From: Chitinophagales bacterium
GTDB lineage: Bacteria > Bacteroidota > Bacteroidia > Chitinophagales > UBA10324
DNA: 38,556 nt
Direction of reading: 5' to 3'
Assembly (NCBI GenBank): GCA_039919825.1
Contig: JBDSEW010000353.1
Span: forward strand, 1 to 38,556
Shown piece by piece: positions 1 through 38,556 of the stretch (position 1 is the first letter of the stretch; the number at the start of each line of letters is the position of its first letter). Position numbers and translations under genes: made by a program. Under the pieces are notes generated by a model. That model was given only the letters and a program-made list of their open reading frames with translations. It did not search any database and was not told the origin of the DNA.

Positions 1-1
1 C

Positions 2-118
2 ACAGAAGCCCGTCAGAAATTAGCCAGGGTTAAACCAGCAACACTTGGTCAGGCGAGCCGGATAAGCGGTGTGTCACCAAGTGATATTTCGGTATTAATG
101 GTGTACATGGGAAGATAG
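2..118 (+). CDS. mnmG: 3' end of tRNA uridine 5-carboxymethylaminomethyl modification enzyme MnmG/GidA (partial; 5' end lies outside the window)
   Basis: Frame 2 reads [38 protein letters not shown], then TAG at 116-118. This is the conserved MnmG C-terminal region (..P.TLGQA.RI.GV.P.DI..). Confidence 0.8.
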
Positions 119-268
119 TTGATTAAAAGCCTGAATTTAAATAACCATTATGGTTTGATTATTAATTGTTTATAATTTTTGTAACTCTTGAAATATGAAT
201 TTGTATTATATCTTTTTTAATGTATCCCAATGGGCCGGAATTCATAATTCAACTGAAATGCTTGACTC

Positions 269-700
269 ATGATGTACCACTATAAACTAAAGTTTCCCCT
301 TCAAATCCGGTTTGTTGACCTGGATTCACTGGGTCATGTCAATAACTCAAACTATCTCACCTATTTCGAGATTGCTCGAATTCAGTATTTTGAAGAGATT
401 ATCGCTGAAGGAAGGGTGAACTGGAAAAAGGAAGGTATCATCCTTGCAAAGGCAATAATTGATTTCAGAGAACCCATAAGCACTTACCTCAATTATTTTA
501 TCTCCATCTGCTGCTCCCGCATAGGCACCAGGAGCTTCGACTTCAATTACCTGATTACAAAGGATGAAGGAAATGAATCAGTCATAATTGCTGAAGGGAC
601 TACCGTTATGGTGTGTTTCGATTACGAATCTCAGCAAACGATTACCATGAAAGCTGAATGGCGGGAGGCGATCAATAAGTTTGAGGGGAGAAAATTATAG
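269..700 (+). CDS. acyl-CoA thioesterase, 4HBT/YbgC hotdog-fold family
   Basis: 143 aa. The N-terminal RFVDLDSLGHVNNSNYLTYFE matches the hotdog thioesterase active-site region (D..GHV.N..Y). Confidence 0.8.
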   Translation: MMYHYKLKFPLQIRFVDLDSLGHVNNSNYLTYFEIARIQYFEEIIAEGRVNWKKEGIILAKAIIDFREPISTYLNYFISICCSRIGTRSFDFNYLITKDEGNESVIIAEGTTVMVCFDYESQQTITMKAEWREAINKFEGRKL

Positions 701-913
701 GATGGAAGTGCAGTTTCCTTGAACATAGTTCTGTCATAAATCACGAAGTGCATGGAGTTCTCCAATTTGTTTGATTGTCCTGATTTACTCCATGACTTTT
801 GGTACACCACCTATATTAGTCATTGATCCCCTAATCCACCGGCTTCTTAGCGGTAGCATAAAAACTAAAGCATTATCTTCAAATTCGCTTAATGGCCTAA
901 ACCAACTTACAAA

Positions 914-1531
914 ATGAAAAAGCTCCTTTTAGTATTTTTTGCAATAAGCGCTTTGTTGATGGGATGTGCAAAGATACCTATTGAGTCGGTTCAGCTGAGC
1001 GACGCAATTATGATGGAAGGTACGCGCATGCACCATGCCAATATCGGTTTGCTAAATGATCTCTTTAATGAAAACAAACAACAGGTGAGTGATTTTATTG
1101 TAAAGGATTACCTACCTGAACTGGTCAAAAACTTTTCTGCAATGGTAGCACCTGAAGATATTAATGCCGCCAATCTTCCTGATATATTGCTTGCAATTAT
1201 TCCCCAGATCACGGAACGACGCGACGCCATGATACAGGCGTTGGAAGAGCAACGGCTAAAACTGGAAAGCAAGATGAATGCTGAATACCAGGTGTACTAC
1301 GATGCATCTATAACCCTACGCAGCTTGCTGCAGTCTGCGGCTGAAGTGGATAAAGAAAGAGCAGCGCTGAATGACCGGATAAAACAGCTCAGTGGCGAAA
1401 AAATTGATTTGAACAAGATTGAACATACCATAGATGAATTTATCACGAAGGCTGGAAGCCCTGACAGCATCCAGGGTGCCATCCTTGACCTCGATACCAG
1501 GATCACCGAAATCCTTAATCAACAAAAATGA
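914..1531 (+). CDS. hypothetical lipoprotein (helical / coiled-coil-like)
   Basis: MKKLLLVFFAISALLMGC is a signal peptide with a lipobox Cys. I recognise no family motif. Confidence 0.6.
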   Translation: MKKLLLVFFAISALLMGCAKIPIESVQLSDAIMMEGTRMHHANIGLLNDLFNENKQQVSDFIVKDYLPELVKNFSAMVAPEDINAANLPDILLAIIPQITERRDAMIQALEEQRLKLESKMNAEYQVYYDASITLRSLLQSAAEVDKERAALNDRIKQLSGEKIDLNKIEHTIDEFITKAGSPDSIQGAILDLDTRITEILNQQK

Positions 1532-1535
1532 AGCT

Positions 1536-1802
1536 ATGCCCGACTTTAAAAAAATAGCAGAAGCCGCTGCGGCAAAAACAGATGAACAATTTGCAGAAAA
1601 AATTTCCAGTCTCATACGGTTGCATGGCCCCGAGTTACTTGAGCTAATGGATGAAACGGGTATTGACCGCACTGCTTTATCACAGGTGCTCAATGTGTTG
1701 CAGAAGACCACCCTTTCGAACCAGCAAAAGGCTGAAGCCATCAAAAAGGTAAATAACGGACTGGGTTTTTTGATCGGTGTTTCAGAAAAGCTTTTGTTGT
1801 AA
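1536..1802 (+). CDS. hypothetical small protein (88 aa), coupled to the upstream lipoprotein gene
   Basis: The track ORF 1434..1802 overlaps the lipoprotein gene. The internal ATG at 1536 lies 4 nt after the lipoprotein TGA (tga agct atg). The product starts MPDFKKIAEAAAAK. Confidence 0.5.
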   Translation: MPDFKKIAEAAAAKTDEQFAEKISSLIRLHGPELLELMDETGIDRTALSQVLNVLQKTTLSNQQKAEAIKKVNNGLGFLIGVSEKLLL

Positions 1803-2027
1803 CAAGGATATTGGGTTTCTCACTCCAATCAAGGCAAAGGAAAAATATCTTTTGGAGAATACCTGCTATTTGAATTAAGGGTATTTTATAGTTGCTGGTG
1901 CCAAATAAAATTTCAGCAGGGAGCAATAGAAGGTTTTTAATTTGCGCAGGACATTTTATAACCAGTCAAAGTAATGATAAGTATGCAAGTTTTATCTTCG
2001 CAAATCTTTTAATAACCCGCATCAATA

Positions 2028-2792
2028 ATGCCTACTACCATCTTCATCACTGGTGCTACCTCAGGTTTCGGTTACGCCATTGCCCGCATATTTGCGCAGC
2101 ACCAATACCGCATCGTCATCACTGGTAGAAGAACAGAAAGGCTGCAGGCTGTAGCGGAGAAATTAAGAAAAGAGTTTAATGTTAAAGTACTTGCACTCAA
2201 TTTTGATGTTCGTGACAAGAATACCGTAAATAGTGCTATAGCATCAATGCCGGACGAATGGAAAAACAACATTGACATTCTTATCAACAATGCGGGTTTG
2301 GCTGCTGGATTGGATTTGATTCAGGATGGCTCGACTGAGGATTGGGATCAGATGATAGATACGAATGTGAAAGGATTGCTGTATGTGACCAAAGCAATTG
2401 TTCCATTTATGATTGCGAATCAGCAGGGTCATATTTTCAACATGGGTTCACTTGCAGCAAAAAATGTTTATGAAAAGGGAAATGTTTATTGCGCATCTAA
2501 GTTTGCAGTGGATGCCCTCTCACAAAGTATGCGCATCGATTTGCTGAAGCACCGCATTAAAGTAACCACCATTCATCCGGGTGCAGTTGAAACAGAATTT
2601 TCCAATGTTCGCTTTAAAGGAGATGAAGAAAGAGCAAATGCGGTTTATAAAGGTTATCAGCCATTGGTAGCGGATGATATTGCAAACGTTGTTTTTTACT
2701 GTGCAACGCTTCCGGCACATGTCTGTATCAATGAGCTATTAATTTCTCCTGTTGCACAGGCCAATCCATTTTATCTGGATAGAAAGGTTTAA
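2028..2792 (+). CDS. short-chain dehydrogenase/reductase (YdfG-like NADP-dependent 3-hydroxy acid dehydrogenase type)
   Basis: TGATSGFG cofactor loop, NNAG, and a YCASK catalytic Y..K motif; 254 aa. Confidence 0.85.
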   Translation: MPTTIFITGATSGFGYAIARIFAQHQYRIVITGRRTERLQAVAEKLRKEFNVKVLALNFDVRDKNTVNSAIASMPDEWKNNIDILINNAGLAAGLDLIQDGSTEDWDQMIDTNVKGLLYVTKAIVPFMIANQQGHIFNMGSLAAKNVYEKGNVYCASKFAVDALSQSMRIDLLKHRIKVTTIHPGAVETEFSNVRFKGDEERANAVYKGYQPLVADDIANVVFYCATLPAHVCINELLISPVAQANPFYLDRKV

Positions 2793-2834
2793 AATCTCCT
2801 ATCTTCAATTGACAATTCAGTAAGTAATAATCTC

Positions 2835-4058
2835 ATGCGCATTCTGCACACTGCTGACTGGCACCTTGGTAAACGCCTTGAAAATTTCTCCCGGTTAAAC
2901 GAGCAGGAAGAAGTGCTGGAAGAGATCTGCAATATTGCAGAACAGCAGGCGGTAGATGTAGTCTTAATTGCAGGTGATCTGTTCGATACATTCAATCCGT
3001 CCACAGAAGCGGTTGAATTGTTTTACAAAACTGTAAAACGCCTTGCCAATAACGGATCACGTGCAGTTGTTGCCATTGCAGGAAATCATGACTCACCCGA
3101 ACGCATCGAAGCGCCTGATCCGCTCGCACGTGAATGTGGAATTATCTTCGCTGGTTTTCCAAATTCCATAGTCAAACCATTTTCAATCAAAAATGGAATT
3201 GAAGTAACAAAAAGCGATACCGGCTTTTTAGAATTAAAACTTCCCTTGTCTGATTTTCCCCTGCGGTTGTTATTGACTCCTTATGCCAGTGAATTGAGAT
3301 TGAAATCATTTTTTGGTACGGATGATACAGAAGTAGCTTTGCGAAAACTTTTGCAACAACACTGGCAGCAGTTGGCTGCAACCTACTGCGATGAAGAGGG
3401 AGTAAATATGCTGGTGGCACATCTTTACCTGATGAAAAAAGATGCGCCTGCTCCGGAAGAACCGGATGACGAAAAACCGATTCTTCATTTGGGCGGAGCA
3501 CAGGCTATCTATTCAGAAAATATTCCTTCGCATTTGCAGTATGTTGCACTCGGCCATCTTCACCGCAAACAAGTGATAGATATTAGCCCTTGCCCGGTAA
3601 TTTATAGCAGCAGCCCGCTGGCATATAGTTTCAGTGAAGCCAATCAGCAGAAATATGTAATGCTGATTGATGCTTCGCCAGCAGCAAGTGTTAAGATTCA
3701 GGAAATTCCATTAAAGAAAGGGAAACGCCTGTTGCGATTTCGTTCTGAAAAAATATCGGATGCAATTGACTGGCTGAAAGAGCACCGGGATGCATTGGTT
3801 GAAATTACGATGGTGATGGAAAATTTTCTGACGGCCGAAGAAAGGAAGCAGTTGTATGCTGTTCATCCTTTCATCATCAACATTATTCCTGAAGTAAAGA
3901 ATGGAATGTCAGAAAACAAGGTGACTGCCAATCCCGATATCACTAAAAATATCAACGAGCTGTTCAACGATTATTTTAAACACCGTACTGGTCAGCAGCC
4001 TAATGAAAATATTTTAAACCTGTTTAAAGAACTGCTTGCGGCAGACGAGCGTGTATGA
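2835..4058 (+). CDS. sbcD: exonuclease SbcCD, nuclease subunit D (Mre11-like)
   Basis: MRILHTADWHLGK, GDLFD and GNHD phosphoesterase motifs. The stop overlaps the sbcC start (ATGA at 4055-4058). Confidence 0.9.
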   Translation: MRILHTADWHLGKRLENFSRLNEQEEVLEEICNIAEQQAVDVVLIAGDLFDTFNPSTEAVELFYKTVKRLANNGSRAVVAIAGNHDSPERIEAPDPLARECGIIFAGFPNSIVKPFSIKNGIEVTKSDTGFLELKLPLSDFPLRLLLTPYASELRLKSFFGTDDTEVALRKLLQQHWQQLAATYCDEEGVNMLVAHLYLMKKDAPAPEEPDDEKPILHLGGAQAIYSENIPSHLQYVALGHLHRKQVIDISPCPVIYSSSPLAYSFSEANQQKYVMLIDASPAASVKIQEIPLKKGKRLLRFRSEKISDAIDWLKEHRDALVEITMVMENFLTAEERKQLYAVHPFIINIIPEVKNGMSENKVTANPDITKNINELFNDYFKHRTGQQPNENILNLFKELLAADERV

Positions 4059-7000
4059 TACCTGTCAGTCTCACATTGCAGGGGATATATTCCTATCAGC
4101 AAAAGCAAACCGTCAATTTTGAGCCGCTTACCAACGCCGGAATATTCGGCATTTTCGGATCGGTAGGAAGTGGCAAGTCCACTATCCTGGAAGCTATCTC
4201 ATTTGCTTTATACGGGGAAACAGAACGTTTGCACAAGAGAGATGACCGGGCATATAATATGATGAACCTGAAATCAAAAGAAATGAATATTGATTTCATT
4301 TTTAAAACGGGAGCGAATGCTCAGGAATATCGCTTTGTGGTTAAGGGAAAACGCAACAACCGGAATTTTGATAAAGTAACTACCCTTGACCGGACAGCTT
4401 ACAAAAAAGTAAATGCGGGCTGGGAACCCATCAATGTAAATTCCACAGAAGATATTTTACAACTGAGCTATGAAAATTTCCGTCGTACGATAATTATTCC
4501 ACAAGGCAAATTCCAGGAATTTCTGGAACTTACCGATACCGAGCGCACGCGGATGATGAAGGAACTTTTTCATCTTCAGAAATTTGAGTTATCAGATAAT
4601 GTATCCGTGATTGAACAGCGCACCAATGAACAACGCATTCGCCTTGAAGAGCGCATTCAGCATACGGGAGTGACTACGCCAGAAGAACTTTCAGCAAAAG
4701 AAAATGAGTTGACACTGATCCGTGAACATCTGAAAAGCAATCAATTGATGATTACGGAAAAGAAAAGAACGGAACAGTTGTTTGCACAATTAAAAAATCA
4801 ATTTCTGCGTATTGCAGAACAGCGTGAAGCCTTTCGTCTCCTTCAGCAGCAGGAACCTGAAATGAATACGCTTGAGCAACGGATCAACAGGTATGAATTC
4901 TGTCACTTGCATTTTAAACCGCTATTCGACAGAAGAAAAGAACTCCAACAGGATACAGCTAAACAAACGATTCTTTTAGATCAGCAAAAGCAGTTGCAGC
5001 AGGAAAAAGAGCAGGAATTGGGCATAAAGGAAAAGCAATATCCTGAAGTGAAGAAGGCGTTTGAAAACAGACCGCAGCTTAAGGAACGAAGCGACGAATT
5101 AGAGAAAATAATACTCCTGAATAAAATGGAACAGGATATGAAAATCATTATTGCGCGATTGGAGAAAGGGATGATATTCATACAAACGGTTGAAGAGGAA
5201 ATTGCAGCGCTGCAGCAACAACAGGTTGATTTAACAAAGCATTTAAAGAAACAAAAAGCTCAGCTTCCTGACCTGGTAGAGCTTTCGGCAATCAGCAATT
5301 GGTTTGTACAAAAGAATGCGTTGTCCTCCATTATTGAAAATACTATCAATGAACAGAAAACGCTAAAAGAAAAATCAAAACAGTTTTTGGAAAGCAGACA
5401 GGCAGTGTTTTCTCCGGCCTTAAAAAAAATTGTACCTGAAGCTAAAGCTGATGAACCAGGAATGCTGATCGATCAATTAAAATCCGCTCTTCTATCTTCT
5501 GAACGGTTATTGCAAAATAAAGAAGATGAACTTCAGCACGTACTGCTGCAACAGGAATTGGAAGAGTATGCAACTCAATTGAAACCGGGTGAACCCTGTC
5601 CACTATGCGGAGCGATAGATCATCCGCAAATTCTTTCTGCTTCAGATGTAAAGGCAGCCGTTAAAAAAGTAAAAACAGCAAAAGAGGTACTGCAAAAAAA
5701 CAATACACTCCTGTCAAAAACCATCCGGGAACTTGAGATGATTGAAAGCACTGAAACGGCGTTGTCTAATCAATTGAAGGAACTACAGCAGCGACAGGTA
5801 AAAGAAGAAGCGGTATTGCAGGAATATGATGTTAAGTTTATCTGGAGGTCCTATAGCAGTGATGATGATAGGGTAATAACCAAGCTATTTGCTCAAGCGA
5901 GGATTGATCAAAAAGTAATCAGGGAAACAGAAACTCAACTTGAAGCAATTGAAAAGCAACTAAAGGAAAAAGCGGTTCTTAAAGAAACCGGTAAAAACAC
6001 AATCGATGATCTGAATATTAAACTGTCTGCCCATCATGCTCAGATTGATTTGCTGAAGGGTCAGTTAAAAGTATTGCGCATTGATGAGTACGTATCAGCA
6101 GATATGGCTGTGCTGAAGGAGGAGATCAGGCAATTAACAGAAGGGTATGCTGCTGCAGAAGTAAATTATCGGACTCTTGATCAGCAGGTTCAGCAACTTC
6201 GTAAAGCAACAGGTGAATTAAGCGGTGTAATTTCTGCCGGTCAAAATGCCCTTCGACAAGCCATGAAGATTATGACAGATACAGAGGATAGAATTTTATT
6301 GCTATCAAAAGAATCAGGGTTTAAAGAAACAGATATAGTAGAATTACTCACTACCAATCTGAATATCGAACGTTCAAAAAATTCACTCAAATTATTTCAG
6401 CAACAATTTCATACTGCCAGGCAAATGCTGGAAGAAAGTGAAAGGGATACTGCAGGCAAAATCTATGATCAGGCGGAACATCAGGAATTGAGTGAGGAAA
6501 TTGCTAAGGCAACAATCTTGATGGAACAGCAGGTGCAACAAAATGCAGATATTTCAGCAGCATTAAATCAGGCTAAGCAAAATCTTGAACAGCGGGCTCT
6601 CTTAACTAAACAGCTAAACGAGGTGTTGTTGCGCTCCGCTGATATCGCTACCTTGAAGAATTTATTCAAAGCAAGCGGATTCGTAAATTATGTTTCTGCT
6701 GTTCATTTGCAGCAACTGTGCAATGCTGCCAACGAGCGATTCTACAAGCTCACGCGACAGAAATTGAGATTGGAAGTGAGTGATAGCAACAATTTCCTCG
6801 TCCGCGATTTTATGAACAACGGTCAGCTGAGAAGTGTGAAAACACTTTCTGGAGGGCAGAAATTTCAGGCAGCTTTATCACTCGCTCTCGCATTGGCCGA
6901 CAGTATTCAGATTCATTCTCAGTCTAAACAGAATTTCTTTTTTCTCGATGAAGGATTTGGTTCACTGGATAACGAATCACTGGCAATGGTGTTTGAAACA

Positions 7001-7135
7001 CTTCGGTCACTCAGAAAAGAAAATCGTATCGTGGGCATTATCTCTCACGTGCATGAAATGCAACAGGAAATTGATACCTGTTTGACTATTGTGAATGAGG
7101 AGGAAGAAGGCAGTAGAGTGGAAGCAAGCTGGTGA
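4055..7135 (+). CDS. sbcC: exonuclease SbcCD, ATPase subunit C (Rad50-like SMC protein)
   Basis: Walker A GSVGSGKST, a long coiled coil with a central CPLCG zinc hook, LSGGQKF signature, Walker B FFFLDEGFGSLD, and H-loop ISHV. Confidence 0.9.
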   Translation: MIPVSLTLQGIYSYQQKQTVNFEPLTNAGIFGIFGSVGSGKSTILEAISFALYGETERLHKRDDRAYNMMNLKSKEMNIDFIFKTGANAQEYRFVVKGKRNNRNFDKVTTLDRTAYKKVNAGWEPINVNSTEDILQLSYENFRRTIIIPQGKFQEFLELTDTERTRMMKELFHLQKFELSDNVSVIEQRTNEQRIRLEERIQHTGVTTPEELSAKENELTLIREHLKSNQLMITEKKRTEQLFAQLKNQFLRIAEQREAFRLLQQQEPEMNTLEQRINRYEFCHLHFKPLFDRRKELQQDTAKQTILLDQQKQLQQEKEQELGIKEKQYPEVKKAFENRPQLKERSDELEKIILLNKMEQDMKIIIARLEKGMIFIQTVEEEIAALQQQQVDLTKHLKKQKAQLPDLVELSAISNWFVQKNALSSIIENTINEQKTLKEKSKQFLESRQAVFSPALKKIVPEAKADEPGMLIDQLKSALLSSERLLQNKEDELQHVLLQQELEEYATQLKPGEPCPLCGAIDHPQILSASDVKAAVKKVKTAKEVLQKNNTLLSKTIRELEMIESTETALSNQLKELQQRQVKEEAVLQEYDVKFIWRSYSSDDDRVITKLFAQARIDQKVIRETETQLEAIEKQLKEKAVLKETGKNTIDDLNIKLSAHHAQIDLLKGQLKVLRIDEYVSADMAVLKEEIRQLTEGYAAAEVNYRTLDQQVQQLRKATGELSGVISAGQNALRQAMKIMTDTEDRILLLSKESGFKETDIVELLTTNLNIERSKNSLKLFQQQFHTARQMLEESERDTAGKIYDQAEHQELSEEIAKATILMEQQVQQNADISAALNQAKQNLEQRALLTKQLNEVLLRSADIATLKNLFKASGFVNYVSAVHLQQLCNAANERFYKLTRQKLRLEVSDSNNFLVRDFMNNGQLRSVKTLSGGQKFQAALSLALALADSIQIHSQSKQNFFFLDEGFGSLDNESLAMVFETLRSLRKENRIVGIISHVHEMQQEIDTCLTIVNEEEEGSRVEASW

Positions 7136-7217
7136 GGTGCTGGAAGAAAATTTTCTTTAAAATATCATTTGTGCTTATCTTGATTCCTGTTTACTAATTC
7201 CTCAAATTTGAATTACC

Positions 7218-8531
7218 ATGTCATCACGCCGCCGCTTTCTCAAACAATCAGGGACTGCACTGCTTGCTTCTGTAAGTGTTCCTGCATTTTCATCTAACGT
7301 AAGTCTCAACGAAATCACTGCTGCAATGAAACCCCATGCACATCTTTCTGCGGAAGATTTTGCTATGGAGGAAGATTTCTGGGCATTGATTCGGGAAGCC
7401 TATACTGTTTCTGCAACCATCATCAACCTTAACAATGGTGGAGTAAGCCCTCAAACACGTCATGTGCAGGAGATGCAGTATAAGTACATTCAGATGAGTA
7501 ATGAGGCGCCAAGCTATTACATGTGGCATGTACTCGATCAGGGACGGGAACCATTGCGACAGAAATTAGCTGACCTTGCCGGCTGTGATCCTGAAGAAAT
7601 TGCCATCAATAGAAATGCAACGGAAGCGTTGGAAACGGTCATCTTCGGACTCAATCTTAAAGCAGGGGATGAAGTTATTCTTACTAAACAGGATTATCCT
7701 AATATGATACATGCCTGGGAACAACGGAAACAGCGTGATGGTATTAAACTTGTTTGGCTGAACCTTGAATTGCCAAAGGAAAACGATGACTATTTCGTGC
7801 AACAGTTTTCAAATGCTGTAACCGGCAAAACAAAAGTGGTGCACGTAACGCATAGGATCAACTGGAATGGACAGATTCAACCGGTGAAAAAAATTGCGGA
7901 TGCTGTCAGGAAGAAAAATCCGGCGATTGAGGTGATCTCGGACTCTGCACACACCTTCGGGCATTTCGATTACAAGATTCCTGACCTGGGTTGTGATTAC
8001 TGGGGCACCAGCTTGCATAAATGGCTATGTGCTCCCTTTGGTACTGGCCTGCTTGGGGTCAGGAAGGAAAAGATTTCGGGTATCTGGCCACTGTTTGCCA
8101 ACGGAGATCCTCAAAGTGCCGATATCAGGAAGTTTGAAGCTCAGGGCACCCGCTCTTTCCCCGCAGAACAGGCAATCGCTTATGCAGTTGATTTTCACAA
8201 TGTGATGGGCTCCCAACGCAAGGAAGCGCGGCTGCGCTATTTGAAAAATTATTGGACAGAAAAAGTAAAAGCAGTACCCAAAGTTAAATTACATACTTCA
8301 CTGAAAGATGAGTATTCCTGTGCTATATGTGGTGTTTCAGTTGAAGGTGTACCAACTTTGGCTACCGTGGAATTTCTTTTCAATAAATATAAAATTCACA
8401 CGGTGAATATTGAATGGGAAAATATCAAATGCGTTCGGGTAACACCGCATGTGTATACGTCTTTAAAGGACCTGGATAAACTGGTTGTTGCATTAAAAGC
8501 CCTTGCCGAAAACGGAACGGGTAAACCGTAG
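7218..8531 (+). CDS. class-V aminotransferase / cysteine-desulfurase-like PLP enzyme with a twin-arginine signal
   Basis: The N-terminus SRRRFLKQSGTALLASVSVPAFS matches the Tat consensus S-R-R-x-F-L-K. GTSLHKW is a class-V S.HK PLP-lysine motif. Confidence 0.8.
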   Translation: MSSRRRFLKQSGTALLASVSVPAFSSNVSLNEITAAMKPHAHLSAEDFAMEEDFWALIREAYTVSATIINLNNGGVSPQTRHVQEMQYKYIQMSNEAPSYYMWHVLDQGREPLRQKLADLAGCDPEEIAINRNATEALETVIFGLNLKAGDEVILTKQDYPNMIHAWEQRKQRDGIKLVWLNLELPKENDDYFVQQFSNAVTGKTKVVHVTHRINWNGQIQPVKKIADAVRKKNPAIEVISDSAHTFGHFDYKIPDLGCDYWGTSLHKWLCAPFGTGLLGVRKEKISGIWPLFANGDPQSADIRKFEAQGTRSFPAEQAIAYAVDFHNVMGSQRKEARLRYLKNYWTEKVKAVPKVKLHTSLKDEYSCAICGVSVEGVPTLATVEFLFNKYKIHTVNIEWENIKCVRVTPHVYTSLKDLDKLVVALKALAENGTGKP

Positions 8532-8615
8532 AGACGCAACACTTCGCGTTTCAGAAAAGACTGGAAACATCGCATTTCACAAAAGACGCGATGCATCGCG
8601 TCTCTACGATGCATA
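8527..8615. repeat. REP-like palindromic element pair
   Basis: A perfect 20-nt palindrome agacgcgatgcatcgcgtct lies at 8584-8603. cgtagagacgc (8527-8537) is the exact reverse complement of gcgtctctacg (8598-8608). An imperfect copy gagacgcaacacttcgcgtttc lies at 8531-8552. Confidence 0.6.
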
Positions 8616-8623
8616 AAAAAAAA

Positions 8624-8651
8624 TCCGTCACCAGGCGAACCTGATGACGGA
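8624..8651. terminator. bidirectional intrinsic terminator between the convergent PLP-enzyme gene and rplT
   Basis: tccgtcaccagg-cgaa-cctgatgacgga forms a stem with one mismatch. It is flanked by an A9 run upstream and atattttt downstream, so each strand sees a U-tract. Confidence 0.7.
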
Positions 8652-8669
8652 GGTATATTTTTGAAACGA

Positions 8670-9014
8670 CTATTTCACTGATGCTACGATCGCCTTGAAT
8701 GCAGGCGCATCATTCATCGCAAGGTCAGCAAGTGTCTTACGATTTAACGTCACATTGCCGTTCTTGAGCTTTGAAATGAAAACGGAATAGCTCATTCCTT
8801 CTTCACGAATAGCAGCATTGATGCGGGCAATCCATAAAGCACGGTAATCACGCTTTTTCTGTTTTCTTCCCTGGTAAGCATACACCATTGATTTCTCAAC
8901 GGCATTCTTGGCTACAGAGGTTACGTTTTTTCGTTTACCGAAATATCCTTTTGCCTGGCTGAACATCCGCTTGCGGCGGGCACGGGAGGCAACACTATTT
9001 ACTGAACGTGGCAT
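8670..9014 (-). CDS. rplT: 50S ribosomal protein L20
   Basis: [26 protein letters not shown] is the canonical L20 N-terminus. It is the last gene of the thrS-infC-rpmI-rplT cluster. Confidence 0.95.
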
Positions 9015-9035
9015 GTTTCAAAATTTAAAAAAAAG

Positions 9036-9230
9036 TCAGATCAAGAGCATTTTCTTCACATTTCCCATATTGGTAGAGTCAACCAACCCGGATTTTCCGA
9101 GTTGCTTCTTCCTGTCATGGGCCTTCTTGGTGAGAATATGGCGCTTGTAGGCTTTCTTACGTTTTACTTTTCCGGTGCCGGTAAGCGAGAAACGCTTCTT
9201 GGCACTGGAATTTGTCTTCATTTTAGGCAT
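9036..9230 (-). CDS. rpmI: 50S ribosomal protein L35
   Basis: [33 protein letters not shown] is a canonical L35 sequence; 64 aa. Confidence 0.95.
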
Positions 9231-9322
9231 TACTGCAAAATTAGGGACGGCAAAGATAGTAATATTCTCTTCACAAGGAAGAAATCAGGTAAATATTCTT
9301 GGAAAAGGAACTGGACAGGGGA

Positions 9323-9865
9323 CTACTTTCCCTTGTGTGACTTTGGATTCAGTAAAATAGACATCCGGTTGCCTTCCAGTTTGGGAAGTTGTTCGAGTGT
9401 GCCTACTTCAGTCAGCCGTTCTACAAATTTTAGGAGAAGCAACTCGCCGCGTTCTTTGAAAAGAATGGTCCTTCCCCGGAACTGCACATATGCCTTTACT
9501 TTAGCACCTTCCTGTAAAAAGCGCTCTGCATGACGGGTCTTAAATTCGAAATCATGTTCATCGGTATTGGAGGTAAAGCGAATCTCTTTTAAGATGCTTT
9601 TTACCGCCTTGGCCTTCATCTCTTTTTCTTTCCGTTTCTTATCGTAGAGGAATTTATTATAGTCGATAATACGGCAAACCGGCGGACTTGCAGTAGCTGC
9701 AATTTCCACCAAGTCGAGGCCCTGCTCTTCGGCCATGGTAAGTGCTTCGCGGGAAGTGAATACGCCATTCGGAACATTATCTCCCACTAATCTTACCTGT
9801 GGGGCATGCACCAGGCGGTTGATGCGGTGTTCAAGTTCTCTTGGTTTTCTGCGGTCTAATGCCAA
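9323..9865 (-). CDS. infC: translation initiation factor IF-3 (non-ATG start: TTG at 9865 or ATT at 9874)
   Basis: ..HRIN....VRLVGDN.., the DYNKFLY..KRKEKE linker, and a C-terminal FRGRTILFKE region. There is no ATG between the upstream stop (9932-9934) and the conserved N-terminus. Confidence 0.9.
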   Translation of the reverse strand: MALDRRKPRELEHRINRLVHAPQVRLVGDNVPNGVFTSREALTMAEEQGLDLVEIAATASPPVCRIIDYNKFLYDKKRKEKEMKAKAVKSILKEIRFTSNTDEHDFEFKTRHAERFLQEGAKVKAYVQFRGRTILFKERGELLLLKFVERLTEVGTLEQLPKLEGNRMSILLNPKSHKGK

Positions 9866-10023
9866 TCGTTTAATGTTTTCGTGAAAAAATGTTGAATACG
9901 ATACTTCGCTACGAAGGTAGCAAGTTGTAAGTTACTACACACTATTGAATTCTCTCAGCATTAAATTTTTAATGCTTTAAGAAACATCCGTTCAACGCGC
10001 AAGGTACTTCCTCCATTTATCGC

Positions 10024-11949
10024 TTAACCAATTTCTGATTCCCTTTTAACCTGGTTAATAAAATCCTCAATTGTCATTTGCCCTTTATCACCTTCCCCAT
10101 GTTTTCTCACACTCACTTTGCTTTCCTGTTCTTCTTTATCACCAATCACAAGCATATAAGGGATCTTTTTCATCTCAGCATCCCTGATTTTGCGGCCAAT
10201 TTTTTCGCTGCGCTCGTCTAAATCCGTGCGGATGCGTTGTTTCCTGAAAATTCCCTGCAGCCTCTTTGCGTAATCTAGATGCCTGTCGCTGATGGGTAAT
10301 AAGGTAACTTGTTTAGGAGCCAGCCAAACAGGAAAGTTACCTGCATAATGCTCAATCAAAAAACCAATGAATCGTTCATGCGTACCCAATGGTGCCCTAT
10401 GAATGATCAATGGTGTTTCATCCTGGTTATTTTTGTTTTTGAAGGTAAGCCCAAACCGAAGTGGTTGGCCAAAATCGACCTGGTTAGTAGCCAGCGTGAA
10501 TTCGCGTCCAATTACACTCCAGATCTGCACATCTATCTTGGGTCCGTAAAAGGCAGCTTCGTCCGGTACTTCCACATAGGGTATTTTTGATTTGATCAAT
10601 ACGGTTCGCACCATGTCTTCTGTTTGCTTCCACAACTCCGGCATGTCCAGATATTTCTGGCCAAGTTTAGCCGGATCATGGGTTGAAAACCGCATCACGT
10701 ACTTTTCTATCCCGAAAATTTTGAAGTACTTCAGGTACATATCATTTACTGCCCGGAACTCCTGCTCAAACTGCTCTTCCGTGCAATAAATATGTGCATC
10801 ATTCATATTGAGCGCCCGCACCCGCATTAAGCCAAACAGCTCCCCTGATTGCTCATACCGGTAGCATGTACCATATTCCGCCAGCCTCAAAGGAAGATCT
10901 TTATAGCTCTTTGGAGACGCTGCAAATATCTTATGATGATGCGGGCAATTCATCGACTTCAGGTAATACTTTGTACCATCCAATTCCATTGGCGGAAACA
11001 TCGAATCTGCATAATAGGGCAGGTGGCCACTGGTGATGTACATGGATTCCTTGGCAATGTGCGGTGACTTTACCCGATAGTATCCAGCTTCTTCTTCTGT
11101 CTTTTTAGCAAGGTTTTCCAGTTGTTCAATGATAGCACCACCATTGGGCAGCCAAAGAGCAAGTCCTGGCCCTACGTCATCATCAAAAACAAATATCTCC
11201 AGCTCTTTACCAATCTTACGGTGGTCTCTTTTCTTAGCTTCTTCAACTAGCTGGAGGTATTCGTCCAACTCCTTTTGCCTGGGGAAGGTGATACCGTAAA
11301 TGCGGGTGAGCTGTTTATTTTTTTCATCTCCTTTCCAGTAGGCACCCGCGATGTTCATCAGTTTTGCGGCTTTTATAAAGCTGGTGTTGGGTATGTGCGG
11401 GCCACGGCATAAATCAGTAAAATTACCCTGCTTGTAAAAAGTGATTTCCCCGTCATTGAGTTCATGAATGGTTTCAATTTTGTACTCGTCGCCTTTATCA
11501 GTAAAATATTTGAGTGCTTCTTCCTTTGGAACCTCAGTCCGTGTGTACGAACTGTTTTTTGCAGCAAGTTCTGCCATTTTTGTTTCTATCTTCTTCAAAT
11601 CATCCTGACCTATTTCTCTTCCGCCCAAATCAACATCATAATAAAATCCATTTTCCACTGGCGGGCCATATCCGAACTTAATACCAGGATAAGTAGCTTC
11701 CAATGCTTCGGCCATCAGGTGAGCAGACGAGTGCCAGAAAGTTTCCTTGCCTTCTTTGTCGTCCCAGGTCAGGAGTACCAGTCTTGCATCTTCTTCAATG
11801 GGGCGAAAAGCATCCACCACTTTTCCATTCACTTTGGCCGCCAAAACTTTTCTGGCCAATCCTTCGCTGATGGATTTGGCAATGTCCAGCGCATTGGAAC
11901 CTTTTTCATATTGACGGATGGTTCCGTCGGGGAAAGAAATGTTGATCAT
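10024..11949 (-). CDS. thrS: threonine--tRNA ligase
   Basis: 641 aa with a TGS-like N-terminus, the editing-domain motif HSSAHLMAEA, and a class II core (CRGPH, FRAVNDMY...HRAPLGTHERFIG). Confidence 0.95.
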   Translation of the reverse strand: MINISFPDGTIRQYEKGSNALDIAKSISEGLARKVLAAKVNGKVVDAFRPIEEDARLVLLTWDDKEGKETFWHSSAHLMAEALEATYPGIKFGYGPPVENGFYYDVDLGGREIGQDDLKKIETKMAELAAKNSSYTRTEVPKEEALKYFTDKGDEYKIETIHELNDGEITFYKQGNFTDLCRGPHIPNTSFIKAAKLMNIAGAYWKGDEKNKQLTRIYGITFPRQKELDEYLQLVEEAKKRDHRKIGKELEIFVFDDDVGPGLALWLPNGGAIIEQLENLAKKTEEEAGYYRVKSPHIAKESMYITSGHLPYYADSMFPPMELDGTKYYLKSMNCPHHHKIFAASPKSYKDLPLRLAEYGTCYRYEQSGELFGLMRVRALNMNDAHIYCTEEQFEQEFRAVNDMYLKYFKIFGIEKYVMRFSTHDPAKLGQKYLDMPELWKQTEDMVRTVLIKSKIPYVEVPDEAAFYGPKIDVQIWSVIGREFTLATNQVDFGQPLRFGLTFKNKNNQDETPLIIHRAPLGTHERFIGFLIEHYAGNFPVWLAPKQVTLLPISDRHLDYAKRLQGIFRKQRIRTDLDERSEKIGRKIRDAEMKKIPYMLVIGDKEEQESKVSVRKHGEGDKGQMTIEDFINQVKRESEIG

Positions 11950-12029
11950 AATATTACTACAGTATTAATCCGGTTAACGACAAACATTTTTTACTGAACA
12001 CTACGTTCAGCGAATTCATAATTGCCGAT

Positions 12030-13061
12030 TTATTTTGATGATTGTGTTAAGGTATTCAATTCTTTTTGAGCCAGTTCATAACCAGGTTTCAAAGTTAATG
12101 CCTGACGGAAATCTGCGATTGCCTGCTCGGCGTTTCCTTTTTCTTCTGAGCAAAGGCCGCGATAATAATAGGCTTCAGCATAAGCAGGTTTTACTTTTAT
12201 CGCATAGTCGAACATGCGGTACGCTTTATCAATCGAATCCTCTTTGATATAGATGTAACCAAGGTTAAAGTATGATGATTCAAATTGAGGATTCACTGTA
12301 ATTAATCGCTGGTATGTTGATTTCGCTTTTTCAATCTCCCCGTGATCCTGATAGAACTTGGCCTTTGCATAATGAGCTTCAGCACTTGTGCTGTCAATAC
12401 GTATGGCATTGTCAAAGTATTGCGGAGCAGATGACATTTTATTATTACTGGTAATCAATCCGAGCTGCATGTAGCCATCGTAAAAGTCAGGCTTAATCTG
12501 TACTGATTTCTGAAATGATGTGATTGCCCTGTTTGTATCACCCATCTCTTTAAAGTTAAGTCCACGGATAAACCAGGTTTCAAAATTGTCTTTATCCAAT
12601 TCCTGTACCCTTGCAAGTTGATCCATAGAATTTTTATACTCCTTTTTGTAGAAGTAAACCTTGCTCAATTTTATCATGGCCTCTGAATTTTTCCCATCTC
12701 CATCAATGATATGATGAAAGGCATCAATGGCACCGTCGGCAGAACCACCTTTGAGGTAAATATCTGCTATCGCGAAATAATACTTTGCATTTGAAGAGTC
12801 GAGTGCAATGGCAGTCGACATATCATGAAAGGAGGCGGGAATATTTCCAATCTGAAGAAAAACATTGCTTCTCAGGAAATACTGTTCAGGATTCTTTGGA
12901 TCCGCCTTTATTTTTTCGGTCAGTGTTTTGATTTGCGGATCAGAAGCATCTTTACTCGCCAATGAATCAATAGCATCTTTCTTCACCTCACCAGAATGAT
13001 TACAGGATGTAAAAATGAATATGACAACCATCGAAAAAAAAACTGTCAAAAAAAATCTCAT
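12030..13061 (-). CDS. tetratricopeptide-repeat lipoprotein
   Basis: MRFFLTVFFSMVVIFIFTSC is a signal peptide with a lipobox. Repeated about-34-aa A..Y...G.......A...F..A TPR units follow through to the C-terminus. Confidence 0.8.
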   Translation of the reverse strand: MRFFLTVFFSMVVIFIFTSCNHSGEVKKDAIDSLASKDASDPQIKTLTEKIKADPKNPEQYFLRSNVFLQIGNIPASFHDMSTAIALDSSNAKYYFAIADIYLKGGSADGAIDAFHHIIDGDGKNSEAMIKLSKVYFYKKEYKNSMDQLARVQELDKDNFETWFIRGLNFKEMGDTNRAITSFQKSVQIKPDFYDGYMQLGLITSNNKMSSAPQYFDNAIRIDSTSAEAHYAKAKFYQDHGEIEKAKSTYQRLITVNPQFESSYFNLGYIYIKEDSIDKAYRMFDYAIKVKPAYAEAYYYRGLCSEEKGNAEQAIADFRQALTLKPGYELAQKELNTLTQSSK

Positions 13062-13118
13062 GCTTCAAATTTAGGTAATGGGGGAGGAAGGTGTATTATT
13101 GTAGAGCAGCAAAAGGTA

Positions 13119-13412
13119 TTAATTGTATACCATCTTTGGCATCAGGCCAAGTGCATTGTCGAAAATGAAAAGCTGGTCAACGTCGTATGTATAATAATTG
13201 CTGATAGGGAATGATTCAACGATACTGGCAACCTCTTCCTCATCCTTGGCGTTGAGTGTGATCCAACCTTTTGTGCGTTCCATATTCACACCATAGGTTT
13301 CAATCACTTCCTTAAGTAACAACTCATTTACCAACTCGCGATGCTCCGGAATTAATTGCCAGAATCTTTCATCAAGATCAAGAAGATAAAAGGTTATGAG
13401 GTATTTATGCAT
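13119..13412 (-). CDS. small hypothetical protein (97 aa), possibly a ferredoxin-like / muconolactone-isomerase-like fold
   Basis: Clean ATG-started ORF. There is only weak pattern similarity (M..L..F.........E......E.....G....W..........I.ES.P....Y..D...L). Confidence 0.45.
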   Translation of the reverse strand: MHKYLITFYLLDLDERFWQLIPEHRELVNELLLKEVIETYGVNMERTKGWITLNAKDEEEVASIVESFPISNYYTYDVDQLFIFDNALGLMPKMVYN

Positions 13413-13603
13413 TCAGTGGTGCTTACCGCAAATATATTTCAGAAAATCGTGTTTAGGAAATCCAATTGAAGTGCTAACATCCTGTGTTTTCTTTCTTAAG
13501 AAACTGATTTGAAGGATCCTTTTGATTTCACAAAGCATGACGGCAAAATCCTTCAACAAGATGAGTGCCTTTCAAAACTCTTAGCAAATACGGAGCTTGC
13601 TGG

Positions 13604-13777
13604 TTACTTTTTGGATATCGTTTTGGTTTTGGTGCGCCCACTCTCGATCAGTGCCTTTTGCAATAAGTATTCAATTTGTCCATTCAGACTGCGGAAATCA
13701 GCAGCAGCCCATTTCTCTATCTCTTTGAGGGTATCAGGATTGATGCGTAATATGAATGCTTTCTTTTCCGCAGGCAT
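13604..13777 (-). CDS. Arc/MetJ-type ribbon-helix-helix DNA-binding protein (57 aa; below the ORF-track cutoff)
   Basis: The reverse-strand ATG at 13777 gives MPAEKKAFILRINPDTLKEIEKWAAADFRSLNGQIEYLLQKALIESGRTKTKTISKK, then TAA at 13604-13606. The pattern is RHH-like: a beta strand (FILRI), helix 1, then RSLNGQIEYLL helix 2. It lies 95 nt downstream of the SPFH gene. Confidence 0.7.
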   Translation of the reverse strand: MPAEKKAFILRINPDTLKEIEKWAAADFRSLNGQIEYLLQKALIESGRTKTKTISKK

Positions 13778-13872
13778 AAAATAGGTGCAGTCTAAGGTGT
13801 TGTTCTCTGATAGAGTGAAAATGAACTCCGTCTGAAGTTCATTCCGCTTTACAGTCAGGCAAAAAAGTGTTC

Positions 13873-14727
13873 TTAGTTGTAAAGAGTTCCGGCATTTACC
13901 ACGGGGCTTACATTCTTATCTCCGCAAAGTACTACCAGCAGGTTGCTCACCATCGCCGCTTTGCGCTCTTCATCAAGGTGTACAATCTCTTTTTCTGAAA
14001 GTCTTGCAAGTGCCATCTCCACCATTCCTACTGCACCTTCCACAATTAATTTTCTGGCAGAAACCACTGCAGAAGCCTGCTGACGCTGCAGCATGGCACC
14101 GGCAATTTCCGGAGCATAGGCGAGATGACTGATGCGTGCCTCACTCACAATGATGCCGGACTGGGAAAGGCGTTCATTCAATTCATTCACCAGCATTTCA
14201 TTCACTTTGTCACCACCACCGCGCAATGTTATCGTAGCCAGTTCGTCCTCTATAAAATCATAAGGACAAGTGCCTGCCAAATGGCGCACTGCCGCTTCGC
14301 TTTGAATGGCAACAAATTGTTCATAGTTGTTCACTTCATAAAGTGCCTTTGCAGTATCCACTACATTCCATACAATTACCGCGGCTATTTCTATCGGGTT
14401 GCCTATTTTATCATTCACTTTAAGGGGTTGGCCATTTAAGTTGCGCGCTCGGAGCGAAACATGCTGGCGTGCAAAGAAGGGATTAGCCCACATCAATCCG
14501 TTTTGCTTAACCGTGCCTGCGTATTTTCCGAATAAGGTGAGTGCTTTAGCTTCATTCGGATTTACAATAAAAATTCCCCGCATAATAAATGGCAGTGCGA
14601 TAGCAAACGGAATAGCCGCAGGCGGTAAGTTATTCAGCATACATATAATTACTGCGGCAGCGCAGCCGAAAGCAACGCCAATCATGATGAATCCTGAAAT
14701 AGCGGTGAAGTTTTTTTCCTGTATCAT
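13873..14727 (-). CDS. SPFH/band-7 domain membrane protein
   Basis: N-terminal TM segments are followed by an SPFH core ([32 protein letters not shown]) and an A/Q-rich helix ([17 protein letters not shown]). Confidence 0.85.
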
Positions 14728-14759
14728 GGCTTTATTTGTTTGATATTAAATTGATATCA

Positions 14760-14791
14760 CAAAGATAGCATTCGAAAAATGTCAAATCCAA
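14760..14791 (-). promoter_or_regulatory. candidate Bacteroidota sigma-A promoter for the SPFH gene
   Basis: The minus strand reads TATCTTTG (TAnnTTTG -7 box) at 14760-14767, 33 nt upstream of the ATG. A TTG lies about 21 nt further upstream (14789-14791). Confidence 0.3.
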
Positions 14792-14889
14792 ATTTTTCGC
14801 CAACTATTTTTTTTATCCGCTACAGCTGAATTTATGAACGGCCTGTGTTATGAGTTGAAGTAGTAAGTTTGAGAAAGCTTTCCATAGTA

Positions 14890-15540
14890 ATGACCGTACT
14901 CACTCATGAATTGTGGTTTCCCGATCCGGACCAGGCAGATGAAGAAGGTCTGCTGGCGATTGGTGGTGATCTTTCACCCGAACGCCTGCTGCTGGCTTAT
15001 CAAAAGGGTATCTTCCCCTGGTTTATGGAGGACGGTATCATTTTTTGGTTCTGCCCGCCGCGAAGAATGGTGCTGTTTCCGAAAGAACTACATATCAGCA
15101 AAAGCATGAAGGAGGTACTCCGTTCAAAAAAGTTTCGTGTTACGGAGAACGAAGCATTTAAAAAAGTGATTCAAATGTGTGCTAAAGTTCATGCCCGAAC
15201 CAAATCTGTTACCTGGATCAGTGATGAATTTATAGCGGCGTATTCCAAACTTCATCAACAGGGCCATGCACTTTCAATTGAGGTGTGGGAGAACGATTAC
15301 CTGTCAGGTGGTTTATATGGGGTTGTAGTAGGAAATATCTTTTGTGGTGAGAGTATGTTTAGCCTGGTGCCAAATTCTTCCAAGGTGGCACTTATTGAAA
15401 TTTGCAGGAGCGAAAAATATTCACACATCGATTGCCAGGTTGTTACCAATCACCTGACCCGTATGGGAGCAAGGAATATTAGCAGGAATGCATATTTGAA
15501 ATTGCTGGAACAGGCTTCCTCATTGAAACCGAAGCGATAA
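14890..15540 (+). CDS. aat: leucyl/phenylalanyl-tRNA--protein transferase
   Basis: FPDP..A..EGLLAIGGDLSPERLLLAYQKGIFPWF and GGLYGV..G..F.GESMFS motifs. The track start at 14869 is TTG; the first ATG is at 14890. Confidence 0.9.
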   Translation: MTVLTHELWFPDPDQADEEGLLAIGGDLSPERLLLAYQKGIFPWFMEDGIIFWFCPPRRMVLFPKELHISKSMKEVLRSKKFRVTENEAFKKVIQMCAKVHARTKSVTWISDEFIAAYSKLHQQGHALSIEVWENDYLSGGLYGVVVGNIFCGESMFSLVPNSSKVALIEICRSEKYSHIDCQVVTNHLTRMGARNISRNAYLKLLEQASSLKPKR

Positions 15541-16281
15541 ACACGTGAGACCGCCATCCATTTTCTCAAATTCCGACATGTCTATCTCAACGGGTGTGTA
15601 ACCTGATTTTTGCAACGCTGACTTTAGGCGATCAAATCCTTTTGGCATAATCAGCTGATCATTAACAAAAAGGCAGTTGGCAGCGTACAGATCTCTTTCT
15701 TCAACTGTTATCACATTAAAATTGCGGAACTCCTTGTGCGATGCCATCTCCTCGGAAGCCAGCAGGTTGTTGTTTCCAATGTAGTTTACTAACGTTTTCA
15801 AATGCAATGCAGAGCTCATTGAGACCAGGCTAAAAGAATAACCATAGCGGCTGAGTATTGCTCCCAGTTGCAGCGCGCCGGCTTCATTGGTTCGGGCTGT
15901 AATTCCAATGTAAAAATGTTTGTTTACCTGCAACACATCGCCACCCTCCAACGTGCCCGGTGCCAGAATAAACTCCAGCTTACGGTGTTGCTGCAACACG
16001 GGTTGAATCGATTTCACTTCATCCTTACGGGTAACAGCTCCCGGATTGGTGATAATGGCTGCCTCGTTAATAACCACCGCAGTATCCTCCACAAAGCAAC
16101 TATCAGGAAATGATTCATCAGCTTCCATCACCTGAACCCCAAGCCCGCATTGCCTGAGTGCCTGAACATACAACCCGTGCTGTGCGCGTGCAAGATTAAT
16201 ATCAGGCTGGCCGAGGTTGGCTGTTGTAATTCCGTTTCGGTAATTCGAGCAGGGCGTTCGGGTAATGGCGAAGTGAAACAT
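15520..16281 (-). CDS. dimethylarginine dimethylaminohydrolase-like amidinotransferase (guanidino-group modifying enzyme superfamily)
   Basis: FVEDTAVV.., ..GGDVL.. and the C-terminal EFEKMDGGLTCLSLRF, whose catalytic Cys context is typical of DDAH/arginine-deiminase folds. The ATG at 16281 is preferred over the upstream track start. Confidence 0.8.
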   Translation of the reverse strand: MFHFAITRTPCSNYRNGITTANLGQPDINLARAQHGLYVQALRQCGLGVQVMEADESFPDSCFVEDTAVVINEAAIITNPGAVTRKDEVKSIQPVLQQHRKLEFILAPGTLEGGDVLQVNKHFYIGITARTNEAGALQLGAILSRYGYSFSLVSMSSALHLKTLVNYIGNNNLLASEEMASHKEFRNFNVITVEERDLYAANCLFVNDQLIMPKGFDRLKSALQKSGYTPVEIDMSEFEKMDGGLTCLSLRFQ

Positions 16282-16620
16282 GACTGGTAAATATAATGTA
16301 AAAGGGCAAGTTGGTAATGATCGGTGAATCAATCACAGCGCATCAAATATGATTTTTTTCCGAATTATCCCCGTACACTGCTTTTATATACAAACTAATT
16401 GAATATGCACACTTCAAAGCATGATTACCTTGTTAAATCCTTCAATTGGCAATCGCACTCCAATGCTTTATATTTGTCGGGATTTACGCCCTTCACTTTG
16501 AAACTTAATAATGTCGAAGGCGTAATTGCTATCCGGAATACAGAAGTCGTATCAAAACACACATTGAAACTGGTCTGATATTCCAAACACATAAAATTAT
16601 TTTTCAAAAAAATCAAGGTT

Positions 16621-19209
16621 ATGATCAAACGATTTACTTCTCTGCCAACCTATCTCAACATTCGGCATTCATTATTTTCAACTTCTCAGTGCGCAAGGAT
16701 AATCGGGTTGGTTACAATCATTCTTTCTGCTGCTTCAATGGTGTTTGCTCAAACAGTTCCGGTTAAAGAATGGGACAAAAGTTTTGGTGGAACCAAGCAT
16801 GATGAGATGTATGTCATAATACAGACCAATGATGGGGGGTACCTGCTTGGCGGCGATTCAGATTCCCCTATAAGCGGGGAGAAATCTCAGGGCTCGCAAG
16901 GGTTTAGTGATTACTGGATCGTGAAAACAGATGCACTTGGCAATAAAATGTGGGACAAGCGATTTGGTGGTAACTCAAGGGAAGAAATGTTTTGTGTATT
17001 GCAAACATCTGATAGTGGATATCTGCTGGGTGGCTGGTCAATGTCTGATGTTAGTGGTGACAAAACCCAAACCAGCCGTGGAGAGAGTGATTACTGGATC
17101 GTGAAAACAGATTTGAATGGCAACAAACTTTGGGACAAGCGATATGGTGGAACTTCAGGTGATGAGTTGCGTGCTATGGCCCCAACAAGTGACGGAGGAT
17201 TCATTTTGGCCGGGGAATCGCTATCAGGTGCAGGCGGCGAAAAGACACAGGCTAATCATGGTGAATTTGATGTATGGGTGGTAAAGATAAATGCAGAAGG
17301 AATCAAGCAATGGGATGCTTCTTATGGAGGTATTCTGGACGATCGTTTGAATGCCATTCAGCAAACACCCGATGGAGGGTACATAATCGGTTCATGGACC
17401 CTTTCTCCCATTGGTTTTGACATTACACAACCAAGCAGAGGCTCAACGGATATGTGGCTCGTGAAGACAGATGCCAGCGGTGTTAAAAAGTGGGATGGCC
17501 GCTATGGTGGCGATAACAATGAATATTTGTATGCATTAGATCAAACAACTGATGGCGGATTTATTTTAGGCGGGTATACAAGATCTGATGTGAATGGTGA
17601 TGTCACCATACCTGGTAAGGGAGGGTTTGATTTTTGGATGGTGAAAACAAATAGTACTGGAATAAAACAATGGGATAAGCGCTATGGTGGAAATAATGAT
17701 GAAAAAGGAAAATCAATTTTTGAAACTACAGATGGAGGATTTATCATGGGAGGGTGGTCTGAATCGGGTATCAGTGGCGATAAAACGCAGGAAACTAAGG
17801 GTACCGTGGACTATTGGGTAGTTAAATCGGATGTAAATGGCAATAAGCTGTGGGACCTCGATTTTGGCGCGAGTAATGAAGAGCGCTTGCACGACATTCC
17901 GCAGACGAGCGATGGGGGATTTATAATCGGGGGACACTCTTATTCCACAAAGAATGGTGATAAATCGCAGACAACCTTTGGCATAGATGACTATTGGATT
18001 GTAAAGCTATCTGCTTCAGATCCAACAGAACTTTTTTACGCTGATACAGATAATGACGGATATGGAAATGCCGCAATTGATACATTGGCTGTGGCCGCAC
18101 CTCCCGGCTATGTAAGTGATAACACCGATTGTAACGATACTAATGCTGCAGTTAATCCTGCTGCTGCTGAAGTTTGTAATGCAAATGTAGATGACGACTG
18201 TGATGGACTGGCTGATGATGACGATATTAATGTCGCAGGACAGGGAAGTTTTTATACAGATAATGACAATGATTTGTTTGGATCAGGTGCAGCCATTCAC
18301 GCCTGCATTCAGCCTGTGGGAACAGCGGCAGAAAACAACGATTGCAATAACAACAATCCAGCAATAAATCCTGGGGCGTTTGATATGTGCAATGGTATTG
18401 ATGACAACTGCAATTTTACAACGGATGAAAATCCATTGGCGGTTCCAACCATCACGCCCCAGGGAACAATATCAGCCTGCAATGGTGTCGACGTTCTTTT
18501 GACCACAGATAGTCAACCTTCATTAAGCTATCAGTGGTTCAAGGGAAGCACACCTCAGCCTGGCGCAACCAACAATACTTTTATAACCAACAAGGCCGGA
18601 AAATTTAATGTAAAGATAAGCACCATTCCCAGCTGTGAAGCTTCTTCAGCCATCACTGTTATCCAAAGGTTCAGCAAACCTGAAGCGGAGATCACAGCGC
18701 TTGGTAATCTTAATATTTGTGAAACAGGATCTGTTGATCTGAAAGCAAACGGGGGTACCGGACTTCTGTACCAGTGGAAAAAAGGCAACAGCTTGCTCAT
18801 TGGTGCTACCAACTTAATTTATACAACCACCTCGATAGGTTCCTATAGGGTAATTGTTTCGAACGAAGCGGGTTGCAGTAATACTTCACCCAATGTTAAG
18901 GTAACTGCATCTTGCAAGGATGCACAATTGATCTCTGGTGGTTCTGATGGAGAGTTAGTGGTGTATCCCAATCCCGCAGGAAATCACTTGGTGGTGAATA
19001 TGAAATTTAAAGAAGGGGTGAATGCCGAAGCGATTATTGCAGTCGTTGATCTGCTAGGTCGCAGTGTTCAATTGTCTAAAGCACAGGTTTCAGATGGCTT
19101 TCTGCAGTGCGATCTTTATCTTGAAGGAACCATTGCCGATGGCAGTTACTTCGTAAAAGTATGGGTGAACAATCAACTTTTCGTGAAAAACATCCTTCTA
19201 CAGCAATAA
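16621..19209 (+). CDS. secreted multi-domain T9SS cargo protein: 7 x 60-aa propeller-like repeats, two MopE-like Cys/Asp-rich motifs, two Ig-like modules and a Por C-terminal sorting domain
   Basis: Signal peptide ..LSAASMVFAQ. There are seven WDK.(F/Y)GG...(D/E)......T.DGG(Y/F).(L/I)GG.S.S..SG(D/E)K(T/S)Q...G..DYW(I/V)VK.(D/N)..G repeats. DTDNDGYG...DCND.N..VNP.A.E.CN..DDDCDG occurs twice, and YQW.KG....GAT...Y twice. The C-terminus VVYPNPAGNHLVV....GSYFVKV is a T9SS CTD. Confidence 0.85.
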   Translation: MIKRFTSLPTYLNIRHSLFSTSQCARIIGLVTIILSAASMVFAQTVPVKEWDKSFGGTKHDEMYVIIQTNDGGYLLGGDSDSPISGEKSQGSQGFSDYWIVKTDALGNKMWDKRFGGNSREEMFCVLQTSDSGYLLGGWSMSDVSGDKTQTSRGESDYWIVKTDLNGNKLWDKRYGGTSGDELRAMAPTSDGGFILAGESLSGAGGEKTQANHGEFDVWVVKINAEGIKQWDASYGGILDDRLNAIQQTPDGGYIIGSWTLSPIGFDITQPSRGSTDMWLVKTDASGVKKWDGRYGGDNNEYLYALDQTTDGGFILGGYTRSDVNGDVTIPGKGGFDFWMVKTNSTGIKQWDKRYGGNNDEKGKSIFETTDGGFIMGGWSESGISGDKTQETKGTVDYWVVKSDVNGNKLWDLDFGASNEERLHDIPQTSDGGFIIGGHSYSTKNGDKSQTTFGIDDYWIVKLSASDPTELFYADTDNDGYGNAAIDTLAVAAPPGYVSDNTDCNDTNAAVNPAAAEVCNANVDDDCDGLADDDDINVAGQGSFYTDNDNDLFGSGAAIHACIQPVGTAAENNDCNNNNPAINPGAFDMCNGIDDNCNFTTDENPLAVPTITPQGTISACNGVDVLLTTDSQPSLSYQWFKGSTPQPGATNNTFITNKAGKFNVKISTIPSCEASSAITVIQRFSKPEAEITALGNLNICETGSVDLKANGGTGLLYQWKKGNSLLIGATNLIYTTTSIGSYRVIVSNEAGCSNTSPNVKVTASCKDAQLISGGSDGELVVYPNPAGNHLVVNMKFKEGVNAEAIIAVVDLLGRSVQLSKAQVSDGFLQCDLYLEGTIADGSYFVKVWVNNQLFVKNILLQQ
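16771..18030 (+). repeat. seven tandem 180-bp (60-codon) coding repeats
   Basis: WD-(K/A/G/L)-x-(F/Y)-G units start every 60 codons. The exact 27-nt string agtgattactggatcgtgaaaacagat occurs at 16906-16932 and again at 17086-17112, exactly 180 bp apart. Confidence 0.85.
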
Positions 19210-19284
19210 ATGAATAGTGAATCTGAGCATTAAAAAGTTCTTGTCAACAGGCGCTTTTTTATTGTCATTTAGAACACGTGCTTG

Positions 19285-19806
19285 TCAAGAAAGCAAAAGA
19301 TTCCGGTCATTCTTCATCGCGCGCATCATCTCGGAAAAACTTTGCTTCCTCACAAAAGCATTGATGGCATGTGCTATACGTTTGGCTTTGGTAGGTTCTG
19401 TTTTTGCACTTTCAATCCAGTTTGAATAATAATTCTGGTGAGATTTAGGTAGTCCGTTGAAATAGTTAAGTGCTTCCGGCTCATCGGCAAGGCAACTCAT
19501 CAGCATTCGGGAAATCAATACAGGCTTCTCATCTGCTTCCATCTGCACTTTTATTTTTTCACCCTTTCTTTTGCCCAGTTTTTTGCGGATGGCTGCATTT
19601 AAGGGCAAAATAAAGTCACCATTTCCCATAGGTAACAAAGCAGTTTGTTTAATCACACATTGATCGAGTTTTCCTTTTACGCGGAATGATTTTTTGTTTC
19701 CTGGTTTTAGCCTGCCTGCCGCTTCAGCCGGAATTTCAATATAGGTCCAGCCGGTCTTTTCCCCTTGCTTATCAAACTTTAATATGAAGGCAGTAAATTG
19801 AATCAT
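19285..19806 (-). CDS. DUF1905 + YdeI/OmpD-associated family protein
   Basis: The N-terminal half is DUF1905-like (GWTYIEIP....SFRVKGKLD....ALLPMGNGDFILPLNAAIRKKLGK). The C-terminal half has the YdeI pattern (A..YF..L..S.Q..Y..WI.SAK...T...RI). The ATG at 19806 is preferred; the track start is TTG. Confidence 0.75.
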   Translation of the reverse strand: MIQFTAFILKFDKQGEKTGWTYIEIPAEAAGRLKPGNKKSFRVKGKLDQCVIKQTALLPMGNGDFILPLNAAIRKKLGKRKGEKIKVQMEADEKPVLISRMLMSCLADEPEALNYFNGLPKSHQNYYSNWIESAKTEPTKAKRIAHAINAFVRKQSFSEMMRAMKNDRNLLLS

Positions 19807-19943
19807 AACAAAATGGAACAGCAAAAATTACACTTGTACACGATGAACGTAAATCGAATATAAAAACATTCGATTAATTATTTTGCTTTGGAGAAATGGA
19901 ATTGCATTTTTCTAATCTCCTTTATGGCACTACCAATCGAACA

Positions 19944-21146
19944 TCACGGTTTAAAAACCAGGGTTCTCGAAAATAAGAGCCCTTTGGTTTTACATTGAAT
20001 AACATAGCTGCCACTTGTGAATGTGCTGATGTTTATTGGCAGGCAATTTTTACCTCTTGGTAAAACCGGTGTTTTGATACGAATTAATTCTCTTCCATCA
20101 AGGTCATTCATATATATCTCCAATGATGAAGCAGTTGCCAATTCAAATGTAATCAAGAGATGATCTGTTGAAGGATTTGGATAGACAGAAAGAGATTGTG
20201 TAAAAATTTGCTGTTCTGTAAGGGCTGTTAAACCACCACCATCATCCGTATGATAAATTTTGCCGGTTTGTCCCGCTGCCCACCCTTGTACATTATCTGC
20301 AAAGTACACGTCGTAAAGATCATTGGTAAAAGAAATGGGCTGATTCACCCATGCTTCACCACCATCAACCGTACGAAGAATTTTTGCAGTACCAACGGCG
20401 GTGCCGATTTGGGATGTTGTAAAATGAATGGCAAACAAATCATTGGTGCTTCCGCTGTTTTGCGGCGACCAAACTTGTCCACCATCTGTTGTTTTTAATA
20501 TCGTTCCGTCATAACCGGCAACATAACCGATATCGGTATTAACAAATGAAACACTTCTTAGATCAGCATTGGAACCACTTGTTTGCAATAACCATTCTAT
20601 ACCTCCATTTGTGGATTTAAGAATAGTTCCGTCAAATCCAACTGCATAGGCGATCAAACTAGTAACCATTTCCACACTGCTTAATTCCACTAAAACTCCA
20701 CTCTCCTGCAGATTCCAATTGTTTCCGCTATTCGTTGTTGTAGTGATCACTCCATTTTGACCTGTCGCCATTCCATGTTGTGCATCAAAAAAATGAACAT
20801 GCACCAGGTGTTCGGTTGTAGTGCTGTTCTGGTTGAACCAATTTTCTCCACCATTTTCTGTTCTTAAAATCAATCCTGATTCTCCAACAATGGCACCGTG
20901 AAGCGAATCTGGAAAATACACATCACGCAAAAATAAACCGGTACCCGAGGATTCATTATTCCACGATTCACCCCCTGTAATAGTATGCTTAATGGTGCCT
21001 GTAGTACCAACAGTAAAACCATTCATCGTGCTGGTGAATGAAACACCCAACAATGTTTCAGTTGTTCCGCTTAGCTGGCTAGTCCATTGGGCTGATGCAT
21101 TTAAACCGGGCAACAGAATTAATAGGAGCACGGAAAAGTTTTTCAT
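19944..21146 (-). CDS. Ycf48/BNR-like beta-propeller protein with T9SS C-terminal sorting domain
   Basis: Signal peptide MKNFSVLLLILLPGLNASAQ. Repeated (T/S).(D/N)GG..W motifs are present (TGGESW, ENGGENW, TNGGIEW, TDGGQVW, VDGGEAW). The C-terminus is SVYPNPSTDHLLI....GSYVIQC. Confidence 0.8.
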   Translation of the reverse strand: MKNFSVLLLILLPGLNASAQWTSQLSGTTETLLGVSFTSTMNGFTVGTTGTIKHTITGGESWNNESSGTGLFLRDVYFPDSLHGAIVGESGLILRTENGGENWFNQNSTTTEHLVHVHFFDAQHGMATGQNGVITTTTNSGNNWNLQESGVLVELSSVEMVTSLIAYAVGFDGTILKSTNGGIEWLLQTSGSNADLRSVSFVNTDIGYVAGYDGTILKTTDGGQVWSPQNSGSTNDLFAIHFTTSQIGTAVGTAKILRTVDGGEAWVNQPISFTNDLYDVYFADNVQGWAAGQTGKIYHTDDGGGLTALTEQQIFTQSLSVYPNPSTDHLLITFELATASSLEIYMNDLDGRELIRIKTPVLPRGKNCLPINISTFTSGSYVIQCKTKGLLFSRTLVFKP

Positions 21147-21639
21147 AAGCGGTTGATTGATGAGCAGCATTTCTTTTAAGATATTTCCGAAAATCCAGAA
21201 TTTCGTAGTATTGATTTTAACAGGTCTTTAAAAGAGTGCTTAGCTGCAACTTATTCTTTTATTCAGTTGGAATGTTATTAAATAGACGAACGCAAGGAAT
21301 TATCGACCAACGATATGAAGGTGGATATGTAATTGCAAAAAAAGAAGGAGTCATGTAATTGCTTATTTAATCAGGTCGAATTTTTCAAGCAGCCATTCAC
21401 GATCGAATAATTCGTTGCTAGATTGCATTTCGTTTTTTAATTTGTTTCCTTCAGTCTTCGAAATGTTTTTCAGCGAAAACATTTTTTCACTGAACTTGAT
21501 AAAATGCTGATAGTTGGTACGATGATTTACCGATACACTGTATAAATCAAAAGTTAACTTTAAAGAATAAGTCTTTCAATACTCCTAAAGAAGGATTTTT
21601 ATAAATCTGGCCTGACAAACCTGGTTTCTGATCAGTTAT

Positions 21640-22437
21640 TTAGTCTTTGGATGCAATAAATATATAATCGTCGCACAATCCATAGGTGGCATATTCTTCG
21701 CGGGAAAAATTTTCGGCATACTTTATTGCCGACACATTAAAACCAATCGTTGTCAAACGCTGAACTATATCAAGGCTGTAAAATCGTACATGATCCCATT
21801 GACCAAAATGCCGTGTTCTCTGATCAGGGGTTTTGATATTCCAATCCTCATAGGTATCTTTTCTCCCGAGGTCAATTGGTACCATAATAAGTGCCTTCCC
21901 CCCTTTTTTGAGTACCCTGTACATTTCAGTCATTGCCTTTAAGTCATCTGGAATGTGTTCTAAAATATGGTTGCAGATGATGCAATCAAAACTTTCATCA
22001 GGCATTGTTAAGCTTGTCAGGTCAAGTTGAATTACCCCTTTTTGAACTCCATAACCCTCTTCAAATTTATCTCCCGGGTAATAATTAATGTTATCTATTG
22101 CCTGCAGGCGCTGAAACAAACAGTATTCAGGAGCGATATGCAGAAGGTCAGTCTTCCTGTTAAGGAAATCAGTTTTCTGTTTCAGATAGAGCCATTCCAG
22201 CCTGTGGCGGGATTTAGCTCCCCAAACCGGGCTAATATTGTCATTTTTTATACGTATAAAAAAGTGAAAGGACCTCTCGGTTACAGGGCAATACACTTTT
22301 GATTGGGGTAATGTACCTGAAATAACATGTGTTATTACTTTTATGAAATACTTTCTTCTCCAGTTTACTTTTCGGAAAAAAATTCTGAGAGTATAAGGAA
22401 TTATTTTCTTTGATAGGTTTAGAATACTTCTTTTCAT
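21640..22437 (-). CDS. class I SAM-dependent methyltransferase
   Basis: Methyltransf_11-like core: LLHIAPE (motif I region), FDCIICNHILEHIPDD, and MYRVLKKGGKALIMVP. Confidence 0.75.
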   Translation of the reverse strand: MKRSILNLSKKIIPYTLRIFFRKVNWRRKYFIKVITHVISGTLPQSKVYCPVTERSFHFFIRIKNDNISPVWGAKSRHRLEWLYLKQKTDFLNRKTDLLHIAPEYCLFQRLQAIDNINYYPGDKFEEGYGVQKGVIQLDLTSLTMPDESFDCIICNHILEHIPDDLKAMTEMYRVLKKGGKALIMVPIDLGRKDTYEDWNIKTPDQRTRHFGQWDHVRFYSLDIVQRLTTIGFNVSAIKYAENFSREEYATYGLCDDYIFIASKD

Positions 22438-22843
22438 CGGTGAATATTTGGATTGTTCAAATATTGAATCCCACAGTATTTAATATTTAGAATTAAAAAC
22501 TTTAGGCACGCTGAAGTTACAGAGCGCAATATAAATACTTAATAAAGGAGAAGAAACATCCAGCAATCAGAACTTGAAAAGGAGCGTCGTTAAAGTCTCT
22601 ACTTTCTTCGACCCCAGTTTTGGCGAGGCCGATGCCTGGCAACAGCAAGCAATGCAGTTGCAGCATATATTTCAGCCGAGTCATTACTAACGGATGGTAA
22701 AAAAAATTAGTGGACCTGTTGTGCTACGAATAACACTTCATACTATTTGAGATCCTCTTGGACCAGCGAAGTCGTTATTTGATTCCCGATGTTTTACATT
22801 ACTGAAAAGCATAGATGCTGCTTATAGTATATTGTCTGAAGAA

Positions 22844-23098
22844 TCACTGAATAGAAATTTTCATTACATCTCTTCCTCTTTCACCATTCAACACTACCAG
22901 GTAAATTCCATTGAACAGGTTGTCCATATTAATAGTAGCGGCATATTCATTAATCGCTATTTCAATTATTTTTTGACCGAGAAGATTGAAGACGGTAACG
23001 ACATCCATCTTCAGGTTGCCAGACTGAATAACCAGCTCATTATTATTCATCACATACGAGATGGCTTGAGGCAAATATAAATTGCTTTTCAATTTCAA
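22844..23098 (-). pseudogene. orphan remnant of a T9SS (Por) C-terminal sorting domain
   Basis: ..LYLPQAISYVMNNNELVIQ....VTVFNLLGQKIIE........INMDNLFNGIYLVVLNGERG..VMKISIQ has the spacing and hydrophobic pattern of a T9SS CTD. There is no ATG (the track start is TTG), and a TGA lies 13 codons upstream, so no cargo domain is attached. Confidence 0.55.
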
Positions 23099-23400
23099 TG
23101 CAGGTAATCCGGTACAGGAAGGTAAATGTTTGTGTCATCAGTATTCAGTTTGATTTCCCGCATTCAATTTTTCGAAGTAAAGCAAAATTGGCCATGTAAA
23201 TCATTCAATCAACTTTTGCTTCAGGAGTTGCCAGGCGGATTGGTTTCCCAAAAGTTTTTCAGGTTTCTAGTACTTGGGAGTTTAATGCGCGAAGGATACG
23301 AGCAGTTAATTTTTCAAAAATGCAATTAGATATTACCCTCAATTTTTTTTAACAAAGTAATTGTACTTTGAACAATTGAAAAAGTGTGATCTGAAAAACT

Positions 23401-24060
23401 TCAAAAAGTGGATAAATCAATAGGATGGATAGAATTTATTTCTTCCCTCTCACTGAATAAAAAATGCTCATTTATTTTATAGTTAAATAAGATATCCTGA
23501 AAGAGTTCATAGTATACTTCTCTTTCCTTCGCGGGAATTTTTAGTGTTATATCGTAAATTATACCTTTTACTTCCGTATACATAGCCAAAGAAAGGAACA
23601 AAGAATCCCTAATATCTGTGGTAAACTCTCCATAGAAAGATTTCTTGTTTTCAAAAACCAATTCCCTGAGTGAATACTCCTTAAATATTTCATTGGTATC
23701 ATCTTTAAGCTGTATATACGCCTCTCTAAGATAATTGTCAAGTGTAATGTTGTTTAGCTCTTCATCATGCCTAAGAACCACAAAAAAAGTGTTGGTATCT
23801 GAATCATTAAGTTGAGTAAAAAACAAAAAATTATTTTGTTTTTCCGGTTCCCATAAAACAGGACAACAAATTCTATCATACTGAACTTCATAACAGTGCC
23901 AGTCCTTTGGATTAAGAGACTTCCCCTTTCTAATTTGGAGCTCATCTACTTTCAAATACTCCTTTTCAGTATTATTAATACTATTGGTATTAAAATTACA
24001 AGAAATCCATAAAGGGATTATTATCATAATGGGCAGCAATCTATAGCATTCTAATATCAT
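23401..24060 (-). CDS. hypothetical lipoprotein (219 aa); candidate orphan immunity protein
   Basis: The N-terminus ..LLPIMIIIPLWISC is a signal peptide with a lipobox-like I-S-C. The gene is A+T-rich and lies downstream of the Rhs toxin-immunity pair. I recognise no family motif. Confidence 0.55.
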   Translation of the reverse strand: MILECYRLLPIMIIIPLWISCNFNTNSINNTEKEYLKVDELQIRKGKSLNPKDWHCYEVQYDRICCPVLWEPEKQNNFLFFTQLNDSDTNTFFVVLRHDEELNNITLDNYLREAYIQLKDDTNEIFKEYSLRELVFENKKSFYGEFTTDIRDSLFLSLAMYTEVKGIIYDITLKIPAKEREVYYELFQDILFNYKINEHFLFSEREEINSIHPIDLSTF

Positions 24061-24216
24061 AATTTACCTTTTAACATTTGGCACAGTTGTTAATGGTACA
24101 ATAAAATTAGATTTAATAAAGTGTACGCTGTGTTGTTTATGCATAAATCGCCCACAAACCACATAAGATTTGATATACTCCAGCCGCCCTAAACATGAAA
24201 ATATTAATATTATTAT

Positions 24217-24624
24217 TCATCTATTTGGATTAGAACTATTCATTAAAATGTTATAGGAATTTTGTATATCAATCACCTCATTTTTGAACTTATCACTGTT
24301 ATATTTCTTAATGATTTCTGTGGGATTTGAATTAATTTTAACATTAACTCCCCCGGCCAATGGAAGATTATCTGTTTGCTCCCATTCATTGGTTGCAGGT
24401 TGAGTACCTAATAAACTTTCACCGTTTATAGAAACGTATCCCTTTGTCTATGCATAATCATTATTGTAAATCCCAGCTTCCATTTTTACTGAAGTGCCAT
24501 TCTTAAGTTCACCATCTAAGTAAACATTTGTACCACTTAATGAGACATCTACACCAGTCTTTAATTGTCCGATTTCTGCCGGAAGTTCTAAATTTTCGTT
24601 CGATATTGATAGTTGCCTGAACAT
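24217..24624 (-). pseudogene. disrupted ORF (58 codons, in-frame TAG, then 76 codons)
   Basis: The ATG at 24624 gives MFRQLSISNENLELPAEIGQLKTGVDVSLSGTNVYLDGELKNGTSVKMEAGIYNNDYA. A TAG follows at 24448-24450. The same frame then continues TKGYVSINGESLLGTQPATNEWEQTDNLPLAGGVNVKINSNPTEIIKKYNSDKFKNEVIDIQNSYNILMNSSNPNR to TGA at 24217-24219. Confidence 0.5.
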
Positions 24625-24907
24625 TATCTGAAATTGGTTTTAATACCTTGGAAATATCCATTTTTTGGGGAACTTCAGTTTTTTTGCCTTGATGTGCATT
24701 CTGATTTAGTTATAATTTTAATGGTGAGATACCTTCAATGCCACCTGATTAGTTGAAGTGTTTCACGCTTACACAATGAGTTGGAGTTTGTTGTTAGTCA
24801 AATAAAGTCCTCGCAAAATGGAAACTTCTCATTTCTGGAAATTATGAGATTTTTTCATAACCATCGTACCATTTATTAATACGGGACTCTTACCAAATGA
24901 CTTTTAC

Positions 24908-25327
24908 TTATTCGAGTGGTGGTAGATTAAAATATTTTAAGTACAATCTCAATTCCTTTGCTGATTTAAGTAACATTCTTTCCAATTCATCTTTGGGATG
25001 AAATTTAGCAAAGTATCTATTATTTGAACTCATTTCGCTTTTATCAGCCTTTGGCATAACAATAGCATTAAGTTGACTTAAATGCAGTGTCCTTGACTTA
25101 TCATCATAATCAGGCATTTCCCCATTTTGCAATTTAAAAACAATAATTTCTAAATGATCTTCTATGTTTTCATAAGAAATCGAAACTACTTTTCCTTCAC
25201 CCATGTATTCTACATCATAAAAAGCATTTCCATTAATAGTCTGTTTTATCTTCTTAAAATCATAGTTGGATTTAAGAAATGAAAAAAATGACTTTACAGT
25301 TTCAACATATTCTAACCCTTCTATCAT
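24908..25327 (-). CDS. candidate cognate immunity protein of the Rhs C-terminal toxin (139 aa, no signal peptide)
   Basis: Its ATG (25325-25327) overlaps the toxin TGA (25324-25326) as ATGA. It is small, acidic in places, A+T-rich, has no signal peptide or TM segment, and sits in the canonical immunity position. Confidence 0.7.
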   Translation of the reverse strand: MIEGLEYVETVKSFFSFLKSNYDFKKIKQTINGNAFYDVEYMGEGKVVSISYENIEDHLEIIVFKLQNGEMPDYDDKSRTLHLSQLNAIVMPKADKSEMSSNNRYFAKFHPKDELERMLLKSAKELRLYLKYFNLPPLE

Positions 25328-28300
25328 TGTTTTATAATTTGAAATGCATTCGGGTGAAGATTTAAATAGTTCTTAATCATATTTTGTTCCATTTGATAAA
25401 AAATACTTGGTGTTCCTCTTGTGGGATCCAGACCTATATCAATAATTGGTCGTCCGCTTCTCATTTGCCGTAAAATCCATTTACGATTATAAGCCATTAT
25501 CTTACCTGATATTTGTTGTTTTGTACCAATAAAAGTTGGCATATTTTCTAAAATTATTGAACCAGGATTTTGTATTGCTGCGACACTTACACGTTTCATT
25601 CCTTCTCCAATAATTGTTTGCCTCCCCTCTGTAATTGCAAGCTCTTTTGCTGTTGTGCTTATTCCTGCCTTTACTAAATTTCCTGTTCCAAATGTTGCTA
25701 CCGCGATCGCTACTTCCGTTATAATTCCATTCTCTTCAATCCGGTCTATTGAATTTTGTGGTCCCCACCTACTGCCAGGAACAACAATTTGTACTTCTGA
25801 GTTTTTAAGATGATCTTCTAATTCAGATATTCTTCCTCTTTCTCCGGGACTTATAATATCGAAAGTAGAAGTTACAGCACTAGTATTGAATTCTTTATCA
25901 TACTCGGTGAATCCATAATTAACCTTAAAAGTCTTATGTCCAATTTTTTCATAGTTGCCACCAAGTCGGTTTGCCTTTTCATGCGCTACTTTTCGTTCTT
26001 TAGAGTCAAGAAAGAACATGCCATTAGGATCGACTCCAATAATAGGATTATTCAATACGTAGCTATAAGCAGTCCATGATAAGTACGCCTCCGCCATCGG
26101 ATCCACCACCCACCACCTTCCCACCTGCGGGTCATACCACCTTGCTCCGTAATCCAGCCAGTTTAGATTCAAAGAACGATGCAACTCCTTACCATTATAA
26201 AGATAGTTGTTTGTATCTGAATTTTCCTGTTGCCAGCTGATGTCGGCAATCAGGTTTCCATAAGGGTAATAGTGGTTGAACTGTATAACGGGATTGATCT
26301 GTGTACCAAGTTTAAGAAAAAGGGTATCGAACCAAATGTCCTGCTCGCTTTCATTATGCAAAGAAACCCGAAGGATATATTGCTGTGTGCTGTCGGAAAC
26401 GTGAATACCAATGGAGTCAGTGATACGGCTCCAGTTATTGGCGGTATCTACATCTATGCGCCATTGATTGATTTCCTGATTAGCAGTATCACGCAATGAA
26501 AGTTCCAGGTAAGCGTCCGGTGAGCCGCTGGTAGAATCTGTCCGTAATGCATTGCCAGAATTATTTTTCTTTCGTGAGAACAATTCAAATAACCCAACAA
26601 TGTTCAACTGTAAACCAAAGGGTGGTTTATTTATGTAGTTGGCATCATCTGCAGGAATAGCTTTGTGCGGCAATGTTTGCATTTCAAAACTGAAAGAAGG
26701 TCGGAAAGGTGTATGTCCGTGGTCTTTTGGAGGTGCTTCCTTCTGAGGATTATTTTCTGAATAATAATAGTACACGGATACTTCCAGTGTATCTCCGGAT
26801 TTTACAGGTATCTCCGTATACGGACCCTCTGTATTAAATAATTTTCCGGAGGAATTGCCCTGCAACGCCACTTCATTGTTGCGGACTGTGCTTACGTTTT
26901 TGAATTTCGGAAATTTGTTTCCTTCCTCATCGGCATTTAGCTCAAAGGTCAGGTTGCTTTTTGTCCAGTTCAGCCCCTGGCCTTTAAATACTACTCTTAT
27001 GTTTCCTAAATGATCCTTGATGTAATAATAGGGCATCCAGAAATCAAGCGTATCCTTCAGCAGGTATCCGTCAGTAAAAAGAATTTTTTGTGGCTTACCC
27101 TCTTCGTGGATGATGTCGCCGAAGTAACCAGTAATATTCGTTTGCAAATTCTCCGTTGTTTCTTCTTGGAGCTTCGCACCATTTGCATTATAGGTTATCT
27201 TTAACTGGTCTGATGATTTCGCAATCAATGAAGGAAGATTCAAATGGTTATAGGAGATTGCAATAGCCTTATTGCCATCATTCACCAGATTTCCGTTCAC
27301 ATCATATCCATAATCGTTTTCACCAGGAGTATCCTTAAAATCAGGACTTTTGTCCCAAGTTACCAATGAACCGGCATCAGAGACCGCCTTCAATTGATTT
27401 CCTTTGTAACTGTAATTTAATTGATCACTTATTCCATAAGTGTACAATTGTGTTTGCTGATTGTAAGATATCGCACCATGTACATTCATTGTTTTTATGT
27501 TGCCATTATCGTCATACGATAAATTGTCAACGGTATATTGATCTGCTTCTGTAATTACCACACCTATTGCTGTACCATATCTTGCTTTCGTCAGTCGATT
27601 AAGCGGATCATAACTGTAACCATACACACGGGTATCAGGATCATGGTTGCTTTTCCATGCCATCCAGGAAATGTTGCCTGCAAATTGTGCAGCTGCGTCA
27701 AGCAATGGGTAACCGTCTGTATAGTGCAATTCCATTCCCCAGTAATCACCATTGTCTTTTACATTTTCAAGATTATTAATTGAAGTGACCCATCCACGGA
27801 TATTGTATTTATAATCCAGTGTCTGCATTGATTTTTGGATAGGCACTGTACCTGTTCCTATTGACTGGTTGTGCAACTTCTGTTTCAACAATTGACCCAG
27901 TTCATTGTAGGTTAAACTGGTTGTCCAGATTTCCGGCTGACCATCAACCTCCAGAAATGTATTTTTTACTCTACCTGCATGATCATACTCATTCCTGGTT
28001 TTTCTGGTGAGTTCTGTGCTGATGCCAAGGCCACCGCCCACGGGAGCAACGGTGTAATGGTGAATGCGCTCCTGCTGCAACAGCTCTCCTGAAAAACTGT
28101 ATGCAAACGTTTCACTCTCTGCTTCGTCTTCATAATTGTTACCCATTGTTTCAATCACCCTTCCTTTGTAGTCGTAGAAGGAAACACTCTTTTCAAATAC
28201 TGCTGGCATTGAATTCAATACTTTACTGAACTGGCCGGTAAGTTTGTTTCGTGATCGTGCTGTTTGAGAATTATTGGAAGTATAATCTGAAGTTCCGTTA

Positions 28301-31300
28301 TTATTGAAATCATAATCATCATAGTAATTCAGGCTGAGCTCATCAAGAGCGGTTTTTGGATATGCAAAATTGGTATATCCATTCGAAGTATTACTTCTTG
28401 TTTCATTGCAAATAGCGGATGATAACCAGCGTTCATCCTGCAATTGCGAGGGTGTTTTACCAGTGATTGTAGTAAGTCCCGAAGAAATACTTCTTTTCAA
28501 CCCATCATATTTCTGATAAGACCATTTATTGGACTTCCTCAGATTTGGATCCTGAGTAAGTATCACACGATTTAATTGATCATATATATAATAGCTCCAG
28601 TCAATACCAGGTAATTTTTTAGCAGAGATCAGCCCCCGCTTATTGTATTGATAGAAGAAATTCCACAAGTCATTTGAAGAAGAAACTGTGTAATTATTCA
28701 GGGAAGCCAGTTTACTATACCCTTCAGGAGTTATCACCTGTACCAATCTTTCAAGGTCATCATACACATAATAGGTGTAGTTAAAATTGAATTGTTTTTG
28801 ACCGGGTCCTGTAATCTCACTCTTCGGATTTTTCTCCAGTATTGTTTTTCCTTTTTTATCCTGATAAGTGATGGAGATGTTGTCATTTTCATCGGTTGTT
28901 TCTTTAACTGATAATGTTCCTGCGGGATAAAAAGAAGCACCAGACGAGTTGGATGAAGTTGTGCTGAATACAAACAGGTGAACTTCATTAATGTAGTTAG
29001 AGCGATAGTTATACTGAATATTATGACTACCCAGCTTCCATTCTTCACCAGGGTTAGCTTCTTTTGTAACACGGTTTAAGGGAGAGTTCTCGTATTCTGT
29101 TTCGGTGAATGGATAGCCGGTATGTGCTATTTCCGCGGCGGAAGAATAAAAATTTAGCTGATCATCAAAAGCACTACTCTTGAACTGACCAGGCAATAGA
29201 GAAGAGGTATAAGGCAAATAATTGCGGGGCTGCCTTCCTGAAGCATCATAGGTTATGTAAGTGACTATATCCTTGCCCGATGGACTTTGACCACAATCCA
29301 GCATTTGAATGGGTCTTCCAAGACCGTCCAGGAAATTTATTGAGCGACGACTTTGTGTATTTGGCAATGTTGCAGCGGTAAGAGCAGCTTTAGCAACACC
29401 CGATGCTGAAGCAATTTCTGTCCGTATATAGTTGTGATCTGCAAGGTTGTTTTCATCATGGTAGTGGTAATCTGTGAAGCTTAATCCATTGCCGAAATGA
29501 TCTTCAGCATATTGAAAGCGGTTTAGGTTATTATATTCAAAGTGATTCATGTAACCGTTTTCATCACCAATTTCAGTAAGGCCAATCAGTGGGAGATAGG
29601 AGTACGTTGTTCCTGTTGCTGACTCAGGGTAGAACTGCAATTCATCCAATTTTCCCGTTCCTGATAAGGTAAAAGAACCACTGCTGTTGAAATTTAAATG
29701 ATATTGATAAAAAGTAAATCCGGAAATGGTTTCTCCGGAAACTGTTGAGACCATTGTAAATCCAGTTCCTGAAATAGTTGTTGCTGTTGTTGACCAAAAG
29801 CTTAGAACATATGTTCCCGGAACGGGAACATAATGAGAAACAAAACCCAGGTTAAAGTAGCGACTGCCAGAAATGGTTTTTGAAACAGGTCCTGTTATGC
29901 TTTCACTTGCGACATTTGTTTGCGGATAACTAAACTGACCTTCGTAATCATTTTCAAATCCTGTATATGCAACATCTGAAAAGTTAGCGTTTTTAAAGAT
30001 TGCACCAATTAATCCTGATGGATTTTCATAAATCACTGAAGTGACGCTGCCAAATGGTTCGTGAAACTGTAAGGGTTGCGCACGATCATTGTAGAGGTCA
30101 AATTTCTGAATGCATCTGTACCGGGTATCACGTAAAAAGATATTGTTGCTTACCATTGAAACTTTGAAAGTTGATTTGACCAGGGGTTCCTTCAAATCAA
30201 GTTGAAAAATTGTATCCTGTACTACCTTAGTACCTGACATTTTAAACTTAGTGAGTGATCCCTCTACAAGTAAGGTATCAATTACAGCATTCAGTTTGGC
30301 AGAGCTCTGATTAACTCCACCGGAACTACCATTGGTGTATTTTATCCCGCCATCTAAAATGCCTCCATTAACTTCCGCAACATTATTGAGCGTATTTGCC
30401 TTTAGCAGGCTTTTTTTCCTGAGTATGTATTTGTACTCTTCAACTATGGCATTGTGAATGTGTTTTTTATTGACCATTGAGTCTATGGCAATCAGCATGG
30501 GGTTAGAACCTAAGTAGTTGAACACTCCATAATCAGAAGGATATCGCATGATATGCATTTCTTCTATTCCATTGGAGCGGGTGATTTGTTCACGTGTAAC
30601 CTGGATGTGTTCCGGATTATCATAGAAATATTTTTTAACAGTGGCTAATTGTGAGCCATCCTGAAAATGCTCTGTGGTAACCTGTTCATTTTGGTGAACC
30701 CATTGGGTTGGATAGAAATAAAAGGTAAATTTAAATTCATCTGCTCCTATTCCCTGAAACATTTGATCATTTATAGAATAAGCTACTTTTAAACCTGTGA
30801 TGGAATGAAAGTGATTTTCTGGTTCAAATTCGTATTTGTTTGATGTTTCAATTTGAAGCTGGTTATCTGAATTGTAGGTTTTTTCATTAATTAACAATCC
30901 TCTTTTGTATTCATTATTAATAGGCGGGGCAAACGGATATTTAACGACTCCAATATTTGGAGCAAAAGAAAAAACACTCAACTTCCGGCCAAAAGATCCA
31001 CTCCCATTCGATAAAAGTTTCCCCAATATTTCAGTTACTTCAGGATAAAAAACAGGATTTCCATTGGAAGAATAAATGGGTAGTTGGGAATTTGAGGTTC
31101 TGGCGTAGAGATTACACAATGTGCCCGGACCACTAATTTCACTAAAGCCCCTTGTAGTGTAAGCGTAATCATAAACAATTGTACTTAGTAGAAAACCGCT
31201 TGATCGCTCTGGTTCAGCAGCCATGTGATAGGAATAGTGCACCACCTGATCATCCAGAGTATCAACATTATTTTTTCTCAGCCGCACCTCCTCTATGCGA

Positions 31301-33099
31301 ACACCTCCTGCAAGTATTGATTTTATGGTATCGTCCTGGCGTTCATAATAATAGGCTGTAATTGTTGCATGCGCTGCCGTTCCGGAGCCAATCATTTCAG
31401 CAGATAGATAGTATGTTCCTGGTGTTAAGAACAAACAATTCTCATAATTATCCGTGGTTCCTCTTTCAAACAGTACCCCACCACTGCTGTTGGTGAGCAT
31501 AACAGAGGCTTCACACTCACAAGGCGGGTTACCGAATCCAATAGATGTGGCAATCTTTATTGTTTGATCGGCATTTACAAAGAATGTATCTGCTGGCTTT
31601 GTGCTGTTTACACCATTTGATGAAGCAAATGCGCTCATTGCAATGCGAGGGATTTCATTTGCGTCGAAAGTATCAATTCCAAATTCATCCATGTATCTTC
31701 CAAACCGGTTTCCTTCATAAGTAAACAAGGCATATCCTCCGGTTGGATATTGAATGCTTTTTAGAATAGCTGCTTTTGAAAAATTGAAGTCAGGCAGCCT
31801 GTTTGCTCCATAAGCAGCACCGTTGAATAATTTACATTCTTCCCCTGGATAAGCAGGCACGAGTGTTTGGTTTGAGAGGGCACCATTGTAATATCCCCAG
31901 TGGTCCTGTGCCTTTGAATTTCTTGGAGGCAAAGGTGTGGGATCATATTCAAAATTATATGCAGGAAGAGCCGTACCATCTTTTCCCTTCTCAATCAGTT
32001 CTTTTAACATCAATCTTTTACACTCCCGGTCATTACAGAAATTTGGCTCGGTTGGATGGTAGTCATATTGTAATGAAAAGGATTTGATAACTTCATTCTG
32101 AAGATTCACAATTTCTATACGGGATAAAGCATAGTCATATTCTGCATCCTCTCTTTCTGTTTCTGCGTAAAATTTAATTGCACCTTCAGAAAAGTTAATG
32201 GCTTGAAGCCTTTTGAGGGCAATTTCTATTTCGGTTGAACATTCAGTATCATGATCAGTACAATAAAGCCAGGGATCCTCTAATCTTGTTTCGCTTGTGG
32301 TGGCATAATATAATATGGAGCCATCAGCGTAATCAAAGGTTACAATAGTGCCCTTTGCACTGGTGATGGATTCTAAATACCAGGCTGACTTAATATTCTC
32401 ATCAATCTGTTCATCGCCTCCTCCCTCACAAACTGTGGTAGCTCTTGTTAATTCAATGTTATTGAAAAGATAGGAAGTGCCATCAGCCGTAATAATCTTA
32501 AACGAGGTTAATTGTTGTGATGCAACGATATTAATGTTTTGATATGGAATTGTTCGAAAGATTAACAGTCCCTGGGGATCAATCCCTTCAGTTATAAATT
32601 TTCCGGAATATCCTGCGAAGTTGAAAAAGAACTCATCCGGTTGCACATCAAGAATATGATCAGCGATATCCTGCAAATATTCATGCCGGTCCTCTTCAGT
32701 GTAGGATAAAAATTCCGAAATGCTTCCGACATTATTAATAAAGCCGGCAATTGGTTTTTCATCCGGAAGCCCCATCACTGTTCTTGTTATTACTCCTCCT
32801 GCATTTAGTGACCATCCCAATCCAACCCACGAAGCAATTTCTCCAACCTTAACTCCACTGGCATGATAAGAAACTGAAATTGGAAGTGTTAAATCATGGT
32901 CAGTAACTTGATACAGGGGAATGTCAATAGTCGCAATACCTGCACTGAGGTTAACAGGAGTAAGACCATATTTTGCAAGCGCTGCTGCAGTTGGTGCCGG
33001 AGGAATAATGGAGACATTTAAAGGATCAACCGGCTGCGAATAAAGAGCGGTATGTATTGCAAATAATAGAAGCGGAAATATTTTCCAATAGCTTTTCAT
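25324..33099 (-). CDS. giant Rhs/YD-repeat polymorphic toxin precursor (2591 aa) with a Sec signal peptide
   Basis: Signal peptide MKSYWKIFPLLLFAIHTALYS. An SpvB-like segment is present: LTLPISVSYHASGVKVGEIASWVGLGWSLNAGGVITRTVMGLPDE. INFLDGLGRPIQ marks the shell entry. There are many YD repeats (YDASGRQ, YDHAGRV, YNELGQL, YDPLNRL, YDDNGNI, YDVNGNL). The Rhs-associated core reads DHLGNIR...YYPYGN...NNYLYNGKE...YGARWYDPQVGRWWVVDP...NNPIIGVDPNGM. Confidence 0.95.
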   Translation of the reverse strand: MKSYWKIFPLLLFAIHTALYSQPVDPLNVSIIPPAPTAAALAKYGLTPVNLSAGIATIDIPLYQVTDHDLTLPISVSYHASGVKVGEIASWVGLGWSLNAGGVITRTVMGLPDEKPIAGFINNVGSISEFLSYTEEDRHEYLQDIADHILDVQPDEFFFNFAGYSGKFITEGIDPQGLLIFRTIPYQNINIVASQQLTSFKIITADGTSYLFNNIELTRATTVCEGGGDEQIDENIKSAWYLESITSAKGTIVTFDYADGSILYYATTSETRLEDPWLYCTDHDTECSTEIEIALKRLQAINFSEGAIKFYAETEREDAEYDYALSRIEIVNLQNEVIKSFSLQYDYHPTEPNFCNDRECKRLMLKELIEKGKDGTALPAYNFEYDPTPLPPRNSKAQDHWGYYNGALSNQTLVPAYPGEECKLFNGAAYGANRLPDFNFSKAAILKSIQYPTGGYALFTYEGNRFGRYMDEFGIDTFDANEIPRIAMSAFASSNGVNSTKPADTFFVNADQTIKIATSIGFGNPPCECEASVMLTNSSGGVLFERGTTDNYENCLFLTPGTYYLSAEMIGSGTAAHATITAYYYERQDDTIKSILAGGVRIEEVRLRKNNVDTLDDQVVHYSYHMAAEPERSSGFLLSTIVYDYAYTTRGFSEISGPGTLCNLYARTSNSQLPIYSSNGNPVFYPEVTEILGKLLSNGSGSFGRKLSVFSFAPNIGVVKYPFAPPINNEYKRGLLINEKTYNSDNQLQIETSNKYEFEPENHFHSITGLKVAYSINDQMFQGIGADEFKFTFYFYPTQWVHQNEQVTTEHFQDGSQLATVKKYFYDNPEHIQVTREQITRSNGIEEMHIMRYPSDYGVFNYLGSNPMLIAIDSMVNKKHIHNAIVEEYKYILRKKSLLKANTLNNVAEVNGGILDGGIKYTNGSSGGVNQSSAKLNAVIDTLLVEGSLTKFKMSGTKVVQDTIFQLDLKEPLVKSTFKVSMVSNNIFLRDTRYRCIQKFDLYNDRAQPLQFHEPFGSVTSVIYENPSGLIGAIFKNANFSDVAYTGFENDYEGQFSYPQTNVASESITGPVSKTISGSRYFNLGFVSHYVPVPGTYVLSFWSTTATTISGTGFTMVSTVSGETISGFTFYQYHLNFNSSGSFTLSGTGKLDELQFYPESATGTTYSYLPLIGLTEIGDENGYMNHFEYNNLNRFQYAEDHFGNGLSFTDYHYHDENNLADHNYIRTEIASASGVAKAALTAATLPNTQSRRSINFLDGLGRPIQMLDCGQSPSGKDIVTYITYDASGRQPRNYLPYTSSLLPGQFKSSAFDDQLNFYSSAAEIAHTGYPFTETEYENSPLNRVTKEANPGEEWKLGSHNIQYNYRSNYINEVHLFVFSTTSSNSSGASFYPAGTLSVKETTDENDNISITYQDKKGKTILEKNPKSEITGPGQKQFNFNYTYYVYDDLERLVQVITPEGYSKLASLNNYTVSSSNDLWNFFYQYNKRGLISAKKLPGIDWSYYIYDQLNRVILTQDPNLRKSNKWSYQKYDGLKRSISSGLTTITGKTPSQLQDERWLSSAICNETRSNTSNGYTNFAYPKTALDELSLNYYDDYDFNNNGTSDYTSNNSQTARSRNKLTGQFSKVLNSMPAVFEKSVSFYDYKGRVIETMGNNYEDEAESETFAYSFSGELLQQERIHHYTVAPVGGGLGISTELTRKTRNEYDHAGRVKNTFLEVDGQPEIWTTSLTYNELGQLLKQKLHNQSIGTGTVPIQKSMQTLDYKYNIRGWVTSINNLENVKDNGDYWGMELHYTDGYPLLDAAAQFAGNISWMAWKSNHDPDTRVYGYSYDPLNRLTKARYGTAIGVVITEADQYTVDNLSYDDNGNIKTMNVHGAISYNQQTQLYTYGISDQLNYSYKGNQLKAVSDAGSLVTWDKSPDFKDTPGENDYGYDVNGNLVNDGNKAIAISYNHLNLPSLIAKSSDQLKITYNANGAKLQEETTENLQTNITGYFGDIIHEEGKPQKILFTDGYLLKDTLDFWMPYYYIKDHLGNIRVVFKGQGLNWTKSNLTFELNADEEGNKFPKFKNVSTVRNNEVALQGNSSGKLFNTEGPYTEIPVKSGDTLEVSVYYYYSENNPQKEAPPKDHGHTPFRPSFSFEMQTLPHKAIPADDANYINKPPFGLQLNIVGLFELFSRKKNNSGNALRTDSTSGSPDAYLELSLRDTANQEINQWRIDVDTANNWSRITDSIGIHVSDSTQQYILRVSLHNESEQDIWFDTLFLKLGTQINPVIQFNHYYPYGNLIADISWQQENSDTNNYLYNGKELHRSLNLNWLDYGARWYDPQVGRWWVVDPMAEAYLSWTAYSYVLNNPIIGVDPNGMFFLDSKERKVAHEKANRLGGNYEKIGHKTFKVNYGFTEYDKEFNTSAVTSTFDIISPGERGRISELEDHLKNSEVQIVVPGSRWGPQNSIDRIEENGIITEVAIAVATFGTGNLVKAGISTTAKELAITEGRQTIIGEGMKRVSVAAIQNPGSIILENMPTFIGTKQQISGKIMAYNRKWILRQMRSGRPIIDIGLDPTRGTPSIFYQMEQNMIKNYLNLHPNAFQIIKQ
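25327..26016 (-). other. C-terminal toxin payload domain of the Rhs protein (230 aa after VDPNGM), family unassigned
   Basis: It starts FFLDSKERKVAHEKANRLGG and ends ..IIDIGLDPTRGTPSIFYQMEQNMIKNYLNLHPNAFQIIKQ. It has no Cys and only 4 His. There is no HNH, HxxD, HExxH, GHH or deaminase motif. Confidence 0.7.
26278..26976 (-). other. approximately 230-aa insertion inside the Rhs-associated core (aa about 2042-2274), beta-sandwich / CBM-like by pattern
   Basis: It lies between DHLGNIRVVFKG and NHYYPYGN. It contains GDTLEVSVYYYYS ... AYLELSLRD...W..I......V....QYILRVSLHNESEQDIWFDTLFLK, a pattern like galactose-binding-like jelly rolls. Confidence 0.5.
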
Positions 33100-33248
33100 A
33101 ATTCAATATTTAATTTCAGATAGGCACTGTTATATAATATACTAACCGGGAGAAATGCCTTGTTGGCATTTTCATTTGAGCTTTGTTCTTTGGCGAATTA
33201 AACCATATATAATATCAAGAATAAAATATCGAAGCTATATGCATGCTT

Positions 33249-33279
33249 CAAAAATATATAAATCAATCACGGCTGTCAA
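33249..33279 (-). promoter_or_regulatory. candidate Bacteroidota promoter upstream of the Rhs gene
   Basis: The minus strand reads TATTTTTG (TAnnTTTG) at 33249-33256, with a TTG 20 nt further upstream (33277-33279). This would give a roughly 145-nt leader. Confidence 0.3.
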
Positions 33280-33425
33280 TACTCAAAAAGGATGATTTTA
33301 CTCCCTATTGAACAGAGGCTAAATCAATAGTAAATAGTGAGTACACATCTTTTGCTTGGTATCGCACTTACCATAACGGAGATAAATAATTATGCCGAAA
33401 GAAGTTTTAATGAAAGCGCATCACC

Positions 33426-34013
33426 TTATGGGTGATGCTCCTCTGCCACCTTCTTCTCGATCCGCTGATCAGGAATCAGCCAGATGGCAGCCACCACTGT
33501 GTATAACGCCAGGGCAATGAAGCTATTGATAAAAGAAAGGGGTATGGCTACTAAATAGATCACTACTGAAAGAATTCCTTTTTTGTCTTTCCCTACTGCA
33601 ACAGCGAGCGTGGATGTTTTACCATGAAGTTGAATGAGGGCCTGAGAAAGTATGTAATAGGCAAGGCCGGCCATCATCAGTACGCCGCCATATAATGCAA
33701 TGGGAACAGTGGTGAAATGATTTTCTCCTACCCATCCCGTTACAAAAGGAAACAGGGACAGCCAGAAGAGTAAATGCATATTGGCCCAAAGCACCTTGCC
33801 GTTTACTTTGTGGGCGGTATGCAGCATGTGGTGGTGGTTGTTCCAGTAAATGCCCACATACACAAAGCTGAGGATGTAGCTGATAAAAACAGGAAAGAGC
33901 GGGACAAGATCGTGCAGTTGGTCGCCATGCGGCACTTTCATTTCCAAAACCATGATGGTGATGATAATTGCAATTACTCCATCGCTGAAAGCTTCTAATC
34001 GTGTTTTTCCCAT
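33426..34013 (-). CDS. TMEM175-family (DUF1211) potassium channel
   Basis: The N-terminal RLEAFSDGVIAIIITIMVLE is the hallmark R...FSD TM1 motif. About six TM helices; 195 aa. Confidence 0.85.
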   Translation of the reverse strand: MGKTRLEAFSDGVIAIIITIMVLEMKVPHGDQLHDLVPLFPVFISYILSFVYVGIYWNNHHHMLHTAHKVNGKVLWANMHLLFWLSLFPFVTGWVGENHFTTVPIALYGGVLMMAGLAYYILSQALIQLHGKTSTLAVAVGKDKKGILSVVIYLVAIPLSFINSFIALALYTVVAAIWLIPDQRIEKKVAEEHHP

Positions 34014-34065
34014 TTGTGGTGAGGCTGATGGTGAAAGGTGAATAGTGAATAGTGAATCGGCTATA

Positions 34066-34758
34066 TCACATTATTTCTTTTTCAATAACCTGTTTTAGCA
34101 GTTGCGACCATTCGGAGTACATGCTGCCTGATGGGTGAAGGCCATCTTCAGCAAGCAATGAGGTATCGTTGAGTCCTTTCCGTGAAATGGGAGTGATATC
34201 AATGTAATGAACACCCTGCTGCAAACTTTCTTCTTTGTTGATGGCATTGAAGCGGTCAATTTCAACTGCAATTTTTTCACGGTCACGGCCTTCTGCAAAG
34301 GGTGTAGCACCCCAATCAGGAATGGATACTACGATCACGTGTTTTTTCTGTTGATTGGAAAATTTGATGGCCAGGGCGAGTAGCTCCACAAATTCTTTGC
34401 GATACTGTTCTGCACTACGGCCACGGTACTGGTTATTAACGCCGATGAGCAACGTTACAAAATCATAGGTTTGATGAATACCTTCTTTTTGAATAGCGGC
34501 CATTAGCTCATCAGTGGTCCAGCCGGTGGTAGCGATGATGCGTGGATTTTCAAAATAAATTCCGTTTGAATGAAGCAGTAGCACCGTTTGATTCGGAAAC
34601 CTGTCTGCCTCTTCCACACGTTCGCCAATCGTGTAGGAATCGCCAAGACATAACATGGTATATTCTTTACTGGAATTTTGCATGGGTTGGTTTTGAGAAA
34701 ATGCAGGCAAGATGGCAAAGAATAAAAAGACAAACAACACGGCGTTGTATTTTATCAT
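34066..34758 (-). CDS. SGNH/GDSL-family hydrolase (secreted esterase)
   Basis: Signal peptide, block I LCLGDSYTIG, block III GVNN, and block V EDGLHPS (D..H). The ATG at 34758 is preferred; the track start at 34785 is TTG. Confidence 0.85.
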   Translation of the reverse strand: MIKYNAVLFVFLFFAILPAFSQNQPMQNSSKEYTMLCLGDSYTIGERVEEADRFPNQTVLLLHSNGIYFENPRIIATTGWTTDELMAAIQKEGIHQTYDFVTLLIGVNNQYRGRSAEQYRKEFVELLALAIKFSNQQKKHVIVVSIPDWGATPFAEGRDREKIAVEIDRFNAINKEESLQQGVHYIDITPISRKGLNDTSLLAEDGLHPSGSMYSEWSQLLKQVIEKEIM

Positions 34759-34781
34759 CTTGGAGGATGTGAATGAAATAC

Positions 34782-36338
34782 TCAATGCAGGAATATGAGT
34801 TTCTTCGTTTGTAACTCGTTACCTTTTTTAAACGTGTAATAATATGTGTTGGAGGAGGATTTCAAATTAACCGGTTCCAGTGTAAATGTGTGCCATCCTT
34901 TCTTCAGAAAGCCATTGTCAACCAACTTCTTTACTTCTTTTCCCATAAGGTCATATAAGGTAAGCGAATAATTTCCGGGTATGGTAATGTTTACATCAAT
35001 CTTTGTTTCATCGCTAAAAGGATTAGGATAATTCTGATACAGCATGAAATGACTGGATTCGAATGCAGGTGTTTCTTCAATCAGTGTTGCTACATCCACC
35101 TGGGCAGTCCATAACGATGTCGCGAAGCCGTCCTGTCTTGTCCATATAGGTGCAATTTTTCCGTCGTAAACACTGATGTTGGAGTAGTCGCCAAAGAATA
35201 CGTCGGTGGTGAGCACAAATGGCTCACTGCTGATTTTTTGGTTGGTAAATGTAACACCTCCATCTGTTGAATAGGCCAGGTAAACGTCTGTACTCTGATC
35301 GCTGTAGTCGCGGCGATCATAAAAAAGTACGTAGATGTATCCGGTAGTTTGATCCACATCCATCCAGGTGAGGAATTGATGTTTGGCATATTCATCATCA
35401 TTCACTTTTAGGGGAATGCTCCACGTTGTTCCTTCGTCCGTTGATTTCGACAGCCATACATCGGTATTGTCGGTGCCATTGCGCTGATCGGTCCAGTTGA
35501 CATAGATGGTTCCATGATAAGCACCATTGCTCAAATCGGATTTTGTAACCGGCAATCCATTGCAGCGGATCATTCCGGGAATATAATAATCCCAGCCACC
35601 CGGCTGATCCGAAACCACGATGTCATCATCCAGCCATGTTTCACCACCGTCCAATGACCTGTCGAAGAACAAAGTATCACGGTTCGACCAGCATACATAT
35701 ACTTCACCATTTACGCCAATGGCAGGCACTGCTCCTTCTGTAGTATTATCACCATCAATACAATCGCCGGCTAATCTATTGATACGAACAGGTGTGCTCC
35801 AGGTTGCGGCATCGTCAGTTGACTTTGAAAAAAGAATGACAGAGCTGTCATTTGGATCGGAGCTTCCATATTGATCAAACTGTGTCCAGGTTACATACAT
35901 ACTATTGGTGTTCTGGTCTACAGTAGTCCAGGCTTTATCCTGGGCGTGCGTTCCGTTTAGCCCGGTATAGGTTCCTGCAGACCATGATGTGCCATTATCT
36001 GCGGAACGCTGGCAAACGATGCGGTCGATCCAGTTGCCGGATGCAGGATTGGAAAGGTGGATGTAGTAAAAATTTCCTGCAGTGTCGGTAAAGATGCAGG
36101 GATCGCCCCATACGCCATAAGGAGATTCTAATTGATCTTTTTCCCAGGTAAGGCCCCCATCAAGCGATTGATAAACATAATTGATATTGGCTCCTGCAAC
36201 AATGTTGTTTGTGTTTTTAGGATTGATGCAGATGCTGGGTTCTTCAGGGTTACCGGTATCATCGATCTTGATATTTAAAAACTGGCCAAATGAATATTCA
36301 TGGCTTAAAAGAAAAACAAACAACAGGAATTTTATCAT
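34782..36338 (-). CDS. BNR/Asp-box repeat beta-propeller (sialidase-like glycoside hydrolase fold) with T9SS C-terminal sorting domain
   Basis: Six Asp-boxes: SLDGGLTW, SADNGTSW, STDDAATW, SLDGGETW, STDEGTTW, STDGGVTF. The C-terminus is LYQNYPNPFSDETKI....GNYSLTLYDLMGKEV. No FRIP motif is seen. Confidence 0.8.
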   Translation of the reverse strand: MIKFLLFVFLLSHEYSFGQFLNIKIDDTGNPEEPSICINPKNTNNIVAGANINYVYQSLDGGLTWEKDQLESPYGVWGDPCIFTDTAGNFYYIHLSNPASGNWIDRIVCQRSADNGTSWSAGTYTGLNGTHAQDKAWTTVDQNTNSMYVTWTQFDQYGSSDPNDSSVILFSKSTDDAATWSTPVRINRLAGDCIDGDNTTEGAVPAIGVNGEVYVCWSNRDTLFFDRSLDGGETWLDDDIVVSDQPGGWDYYIPGMIRCNGLPVTKSDLSNGAYHGTIYVNWTDQRNGTDNTDVWLSKSTDEGTTWSIPLKVNDDEYAKHQFLTWMDVDQTTGYIYVLFYDRRDYSDQSTDVYLAYSTDGGVTFTNQKISSEPFVLTTDVFFGDYSNISVYDGKIAPIWTRQDGFATSLWTAQVDVATLIEETPAFESSHFMLYQNYPNPFSDETKIDVNITIPGNYSLTLYDLMGKEVKKLVDNGFLKKGWHTFTLEPVNLKSSSNTYYYTFKKGNELQTKKLIFLH

Positions 36339-36575
36339 GAATGATCCGCTGGAAATTTTTTTTGATTACACTTCTTGCAAAACTTACGATAAAAATACGA
36401 GTAAAAGATGAAGATGGTAAAATGAGAATAATAGACCGGGGATAATAGACCGATACCGCTCCCTTCTTTACTTACAGTTTGTAAATGCCCCACAGATACA
36501 ATAAATAAATAACCGGCGTAAATACGGTTCTAAGGCTTATTCATCTTTACCTGATTAGTCCTATTTTTGCGATCC

Positions 36576-37202
36576 ATGAATTTTCCTTCCAAACTCATTG
36601 AACAAGCCGTTAATGCATTTGAAAAACTGCCCGGCATTGGAAAAAAAACCGCTTTGCGATTGGTGCTGCACCTCTTAAAACAGGATGTGGCATCCGTTGA
36701 GCAATTTGGTGAAGCCATTGTGCGCATGCGGAAAGAAATACGTTTTTGCACAAACTGCCACAACATCGCGGACCGTGAGTTGTGCAGCATCTGTGAAAGC
36801 CAGAAAAGGAATCGCCTGCTTGTTTGCGTGGTGGAAAATATCCGCGATGTGATTGCGATTGAATCTACCAATCAATACAATGGGTTGTACCATGTTTTGG
36901 GTGGAGTAATCAGTCCTTTGGAAGGTATTGGTCCTGAAGAACTGAATATTGAGTCATTGGCAGAACGATGCAGGAAGGGTGAGATTAAAGAAGTGATCAT
37001 GGCATTAAATCCGACCATAGAAGGCGATACTACTATTTTCTACCTCTCTAAAAAATTACAAACACTTCCTGTTAAGATCACCAGCATTGCGCGGGGGATT
37101 TCATTTGGCGGGGAACTGGAATATGTGGATGATATCACGCTGGCGCGGTCTATTGCCACAAGGATGCCATATGAAAATTATTTAGTGAAGAGCAGTGAAT
37201 AG
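36576..37202 (+). CDS. recR: recombination protein RecR
   Basis: LIEQAVNAFEKLPGIGKKTALRL is the HhH motif and CTNCHNIADRELCSIC is the C4 zinc finger, followed by a Toprim region. ATG at 36576; the track start is TTG. Confidence 0.95.
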   Translation: MNFPSKLIEQAVNAFEKLPGIGKKTALRLVLHLLKQDVASVEQFGEAIVRMRKEIRFCTNCHNIADRELCSICESQKRNRLLVCVVENIRDVIAIESTNQYNGLYHVLGGVISPLEGIGPEELNIESLAERCRKGEIKEVIMALNPTIEGDTTIFYLSKKLQTLPVKITSIARGISFGGELEYVDDITLARSIATRMPYENYLVKSSE

Positions 37203-37410
37203 TGGAAATAAAAAATGACCACATCACCCAAACGCTAAATGATAGCAGCAATTCCGACGCGAAACAGCATTTCCACTTAGCCGGATTGTGAATCCTCAAT
37301 AATGGTGGCAAAGCCGGTAACTTTTACCGGCCCTGCCACCATTACAGGATTTCCTTCATTAAGCCGAGTTTGAAAATTGTAAACTCTGTTTTCAAATCCA
37401 TAAAATTCTA

Positions 37411-38556
37411 TTAACGCTCAATCACCAATTTACTGGTCACCACTTCTTTATTGGTAGCGAGTTGCAGCAGGTATAAACCTGAAGGTACATCGCTGCTGTT
37501 GAATGTTACCTGATGACTTCCTTCCGGATACATTGCATTACTTATTTCATCTATCACTTTTCCATTGAGATCAATCAGCCTGATAGTTATCGGTGATGCA
37601 TCGTATAAAGAGAATGAAATGGTGGTGTTATCTGAGGCAGGATTGGGGAAAATTCCTGCTTCGAGGGGTGCATTTACCTGCTCATTTAACAATCTAAGTG
37701 GAGGAGTTGTGAAATCGGGACCCATGGTAAAAGGTGATGCGATGAGTGGCTGGTTGGCACATATACTTTGAACGGCCCATTTATAGGTGGTGTTCGGAAG
37801 CAGGTTGCCGAGTTTTTTTGAATTTCCTGAGGATGATTTTTTAATTCCAGCAGGGTTACCGTCCTGATGATAAAAAATCTTATAGCCTATGGCGCCAGGT
37901 GCAACATTCCACTGTACTTTAGCCGAAGTGCTTGTAAGATTGGAAACGAAAAGTTCGATAGGTTGCGGGCAGTCATTTACTGCTAACTTGCTCAGCACGA
38001 CGTCATCCACATAGAATTCAGCATCCTGAGCATTAAAGGCATATGCAAAAATGTTCATCCCTCCCCACATCTTTTGTGCACCGGTTCCGGTAGCGCCGAG
38101 CGACCATTGCCAGTTGTAAACAGAGGCTGAATTAATGTAAAGCACAGCAAGATCATTGTTGAGATCCACACTCACTTTGATATCGTTCCACGTGCCGGGA
38201 TTGTAGCTAATAGGGATTGTTGCACCGCCCGCCAGTGCATTTCCACCACCTGCATTATCAAAATATACCTCCAGCATCCATGCGATGCCGGGCACCGCGC
38301 TTTGCTGAAGGTTGAAGTAAGCTCCCTTGCCGATTACTATGTACATCTTCATCTTCAATTCATAAACTCCGGAAGTGTAGTCGGATGGAAATGGGAGAAC
38401 AAGATCCGTGGGCCCCGTATTACCGACAATGTAAACGGAATTGGATTCGCTATATGCCTGCGCATCGCTTACCAGTGCATCTTCGGATGCAGTGCCACCG
38501 GACCACGTAGTCCAGAGTGCAGAATTAGCTGCAAGCAGTGAACCGGCAGTATAACT
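37411..38556 (-). CDS. secreted LamG/jelly-roll-like + fibronectin-III protein with T9SS C-terminal sorting domain (partial; 5' end outside the window)
   Basis: The frame stays open from 38358 to the window edge (..SYTAGSLLAANSALWTTWSGGTASEDALVSD..). An FN3-like segment is present (P..L.VSNLTSTSAKVQWN.APGAIGYKIFY). The C-terminus is GIFPNPASDNTTISF...GLYLLQL...KLVIER. Confidence 0.8.
   Translation of the reverse strand, partial: SYTAGSLLAANSALWTTWSGGTASEDALVSDAQAYSESNSVYIVGNTGPTDLVLPFPSDYTSGVYELKMKMYIVIGKGAYFNLQQSAVPGIAWMLEVYFDNAGGGNALAGGATIPISYNPGTWNDIKVSVDLNNDLAVLYINSASVYNWQWSLGATGTGAQKMWGGMNIFAYAFNAQDAEFYVDDVVLSKLAVNDCPQPIELFVSNLTSTSAKVQWNVAPGAIGYKIFYHQDGNPAGIKKSSSGNSKKLGNLLPNTTYKWAVQSICANQPLIASPFTMGPDFTTPPLRLLNEQVNAPLEAGIFPNPASDNTTISFSLYDASPITIRLIDLNGKVIDEISNAMYPEGSHQVTFNSSDVPSGLYLLQLATNKEVVTSKLVIER

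Follow-up and report, generated by a model that had tools for sequence, protein, structure and literature searches.

Several described systems enclose a toxin within an Rhs shell. In the TcB-TcC cocoon of Tc toxins (YenB-YenC2, 4igl; TcdB2-TccC3, 4o9x), two Rhs-repeat halves form a capsule, the first one starting with an SpvB-type region and the second one ending in the Rhs core protease followed by a variable cargo; a single-chain fusion of the two halves is also natural (PMC7861908). The 'TcdB/TcaC-type' polymorphic toxins proposed by Zhang et al. in 2012 combine a signal peptide, SpvB, an integrin-like propeller and RHS with polymorphic tips, and this class, defined computationally, includes Bacteroidetes (PMC3482391). 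WapA of Bacillus subtilis is a Sec-leader Rhs toxin with a cytoplasmic target: its C-terminal nuclease acts in the cytoplasm of the target cell and is blocked by the leaderless immunity protein WapI (PMC4436062). The Rhs effectors of type VI secretion systems (RhsA 7q97, Tse5 8cp6, Tse15 8uxt) display an Rhs shell, a core autoprotease and a polymorphic tip, and their immunity gene lies next to them. Finally, bacterial teneurin-like proteins (9pt5, 9ifo) are YD shells exported by Sec that enclose a toxin and come with an immunity gene (PMC13018210). Sec-leader Rhs toxins with cytoplasmic targets thus have precedents in WapA, in the class with signal peptide, SpvB and RHS, and in the teneurin-like proteins.

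On the points just given, the propeller excepted, each of these systems resembles the locus described below, as we read it, in which the SpvB-type region is a candidate one. We propose that the toxin gene of this locus probably encodes an Rhs capsule of a two-component type common among Bacteroidota, made here as one Sec-exported chain and used in interbacterial antagonism.

Two overlapping genes

In the 38.5-kb window (the whole stretch of DNA that was analysed, 38,556 nucleotides), both the toxin and the immunity gene lie on the minus strand, as do all their features given below. The toxin ORF (25324..33099, about 7.8 kb) opens with an ATG and encodes 2591 aa; the immunity ORF (24908..25327) encodes 139 aa. 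A sequence-only reading of this DNA had announced a single 7.8-kb Rhs ORF whose stop is overlapped through ATGA by a 139-aa ORF. Both statements proved correct: the large protein contains repeats, an Rhs core and the motif PxxxxDPNGM, and the coding-strand junction reads ...AAA CAA TGA TAG..., so that the immunity ATG and the toxin stop share ATGA (overlap at nucleotides 25327-25324). The ORF and its anatomy are those of a real Rhs/YD polymorphic toxin with an overlapping immunity gene. We found no experiment in the searchable literature on the 2591-aa protein or on its family.

The toxin precursor is predicted, from hydropathy heuristics and conservation, to start with a Sec-type signal peptide (residues 1-21, 33037..33099). 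This leader, MKSYWKIFPLLLFAIHTALYS|QP, has an n-region of basic character and a hydrophobic core that scores 2.0 on the Kyte-Doolittle scale over 12 residues, with a predicted cleavage at YS|Q. In Bacteroidetes, a glutamine follows the signal peptidase I site as a rule, and Q22, at least 90% conserved among homologs, fits this rule. No hydrophobic stretch was observed in the 139-aa protein (Kyte-Doolittle maximum 0.8 over 12 residues and 0.5 over 19). Hydropathy and the conservation of Q22 are thus in agreement with the earlier view of a leader on the precursor and none on the immunity protein.

The sequence-only reading had also seen no T9SS C-terminal domain in the window. This is true of the 2591-aa protein, which lacks a T9SS sorting domain and has the toxin at its C-terminus, but not of the window, where such domains (Por_Secre_tail) are present on four neighbouring genes and on one 84-aa fragment. 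The four neighbouring genes indicate that the host has a T9SS. One could then wonder whether the protein is cargo of this T9SS, or of a T6SS of subtype iii, with the machinery encoded outside the window, since Rhs toxins are classic T6SS effectors and a T9SS is evident from these sorting domains. We regard this as extremely unlikely. A protein with a cleavable Sec leader could not be loaded onto a T6SS in the cytoplasm, and the 2591-aa protein shows no PAAR, VgrG or DUF4150-type N-terminus. Moreover, the toxin occupies the place of a T9SS sorting domain, and the stand-alone homologs of the N-terminal half presented below terminate in YD repeats.

One ORF where most relatives have two genes

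Residues 22-1216 (the 'A' part, 29452..33036) match over 3800 proteins. Most of these stand alone, measure about 1150-1200 aa and stop where their match to the 2591-aa ORF stops (residue ~1214). Residues 1248-2361 (within the 'B' part) match a DUF6443-Rhs gene that normally lies 10-100 bp downstream of the A gene and possesses its own signal peptide; the stand-alone B proteins align from residue ~1248, which corresponds to their own residue ~84, past their own leader. Between these two regions, residues 1217-1247 (29359..29451), delimited by the ends of the homolog alignments, form a linker that stands in for the stop codon, the intergenic gap and the second signal peptide of the split loci. 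In loci L002, L004 and L005, A and B are adjacent genes with a separate leader on each. More generally, 45 of the 80 species-level genome loci are split and 10 contain fused ORFs (11 fused ORFs in all). The same A/B junction is read through in the independent protein P0178 (80% identical) and in L007. The giant ORF is therefore best explained as the fusion of a TcB-like gene with a TcC-like DUF6443-Rhs gene, two genes that most relatives keep apart, and the N-terminal 1240 aa, 'unexplained' before, would be one half of the capsule. At least 577 related loci are present in species-representative genomes, mostly from Bacteroidota, and they make up a large and little-studied family of this phylum.

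The TcB-like half

Homologs and the AlphaFold2 model, searched with Foldseek, assign to the A part a putative SpvB-like N-terminal region, RHS-type β-hairpins and two inserts, at about residues 470-590 and 1040-1150, which look like β-sandwiches from the sequence and the secondary structure of the model only. In this model of residues 22-1216 (pLDDT 83.7, pTM 0.82), the best Foldseek matches were YenB (4igl/5kis) and TcdB2-TccC3 (6h6e/4o9x), with E-values of 1e-17 to 1e-16 and query TM scores of 0.30-0.38, versus about 0.1 for T6SS Rhs effectors and teneurins. The predicted fold of this half appears closest to that of TcB (YenB, TcdB2), a likeness that we consider moderate, the TM scores being modest. 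The SpvB profile (PF03534) reaches only 13.2 bits (E 0.052) on the 2591-aa protein, below the cut-off of 22, and scores above this cut-off at the same position in the homologs P0235 and P0266. In addition, hhalign aligned the 2591-aa protein with the SpvB region of P0351, a carrier of the same toxin domain, with an E-value of 7e-5 and a probability of 63%. P0351 does match FG-GAP, VCBS or TcdB_mid propeller families; none of these was matched in the 2591-aa protein or in eight relatives.

Such a resemblance raises the question of whether the protein could serve as BC subunit in a canonical Tc (ABC) toxin, docking on a TcA translocator encoded elsewhere in the genome and injecting its cargo into eukaryotic cells. 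Supporting this idea, the A half is structurally nearest to TcB, TcB-TcC fusions occur naturally, for example in B. pseudomallei (PMC7861908), and Tc homologs including TcA have been reported in a Bacteroidota symbiont (PMC8831229). For this genome, the evidence on TcA concerns the 38.5-kb window, which is the entire contig, and the rest of the genome could hold such a gene. On the other hand, no TcA gene is found in this window and no conserved TcA-sized neighbour in the 80 loci, where an ORF of more than 1300 aa other than A or B occurs within 10 kb in only two cases, both on the opposite strand. The absence of matches to the FG-GAP and TcdB-mid propeller, the gate of Tc toxins that docks on TcA, in the protein and the eight relatives also speaks against a Tc toxin, as do the Sec leaders carried by both halves in split loci, to be compared with the release by lysis described for Tc toxins in the part of the source considered here (PMC10847048). 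Lastly, the conserved cognate immunity gene and the colicin D or cell-wall amidase tips of orthologs, detailed below, are antibacterial features. A canonical Tc toxin is thus improbable in our opinion, and we favor a capsule directed against bacteria.

The Rhs half and its core

The B part begins with DUF6443 (PF20041, residues 1241-1366, 29002..29379), the domain that opens the separate downstream gene in split loci. It is followed by an RHS/YD repeat shell (residues 1367-2039, 26983..29001) delineated by Pfam, by YDxxG motifs, of which the whole protein contains six, and by colinear matches to the B proteins of at least 40 loci. Between the shell and the core lies a variable insert (residues 2040-2276, 26272..26982), β-sandwich-looking and with a low-complexity loop, that is matched by no family and gave no Pfam hit at E≤10. 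The corresponding gap measures about 230 aa in L005 and L014, and about 15-25 aa in L022, L049, L069 and L070. The Rhs-associated core, or putative aspartyl autoprotease, spans residues 2277-2361 (26017..26271). The profile searches suggested along with the sequence-only reading matched DUF6443 (E 1.7e-39), RHS_repeat (PF05593, residues 1819-1842, E 2.6e-8) and, in NCBIfam, the core family TIGR03696 (E 1.5e-15).

The core, 88% identical to that of L007, displays the motif R-x-YDP...DP...PxxxxDPNGM, with YGARWYDP from residue 2317 and DPNGM at 2357. The segment NNPIIGVDPNGM matches PxxxxDPxG, and a second DP is located 24 residues upstream. By analogy with characterised members of the family, cleavage is predicted to take place after DPNGM2361.

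The only PDB sequence match of the core is the equivalent motif of the teneurin-like protein 9pt5. Could the protein then be a bacterial teneurin-like protein, that is, a YD shell anchored at the surface and equipped with FN-plug and NHL propeller? These proteins also possess Sec leaders and immunity genes (PMC13018210), and 9pt5 is the only PDB sequence match obtained. However, this match spans the shared Rhs core only, the TM score of the A-half model is about 0.09 to teneurins and to the teneurin-like protein 9ifo versus 0.3-0.38 to TcB, and no Pfam match to NHL or other propeller families, nor any lipobox or adhesin domain, was found in the 2591-aa protein. In an HMM survey, teneurin-like proteins were detected in six phyla, Bacteroidota not being among them (PMC13018210). 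We thus hold this relationship to be highly improbable and retain the fused TcB-like and TcC-like halves as the origin of the shell.

The C-terminal tip and its immunity gene

The last 230 aa had been taken as one toxin. This view did not survive the comparison with relatives, which separates a conserved pre-toxin segment of about 119 aa (residues 2362-2480, 25660..26016) from a swappable toxin domain of 111 aa (residues 2481-2591, 25327..25659, stop at 25324-25326). The pre-toxin segment, which contains ...ATFGTGNLVKAG..., is recognised by its similarity to L007, which continues past the cleavage site up to about residue 2485; it is not common to other carriers of the same toxin and has no Pfam match. 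Beyond residue ~2485, the identity with L007 falls to about 21%. Indeed, this 65%-identical ortholog carries Colicin_D at the toxin position (E 2.7e-23) and a different small ORF downstream. Other tips in the family are CHAP/NlpC-P60 (L004) and Ntox44 (L005). The variable tip after the Rhs core and its overlapping immunity gene, as first described, are thus supported by the tip swap in L007 and by paired homologs.

The 111-aa domain belongs to an unnamed family with 57 close matches and 533 cluster representatives, always as the very last domain of diverse carriers (DUF6443-Rhs, DUF6531-Rhs, SpvB/FG-GAP/TcdB-Rhs and PT-TG). No Pfam or PDB sequence match was found. Its AlphaFold2 model (pLDDT 96-98) is a small α/β fold with the order β-α-β-α-β-α-β, for which a search of PDB and BFVD returned nothing better than an E-value of 0.02, the matches being to generic α/β folds only (Toprim RecR, FEN1, RuvC and Ras, at E≥0.02). 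A set of its residues (E, D, D, E, R, N, W and S) is fully or almost fully conserved. Altogether, these comparisons show that this predicted basic α/β toxin represents a horizontally swapped and undescribed family.

The overlapping gene encodes a protein predicted to be cytosolic and acidic, the isoelectric points of toxin and immunity protein being opposite (10.2 versus 5.7). Among the matches listed for its family (120 of 332 homologs), no Pfam domain is recorded, and the family profile has no PDB match. In four other, unrelated genomes (L001, L087, L088 and L089), a gene ending in this toxin is followed by an immunity homolog, again through an ATGA overlap; an orphan cassette is among these cases. 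The GC content of the cassette is lower than that of the shell (0.29 for the immunity gene versus 0.40). The conserved pairing suggests that the 139-aa protein is the cognate immunity protein and would neutralise the toxin. The earlier reasoning that the location of the immunity protein tracks the target of the toxin holds in three relatives: lipoprotein-type ORFs follow the CHAP/NlpC-P60 tip of L004 and the Ntox44 tip of L005, and an acidic leaderless ORF of 81 aa follows the colicin D tip of L007. The immunity genes, the occurrence of colicin D or a cell-wall amidase as tips in orthologs and this relation between toxin type and location of the downstream product point to an antibacterial rather than an anti-eukaryotic role.

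One may also suppose that the protein is a structural component retained in the periplasm or at the surface, that the downstream ORF is unrelated to it and that there is no working toxin-immunity pair. We see no evident way for it to be exported across the outer membrane, and our searches gave no activity for either small domain, as this proposal would expect. It is very unlikely, in view of the co-occurrence of the two families with the ATGA overlap in unrelated genomes, including the orphan cassette, and of the toxin domain being a swappable C-terminal module on several types of carriers. We thus keep to a toxin with its cognate immunity protein.

Proposed mechanism

Our proposal is that the TcB-like half (residues 22-1216) and the TcC-like DUF6443-Rhs half (residues 1248-2361) would together make the capsule. 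By analogy with Tc toxins, A and B, of which the A half has been modelled with AlphaFold2, would close into one capsule. After export and folding, the shell would enclose the C-terminal 230 aa, and the aspartyl protease of the core would free this cargo after DPNGM2361, as its conserved motif suggests. The pre-toxin segment, conserved in the lineage, may be required to package the cargo or to bring it into the target. More speculatively, the conserved E/D/D/E/R set of the toxin suggests that it could be a metal-dependent phosphoesterase and probably a nuclease, with the cytoplasm of competing bacteria as its place of action. The acidic leaderless 139-aa protein would protect the producer.

As the sequence-only reading had stated, no delivery route is encoded here: none can be identified in the 38.5-kb window, where no TcA, T6SS or T9SS signal accompanies the capsule. 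With a periplasmic end-point and no outward route, an antibacterial role would be difficult to account for. Our best guess is a display at the cell surface or on vesicles, with receptor binding through the β-sandwich inserts. About a third of the loci also include a putative dedicated partner, called 'U', which looks like an outer-membrane β-barrel with a coiled coil. A tentative extension, in which we place rather little confidence, is that the A/B family consists of TcA-independent, Sec-dependent capsules whose two leader-bearing halves assemble outside the cytoplasm and deliver antibacterial toxins in Bacteroidota. According to the same doubtful scheme, 'U' would aid assembly, and entry into diderm competitors would differ from T5SS-CDI, T6SS, T9SS and Tc injection.

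Comparison with known systems

The locus had been singled out as the likely system-level novelty of the window. As a one-off it is not, given its at least 577 related loci and the precedents for Sec-leader Rhs toxins. WapA is nevertheless a Gram-positive, wall-anchored protein with a single smaller shell and no TcB-like half. T6SS Rhs effectors differ by their PAAR- or VgrG-linked N-termini, the lack of a leader, a shell of about 1000 aa and a Foldseek TM score of about 0.1 to the A part. Teneurin-like proteins differ by an FN-plug, an NHL propeller and N-termini of the TIP/adhesin type, and the HMM survey did not detect them in Bacteroidota. Unlike TcB-TcC, the locus combines Sec leaders, a C-like half opened by DUF6443, immunity genes, antibacterial tips and a Bacteroidota origin, with no β-propeller gate detected and no TcA nearby in 80 loci. 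A parallel can finally be drawn with the TcdB/TcaC-type toxins, of which P0351, bearing the same toxin domain, is a textbook member; in contrast to this class, no propeller was detected in the 2591-aa protein, and the part of the 2012 study considered here (PMC3482391) mentions neither the usual division between two genes with leaders nor DUF6443. We conclude that the 2591-aa protein belongs to a known general kind of antibacterial polymorphic toxins, as a Sec-exported, TcA-less variant that is catalogued but uncharacterised.

A toxin ORF coupled to a small downstream gene

The toxin ORF (25324-33099, minus strand) starts with ATG and encodes 2591 residues. It is followed by a 139-residue ORF (24908-25327, minus strand), and at the junction, which reads AAA CAA TGA TAG on the coding strand, the ATG of the latter overlaps the TGA of the former. 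Pfam recognizes a DUF6443 domain (residues 1241-1366, E 1.7e-39) and an RHS repeat (residues 1819-1842), and NCBIfam a Rhs-associated core (residues 2277-2361, E 1.5e-15), all encoded on the minus strand. Within this core, the stretch YGARWYDPQVGRWWVVDP...NNPIIGVDPNGM (residues 2317-2361) matches the PxxxxDPxG motif and leaves a tip of about 230 residues after M2361. The N-terminus, MKSYWKIFPLLLFAIHTALYS|QP, displays a basic n-region and a hydrophobic core. Signal-peptidase-I substrates of Bacteroidetes habitually begin with Gln, and the conservation of Gln22 in at least 90% of the homologs agrees with this habit. No hydrophobic segment was found in the 139-residue protein. The sequence-only reading of a Rhs toxin with a coupled immunity ORF and a leader on the precursor alone is thus borne out. 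The HMM searches proposed with that reading gave significant matches for DUF6443, the RHS repeat and the Rhs core, SpvB staying below threshold (E 0.052).

The toxin ORF as a fusion of two genes

The first 1240 residues of the toxin ORF have no significant Pfam match; they do match more than 3800 proteins. Most of these homologs are stand-alone proteins of about 1150-1200 residues, covering it nearly end to end and stopping within a few residues of the point where the alignment comes to about residue 1214 of the toxin ORF. In the split loci L002, L004 and L005, such a gene (A) is followed, after tens of bases, by a second one (B) encoding DUF6443, the RHS shell, the core and a tip, and then by at least one small ORF. 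A and B of these loci have one leader each, ending in ...A|Q. The alignment of stand-alone B begins at about residue 1248 of the toxin ORF, which is residue 84 or so of B itself, and a 31-residue linker in the window gene stands where the split loci have a stop codon, an intergenic gap and the second leader. Judging from these alignments, the size of the toxin ORF is due to the fusion of two genes that are usually separate. This key anatomy, the joining of a TcB-like and a TcC-like gene, had been overlooked in the sequence-only reading.

When each species was represented by a single genome, at least 577 related places were found, mostly in Bacteroidota (Chitinophagaceae, Cytophagales, Flavobacteriales, Sphingobacteriales and Bacteroidales), plus a few in Gemmatimonadota and Balneolaceae. 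Among the best 80 of these loci, 45 have A and then B as split genes with a median gap of about 20 bp, 10 contain fused ORFs (11 in total), 8 have no B found nearby and 14 are cut by contig ends. Cultured bacteria with the split system include Chitinophaga japonensis DSM 13484 (L012), Pedobacter planticolens (L045) and Chitinophaga filiformis (L024). One could suspect that the window fusion arose from a frameshift or an assembly artefact. This is ruled out by P0178, which reads through the A-B junction with 80% identity and belongs to a different metagenome-assembled genome, by a 65% identical ORF of 2626 residues with the same layout in a Chitinophagaceae locus (L007), and by recurrent fusions in other lineages. 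A Flavobacteriales metagenome-assembled genome carries two fused A-B genes in tandem, of 1910 and 2430 residues, on a single contig (L022:116-13475). Relatives of the TcB-like half also occur outside Bacteroidota, in Longimicrobiales/Gemmatimonadota (L009, L011, L033) and Balneolaceae (L074), which suggests lateral spread.

Structure of the proposed capsule

Sequence searches of the PDB with the N-terminal half, both as a whole protein and as a profile, returned nothing useful, just the core motif of 9pt5 and one chance match, so that a comparison of folds was needed. An AlphaFold2 model of residues 22-1216, computed with 58 homologs as input, is confident (pLDDT 83.7, pTM 0.82) and nearly all beta. 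Its top Foldseek matches in the PDB are the TcB subunits YenB (4igl, 5kis) and TcdB2-TccC3 (6h6e, 6suf, 4o9x), with E-values from 1e-17 to 1e-16 and query-normalised TM-scores of 0.30-0.38. T6SS Rhs proteins and teneurins come with comparable or weaker E-values (about 1e-16 to 1e-9) and query-normalised TM-scores of about 0.1. The sub-threshold Pfam match to SpvB lies on residues 53-259; at the equivalent position SpvB is above threshold in the homologs P0235 and P0266, and a canonical SpvB/FG-GAP/TcdB-Rhs protein aligns through its SpvB region with the first 365 or so columns of the family profile (E 7e-5). None of the propeller families FG-GAP, VCBS and TcdB_mid was detected in the window protein or in eight relatives. 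Given these matches and the non-detection of a propeller, we read A (residues 22-1216) as a TcB-like half-capsule devoid of the TcA-docking propeller, and B (residues 1248-2361) as the TcC-like half. By analogy, the window gene would then be a natural BC fusion; such fusions occur naturally in some Tc loci (PMC7861908). From the Tc structures, we infer that the two halves could close into a single capsule.

Three beta-sandwich-like inserts lie in the proposed capsule, at residues 470-590 and 1040-1150 approximately (both delineated from sequence and from the secondary structure of the model) and at residues 2040-2276. The last (26272-26982, minus strand), which separates the RHS shell from the core, comprises about 235 residues with a Pro/His-rich loop and has no family match; it is present in loci L005 and L014 and absent in L022, L049, L069 and L070. 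These inserts are candidates for receptor binding. Apart from noise, Pfam at E<=10 returned nothing beyond the sub-threshold SpvB match when run on the N-terminal thirds, on the insert (2040-2290), on the tip and on the immunity protein.

A bipartite tip and its predicted immunity gene

Matches to the tip, taken as 231 residues, are confined to its last 100-130 residues. The domain of 111 residues defined by this alignment (QTIIGEGMKRV...DIGLDP..PSIFYQMEQNM...) is invariably the C-terminus of the protein. An exhaustive profile search retrieved it in 533 cluster representatives, always C-terminal, in carriers of about 100 to 3433 residues that include DUF6443-Rhs, DUF6531-Rhs and Big/SpvB/FG-GAP/TcdB-Rhs proteins as well as a PT-TG protein. 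This constant position on varied carriers is the hallmark of a polymorphic-toxin module. The Chitinophagaceae locus with the same layout as the window gene (L007:9845-17974, metagenome-assembled genome contig JADJAG010000006) shares high identity for about 120 residues past the predicted cleavage site. Identity collapses at about residue 2485, where L007 switches to a Colicin_D tRNase domain (E 2.7e-23); the next gene is also different, an acidic ORF of 81 residues. The point of recombination thus lies within the tip, not at the predicted DPNGM cleavage site, and the tip is bipartite, with a lineage-conserved pre-toxin segment lacking any family match (residues 2362-2480, minus strand) and a swappable toxin (residues 2481-2591, minus strand), replaced by Colicin_D in L007. 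We did not retain PT-TG for the TFGTG segment, as it has no Pfam support here and the sole carrier showing PT-TG, P0420, is distant.

The model of the 111-residue toxin (pLDDT 96-98) is a very confident four-stranded b-a-b-a-b-a-b sandwich for which Foldseek gave nothing significant in either the PDB or BFVD, and the toxin profile has no match in Pfam or among PDB sequences. The best structural matches (E 0.02-0.1) are generic alpha/beta folds, namely lumazine synthase, Ras, the RecR Toprim, FEN1 and RuvC; Toprim, PIN and RNase H were consequently not assigned, such matches being generic and at E>=0.02. Across 51 diverse members, the conserved positions are G, E, R, V, N, W, D, G, D, R, S, F, Y and E. 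The four conserved acidic residues, E2499, D2554, D2558 and E2571, and the pI of 10.2 make a metal-dependent nuclease or phosphoesterase our leading guess, which is speculation.

The 139-residue protein has 332 homologs, all of about 135-140 residues and from Bacteroidota. No Pfam domain is recorded among the 120 homologs listed, and the family profile has no match in the PDB. In L087, L088 (Marinifilum) and L089 (Mangrovibacterium), whose genomes are unrelated, a homolog directly follows a DUF6443-Rhs gene ending in the same 111-residue toxin, with an A gene upstream in these three full loci. A fourth pairing is found in L001, an orphan core-plus-toxin cassette, and the CCATGATA overlap is common to all four. 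Moreover, several matches to the toxin domain and to the immunity family lie on shared contigs, and the immunity protein is acidic (pI 5.7) as opposed to the basic whole cargo (pI 9.35). The conserved adjacency and overlap, the shared contigs and the opposite pI make the toxin-immunity pairing well supported from genomic context, and the 139-residue protein would neutralise the toxin. The GC content of the toxin tip (0.35), of the immunity gene (0.29) and of the 1.5 kb beyond it (0.31-0.32) is below that of the shell (0.39-0.40), as expected of a horizontally exchanged cassette. Within this low-GC stretch, just past the immunity gene, an ORF of 219 residues (23401-24060, minus strand) matches no family and starts with a leader of the lipoprotein type (...PLWIS|C); an earlier cassette could have left it behind as an orphan immunity protein of the periplasm.

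Other tips of the A/B family are CHAP/NlpC-P60 cell-wall amidases, Ntox44 or unassigned. Lipoprotein-type ORFs follow the amidase and Ntox44 tips, and leaderless ORFs follow the colicin D and window tips. Downstream of the main gene, several loci (L023:18163-22161, L073:19297-23281, L060, L067 and L085) carry arrays of short ORFs that start inside the Rhs core and end in other tips; they look like orphan toxin cassettes. The immunity genes, the bacteria-specific toxin types and these downstream core-tip cassettes point to a role in interbacterial antagonism rather than to that of an anti-eukaryote Tc toxin.

Export and genomic surroundings

Sec export would place the Rhs protein in the periplasm. 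It carries no lipobox, T9SS sorting domain, PAAR or VgrG, and none of the best 80 of the at least 577 loci has a conserved neighbour of TcA size. The contig, which is the whole window, belongs to a Chitinophagales metagenome-assembled genome, and the Rhs locus is surrounded by housekeeping genes (thrS, infC, rplT, sbcCD-like, recR and aat among others), with no T6SS gene, TcA or phage-tail gene. In keeping with the sequence-only reading, no delivery route is identifiable in the window. The accompanying claim that no partner is visible holds for T6SS genes and TcA but not for T9SS sorting domains, which four neighbours carry: MopE-like, YCF48/BNR-like, BNR sialidase-like and fn3 proteins (16621-19209, plus strand; 19944-21170, 34782-36338 and 37411-38358, minus strand). 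These four predicted cargo proteins argue for an active-looking T9SS in the host, which the Rhs protein, to judge from its sequence, would bypass. An isolated ORF of 84 residues (22844-23098, minus strand) encodes a T9SS C-terminal sorting domain and nothing else (Por_Secre_tail, E 1.3e-6) and is probably the leftover of a disrupted cargo gene.

A putative partner, U, is encoded within 10 kb in 20 of the 67 related loci with enough upstream sequence, and directly upstream of A in 12; in one of the 12 (L031) it precedes a fused gene. This conserved protein of about 480 residues (L008:8458-9891, L014:8460-9884, L025:8419-9903, L031:8244-9905 and others) starts with a leader, contains a long coiled coil and ends in a beta-rich region whose final residue is aromatic, F; it has no match in Pfam. 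U is a candidate for a partner of the system in the outer membrane. In 12 loci, the A/B genes are adjoined by tail-fibre-like ORFs whose C-terminus is a coiled coil (including L012:7935-9865, L017 and L020:7588-9090), in some cases between U and A. A search of all six frames found neither U nor such tail-fibre-like neighbours in the window. Our best guess for delivery, made with low confidence, is display on the surface or on vesicles, then receptor-triggered release.

Comparison with known systems

In the literature on DUF6443, toxin motifs and Bacteroidota Tc-like or Rhs systems, we found no description of the A/B family, of propeller-less TcB-like plus DUF6443 TcC-like genes with their own leaders and immunity genes and without TcA, or of the 111-residue toxin and 139-residue immunity families. 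The system-level novelty first ascribed to the locus holds only in part: the general kind is already known, and the window gene, although fused, is an unexceptional representative of a large family. The gain from the window itself is modest, as it adds a single member to a family already catalogued. The toxin family and the immunity family of the locus are both unannotated, with hundreds of members each, and the natural single-chain form may suit structural work.

Related precedents exist. Zhang et al. 2012 (PMC3482391) describe a class 'signal peptide + SpvB + propeller + RHS' that includes Bacteroidetes; no propeller was detected in the window protein. WapA is a Sec-leader Rhs toxin able to act in the target cytoplasm (PMC4436062). 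Bacterial teneurin-like proteins also form a Sec-exported YD capsule and were not found in Bacteroidota (PMC13018210).

The window locus is a member of a very large group, mostly from environmental Bacteroidota, that lies outside the three settings in which Rhs capsules are understood: Tc toxins, where they dock on TcA, T6SS effectors, where they are mounted on the spike, and teneurins. Bacteroidota dominate soils, rhizospheres and guts, and the route by which such a capsule crosses the outer membrane of the producer and the envelope of a competitor would add a mode of interbacterial delivery. A parallel with Tc toxins can be drawn for the capsule, built in both cases from a TcB-like and a TcC-like half; in contrast to them, the group combines this capsule with Sec export, antibacterial tips and immunity genes, and has no conserved neighbour of TcA size in the best 80 loci.

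Follow-up and report, generated by a model that had tools for sequence, protein, structure and literature searches.

The locus analyzed here raises the question of whether the last 230 residues of a large Rhs/YD-repeat protein from a Chitinophagales bacterium are a toxin and, if so, of what kind. The gene lies on a 38,556-nt stretch of DNA (contig JBDSEW010000353.1, assembly GCA_039919825.1), hereafter the window, and the features of the locus are compiled in Table 1. The overall reading, which we favor with moderate confidence, is that of an Rhs-delivered toxin-immunity pair, whose enzymatic core would act in the cytoplasm of the target cell on a phosphate-bearing substrate, tentatively as a metal-dependent nuclease.

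Scaffold, payload and linker

The payload (window positions 25327-26016; CT, numbered from its own first residue below) is the 230-aa tail of the minus-strand open reading frame and directly follows ...NNPIIGVDPNGM. The TIGR03696 match stops exactly at the M of VDPNGM, leaving the payload from aa 2362 onwards. Self-cleavage at the end of the Rhs-associated core is established for Rhs/TcC proteins, and by analogy VDPNGM is the expected C-terminal self-cleavage site, where cleavage would free the 230-aa payload. The protein shares with Rhs/YD polymorphic toxins (RhsA, Tse5, TseI, TcC of ABC toxins) the YD-repeat shell and the Rhs_assc_core with DPxG before the payload, as well as a scaffold-exchanged C-terminal domain, a small downstream immunity gene and the existence of orphan cassettes. 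It differs from them in that its payload lies outside the described toxin families, and in a scaffold that combines a signal-peptide-like start (putatively a Sec-type signal peptide), a 1240-aa N-terminal region without annotation in the Pfam scan, and DUF6443. PAAR, VgrG and T6SS genes were absent from the window, in which neither the toxin nor the immunity gene was found a second time.

Table 1. Features of the locus; positions are counted from the first nucleotide of the window.
Feature	Position	Strand	Basis
Cognate immunity gene, 139 aa, acidic (pI 5.7), without signal peptide	24908..25327	-	ATG overlaps rhs stop as CAATGA; homologue downstream in other loci
rhs gene, Rhs/YD-repeat polymorphic toxin precursor, 2591 aa	25324..33099 (including stop codon)	-	ORF list, translation, Pfam DUF6443 and RHS_repeat, TIGR03696
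N-terminal signal-peptide-like segment MKSYWKIFPLLLFAIHTALYSQ	33037..33099	-	Translation; 10-aa hydropathy maximum 2.30
DUF6443 domain, aa 1241-1366, ahead of YD-repeat shell	29002..29379	-	Pfam PF20041, E = 1.7e-39
Rhs-associated core, aa 2277-2361, ending ...YDPQVGRWWVVDP...VDPNGM	26017..26271	-	TIGR03696 Rhs_assc_core (NCBIfam), E = 1.5e-15, model 1-76/76
Variable pre-toxin linker, CT residues 1-125	25642..26016	-	AF2 pLDDT mostly <50; few homologues align; no family match
Hydrophobic Gly/Ala-rich segment GIITEVAIAVATFGTGNLVKAGIS, CT 97-120, directly before core	25657..25728	-	19-aa hydropathy maximum 1.46
Toxin core domain, CT 126-230 (protein aa 2487-2591)	25327..25641	-	Homologue alignment, conserved columns, AF2

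The first-pass annotation had proposed that the proximal part of the payload, about 95 aa, could be a separate pre-toxin or linker module. Its separateness was borne out by the scarcity of aligned homologues (just 4 of 73 align upstream of residue 90) and by the low AF2 scores of this region. The boundary had to be moved, since the conserved unit begins at about residues 126-134, not at 96, and a hydrophobic linker occupies residues 97-125. In other members, the DPxG motif and the core were separated by 36 to more than 300 aa, and residues 1-125 are thus regarded as a variable linker outside the toxin proper. Among 92 relatives, the 60 aa preceding the core were more hydrophobic than the 60 aa farther upstream (median hydropathy 1.08 vs. 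0.38, p = 3e-9), and in Firmicutes members these pre-core stretches were much stronger, resembling a glycine zipper or transmembrane (TM) segment. The hydrophobic, Gly/Ala-rich end of the linker may aid the crossing of the target membrane. An assignment of the hydrophobic ...TFGTGN... stretch to the PT-TG pre-toxin family (PF14449) was rejected, as no Pfam match was obtained with the CT from the window or with six distant members that have stronger hydrophobic regions.

A conserved core and its probable immunity partner

All 73 homologue matches of the payload (E-values down to 4e-46) fell within the core. Predicted alone with a more diverse alignment, the 105-aa core reached an AF2 pLDDT of 93.5 and a pTM of 0.83, with four strands in a beta-alpha-beta-alpha-beta-alpha-beta layout. 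In the AF2 models, strands were placed at residues 134-136, about 153, 191-193 and 227-229, and helices at 140-149, 166-187 and 205-220 (pLDDT >94). The predicted fold of the core is a minimal four-strand Rossmann-like one, in agreement with the alternation of strands and helices and the Rossmann-like distal fold that had been tentatively suggested from the sequence. The segments then singled out were located at CT 134-139 (TIIGEG), 153-158 (SIILEN), 190-195 (PIIDIG) and 206-210 (FYQME).

Conserved positions in the core comprised G137, E138, M140, R142, N177, W180, D193, G195, D197, R200, S204, Y207 and E210, of which G137, E138, R142, D193, G195, S204, Y207 and E210 were conserved family-wide. 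The conserved polar set was still present in relatives at 27-37% identity. The acidic position of FYQME, described as conserved-looking in the first-pass annotation, proved to be invariant (Glu210 in 73/73 and 72/72 aligned relatives), and E138 was nearly so, being kept in distant subgroups. In the GEG loop, G137 and E138 were conserved and the third position was G, T, N or S.

In the window, the start of the immunity gene and the stop of rhs share an ATGA overlap. The encoded protein has an acidic DYDD loop at residues 73-76. A homologue of the immunity gene was found from -3 to +83 nt downstream of the toxin in 51 of 55 close loci, and the four loci without one were explained by truncated toxins (three) or a contig end (one). 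The proteins encoded downstream of the toxin had lengths of 134-139 aa. The immunity family comprised 731 proteins, and no signal, TM or hydrophobic segment was detected in any of 120 of them; precomputed Pfam domains were likewise absent from all 120 immunity-family proteins listed of the 731. Comparison of the immunity protein with known immunity families (Imm*, SMI1/SUKH, CdiI*) gave only sub-threshold noise in Pfam and NCBIfam and nothing in PHROGs and PADLOC, and no match was found in a PDB profile search. Identity values of toxin and immunity protein co-varied between loci (rho 0.44), with the toxin being more conserved on average than its partner (62% vs. 40%). The toxin was basic and the immunity protein acidic (median pI 9.6 and 5.9, respectively). 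Both parts of the cassette had a low GC content relative to the window (33.0% in the core and 28.6% in the immunity gene vs. 40.6%), suggesting horizontal acquisition.

The core was widely distributed. A total of 116 clusters at 50% identity scored E <= 1e-30, the core profile yielded 246 matches, and a genome scan with 13 closer sequences as query located the domain at 77 genomic loci, spread over more than 10 phyla. Among the members were those from gut Bacteroidales, Akkermansiaceae, CPR and Mollicutes MAGs, and their presence in MAGs of the wall-less Mollicutes argues against a cell-wall target. In 156 of 162 members, no more than 10 residues separated the end of the domain from the C-terminus. 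Scaffolds were almost only of the Rhs/YD type (RHS_repeat, RHS, DUF6531, TEN_YD-shell, DUF6443, and TcB/TcC-like SpvB+TcdB_midN+RHS). Recurrence on other delivery scaffolds (LXG, CdiA/Fil_haemagg, PAAR, MafB), a possibility raised by the first-pass annotation, was not observed among 67 longer members or among distant Firmicutes/Mollicutes members. The core was also found in arrays of orphan toxin/immunity cassettes, one of which adjoins Ntox28-CdiI_3 and another, on a Leptospira plasmid, a 'polymorphic toxin type 10' protein. Members carried no label or were labeled 'hypothetical protein' or 'RHS repeat-associated'.

The cognate immunity gene and the breadth of the family, both missed in the first-pass annotation, strengthen the reading of the payload as a toxin, and the core together with its downstream gene very probably represents a new toxin-immunity family.

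Searches for relatives and candidate activities

In order to relate the payload to known toxins, the 230-aa CT was compared with Pfam-A, NCBIfam, PHROGs and PADLOC, where no family was obtained at E <= 1; models of polymorphic toxins in particular (Ntox*, Tox-*, 'polymorphic toxin type N', HNH/AHH/GHH/SHH, deaminases, ARTs, RES, TNT) did not match. When 70 relatives (67 family members and three distant toxin ORFs) were searched against Pfam-A, no known toxin-domain family was found on the core; a single Ntox10 match occurred among the 67 members, its position in the protein not being mapped. Searches of the PDB by sequence and with three profiles gave nothing below E = 0.4. Since the Foldseek search with the full CT was suspected to be blurred by its disordered N-terminal 130 residues, the core was re-predicted alone and searched again. 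Neither AF2 model (full CT or core alone) had a match at E <= 0.001 in PDB and BFVD, and the best ones were generic P-loop, Rossmann or Toprim folds (E >= 0.04, TM <= 0.51), including Ras, EngB, a SAM methyltransferase and F1-ATPase. The earlier statement that the payload belongs to no nameable toxin family is thus upheld by the profile, PDB and Foldseek searches alike, and the confident profile or structural match to a characterized toxin that would have overturned it was sought and not found. The payload contains no Cys and four His (CT 12, 27, 69 and 221), and no HNH/xHH, HExxH, HxxD, HxE...PCxxC or convincing (D/E)xK motif, as noted before. A remote tie of the core to a known superfamily may have escaped the sequence, HMM, PDB and BFVD searches.

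Two motif-based readings were also discarded. A Walker-A/P-loop interpretation of IIGEGMKR was rejected because K141 is not conserved, R142 alone being so. An ART-type R-S-E or QxE reading of R...S204...Q208-x-E210 was rejected because S204 and E210 are six residues apart and belong to one predicted helix, the former at its start and the latter inside it.

A toxin that is enzymatic and acts in the cytoplasm is considered likely. Residues 126-230 would be the actual toxin, working in the cytoplasm of the target cell, and the acidic 139-aa cytoplasmic protein, translationally coupled to it through the ATGA overlap, would neutralise the core in the producer. The active site would lie where Rossmann-like enzymes have theirs and would be built of the polar residues conserved across the family, which, judging from the topology of the model, are expected to cluster in space. 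In the model, strand 1 ends with the G137-E138 pair of the proposed site and helix 1 begins with its R142; D193 terminates strand 3, the loop behind it carries G195, D197 and R200, and the first part of helix 3 holds S204, Y207 and E210. The substrate of the core probably bears phosphate. A metal-dependent nuclease is the favored chemistry, and a tentative one: the acidic cluster E138/D193/(D197)/E210 would bind the divalent metal. D197 was absent from two distant subgroups (L071 and L073), and a four-acid metal site is therefore not universal. The basic pI (10.3 for the core in the window) hints weakly at nucleic-acid binding.

Nucleotide- or NAD-processing activity, which the first-pass annotation had suggested, is speculatively ranked second to the nuclease and appears rather unlikely. 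Such a toxin would bind its ligand through two helix N-termini (G137-E138-x-M and S204) and starve the cell by hydrolysing NAD(P)+, ATP, a nucleotide sugar or a comparable metabolite, or by transferring a part of it. The Rossmann-like fold, the Gly-containing loop between strand 1 and helix 1, the Ser capping helix 3, and the cytoplasmic immunity protein are in line with this activity, as are the nucleotide-binding folds among the weak top Foldseek matches; every structural match was, however, non-significant. Moreover, signatures of the Walker A, GxGxxG, TIR, TNT/ART, NDT and Nudix types were absent, as were Pfam matches, and a strongly basic surface is more typical of nucleic-acid than of small-molecule binders.

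Less probable still is that the core is a very divergent branch of a known superfamily of small Rossmann-like nucleases (Toprim, PIN, NYN). According to the model, it resembles Toprim nucleases and their relatives (RecR, OLD/GajA, RNase M5, DnaG) in its size of about 100 aa and its four-strand beta-alpha layout, with a conserved Glu following strand 1 and an Asp ending strand 3, where Toprim proteins have their Glu and first Asp. The Toprim domain of RecR (3vdp_D) was the most probable Foldseek match (prob 0.80, TM 0.44), yet with an E-value of 0.056, and FEN1 and RNase J appeared in the tail of the full-CT list. At the profile level, in contrast, hhalign against RecR, the sole Toprim profile used, gave 0.9% probability with five columns aligned, and the Pfam Toprim and PIN models did not match at E <= 1. 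The core has D193-I-G195-x-D197 instead of the DxD motif, and the second Asp is not universal. Toprim identity was not supported by the profile comparison, the DxD is missing, and Toprim is kept as a functional analogy only. PIN (VapC-type) RNase toxins are small, Rossmann-like and cytoplasmic, show a number of conserved acidic residues along the C-terminal edge of a parallel sheet, and are neutralised by a small partner, as proposed for the core. At about 130 aa and with five strands, PIN domains are larger than the core (105 aa, four strands), and they showed no sequence, profile or structural match to it.

A membrane-active tail is very improbable; in this reading the Gly/Ala-rich stretch, alone or together with the core, would enter the membrane of the target cell and depolarise it like Tse5-type Rhs toxins. 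Many members have a hydrophobic segment ahead of the core, with the TM-like character described above in Firmicutes, but a hydropathy of 1.6 was reached by 6.5% of members only and the segment from the window (1.46) is below TM grade. What is conserved is the soluble, polar core and not the hydrophobic stretch, the E, R, D, S, Y and E that are invariant in it point to catalysis, and the immunity protein is soluble and cytoplasmic, none of 120 members having a TM segment, which sets it apart from the immunity proteins for pore formers. That the domain is instead a structural, regulatory or secretion C-terminal domain, with a chaperone or adaptor encoded downstream, is scarcely credible: its higher conservation than that of its partner is unusual for fast-evolving toxin pairs, but it fills the polymorphic slot directly after the Rhs core, is swapped among unrelated Rhs scaffolds, is found next to known toxin-immunity pairs in cassettes that are orphaned or truncated, and bears a foreign GC signature.

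Relation to described toxins and significance

Polymorphic toxins, including those of the Rhs type, are a rich source of enzymology, with activities such as ADP-ribosylation of rRNA, tRNA and EF-Tu, (p)ppApp synthesis and NAD(P)+ degradation. No description of the core domain was found in the literature on DUF6443/Rhs or on Toprim or Rossmann polymorphic toxins. The closest parallel in kind is the set of orphan C-terminal toxin domains PT1-PT9 with their PIM immunity genes, of which the structures of PT1 and PT7 have been solved (Nachmias et al., bioRxiv 10.1101/2021.10.19.465003). As far as they are described there, these are, like the core, short unannotated C-termini of polymorphic toxins in which acidic as well as basic residues are conserved and which have an immunity gene in synteny. 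Motif strings of the core family were absent from one supplementary file of that study. With regard to PT1 and PT7, no toxin structure was among the best 50 of 1265 Foldseek matches, and none of the 1265 reached E <= 0.001. The core may coincide with PT2-PT6, PT8 or PT9, with which the comparison is by description.

With its compact and confidently predicted fold, its wide distribution and its absence from Pfam, NCBIfam and PDB, the 105-aa core is worth characterising. The pattern of conservation provides a short list for mutagenesis (E138, R142, D193, S204, Y207 and E210). Defining the family would give names to its unnamed members and add one toxin and one immunity family to effector catalogues, and if the activity turned out to be that of an ordinary DNase or RNase, the gain would be chiefly one of annotation. 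A more far-reaching and doubtful proposition is that the core founds a new superfamily of enzymatic toxins with an E/R/D/S/Y/E site, unrelated to characterized toxins and with a chemistry or target new among interbacterial toxins. If this were true, the unusually high conservation of the core, which has a mean identity of 62% across more than 10 phyla and exceeds its immunity partner in this respect throughout, would stem from the recognition of a cytoplasmic macromolecule that is itself universally conserved.

Rhs scaffold and C-terminal payload slot

The 230-aa tail (CT, numbered from the residue after VDPNGM) corresponds to the final 230 codons of an ORF with a 2591-aa product, encoded on one complete 38,556-bp contig from a Chitinophagales MAG. 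Since the Rhs-associated core TIGR03696 terminates exactly at VDPNGM, the tail fills the slot in which an Rhs toxin carries its polymorphic payload. The segment preceding DUF6443 constitutes a large and uncharacterised module at the N-terminus of Bacteroidota Rhs proteins, and the sole Pfam or NCBIfam match touching the N-terminal region was a weak HYR match overlapping DUF6443. The only export feature of the protein was its signal-peptide-like segment, and no T6SS, PAAR or VgrG genes were found near the rhs gene in the window. Por_Secre_tail, the C-terminal sorting domain of type IX secretion, occurs in four proteins of the window, together with MopE-like, BNR/YCF48-like and fn3 domains, so T9SS cargo is abundant on this contig.

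Coordinates of the features discussed (window positions on the forward strand; aa, residues of the Rhs protein; CT, residues of the tail)
Feature	Position	Source	Remark
rhs ORF	25324..33099 (-)		2591 aa
Signal-peptide-like segment	N-terminus of Rhs protein
Region without Pfam/NCBIfam match	29380-33036 (-), aa 22-1240		~1200 residues, between signal-peptide-like segment and DUF6443
DUF6443	aa 1241-1366	Pfam
RHS repeats	Rhs protein	Pfam
Rhs-associated core TIGR03696	aa 2277-2361		final residues ...VDPNGM
C-terminal tail	25327-26016 (-)		230 codons
Strand 1	CT 134-136	AlphaFold2
Helix 1	CT 140-149	AlphaFold2
Short strand	CT ~153	AlphaFold2
Long helix	CT 166-187	AlphaFold2
Strand 3	CT 191-193	AlphaFold2
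Helix 3	CT 205-220	AlphaFold2
Last strand	CT 227-229	AlphaFold2
Immunity gene	24908..25327 (-)		139 aa
Low-GC ORF	23401-24060 (-)		219 aa
Por_Secre_tail proteins	16621-19209 (+), 19944-21170 (-), 34782-36338 (-), 37411-38358 (-)

Predicted fold and searches for relatives

Inspection of the tail agreed with the first-pass annotation in composition (no Cys; four His, at CT 12, 27, 69 and 221), in the absence of the nuclease, protease and deaminase motifs it had named, and in the placement of TIIGEG, SIILEN, PIIDIG and FYQME. When 5.8 billion proteins were searched, 73 homologues (E down to 4e-46) aligned solely to CT ~100/134-230. AlphaFold2 modelled residues 131-230 of the whole tail with pLDDT >94 and residues 1-130 mostly with <50. 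Residues 126-230 alone (the toxin core), together with 72 diverse relatives, gave a mean pLDDT of 93.5 and a pTM of 0.83. The core is thus predicted to be a minimal Rossmann-like alpha/beta domain, as had been speculated for the distal half. The proximal part, previously proposed as a pre-toxin or linker module, is separate from the core; it is not a conserved module, because only 4 of the 73 homologues extend upstream of residue 90 and the spacing between the DPxG motif and the core in other members varies from 36 to >300 residues.

A hydrophobic stretch rich in Gly and Ala, GIITEVAIAVATFGTGNLVKAGIS, closes the proximal part. Among 92 relatives, the median maximal 19-aa hydropathy was 1.08 just before the core vs. 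0.38 further upstream (p = 3e-9), seldom of transmembrane grade. Firmicutes and Mollicutes members showed far stronger glycine-zipper-like stretches before the core than the window; three Firmicutes-type loci (L066, L073, L078) have, between the Rhs core and the toxin core and 100-120 aa upstream of the latter, long glycine-zipper/TM-like repeats (e.g. ...GIALCFVPGMQGLGASLIGSGALGIAGGYISEALGG...), which may be a membrane-translocation module. The Pfam PT-TG model matched neither the hydrophobic stretch of the window tail nor the stronger ones of six distant members.

The claim that the payload belongs to no nameable family withstood the following searches. No family was matched at E <= 1 in Pfam-A, NCBIfam, PHROGs or PADLOC, nothing fell below E = 0.4 when all PDB sequences were searched by phmmer and three profile searches, and Foldseek comparison of two AlphaFold2 models with BFVD and the PDB (to April 2026) gave no match at E <= 0.001. 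The top matches to the core represent generic folds: P-loop NTPases, KRas included (E 0.04-0.2, TM ~0.37), the Toprim domain of RecR (3vdp_D; E 0.056, prob 0.80, TM 0.44), SonM methyltransferase, PTS EIIA and a hydrogenase NAD/FAD-binding domain (TM 0.51). Toprim would be the most tempting analogy, as the modelled core shares with it a Glu after strand 1 and an Asp after strand 3; yet the core has no DxD motif, and profile-profile comparison with the RecR Toprim gave a probability of 0.9%. The nine orphan toxin domains PT1-PT9, of which PT1 and PT7 are reported to have solved structures, are the same kind of discovery (Nachmias et al., bioRxiv 10.1101/2021.10.19.465003); strings from the present family are absent from one supplementary file of that paper, and the 50 best Foldseek matches listed for the core include no toxin structure. 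The family may coincide with one of the other PTs.

Immunity gene, cassette and spread of the family

The ATG of the immunity gene overlaps the rhs stop codon (CAATGA), and an identical protein is recorded at NCBI under locus tag ABIO46_12410. Homologues of 134-139 aa (31-60% identity) lie downstream of the toxin in four phyla. In the close subfamily, the genome scan placed a same-strand immunity gene at -3 to +83 nt in 51 of 55 loci, the remaining four being three truncated toxin remnants and one contig end. The immunity family comprises 731 members; among the 120 listed, none had a Pfam domain, a name beyond 'hypothetical protein', or a segment resembling a signal peptide or a transmembrane helix. 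The pI is basic for the toxin core (median 9.6; window 10.3) and acidic for the immunity protein (median 5.9; window 5.7). Identities of the two proteins are correlated across loci (rho 0.44); in 97% of 1035 locus pairs the toxin is the better conserved of the two (62% vs. 40%). In distant toxin subgroups (27-37% identity) a 115-165-aa ORF was always next; that of Gemmatimonadota is remotely homologous to the immunity family (hhalign 93.9%), and those of the other distant subgroups showed no detectable kinship with it.

The GC content of the core (33.0%), the immunity gene (28.6%) and the next ORF (30.8%) was low vs. the window (40.6%) and the rest of rhs (39.7%), which indicates, on base composition, a horizontally acquired toxin-immunity cassette. 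This next ORF, ~850 bp downstream of the immunity gene, has a lipoprotein-like N-terminus (...IPLWISCNFN...) and no Pfam, NCBIfam or PADLOC match; it duplicates neither the toxin nor the immunity gene, and may be part of the same acquired island. A classic orphan cassette array is found in a Methylacidiphilales MAG (L005:1000-2695, JANWVL010000025.1), where Ntox28, CdiI_3, a stand-alone 147-aa toxin member with its own hydrophobic N-terminus and a 134-aa immunity gene follow one another with overlapping junctions or junctions of a few bases. On a Leptospira noguchii plasmid, a distant member labelled merely 'RHS repeat-associated core domain-containing protein' lies within an array of Rhs-CT/small-ORF cassettes, another of which is labelled 'polymorphic toxin type 10'.

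When 1.84 billion cluster representatives were searched exhaustively by profile, 116 clusters scored E <= 1e-30 and 178 scored E <= 1e-10; a core-only profile recovered 246 proteins in a word-indexed database, with no Pfam domain on the core or informative name among the 120 matches listed. A near-complete domain was present in 162 members, and in 156 of these it ended <=10 residues from the C-terminus. According to Pfam scans of 67 longer members, scaffolds were almost exclusively Rhs/YD (RHS_repeat in 20; RHS, DUF6531 and TEN_YD-shell in a few each), including two TcB/TcC-like ones (SpvB + TcdB_midN + FG-GAP + RHS); recurrence on LXG, CdiA, PAAR or MafB scaffolds, raised in the first-pass annotation, was not found in these scans. 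The only non-Rhs 'scaffold' of its kind was P0051 (255 aa, JGI metagenome), with a response-regulator receiver domain (PF00072) upstream of the core, probably the result of a cassette insertion into an unrelated gene or of mis-assembly with one.

Scanning one genome per GTDB species yielded 77 loci in Bacteroidota, Verrucomicrobiota, Acidobacteriota, Pseudomonadota, Bacillota, Gemmatimonadota, Gracilibacteria (CPR), Mollicutes, Elusimicrobia, Kiritimatiellae, Myxococcota and others. The core from Candidatus Gracilibacteria (L039), a lineage whose alternative genetic code was left out of account, shares 52% identity with that of the window, and its immunity gene lies 6 nt downstream. Four loci (L074-L076, L082) belong to wall-less Acholeplasmataceae/Anaeroplasmataceae MAGs. 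Many database entries among P0324-P0360 are 86-94-aa ORFs starting at the conserved Met140, therefore without strand 1 and Glu138, and several genomic copies are truncated or frameshifted (L050, L058, L059, L034, L057); these look like decaying orphan toxin remnants, often with an intact immunity gene.

Conserved residues and possible activity

Across 72 diverse cores, G137, R142, G195, D197, S204 and E210 were invariant, the latter being the acidic position of FYQME that had been taken as conserved, and E138, M140, V143, N177, W180, G188, D193, R200, F206 and Y207 were at least 90% conserved. The most distant subgroups retained G137, E138, M140, R142, W180, D193, G195, S204, Y207 and E210, and could lose D197 and R200. 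In the predicted structure G137-E138 come after strand 1, R142 stands at the start of helix 1, D193 is the last residue of strand 3, and S204, Y207 and E210 cap and open helix 3; from this topology we infer that all of them would line up along the C-terminal edge of the parallel sheet, the substrate-binding side in Rossmann-like enzymes. The acidic set E138/D193/D197/E210 with the arginines, the two helix N-termini at the site, the basic surface, the acidic cytoplasmic inhibitor and the occurrence in wall-less Mollicutes point to a putative enzyme acting in the target cytoplasm on a phosphate-bearing substrate. Within this frame a metal-dependent nuclease is tentatively favoured over a nucleotide- or cofactor-consuming enzyme, which seems unlikely.

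Taken together, the finding is real and its first-pass interpretation is supported: the system is of a known kind, an Rhs polymorphic toxin with its cognate immunity gene, and its payload is that of a widespread toxin family which, like its partner immunity family, has not been classified. New Rhs C-termini without annotation turn up often, so the surprise is limited, yet this one stands above the average orphan C-terminus in its breadth, its very high conservation, its confident compact predicted fold without relatives and its clear candidate catalytic residues.
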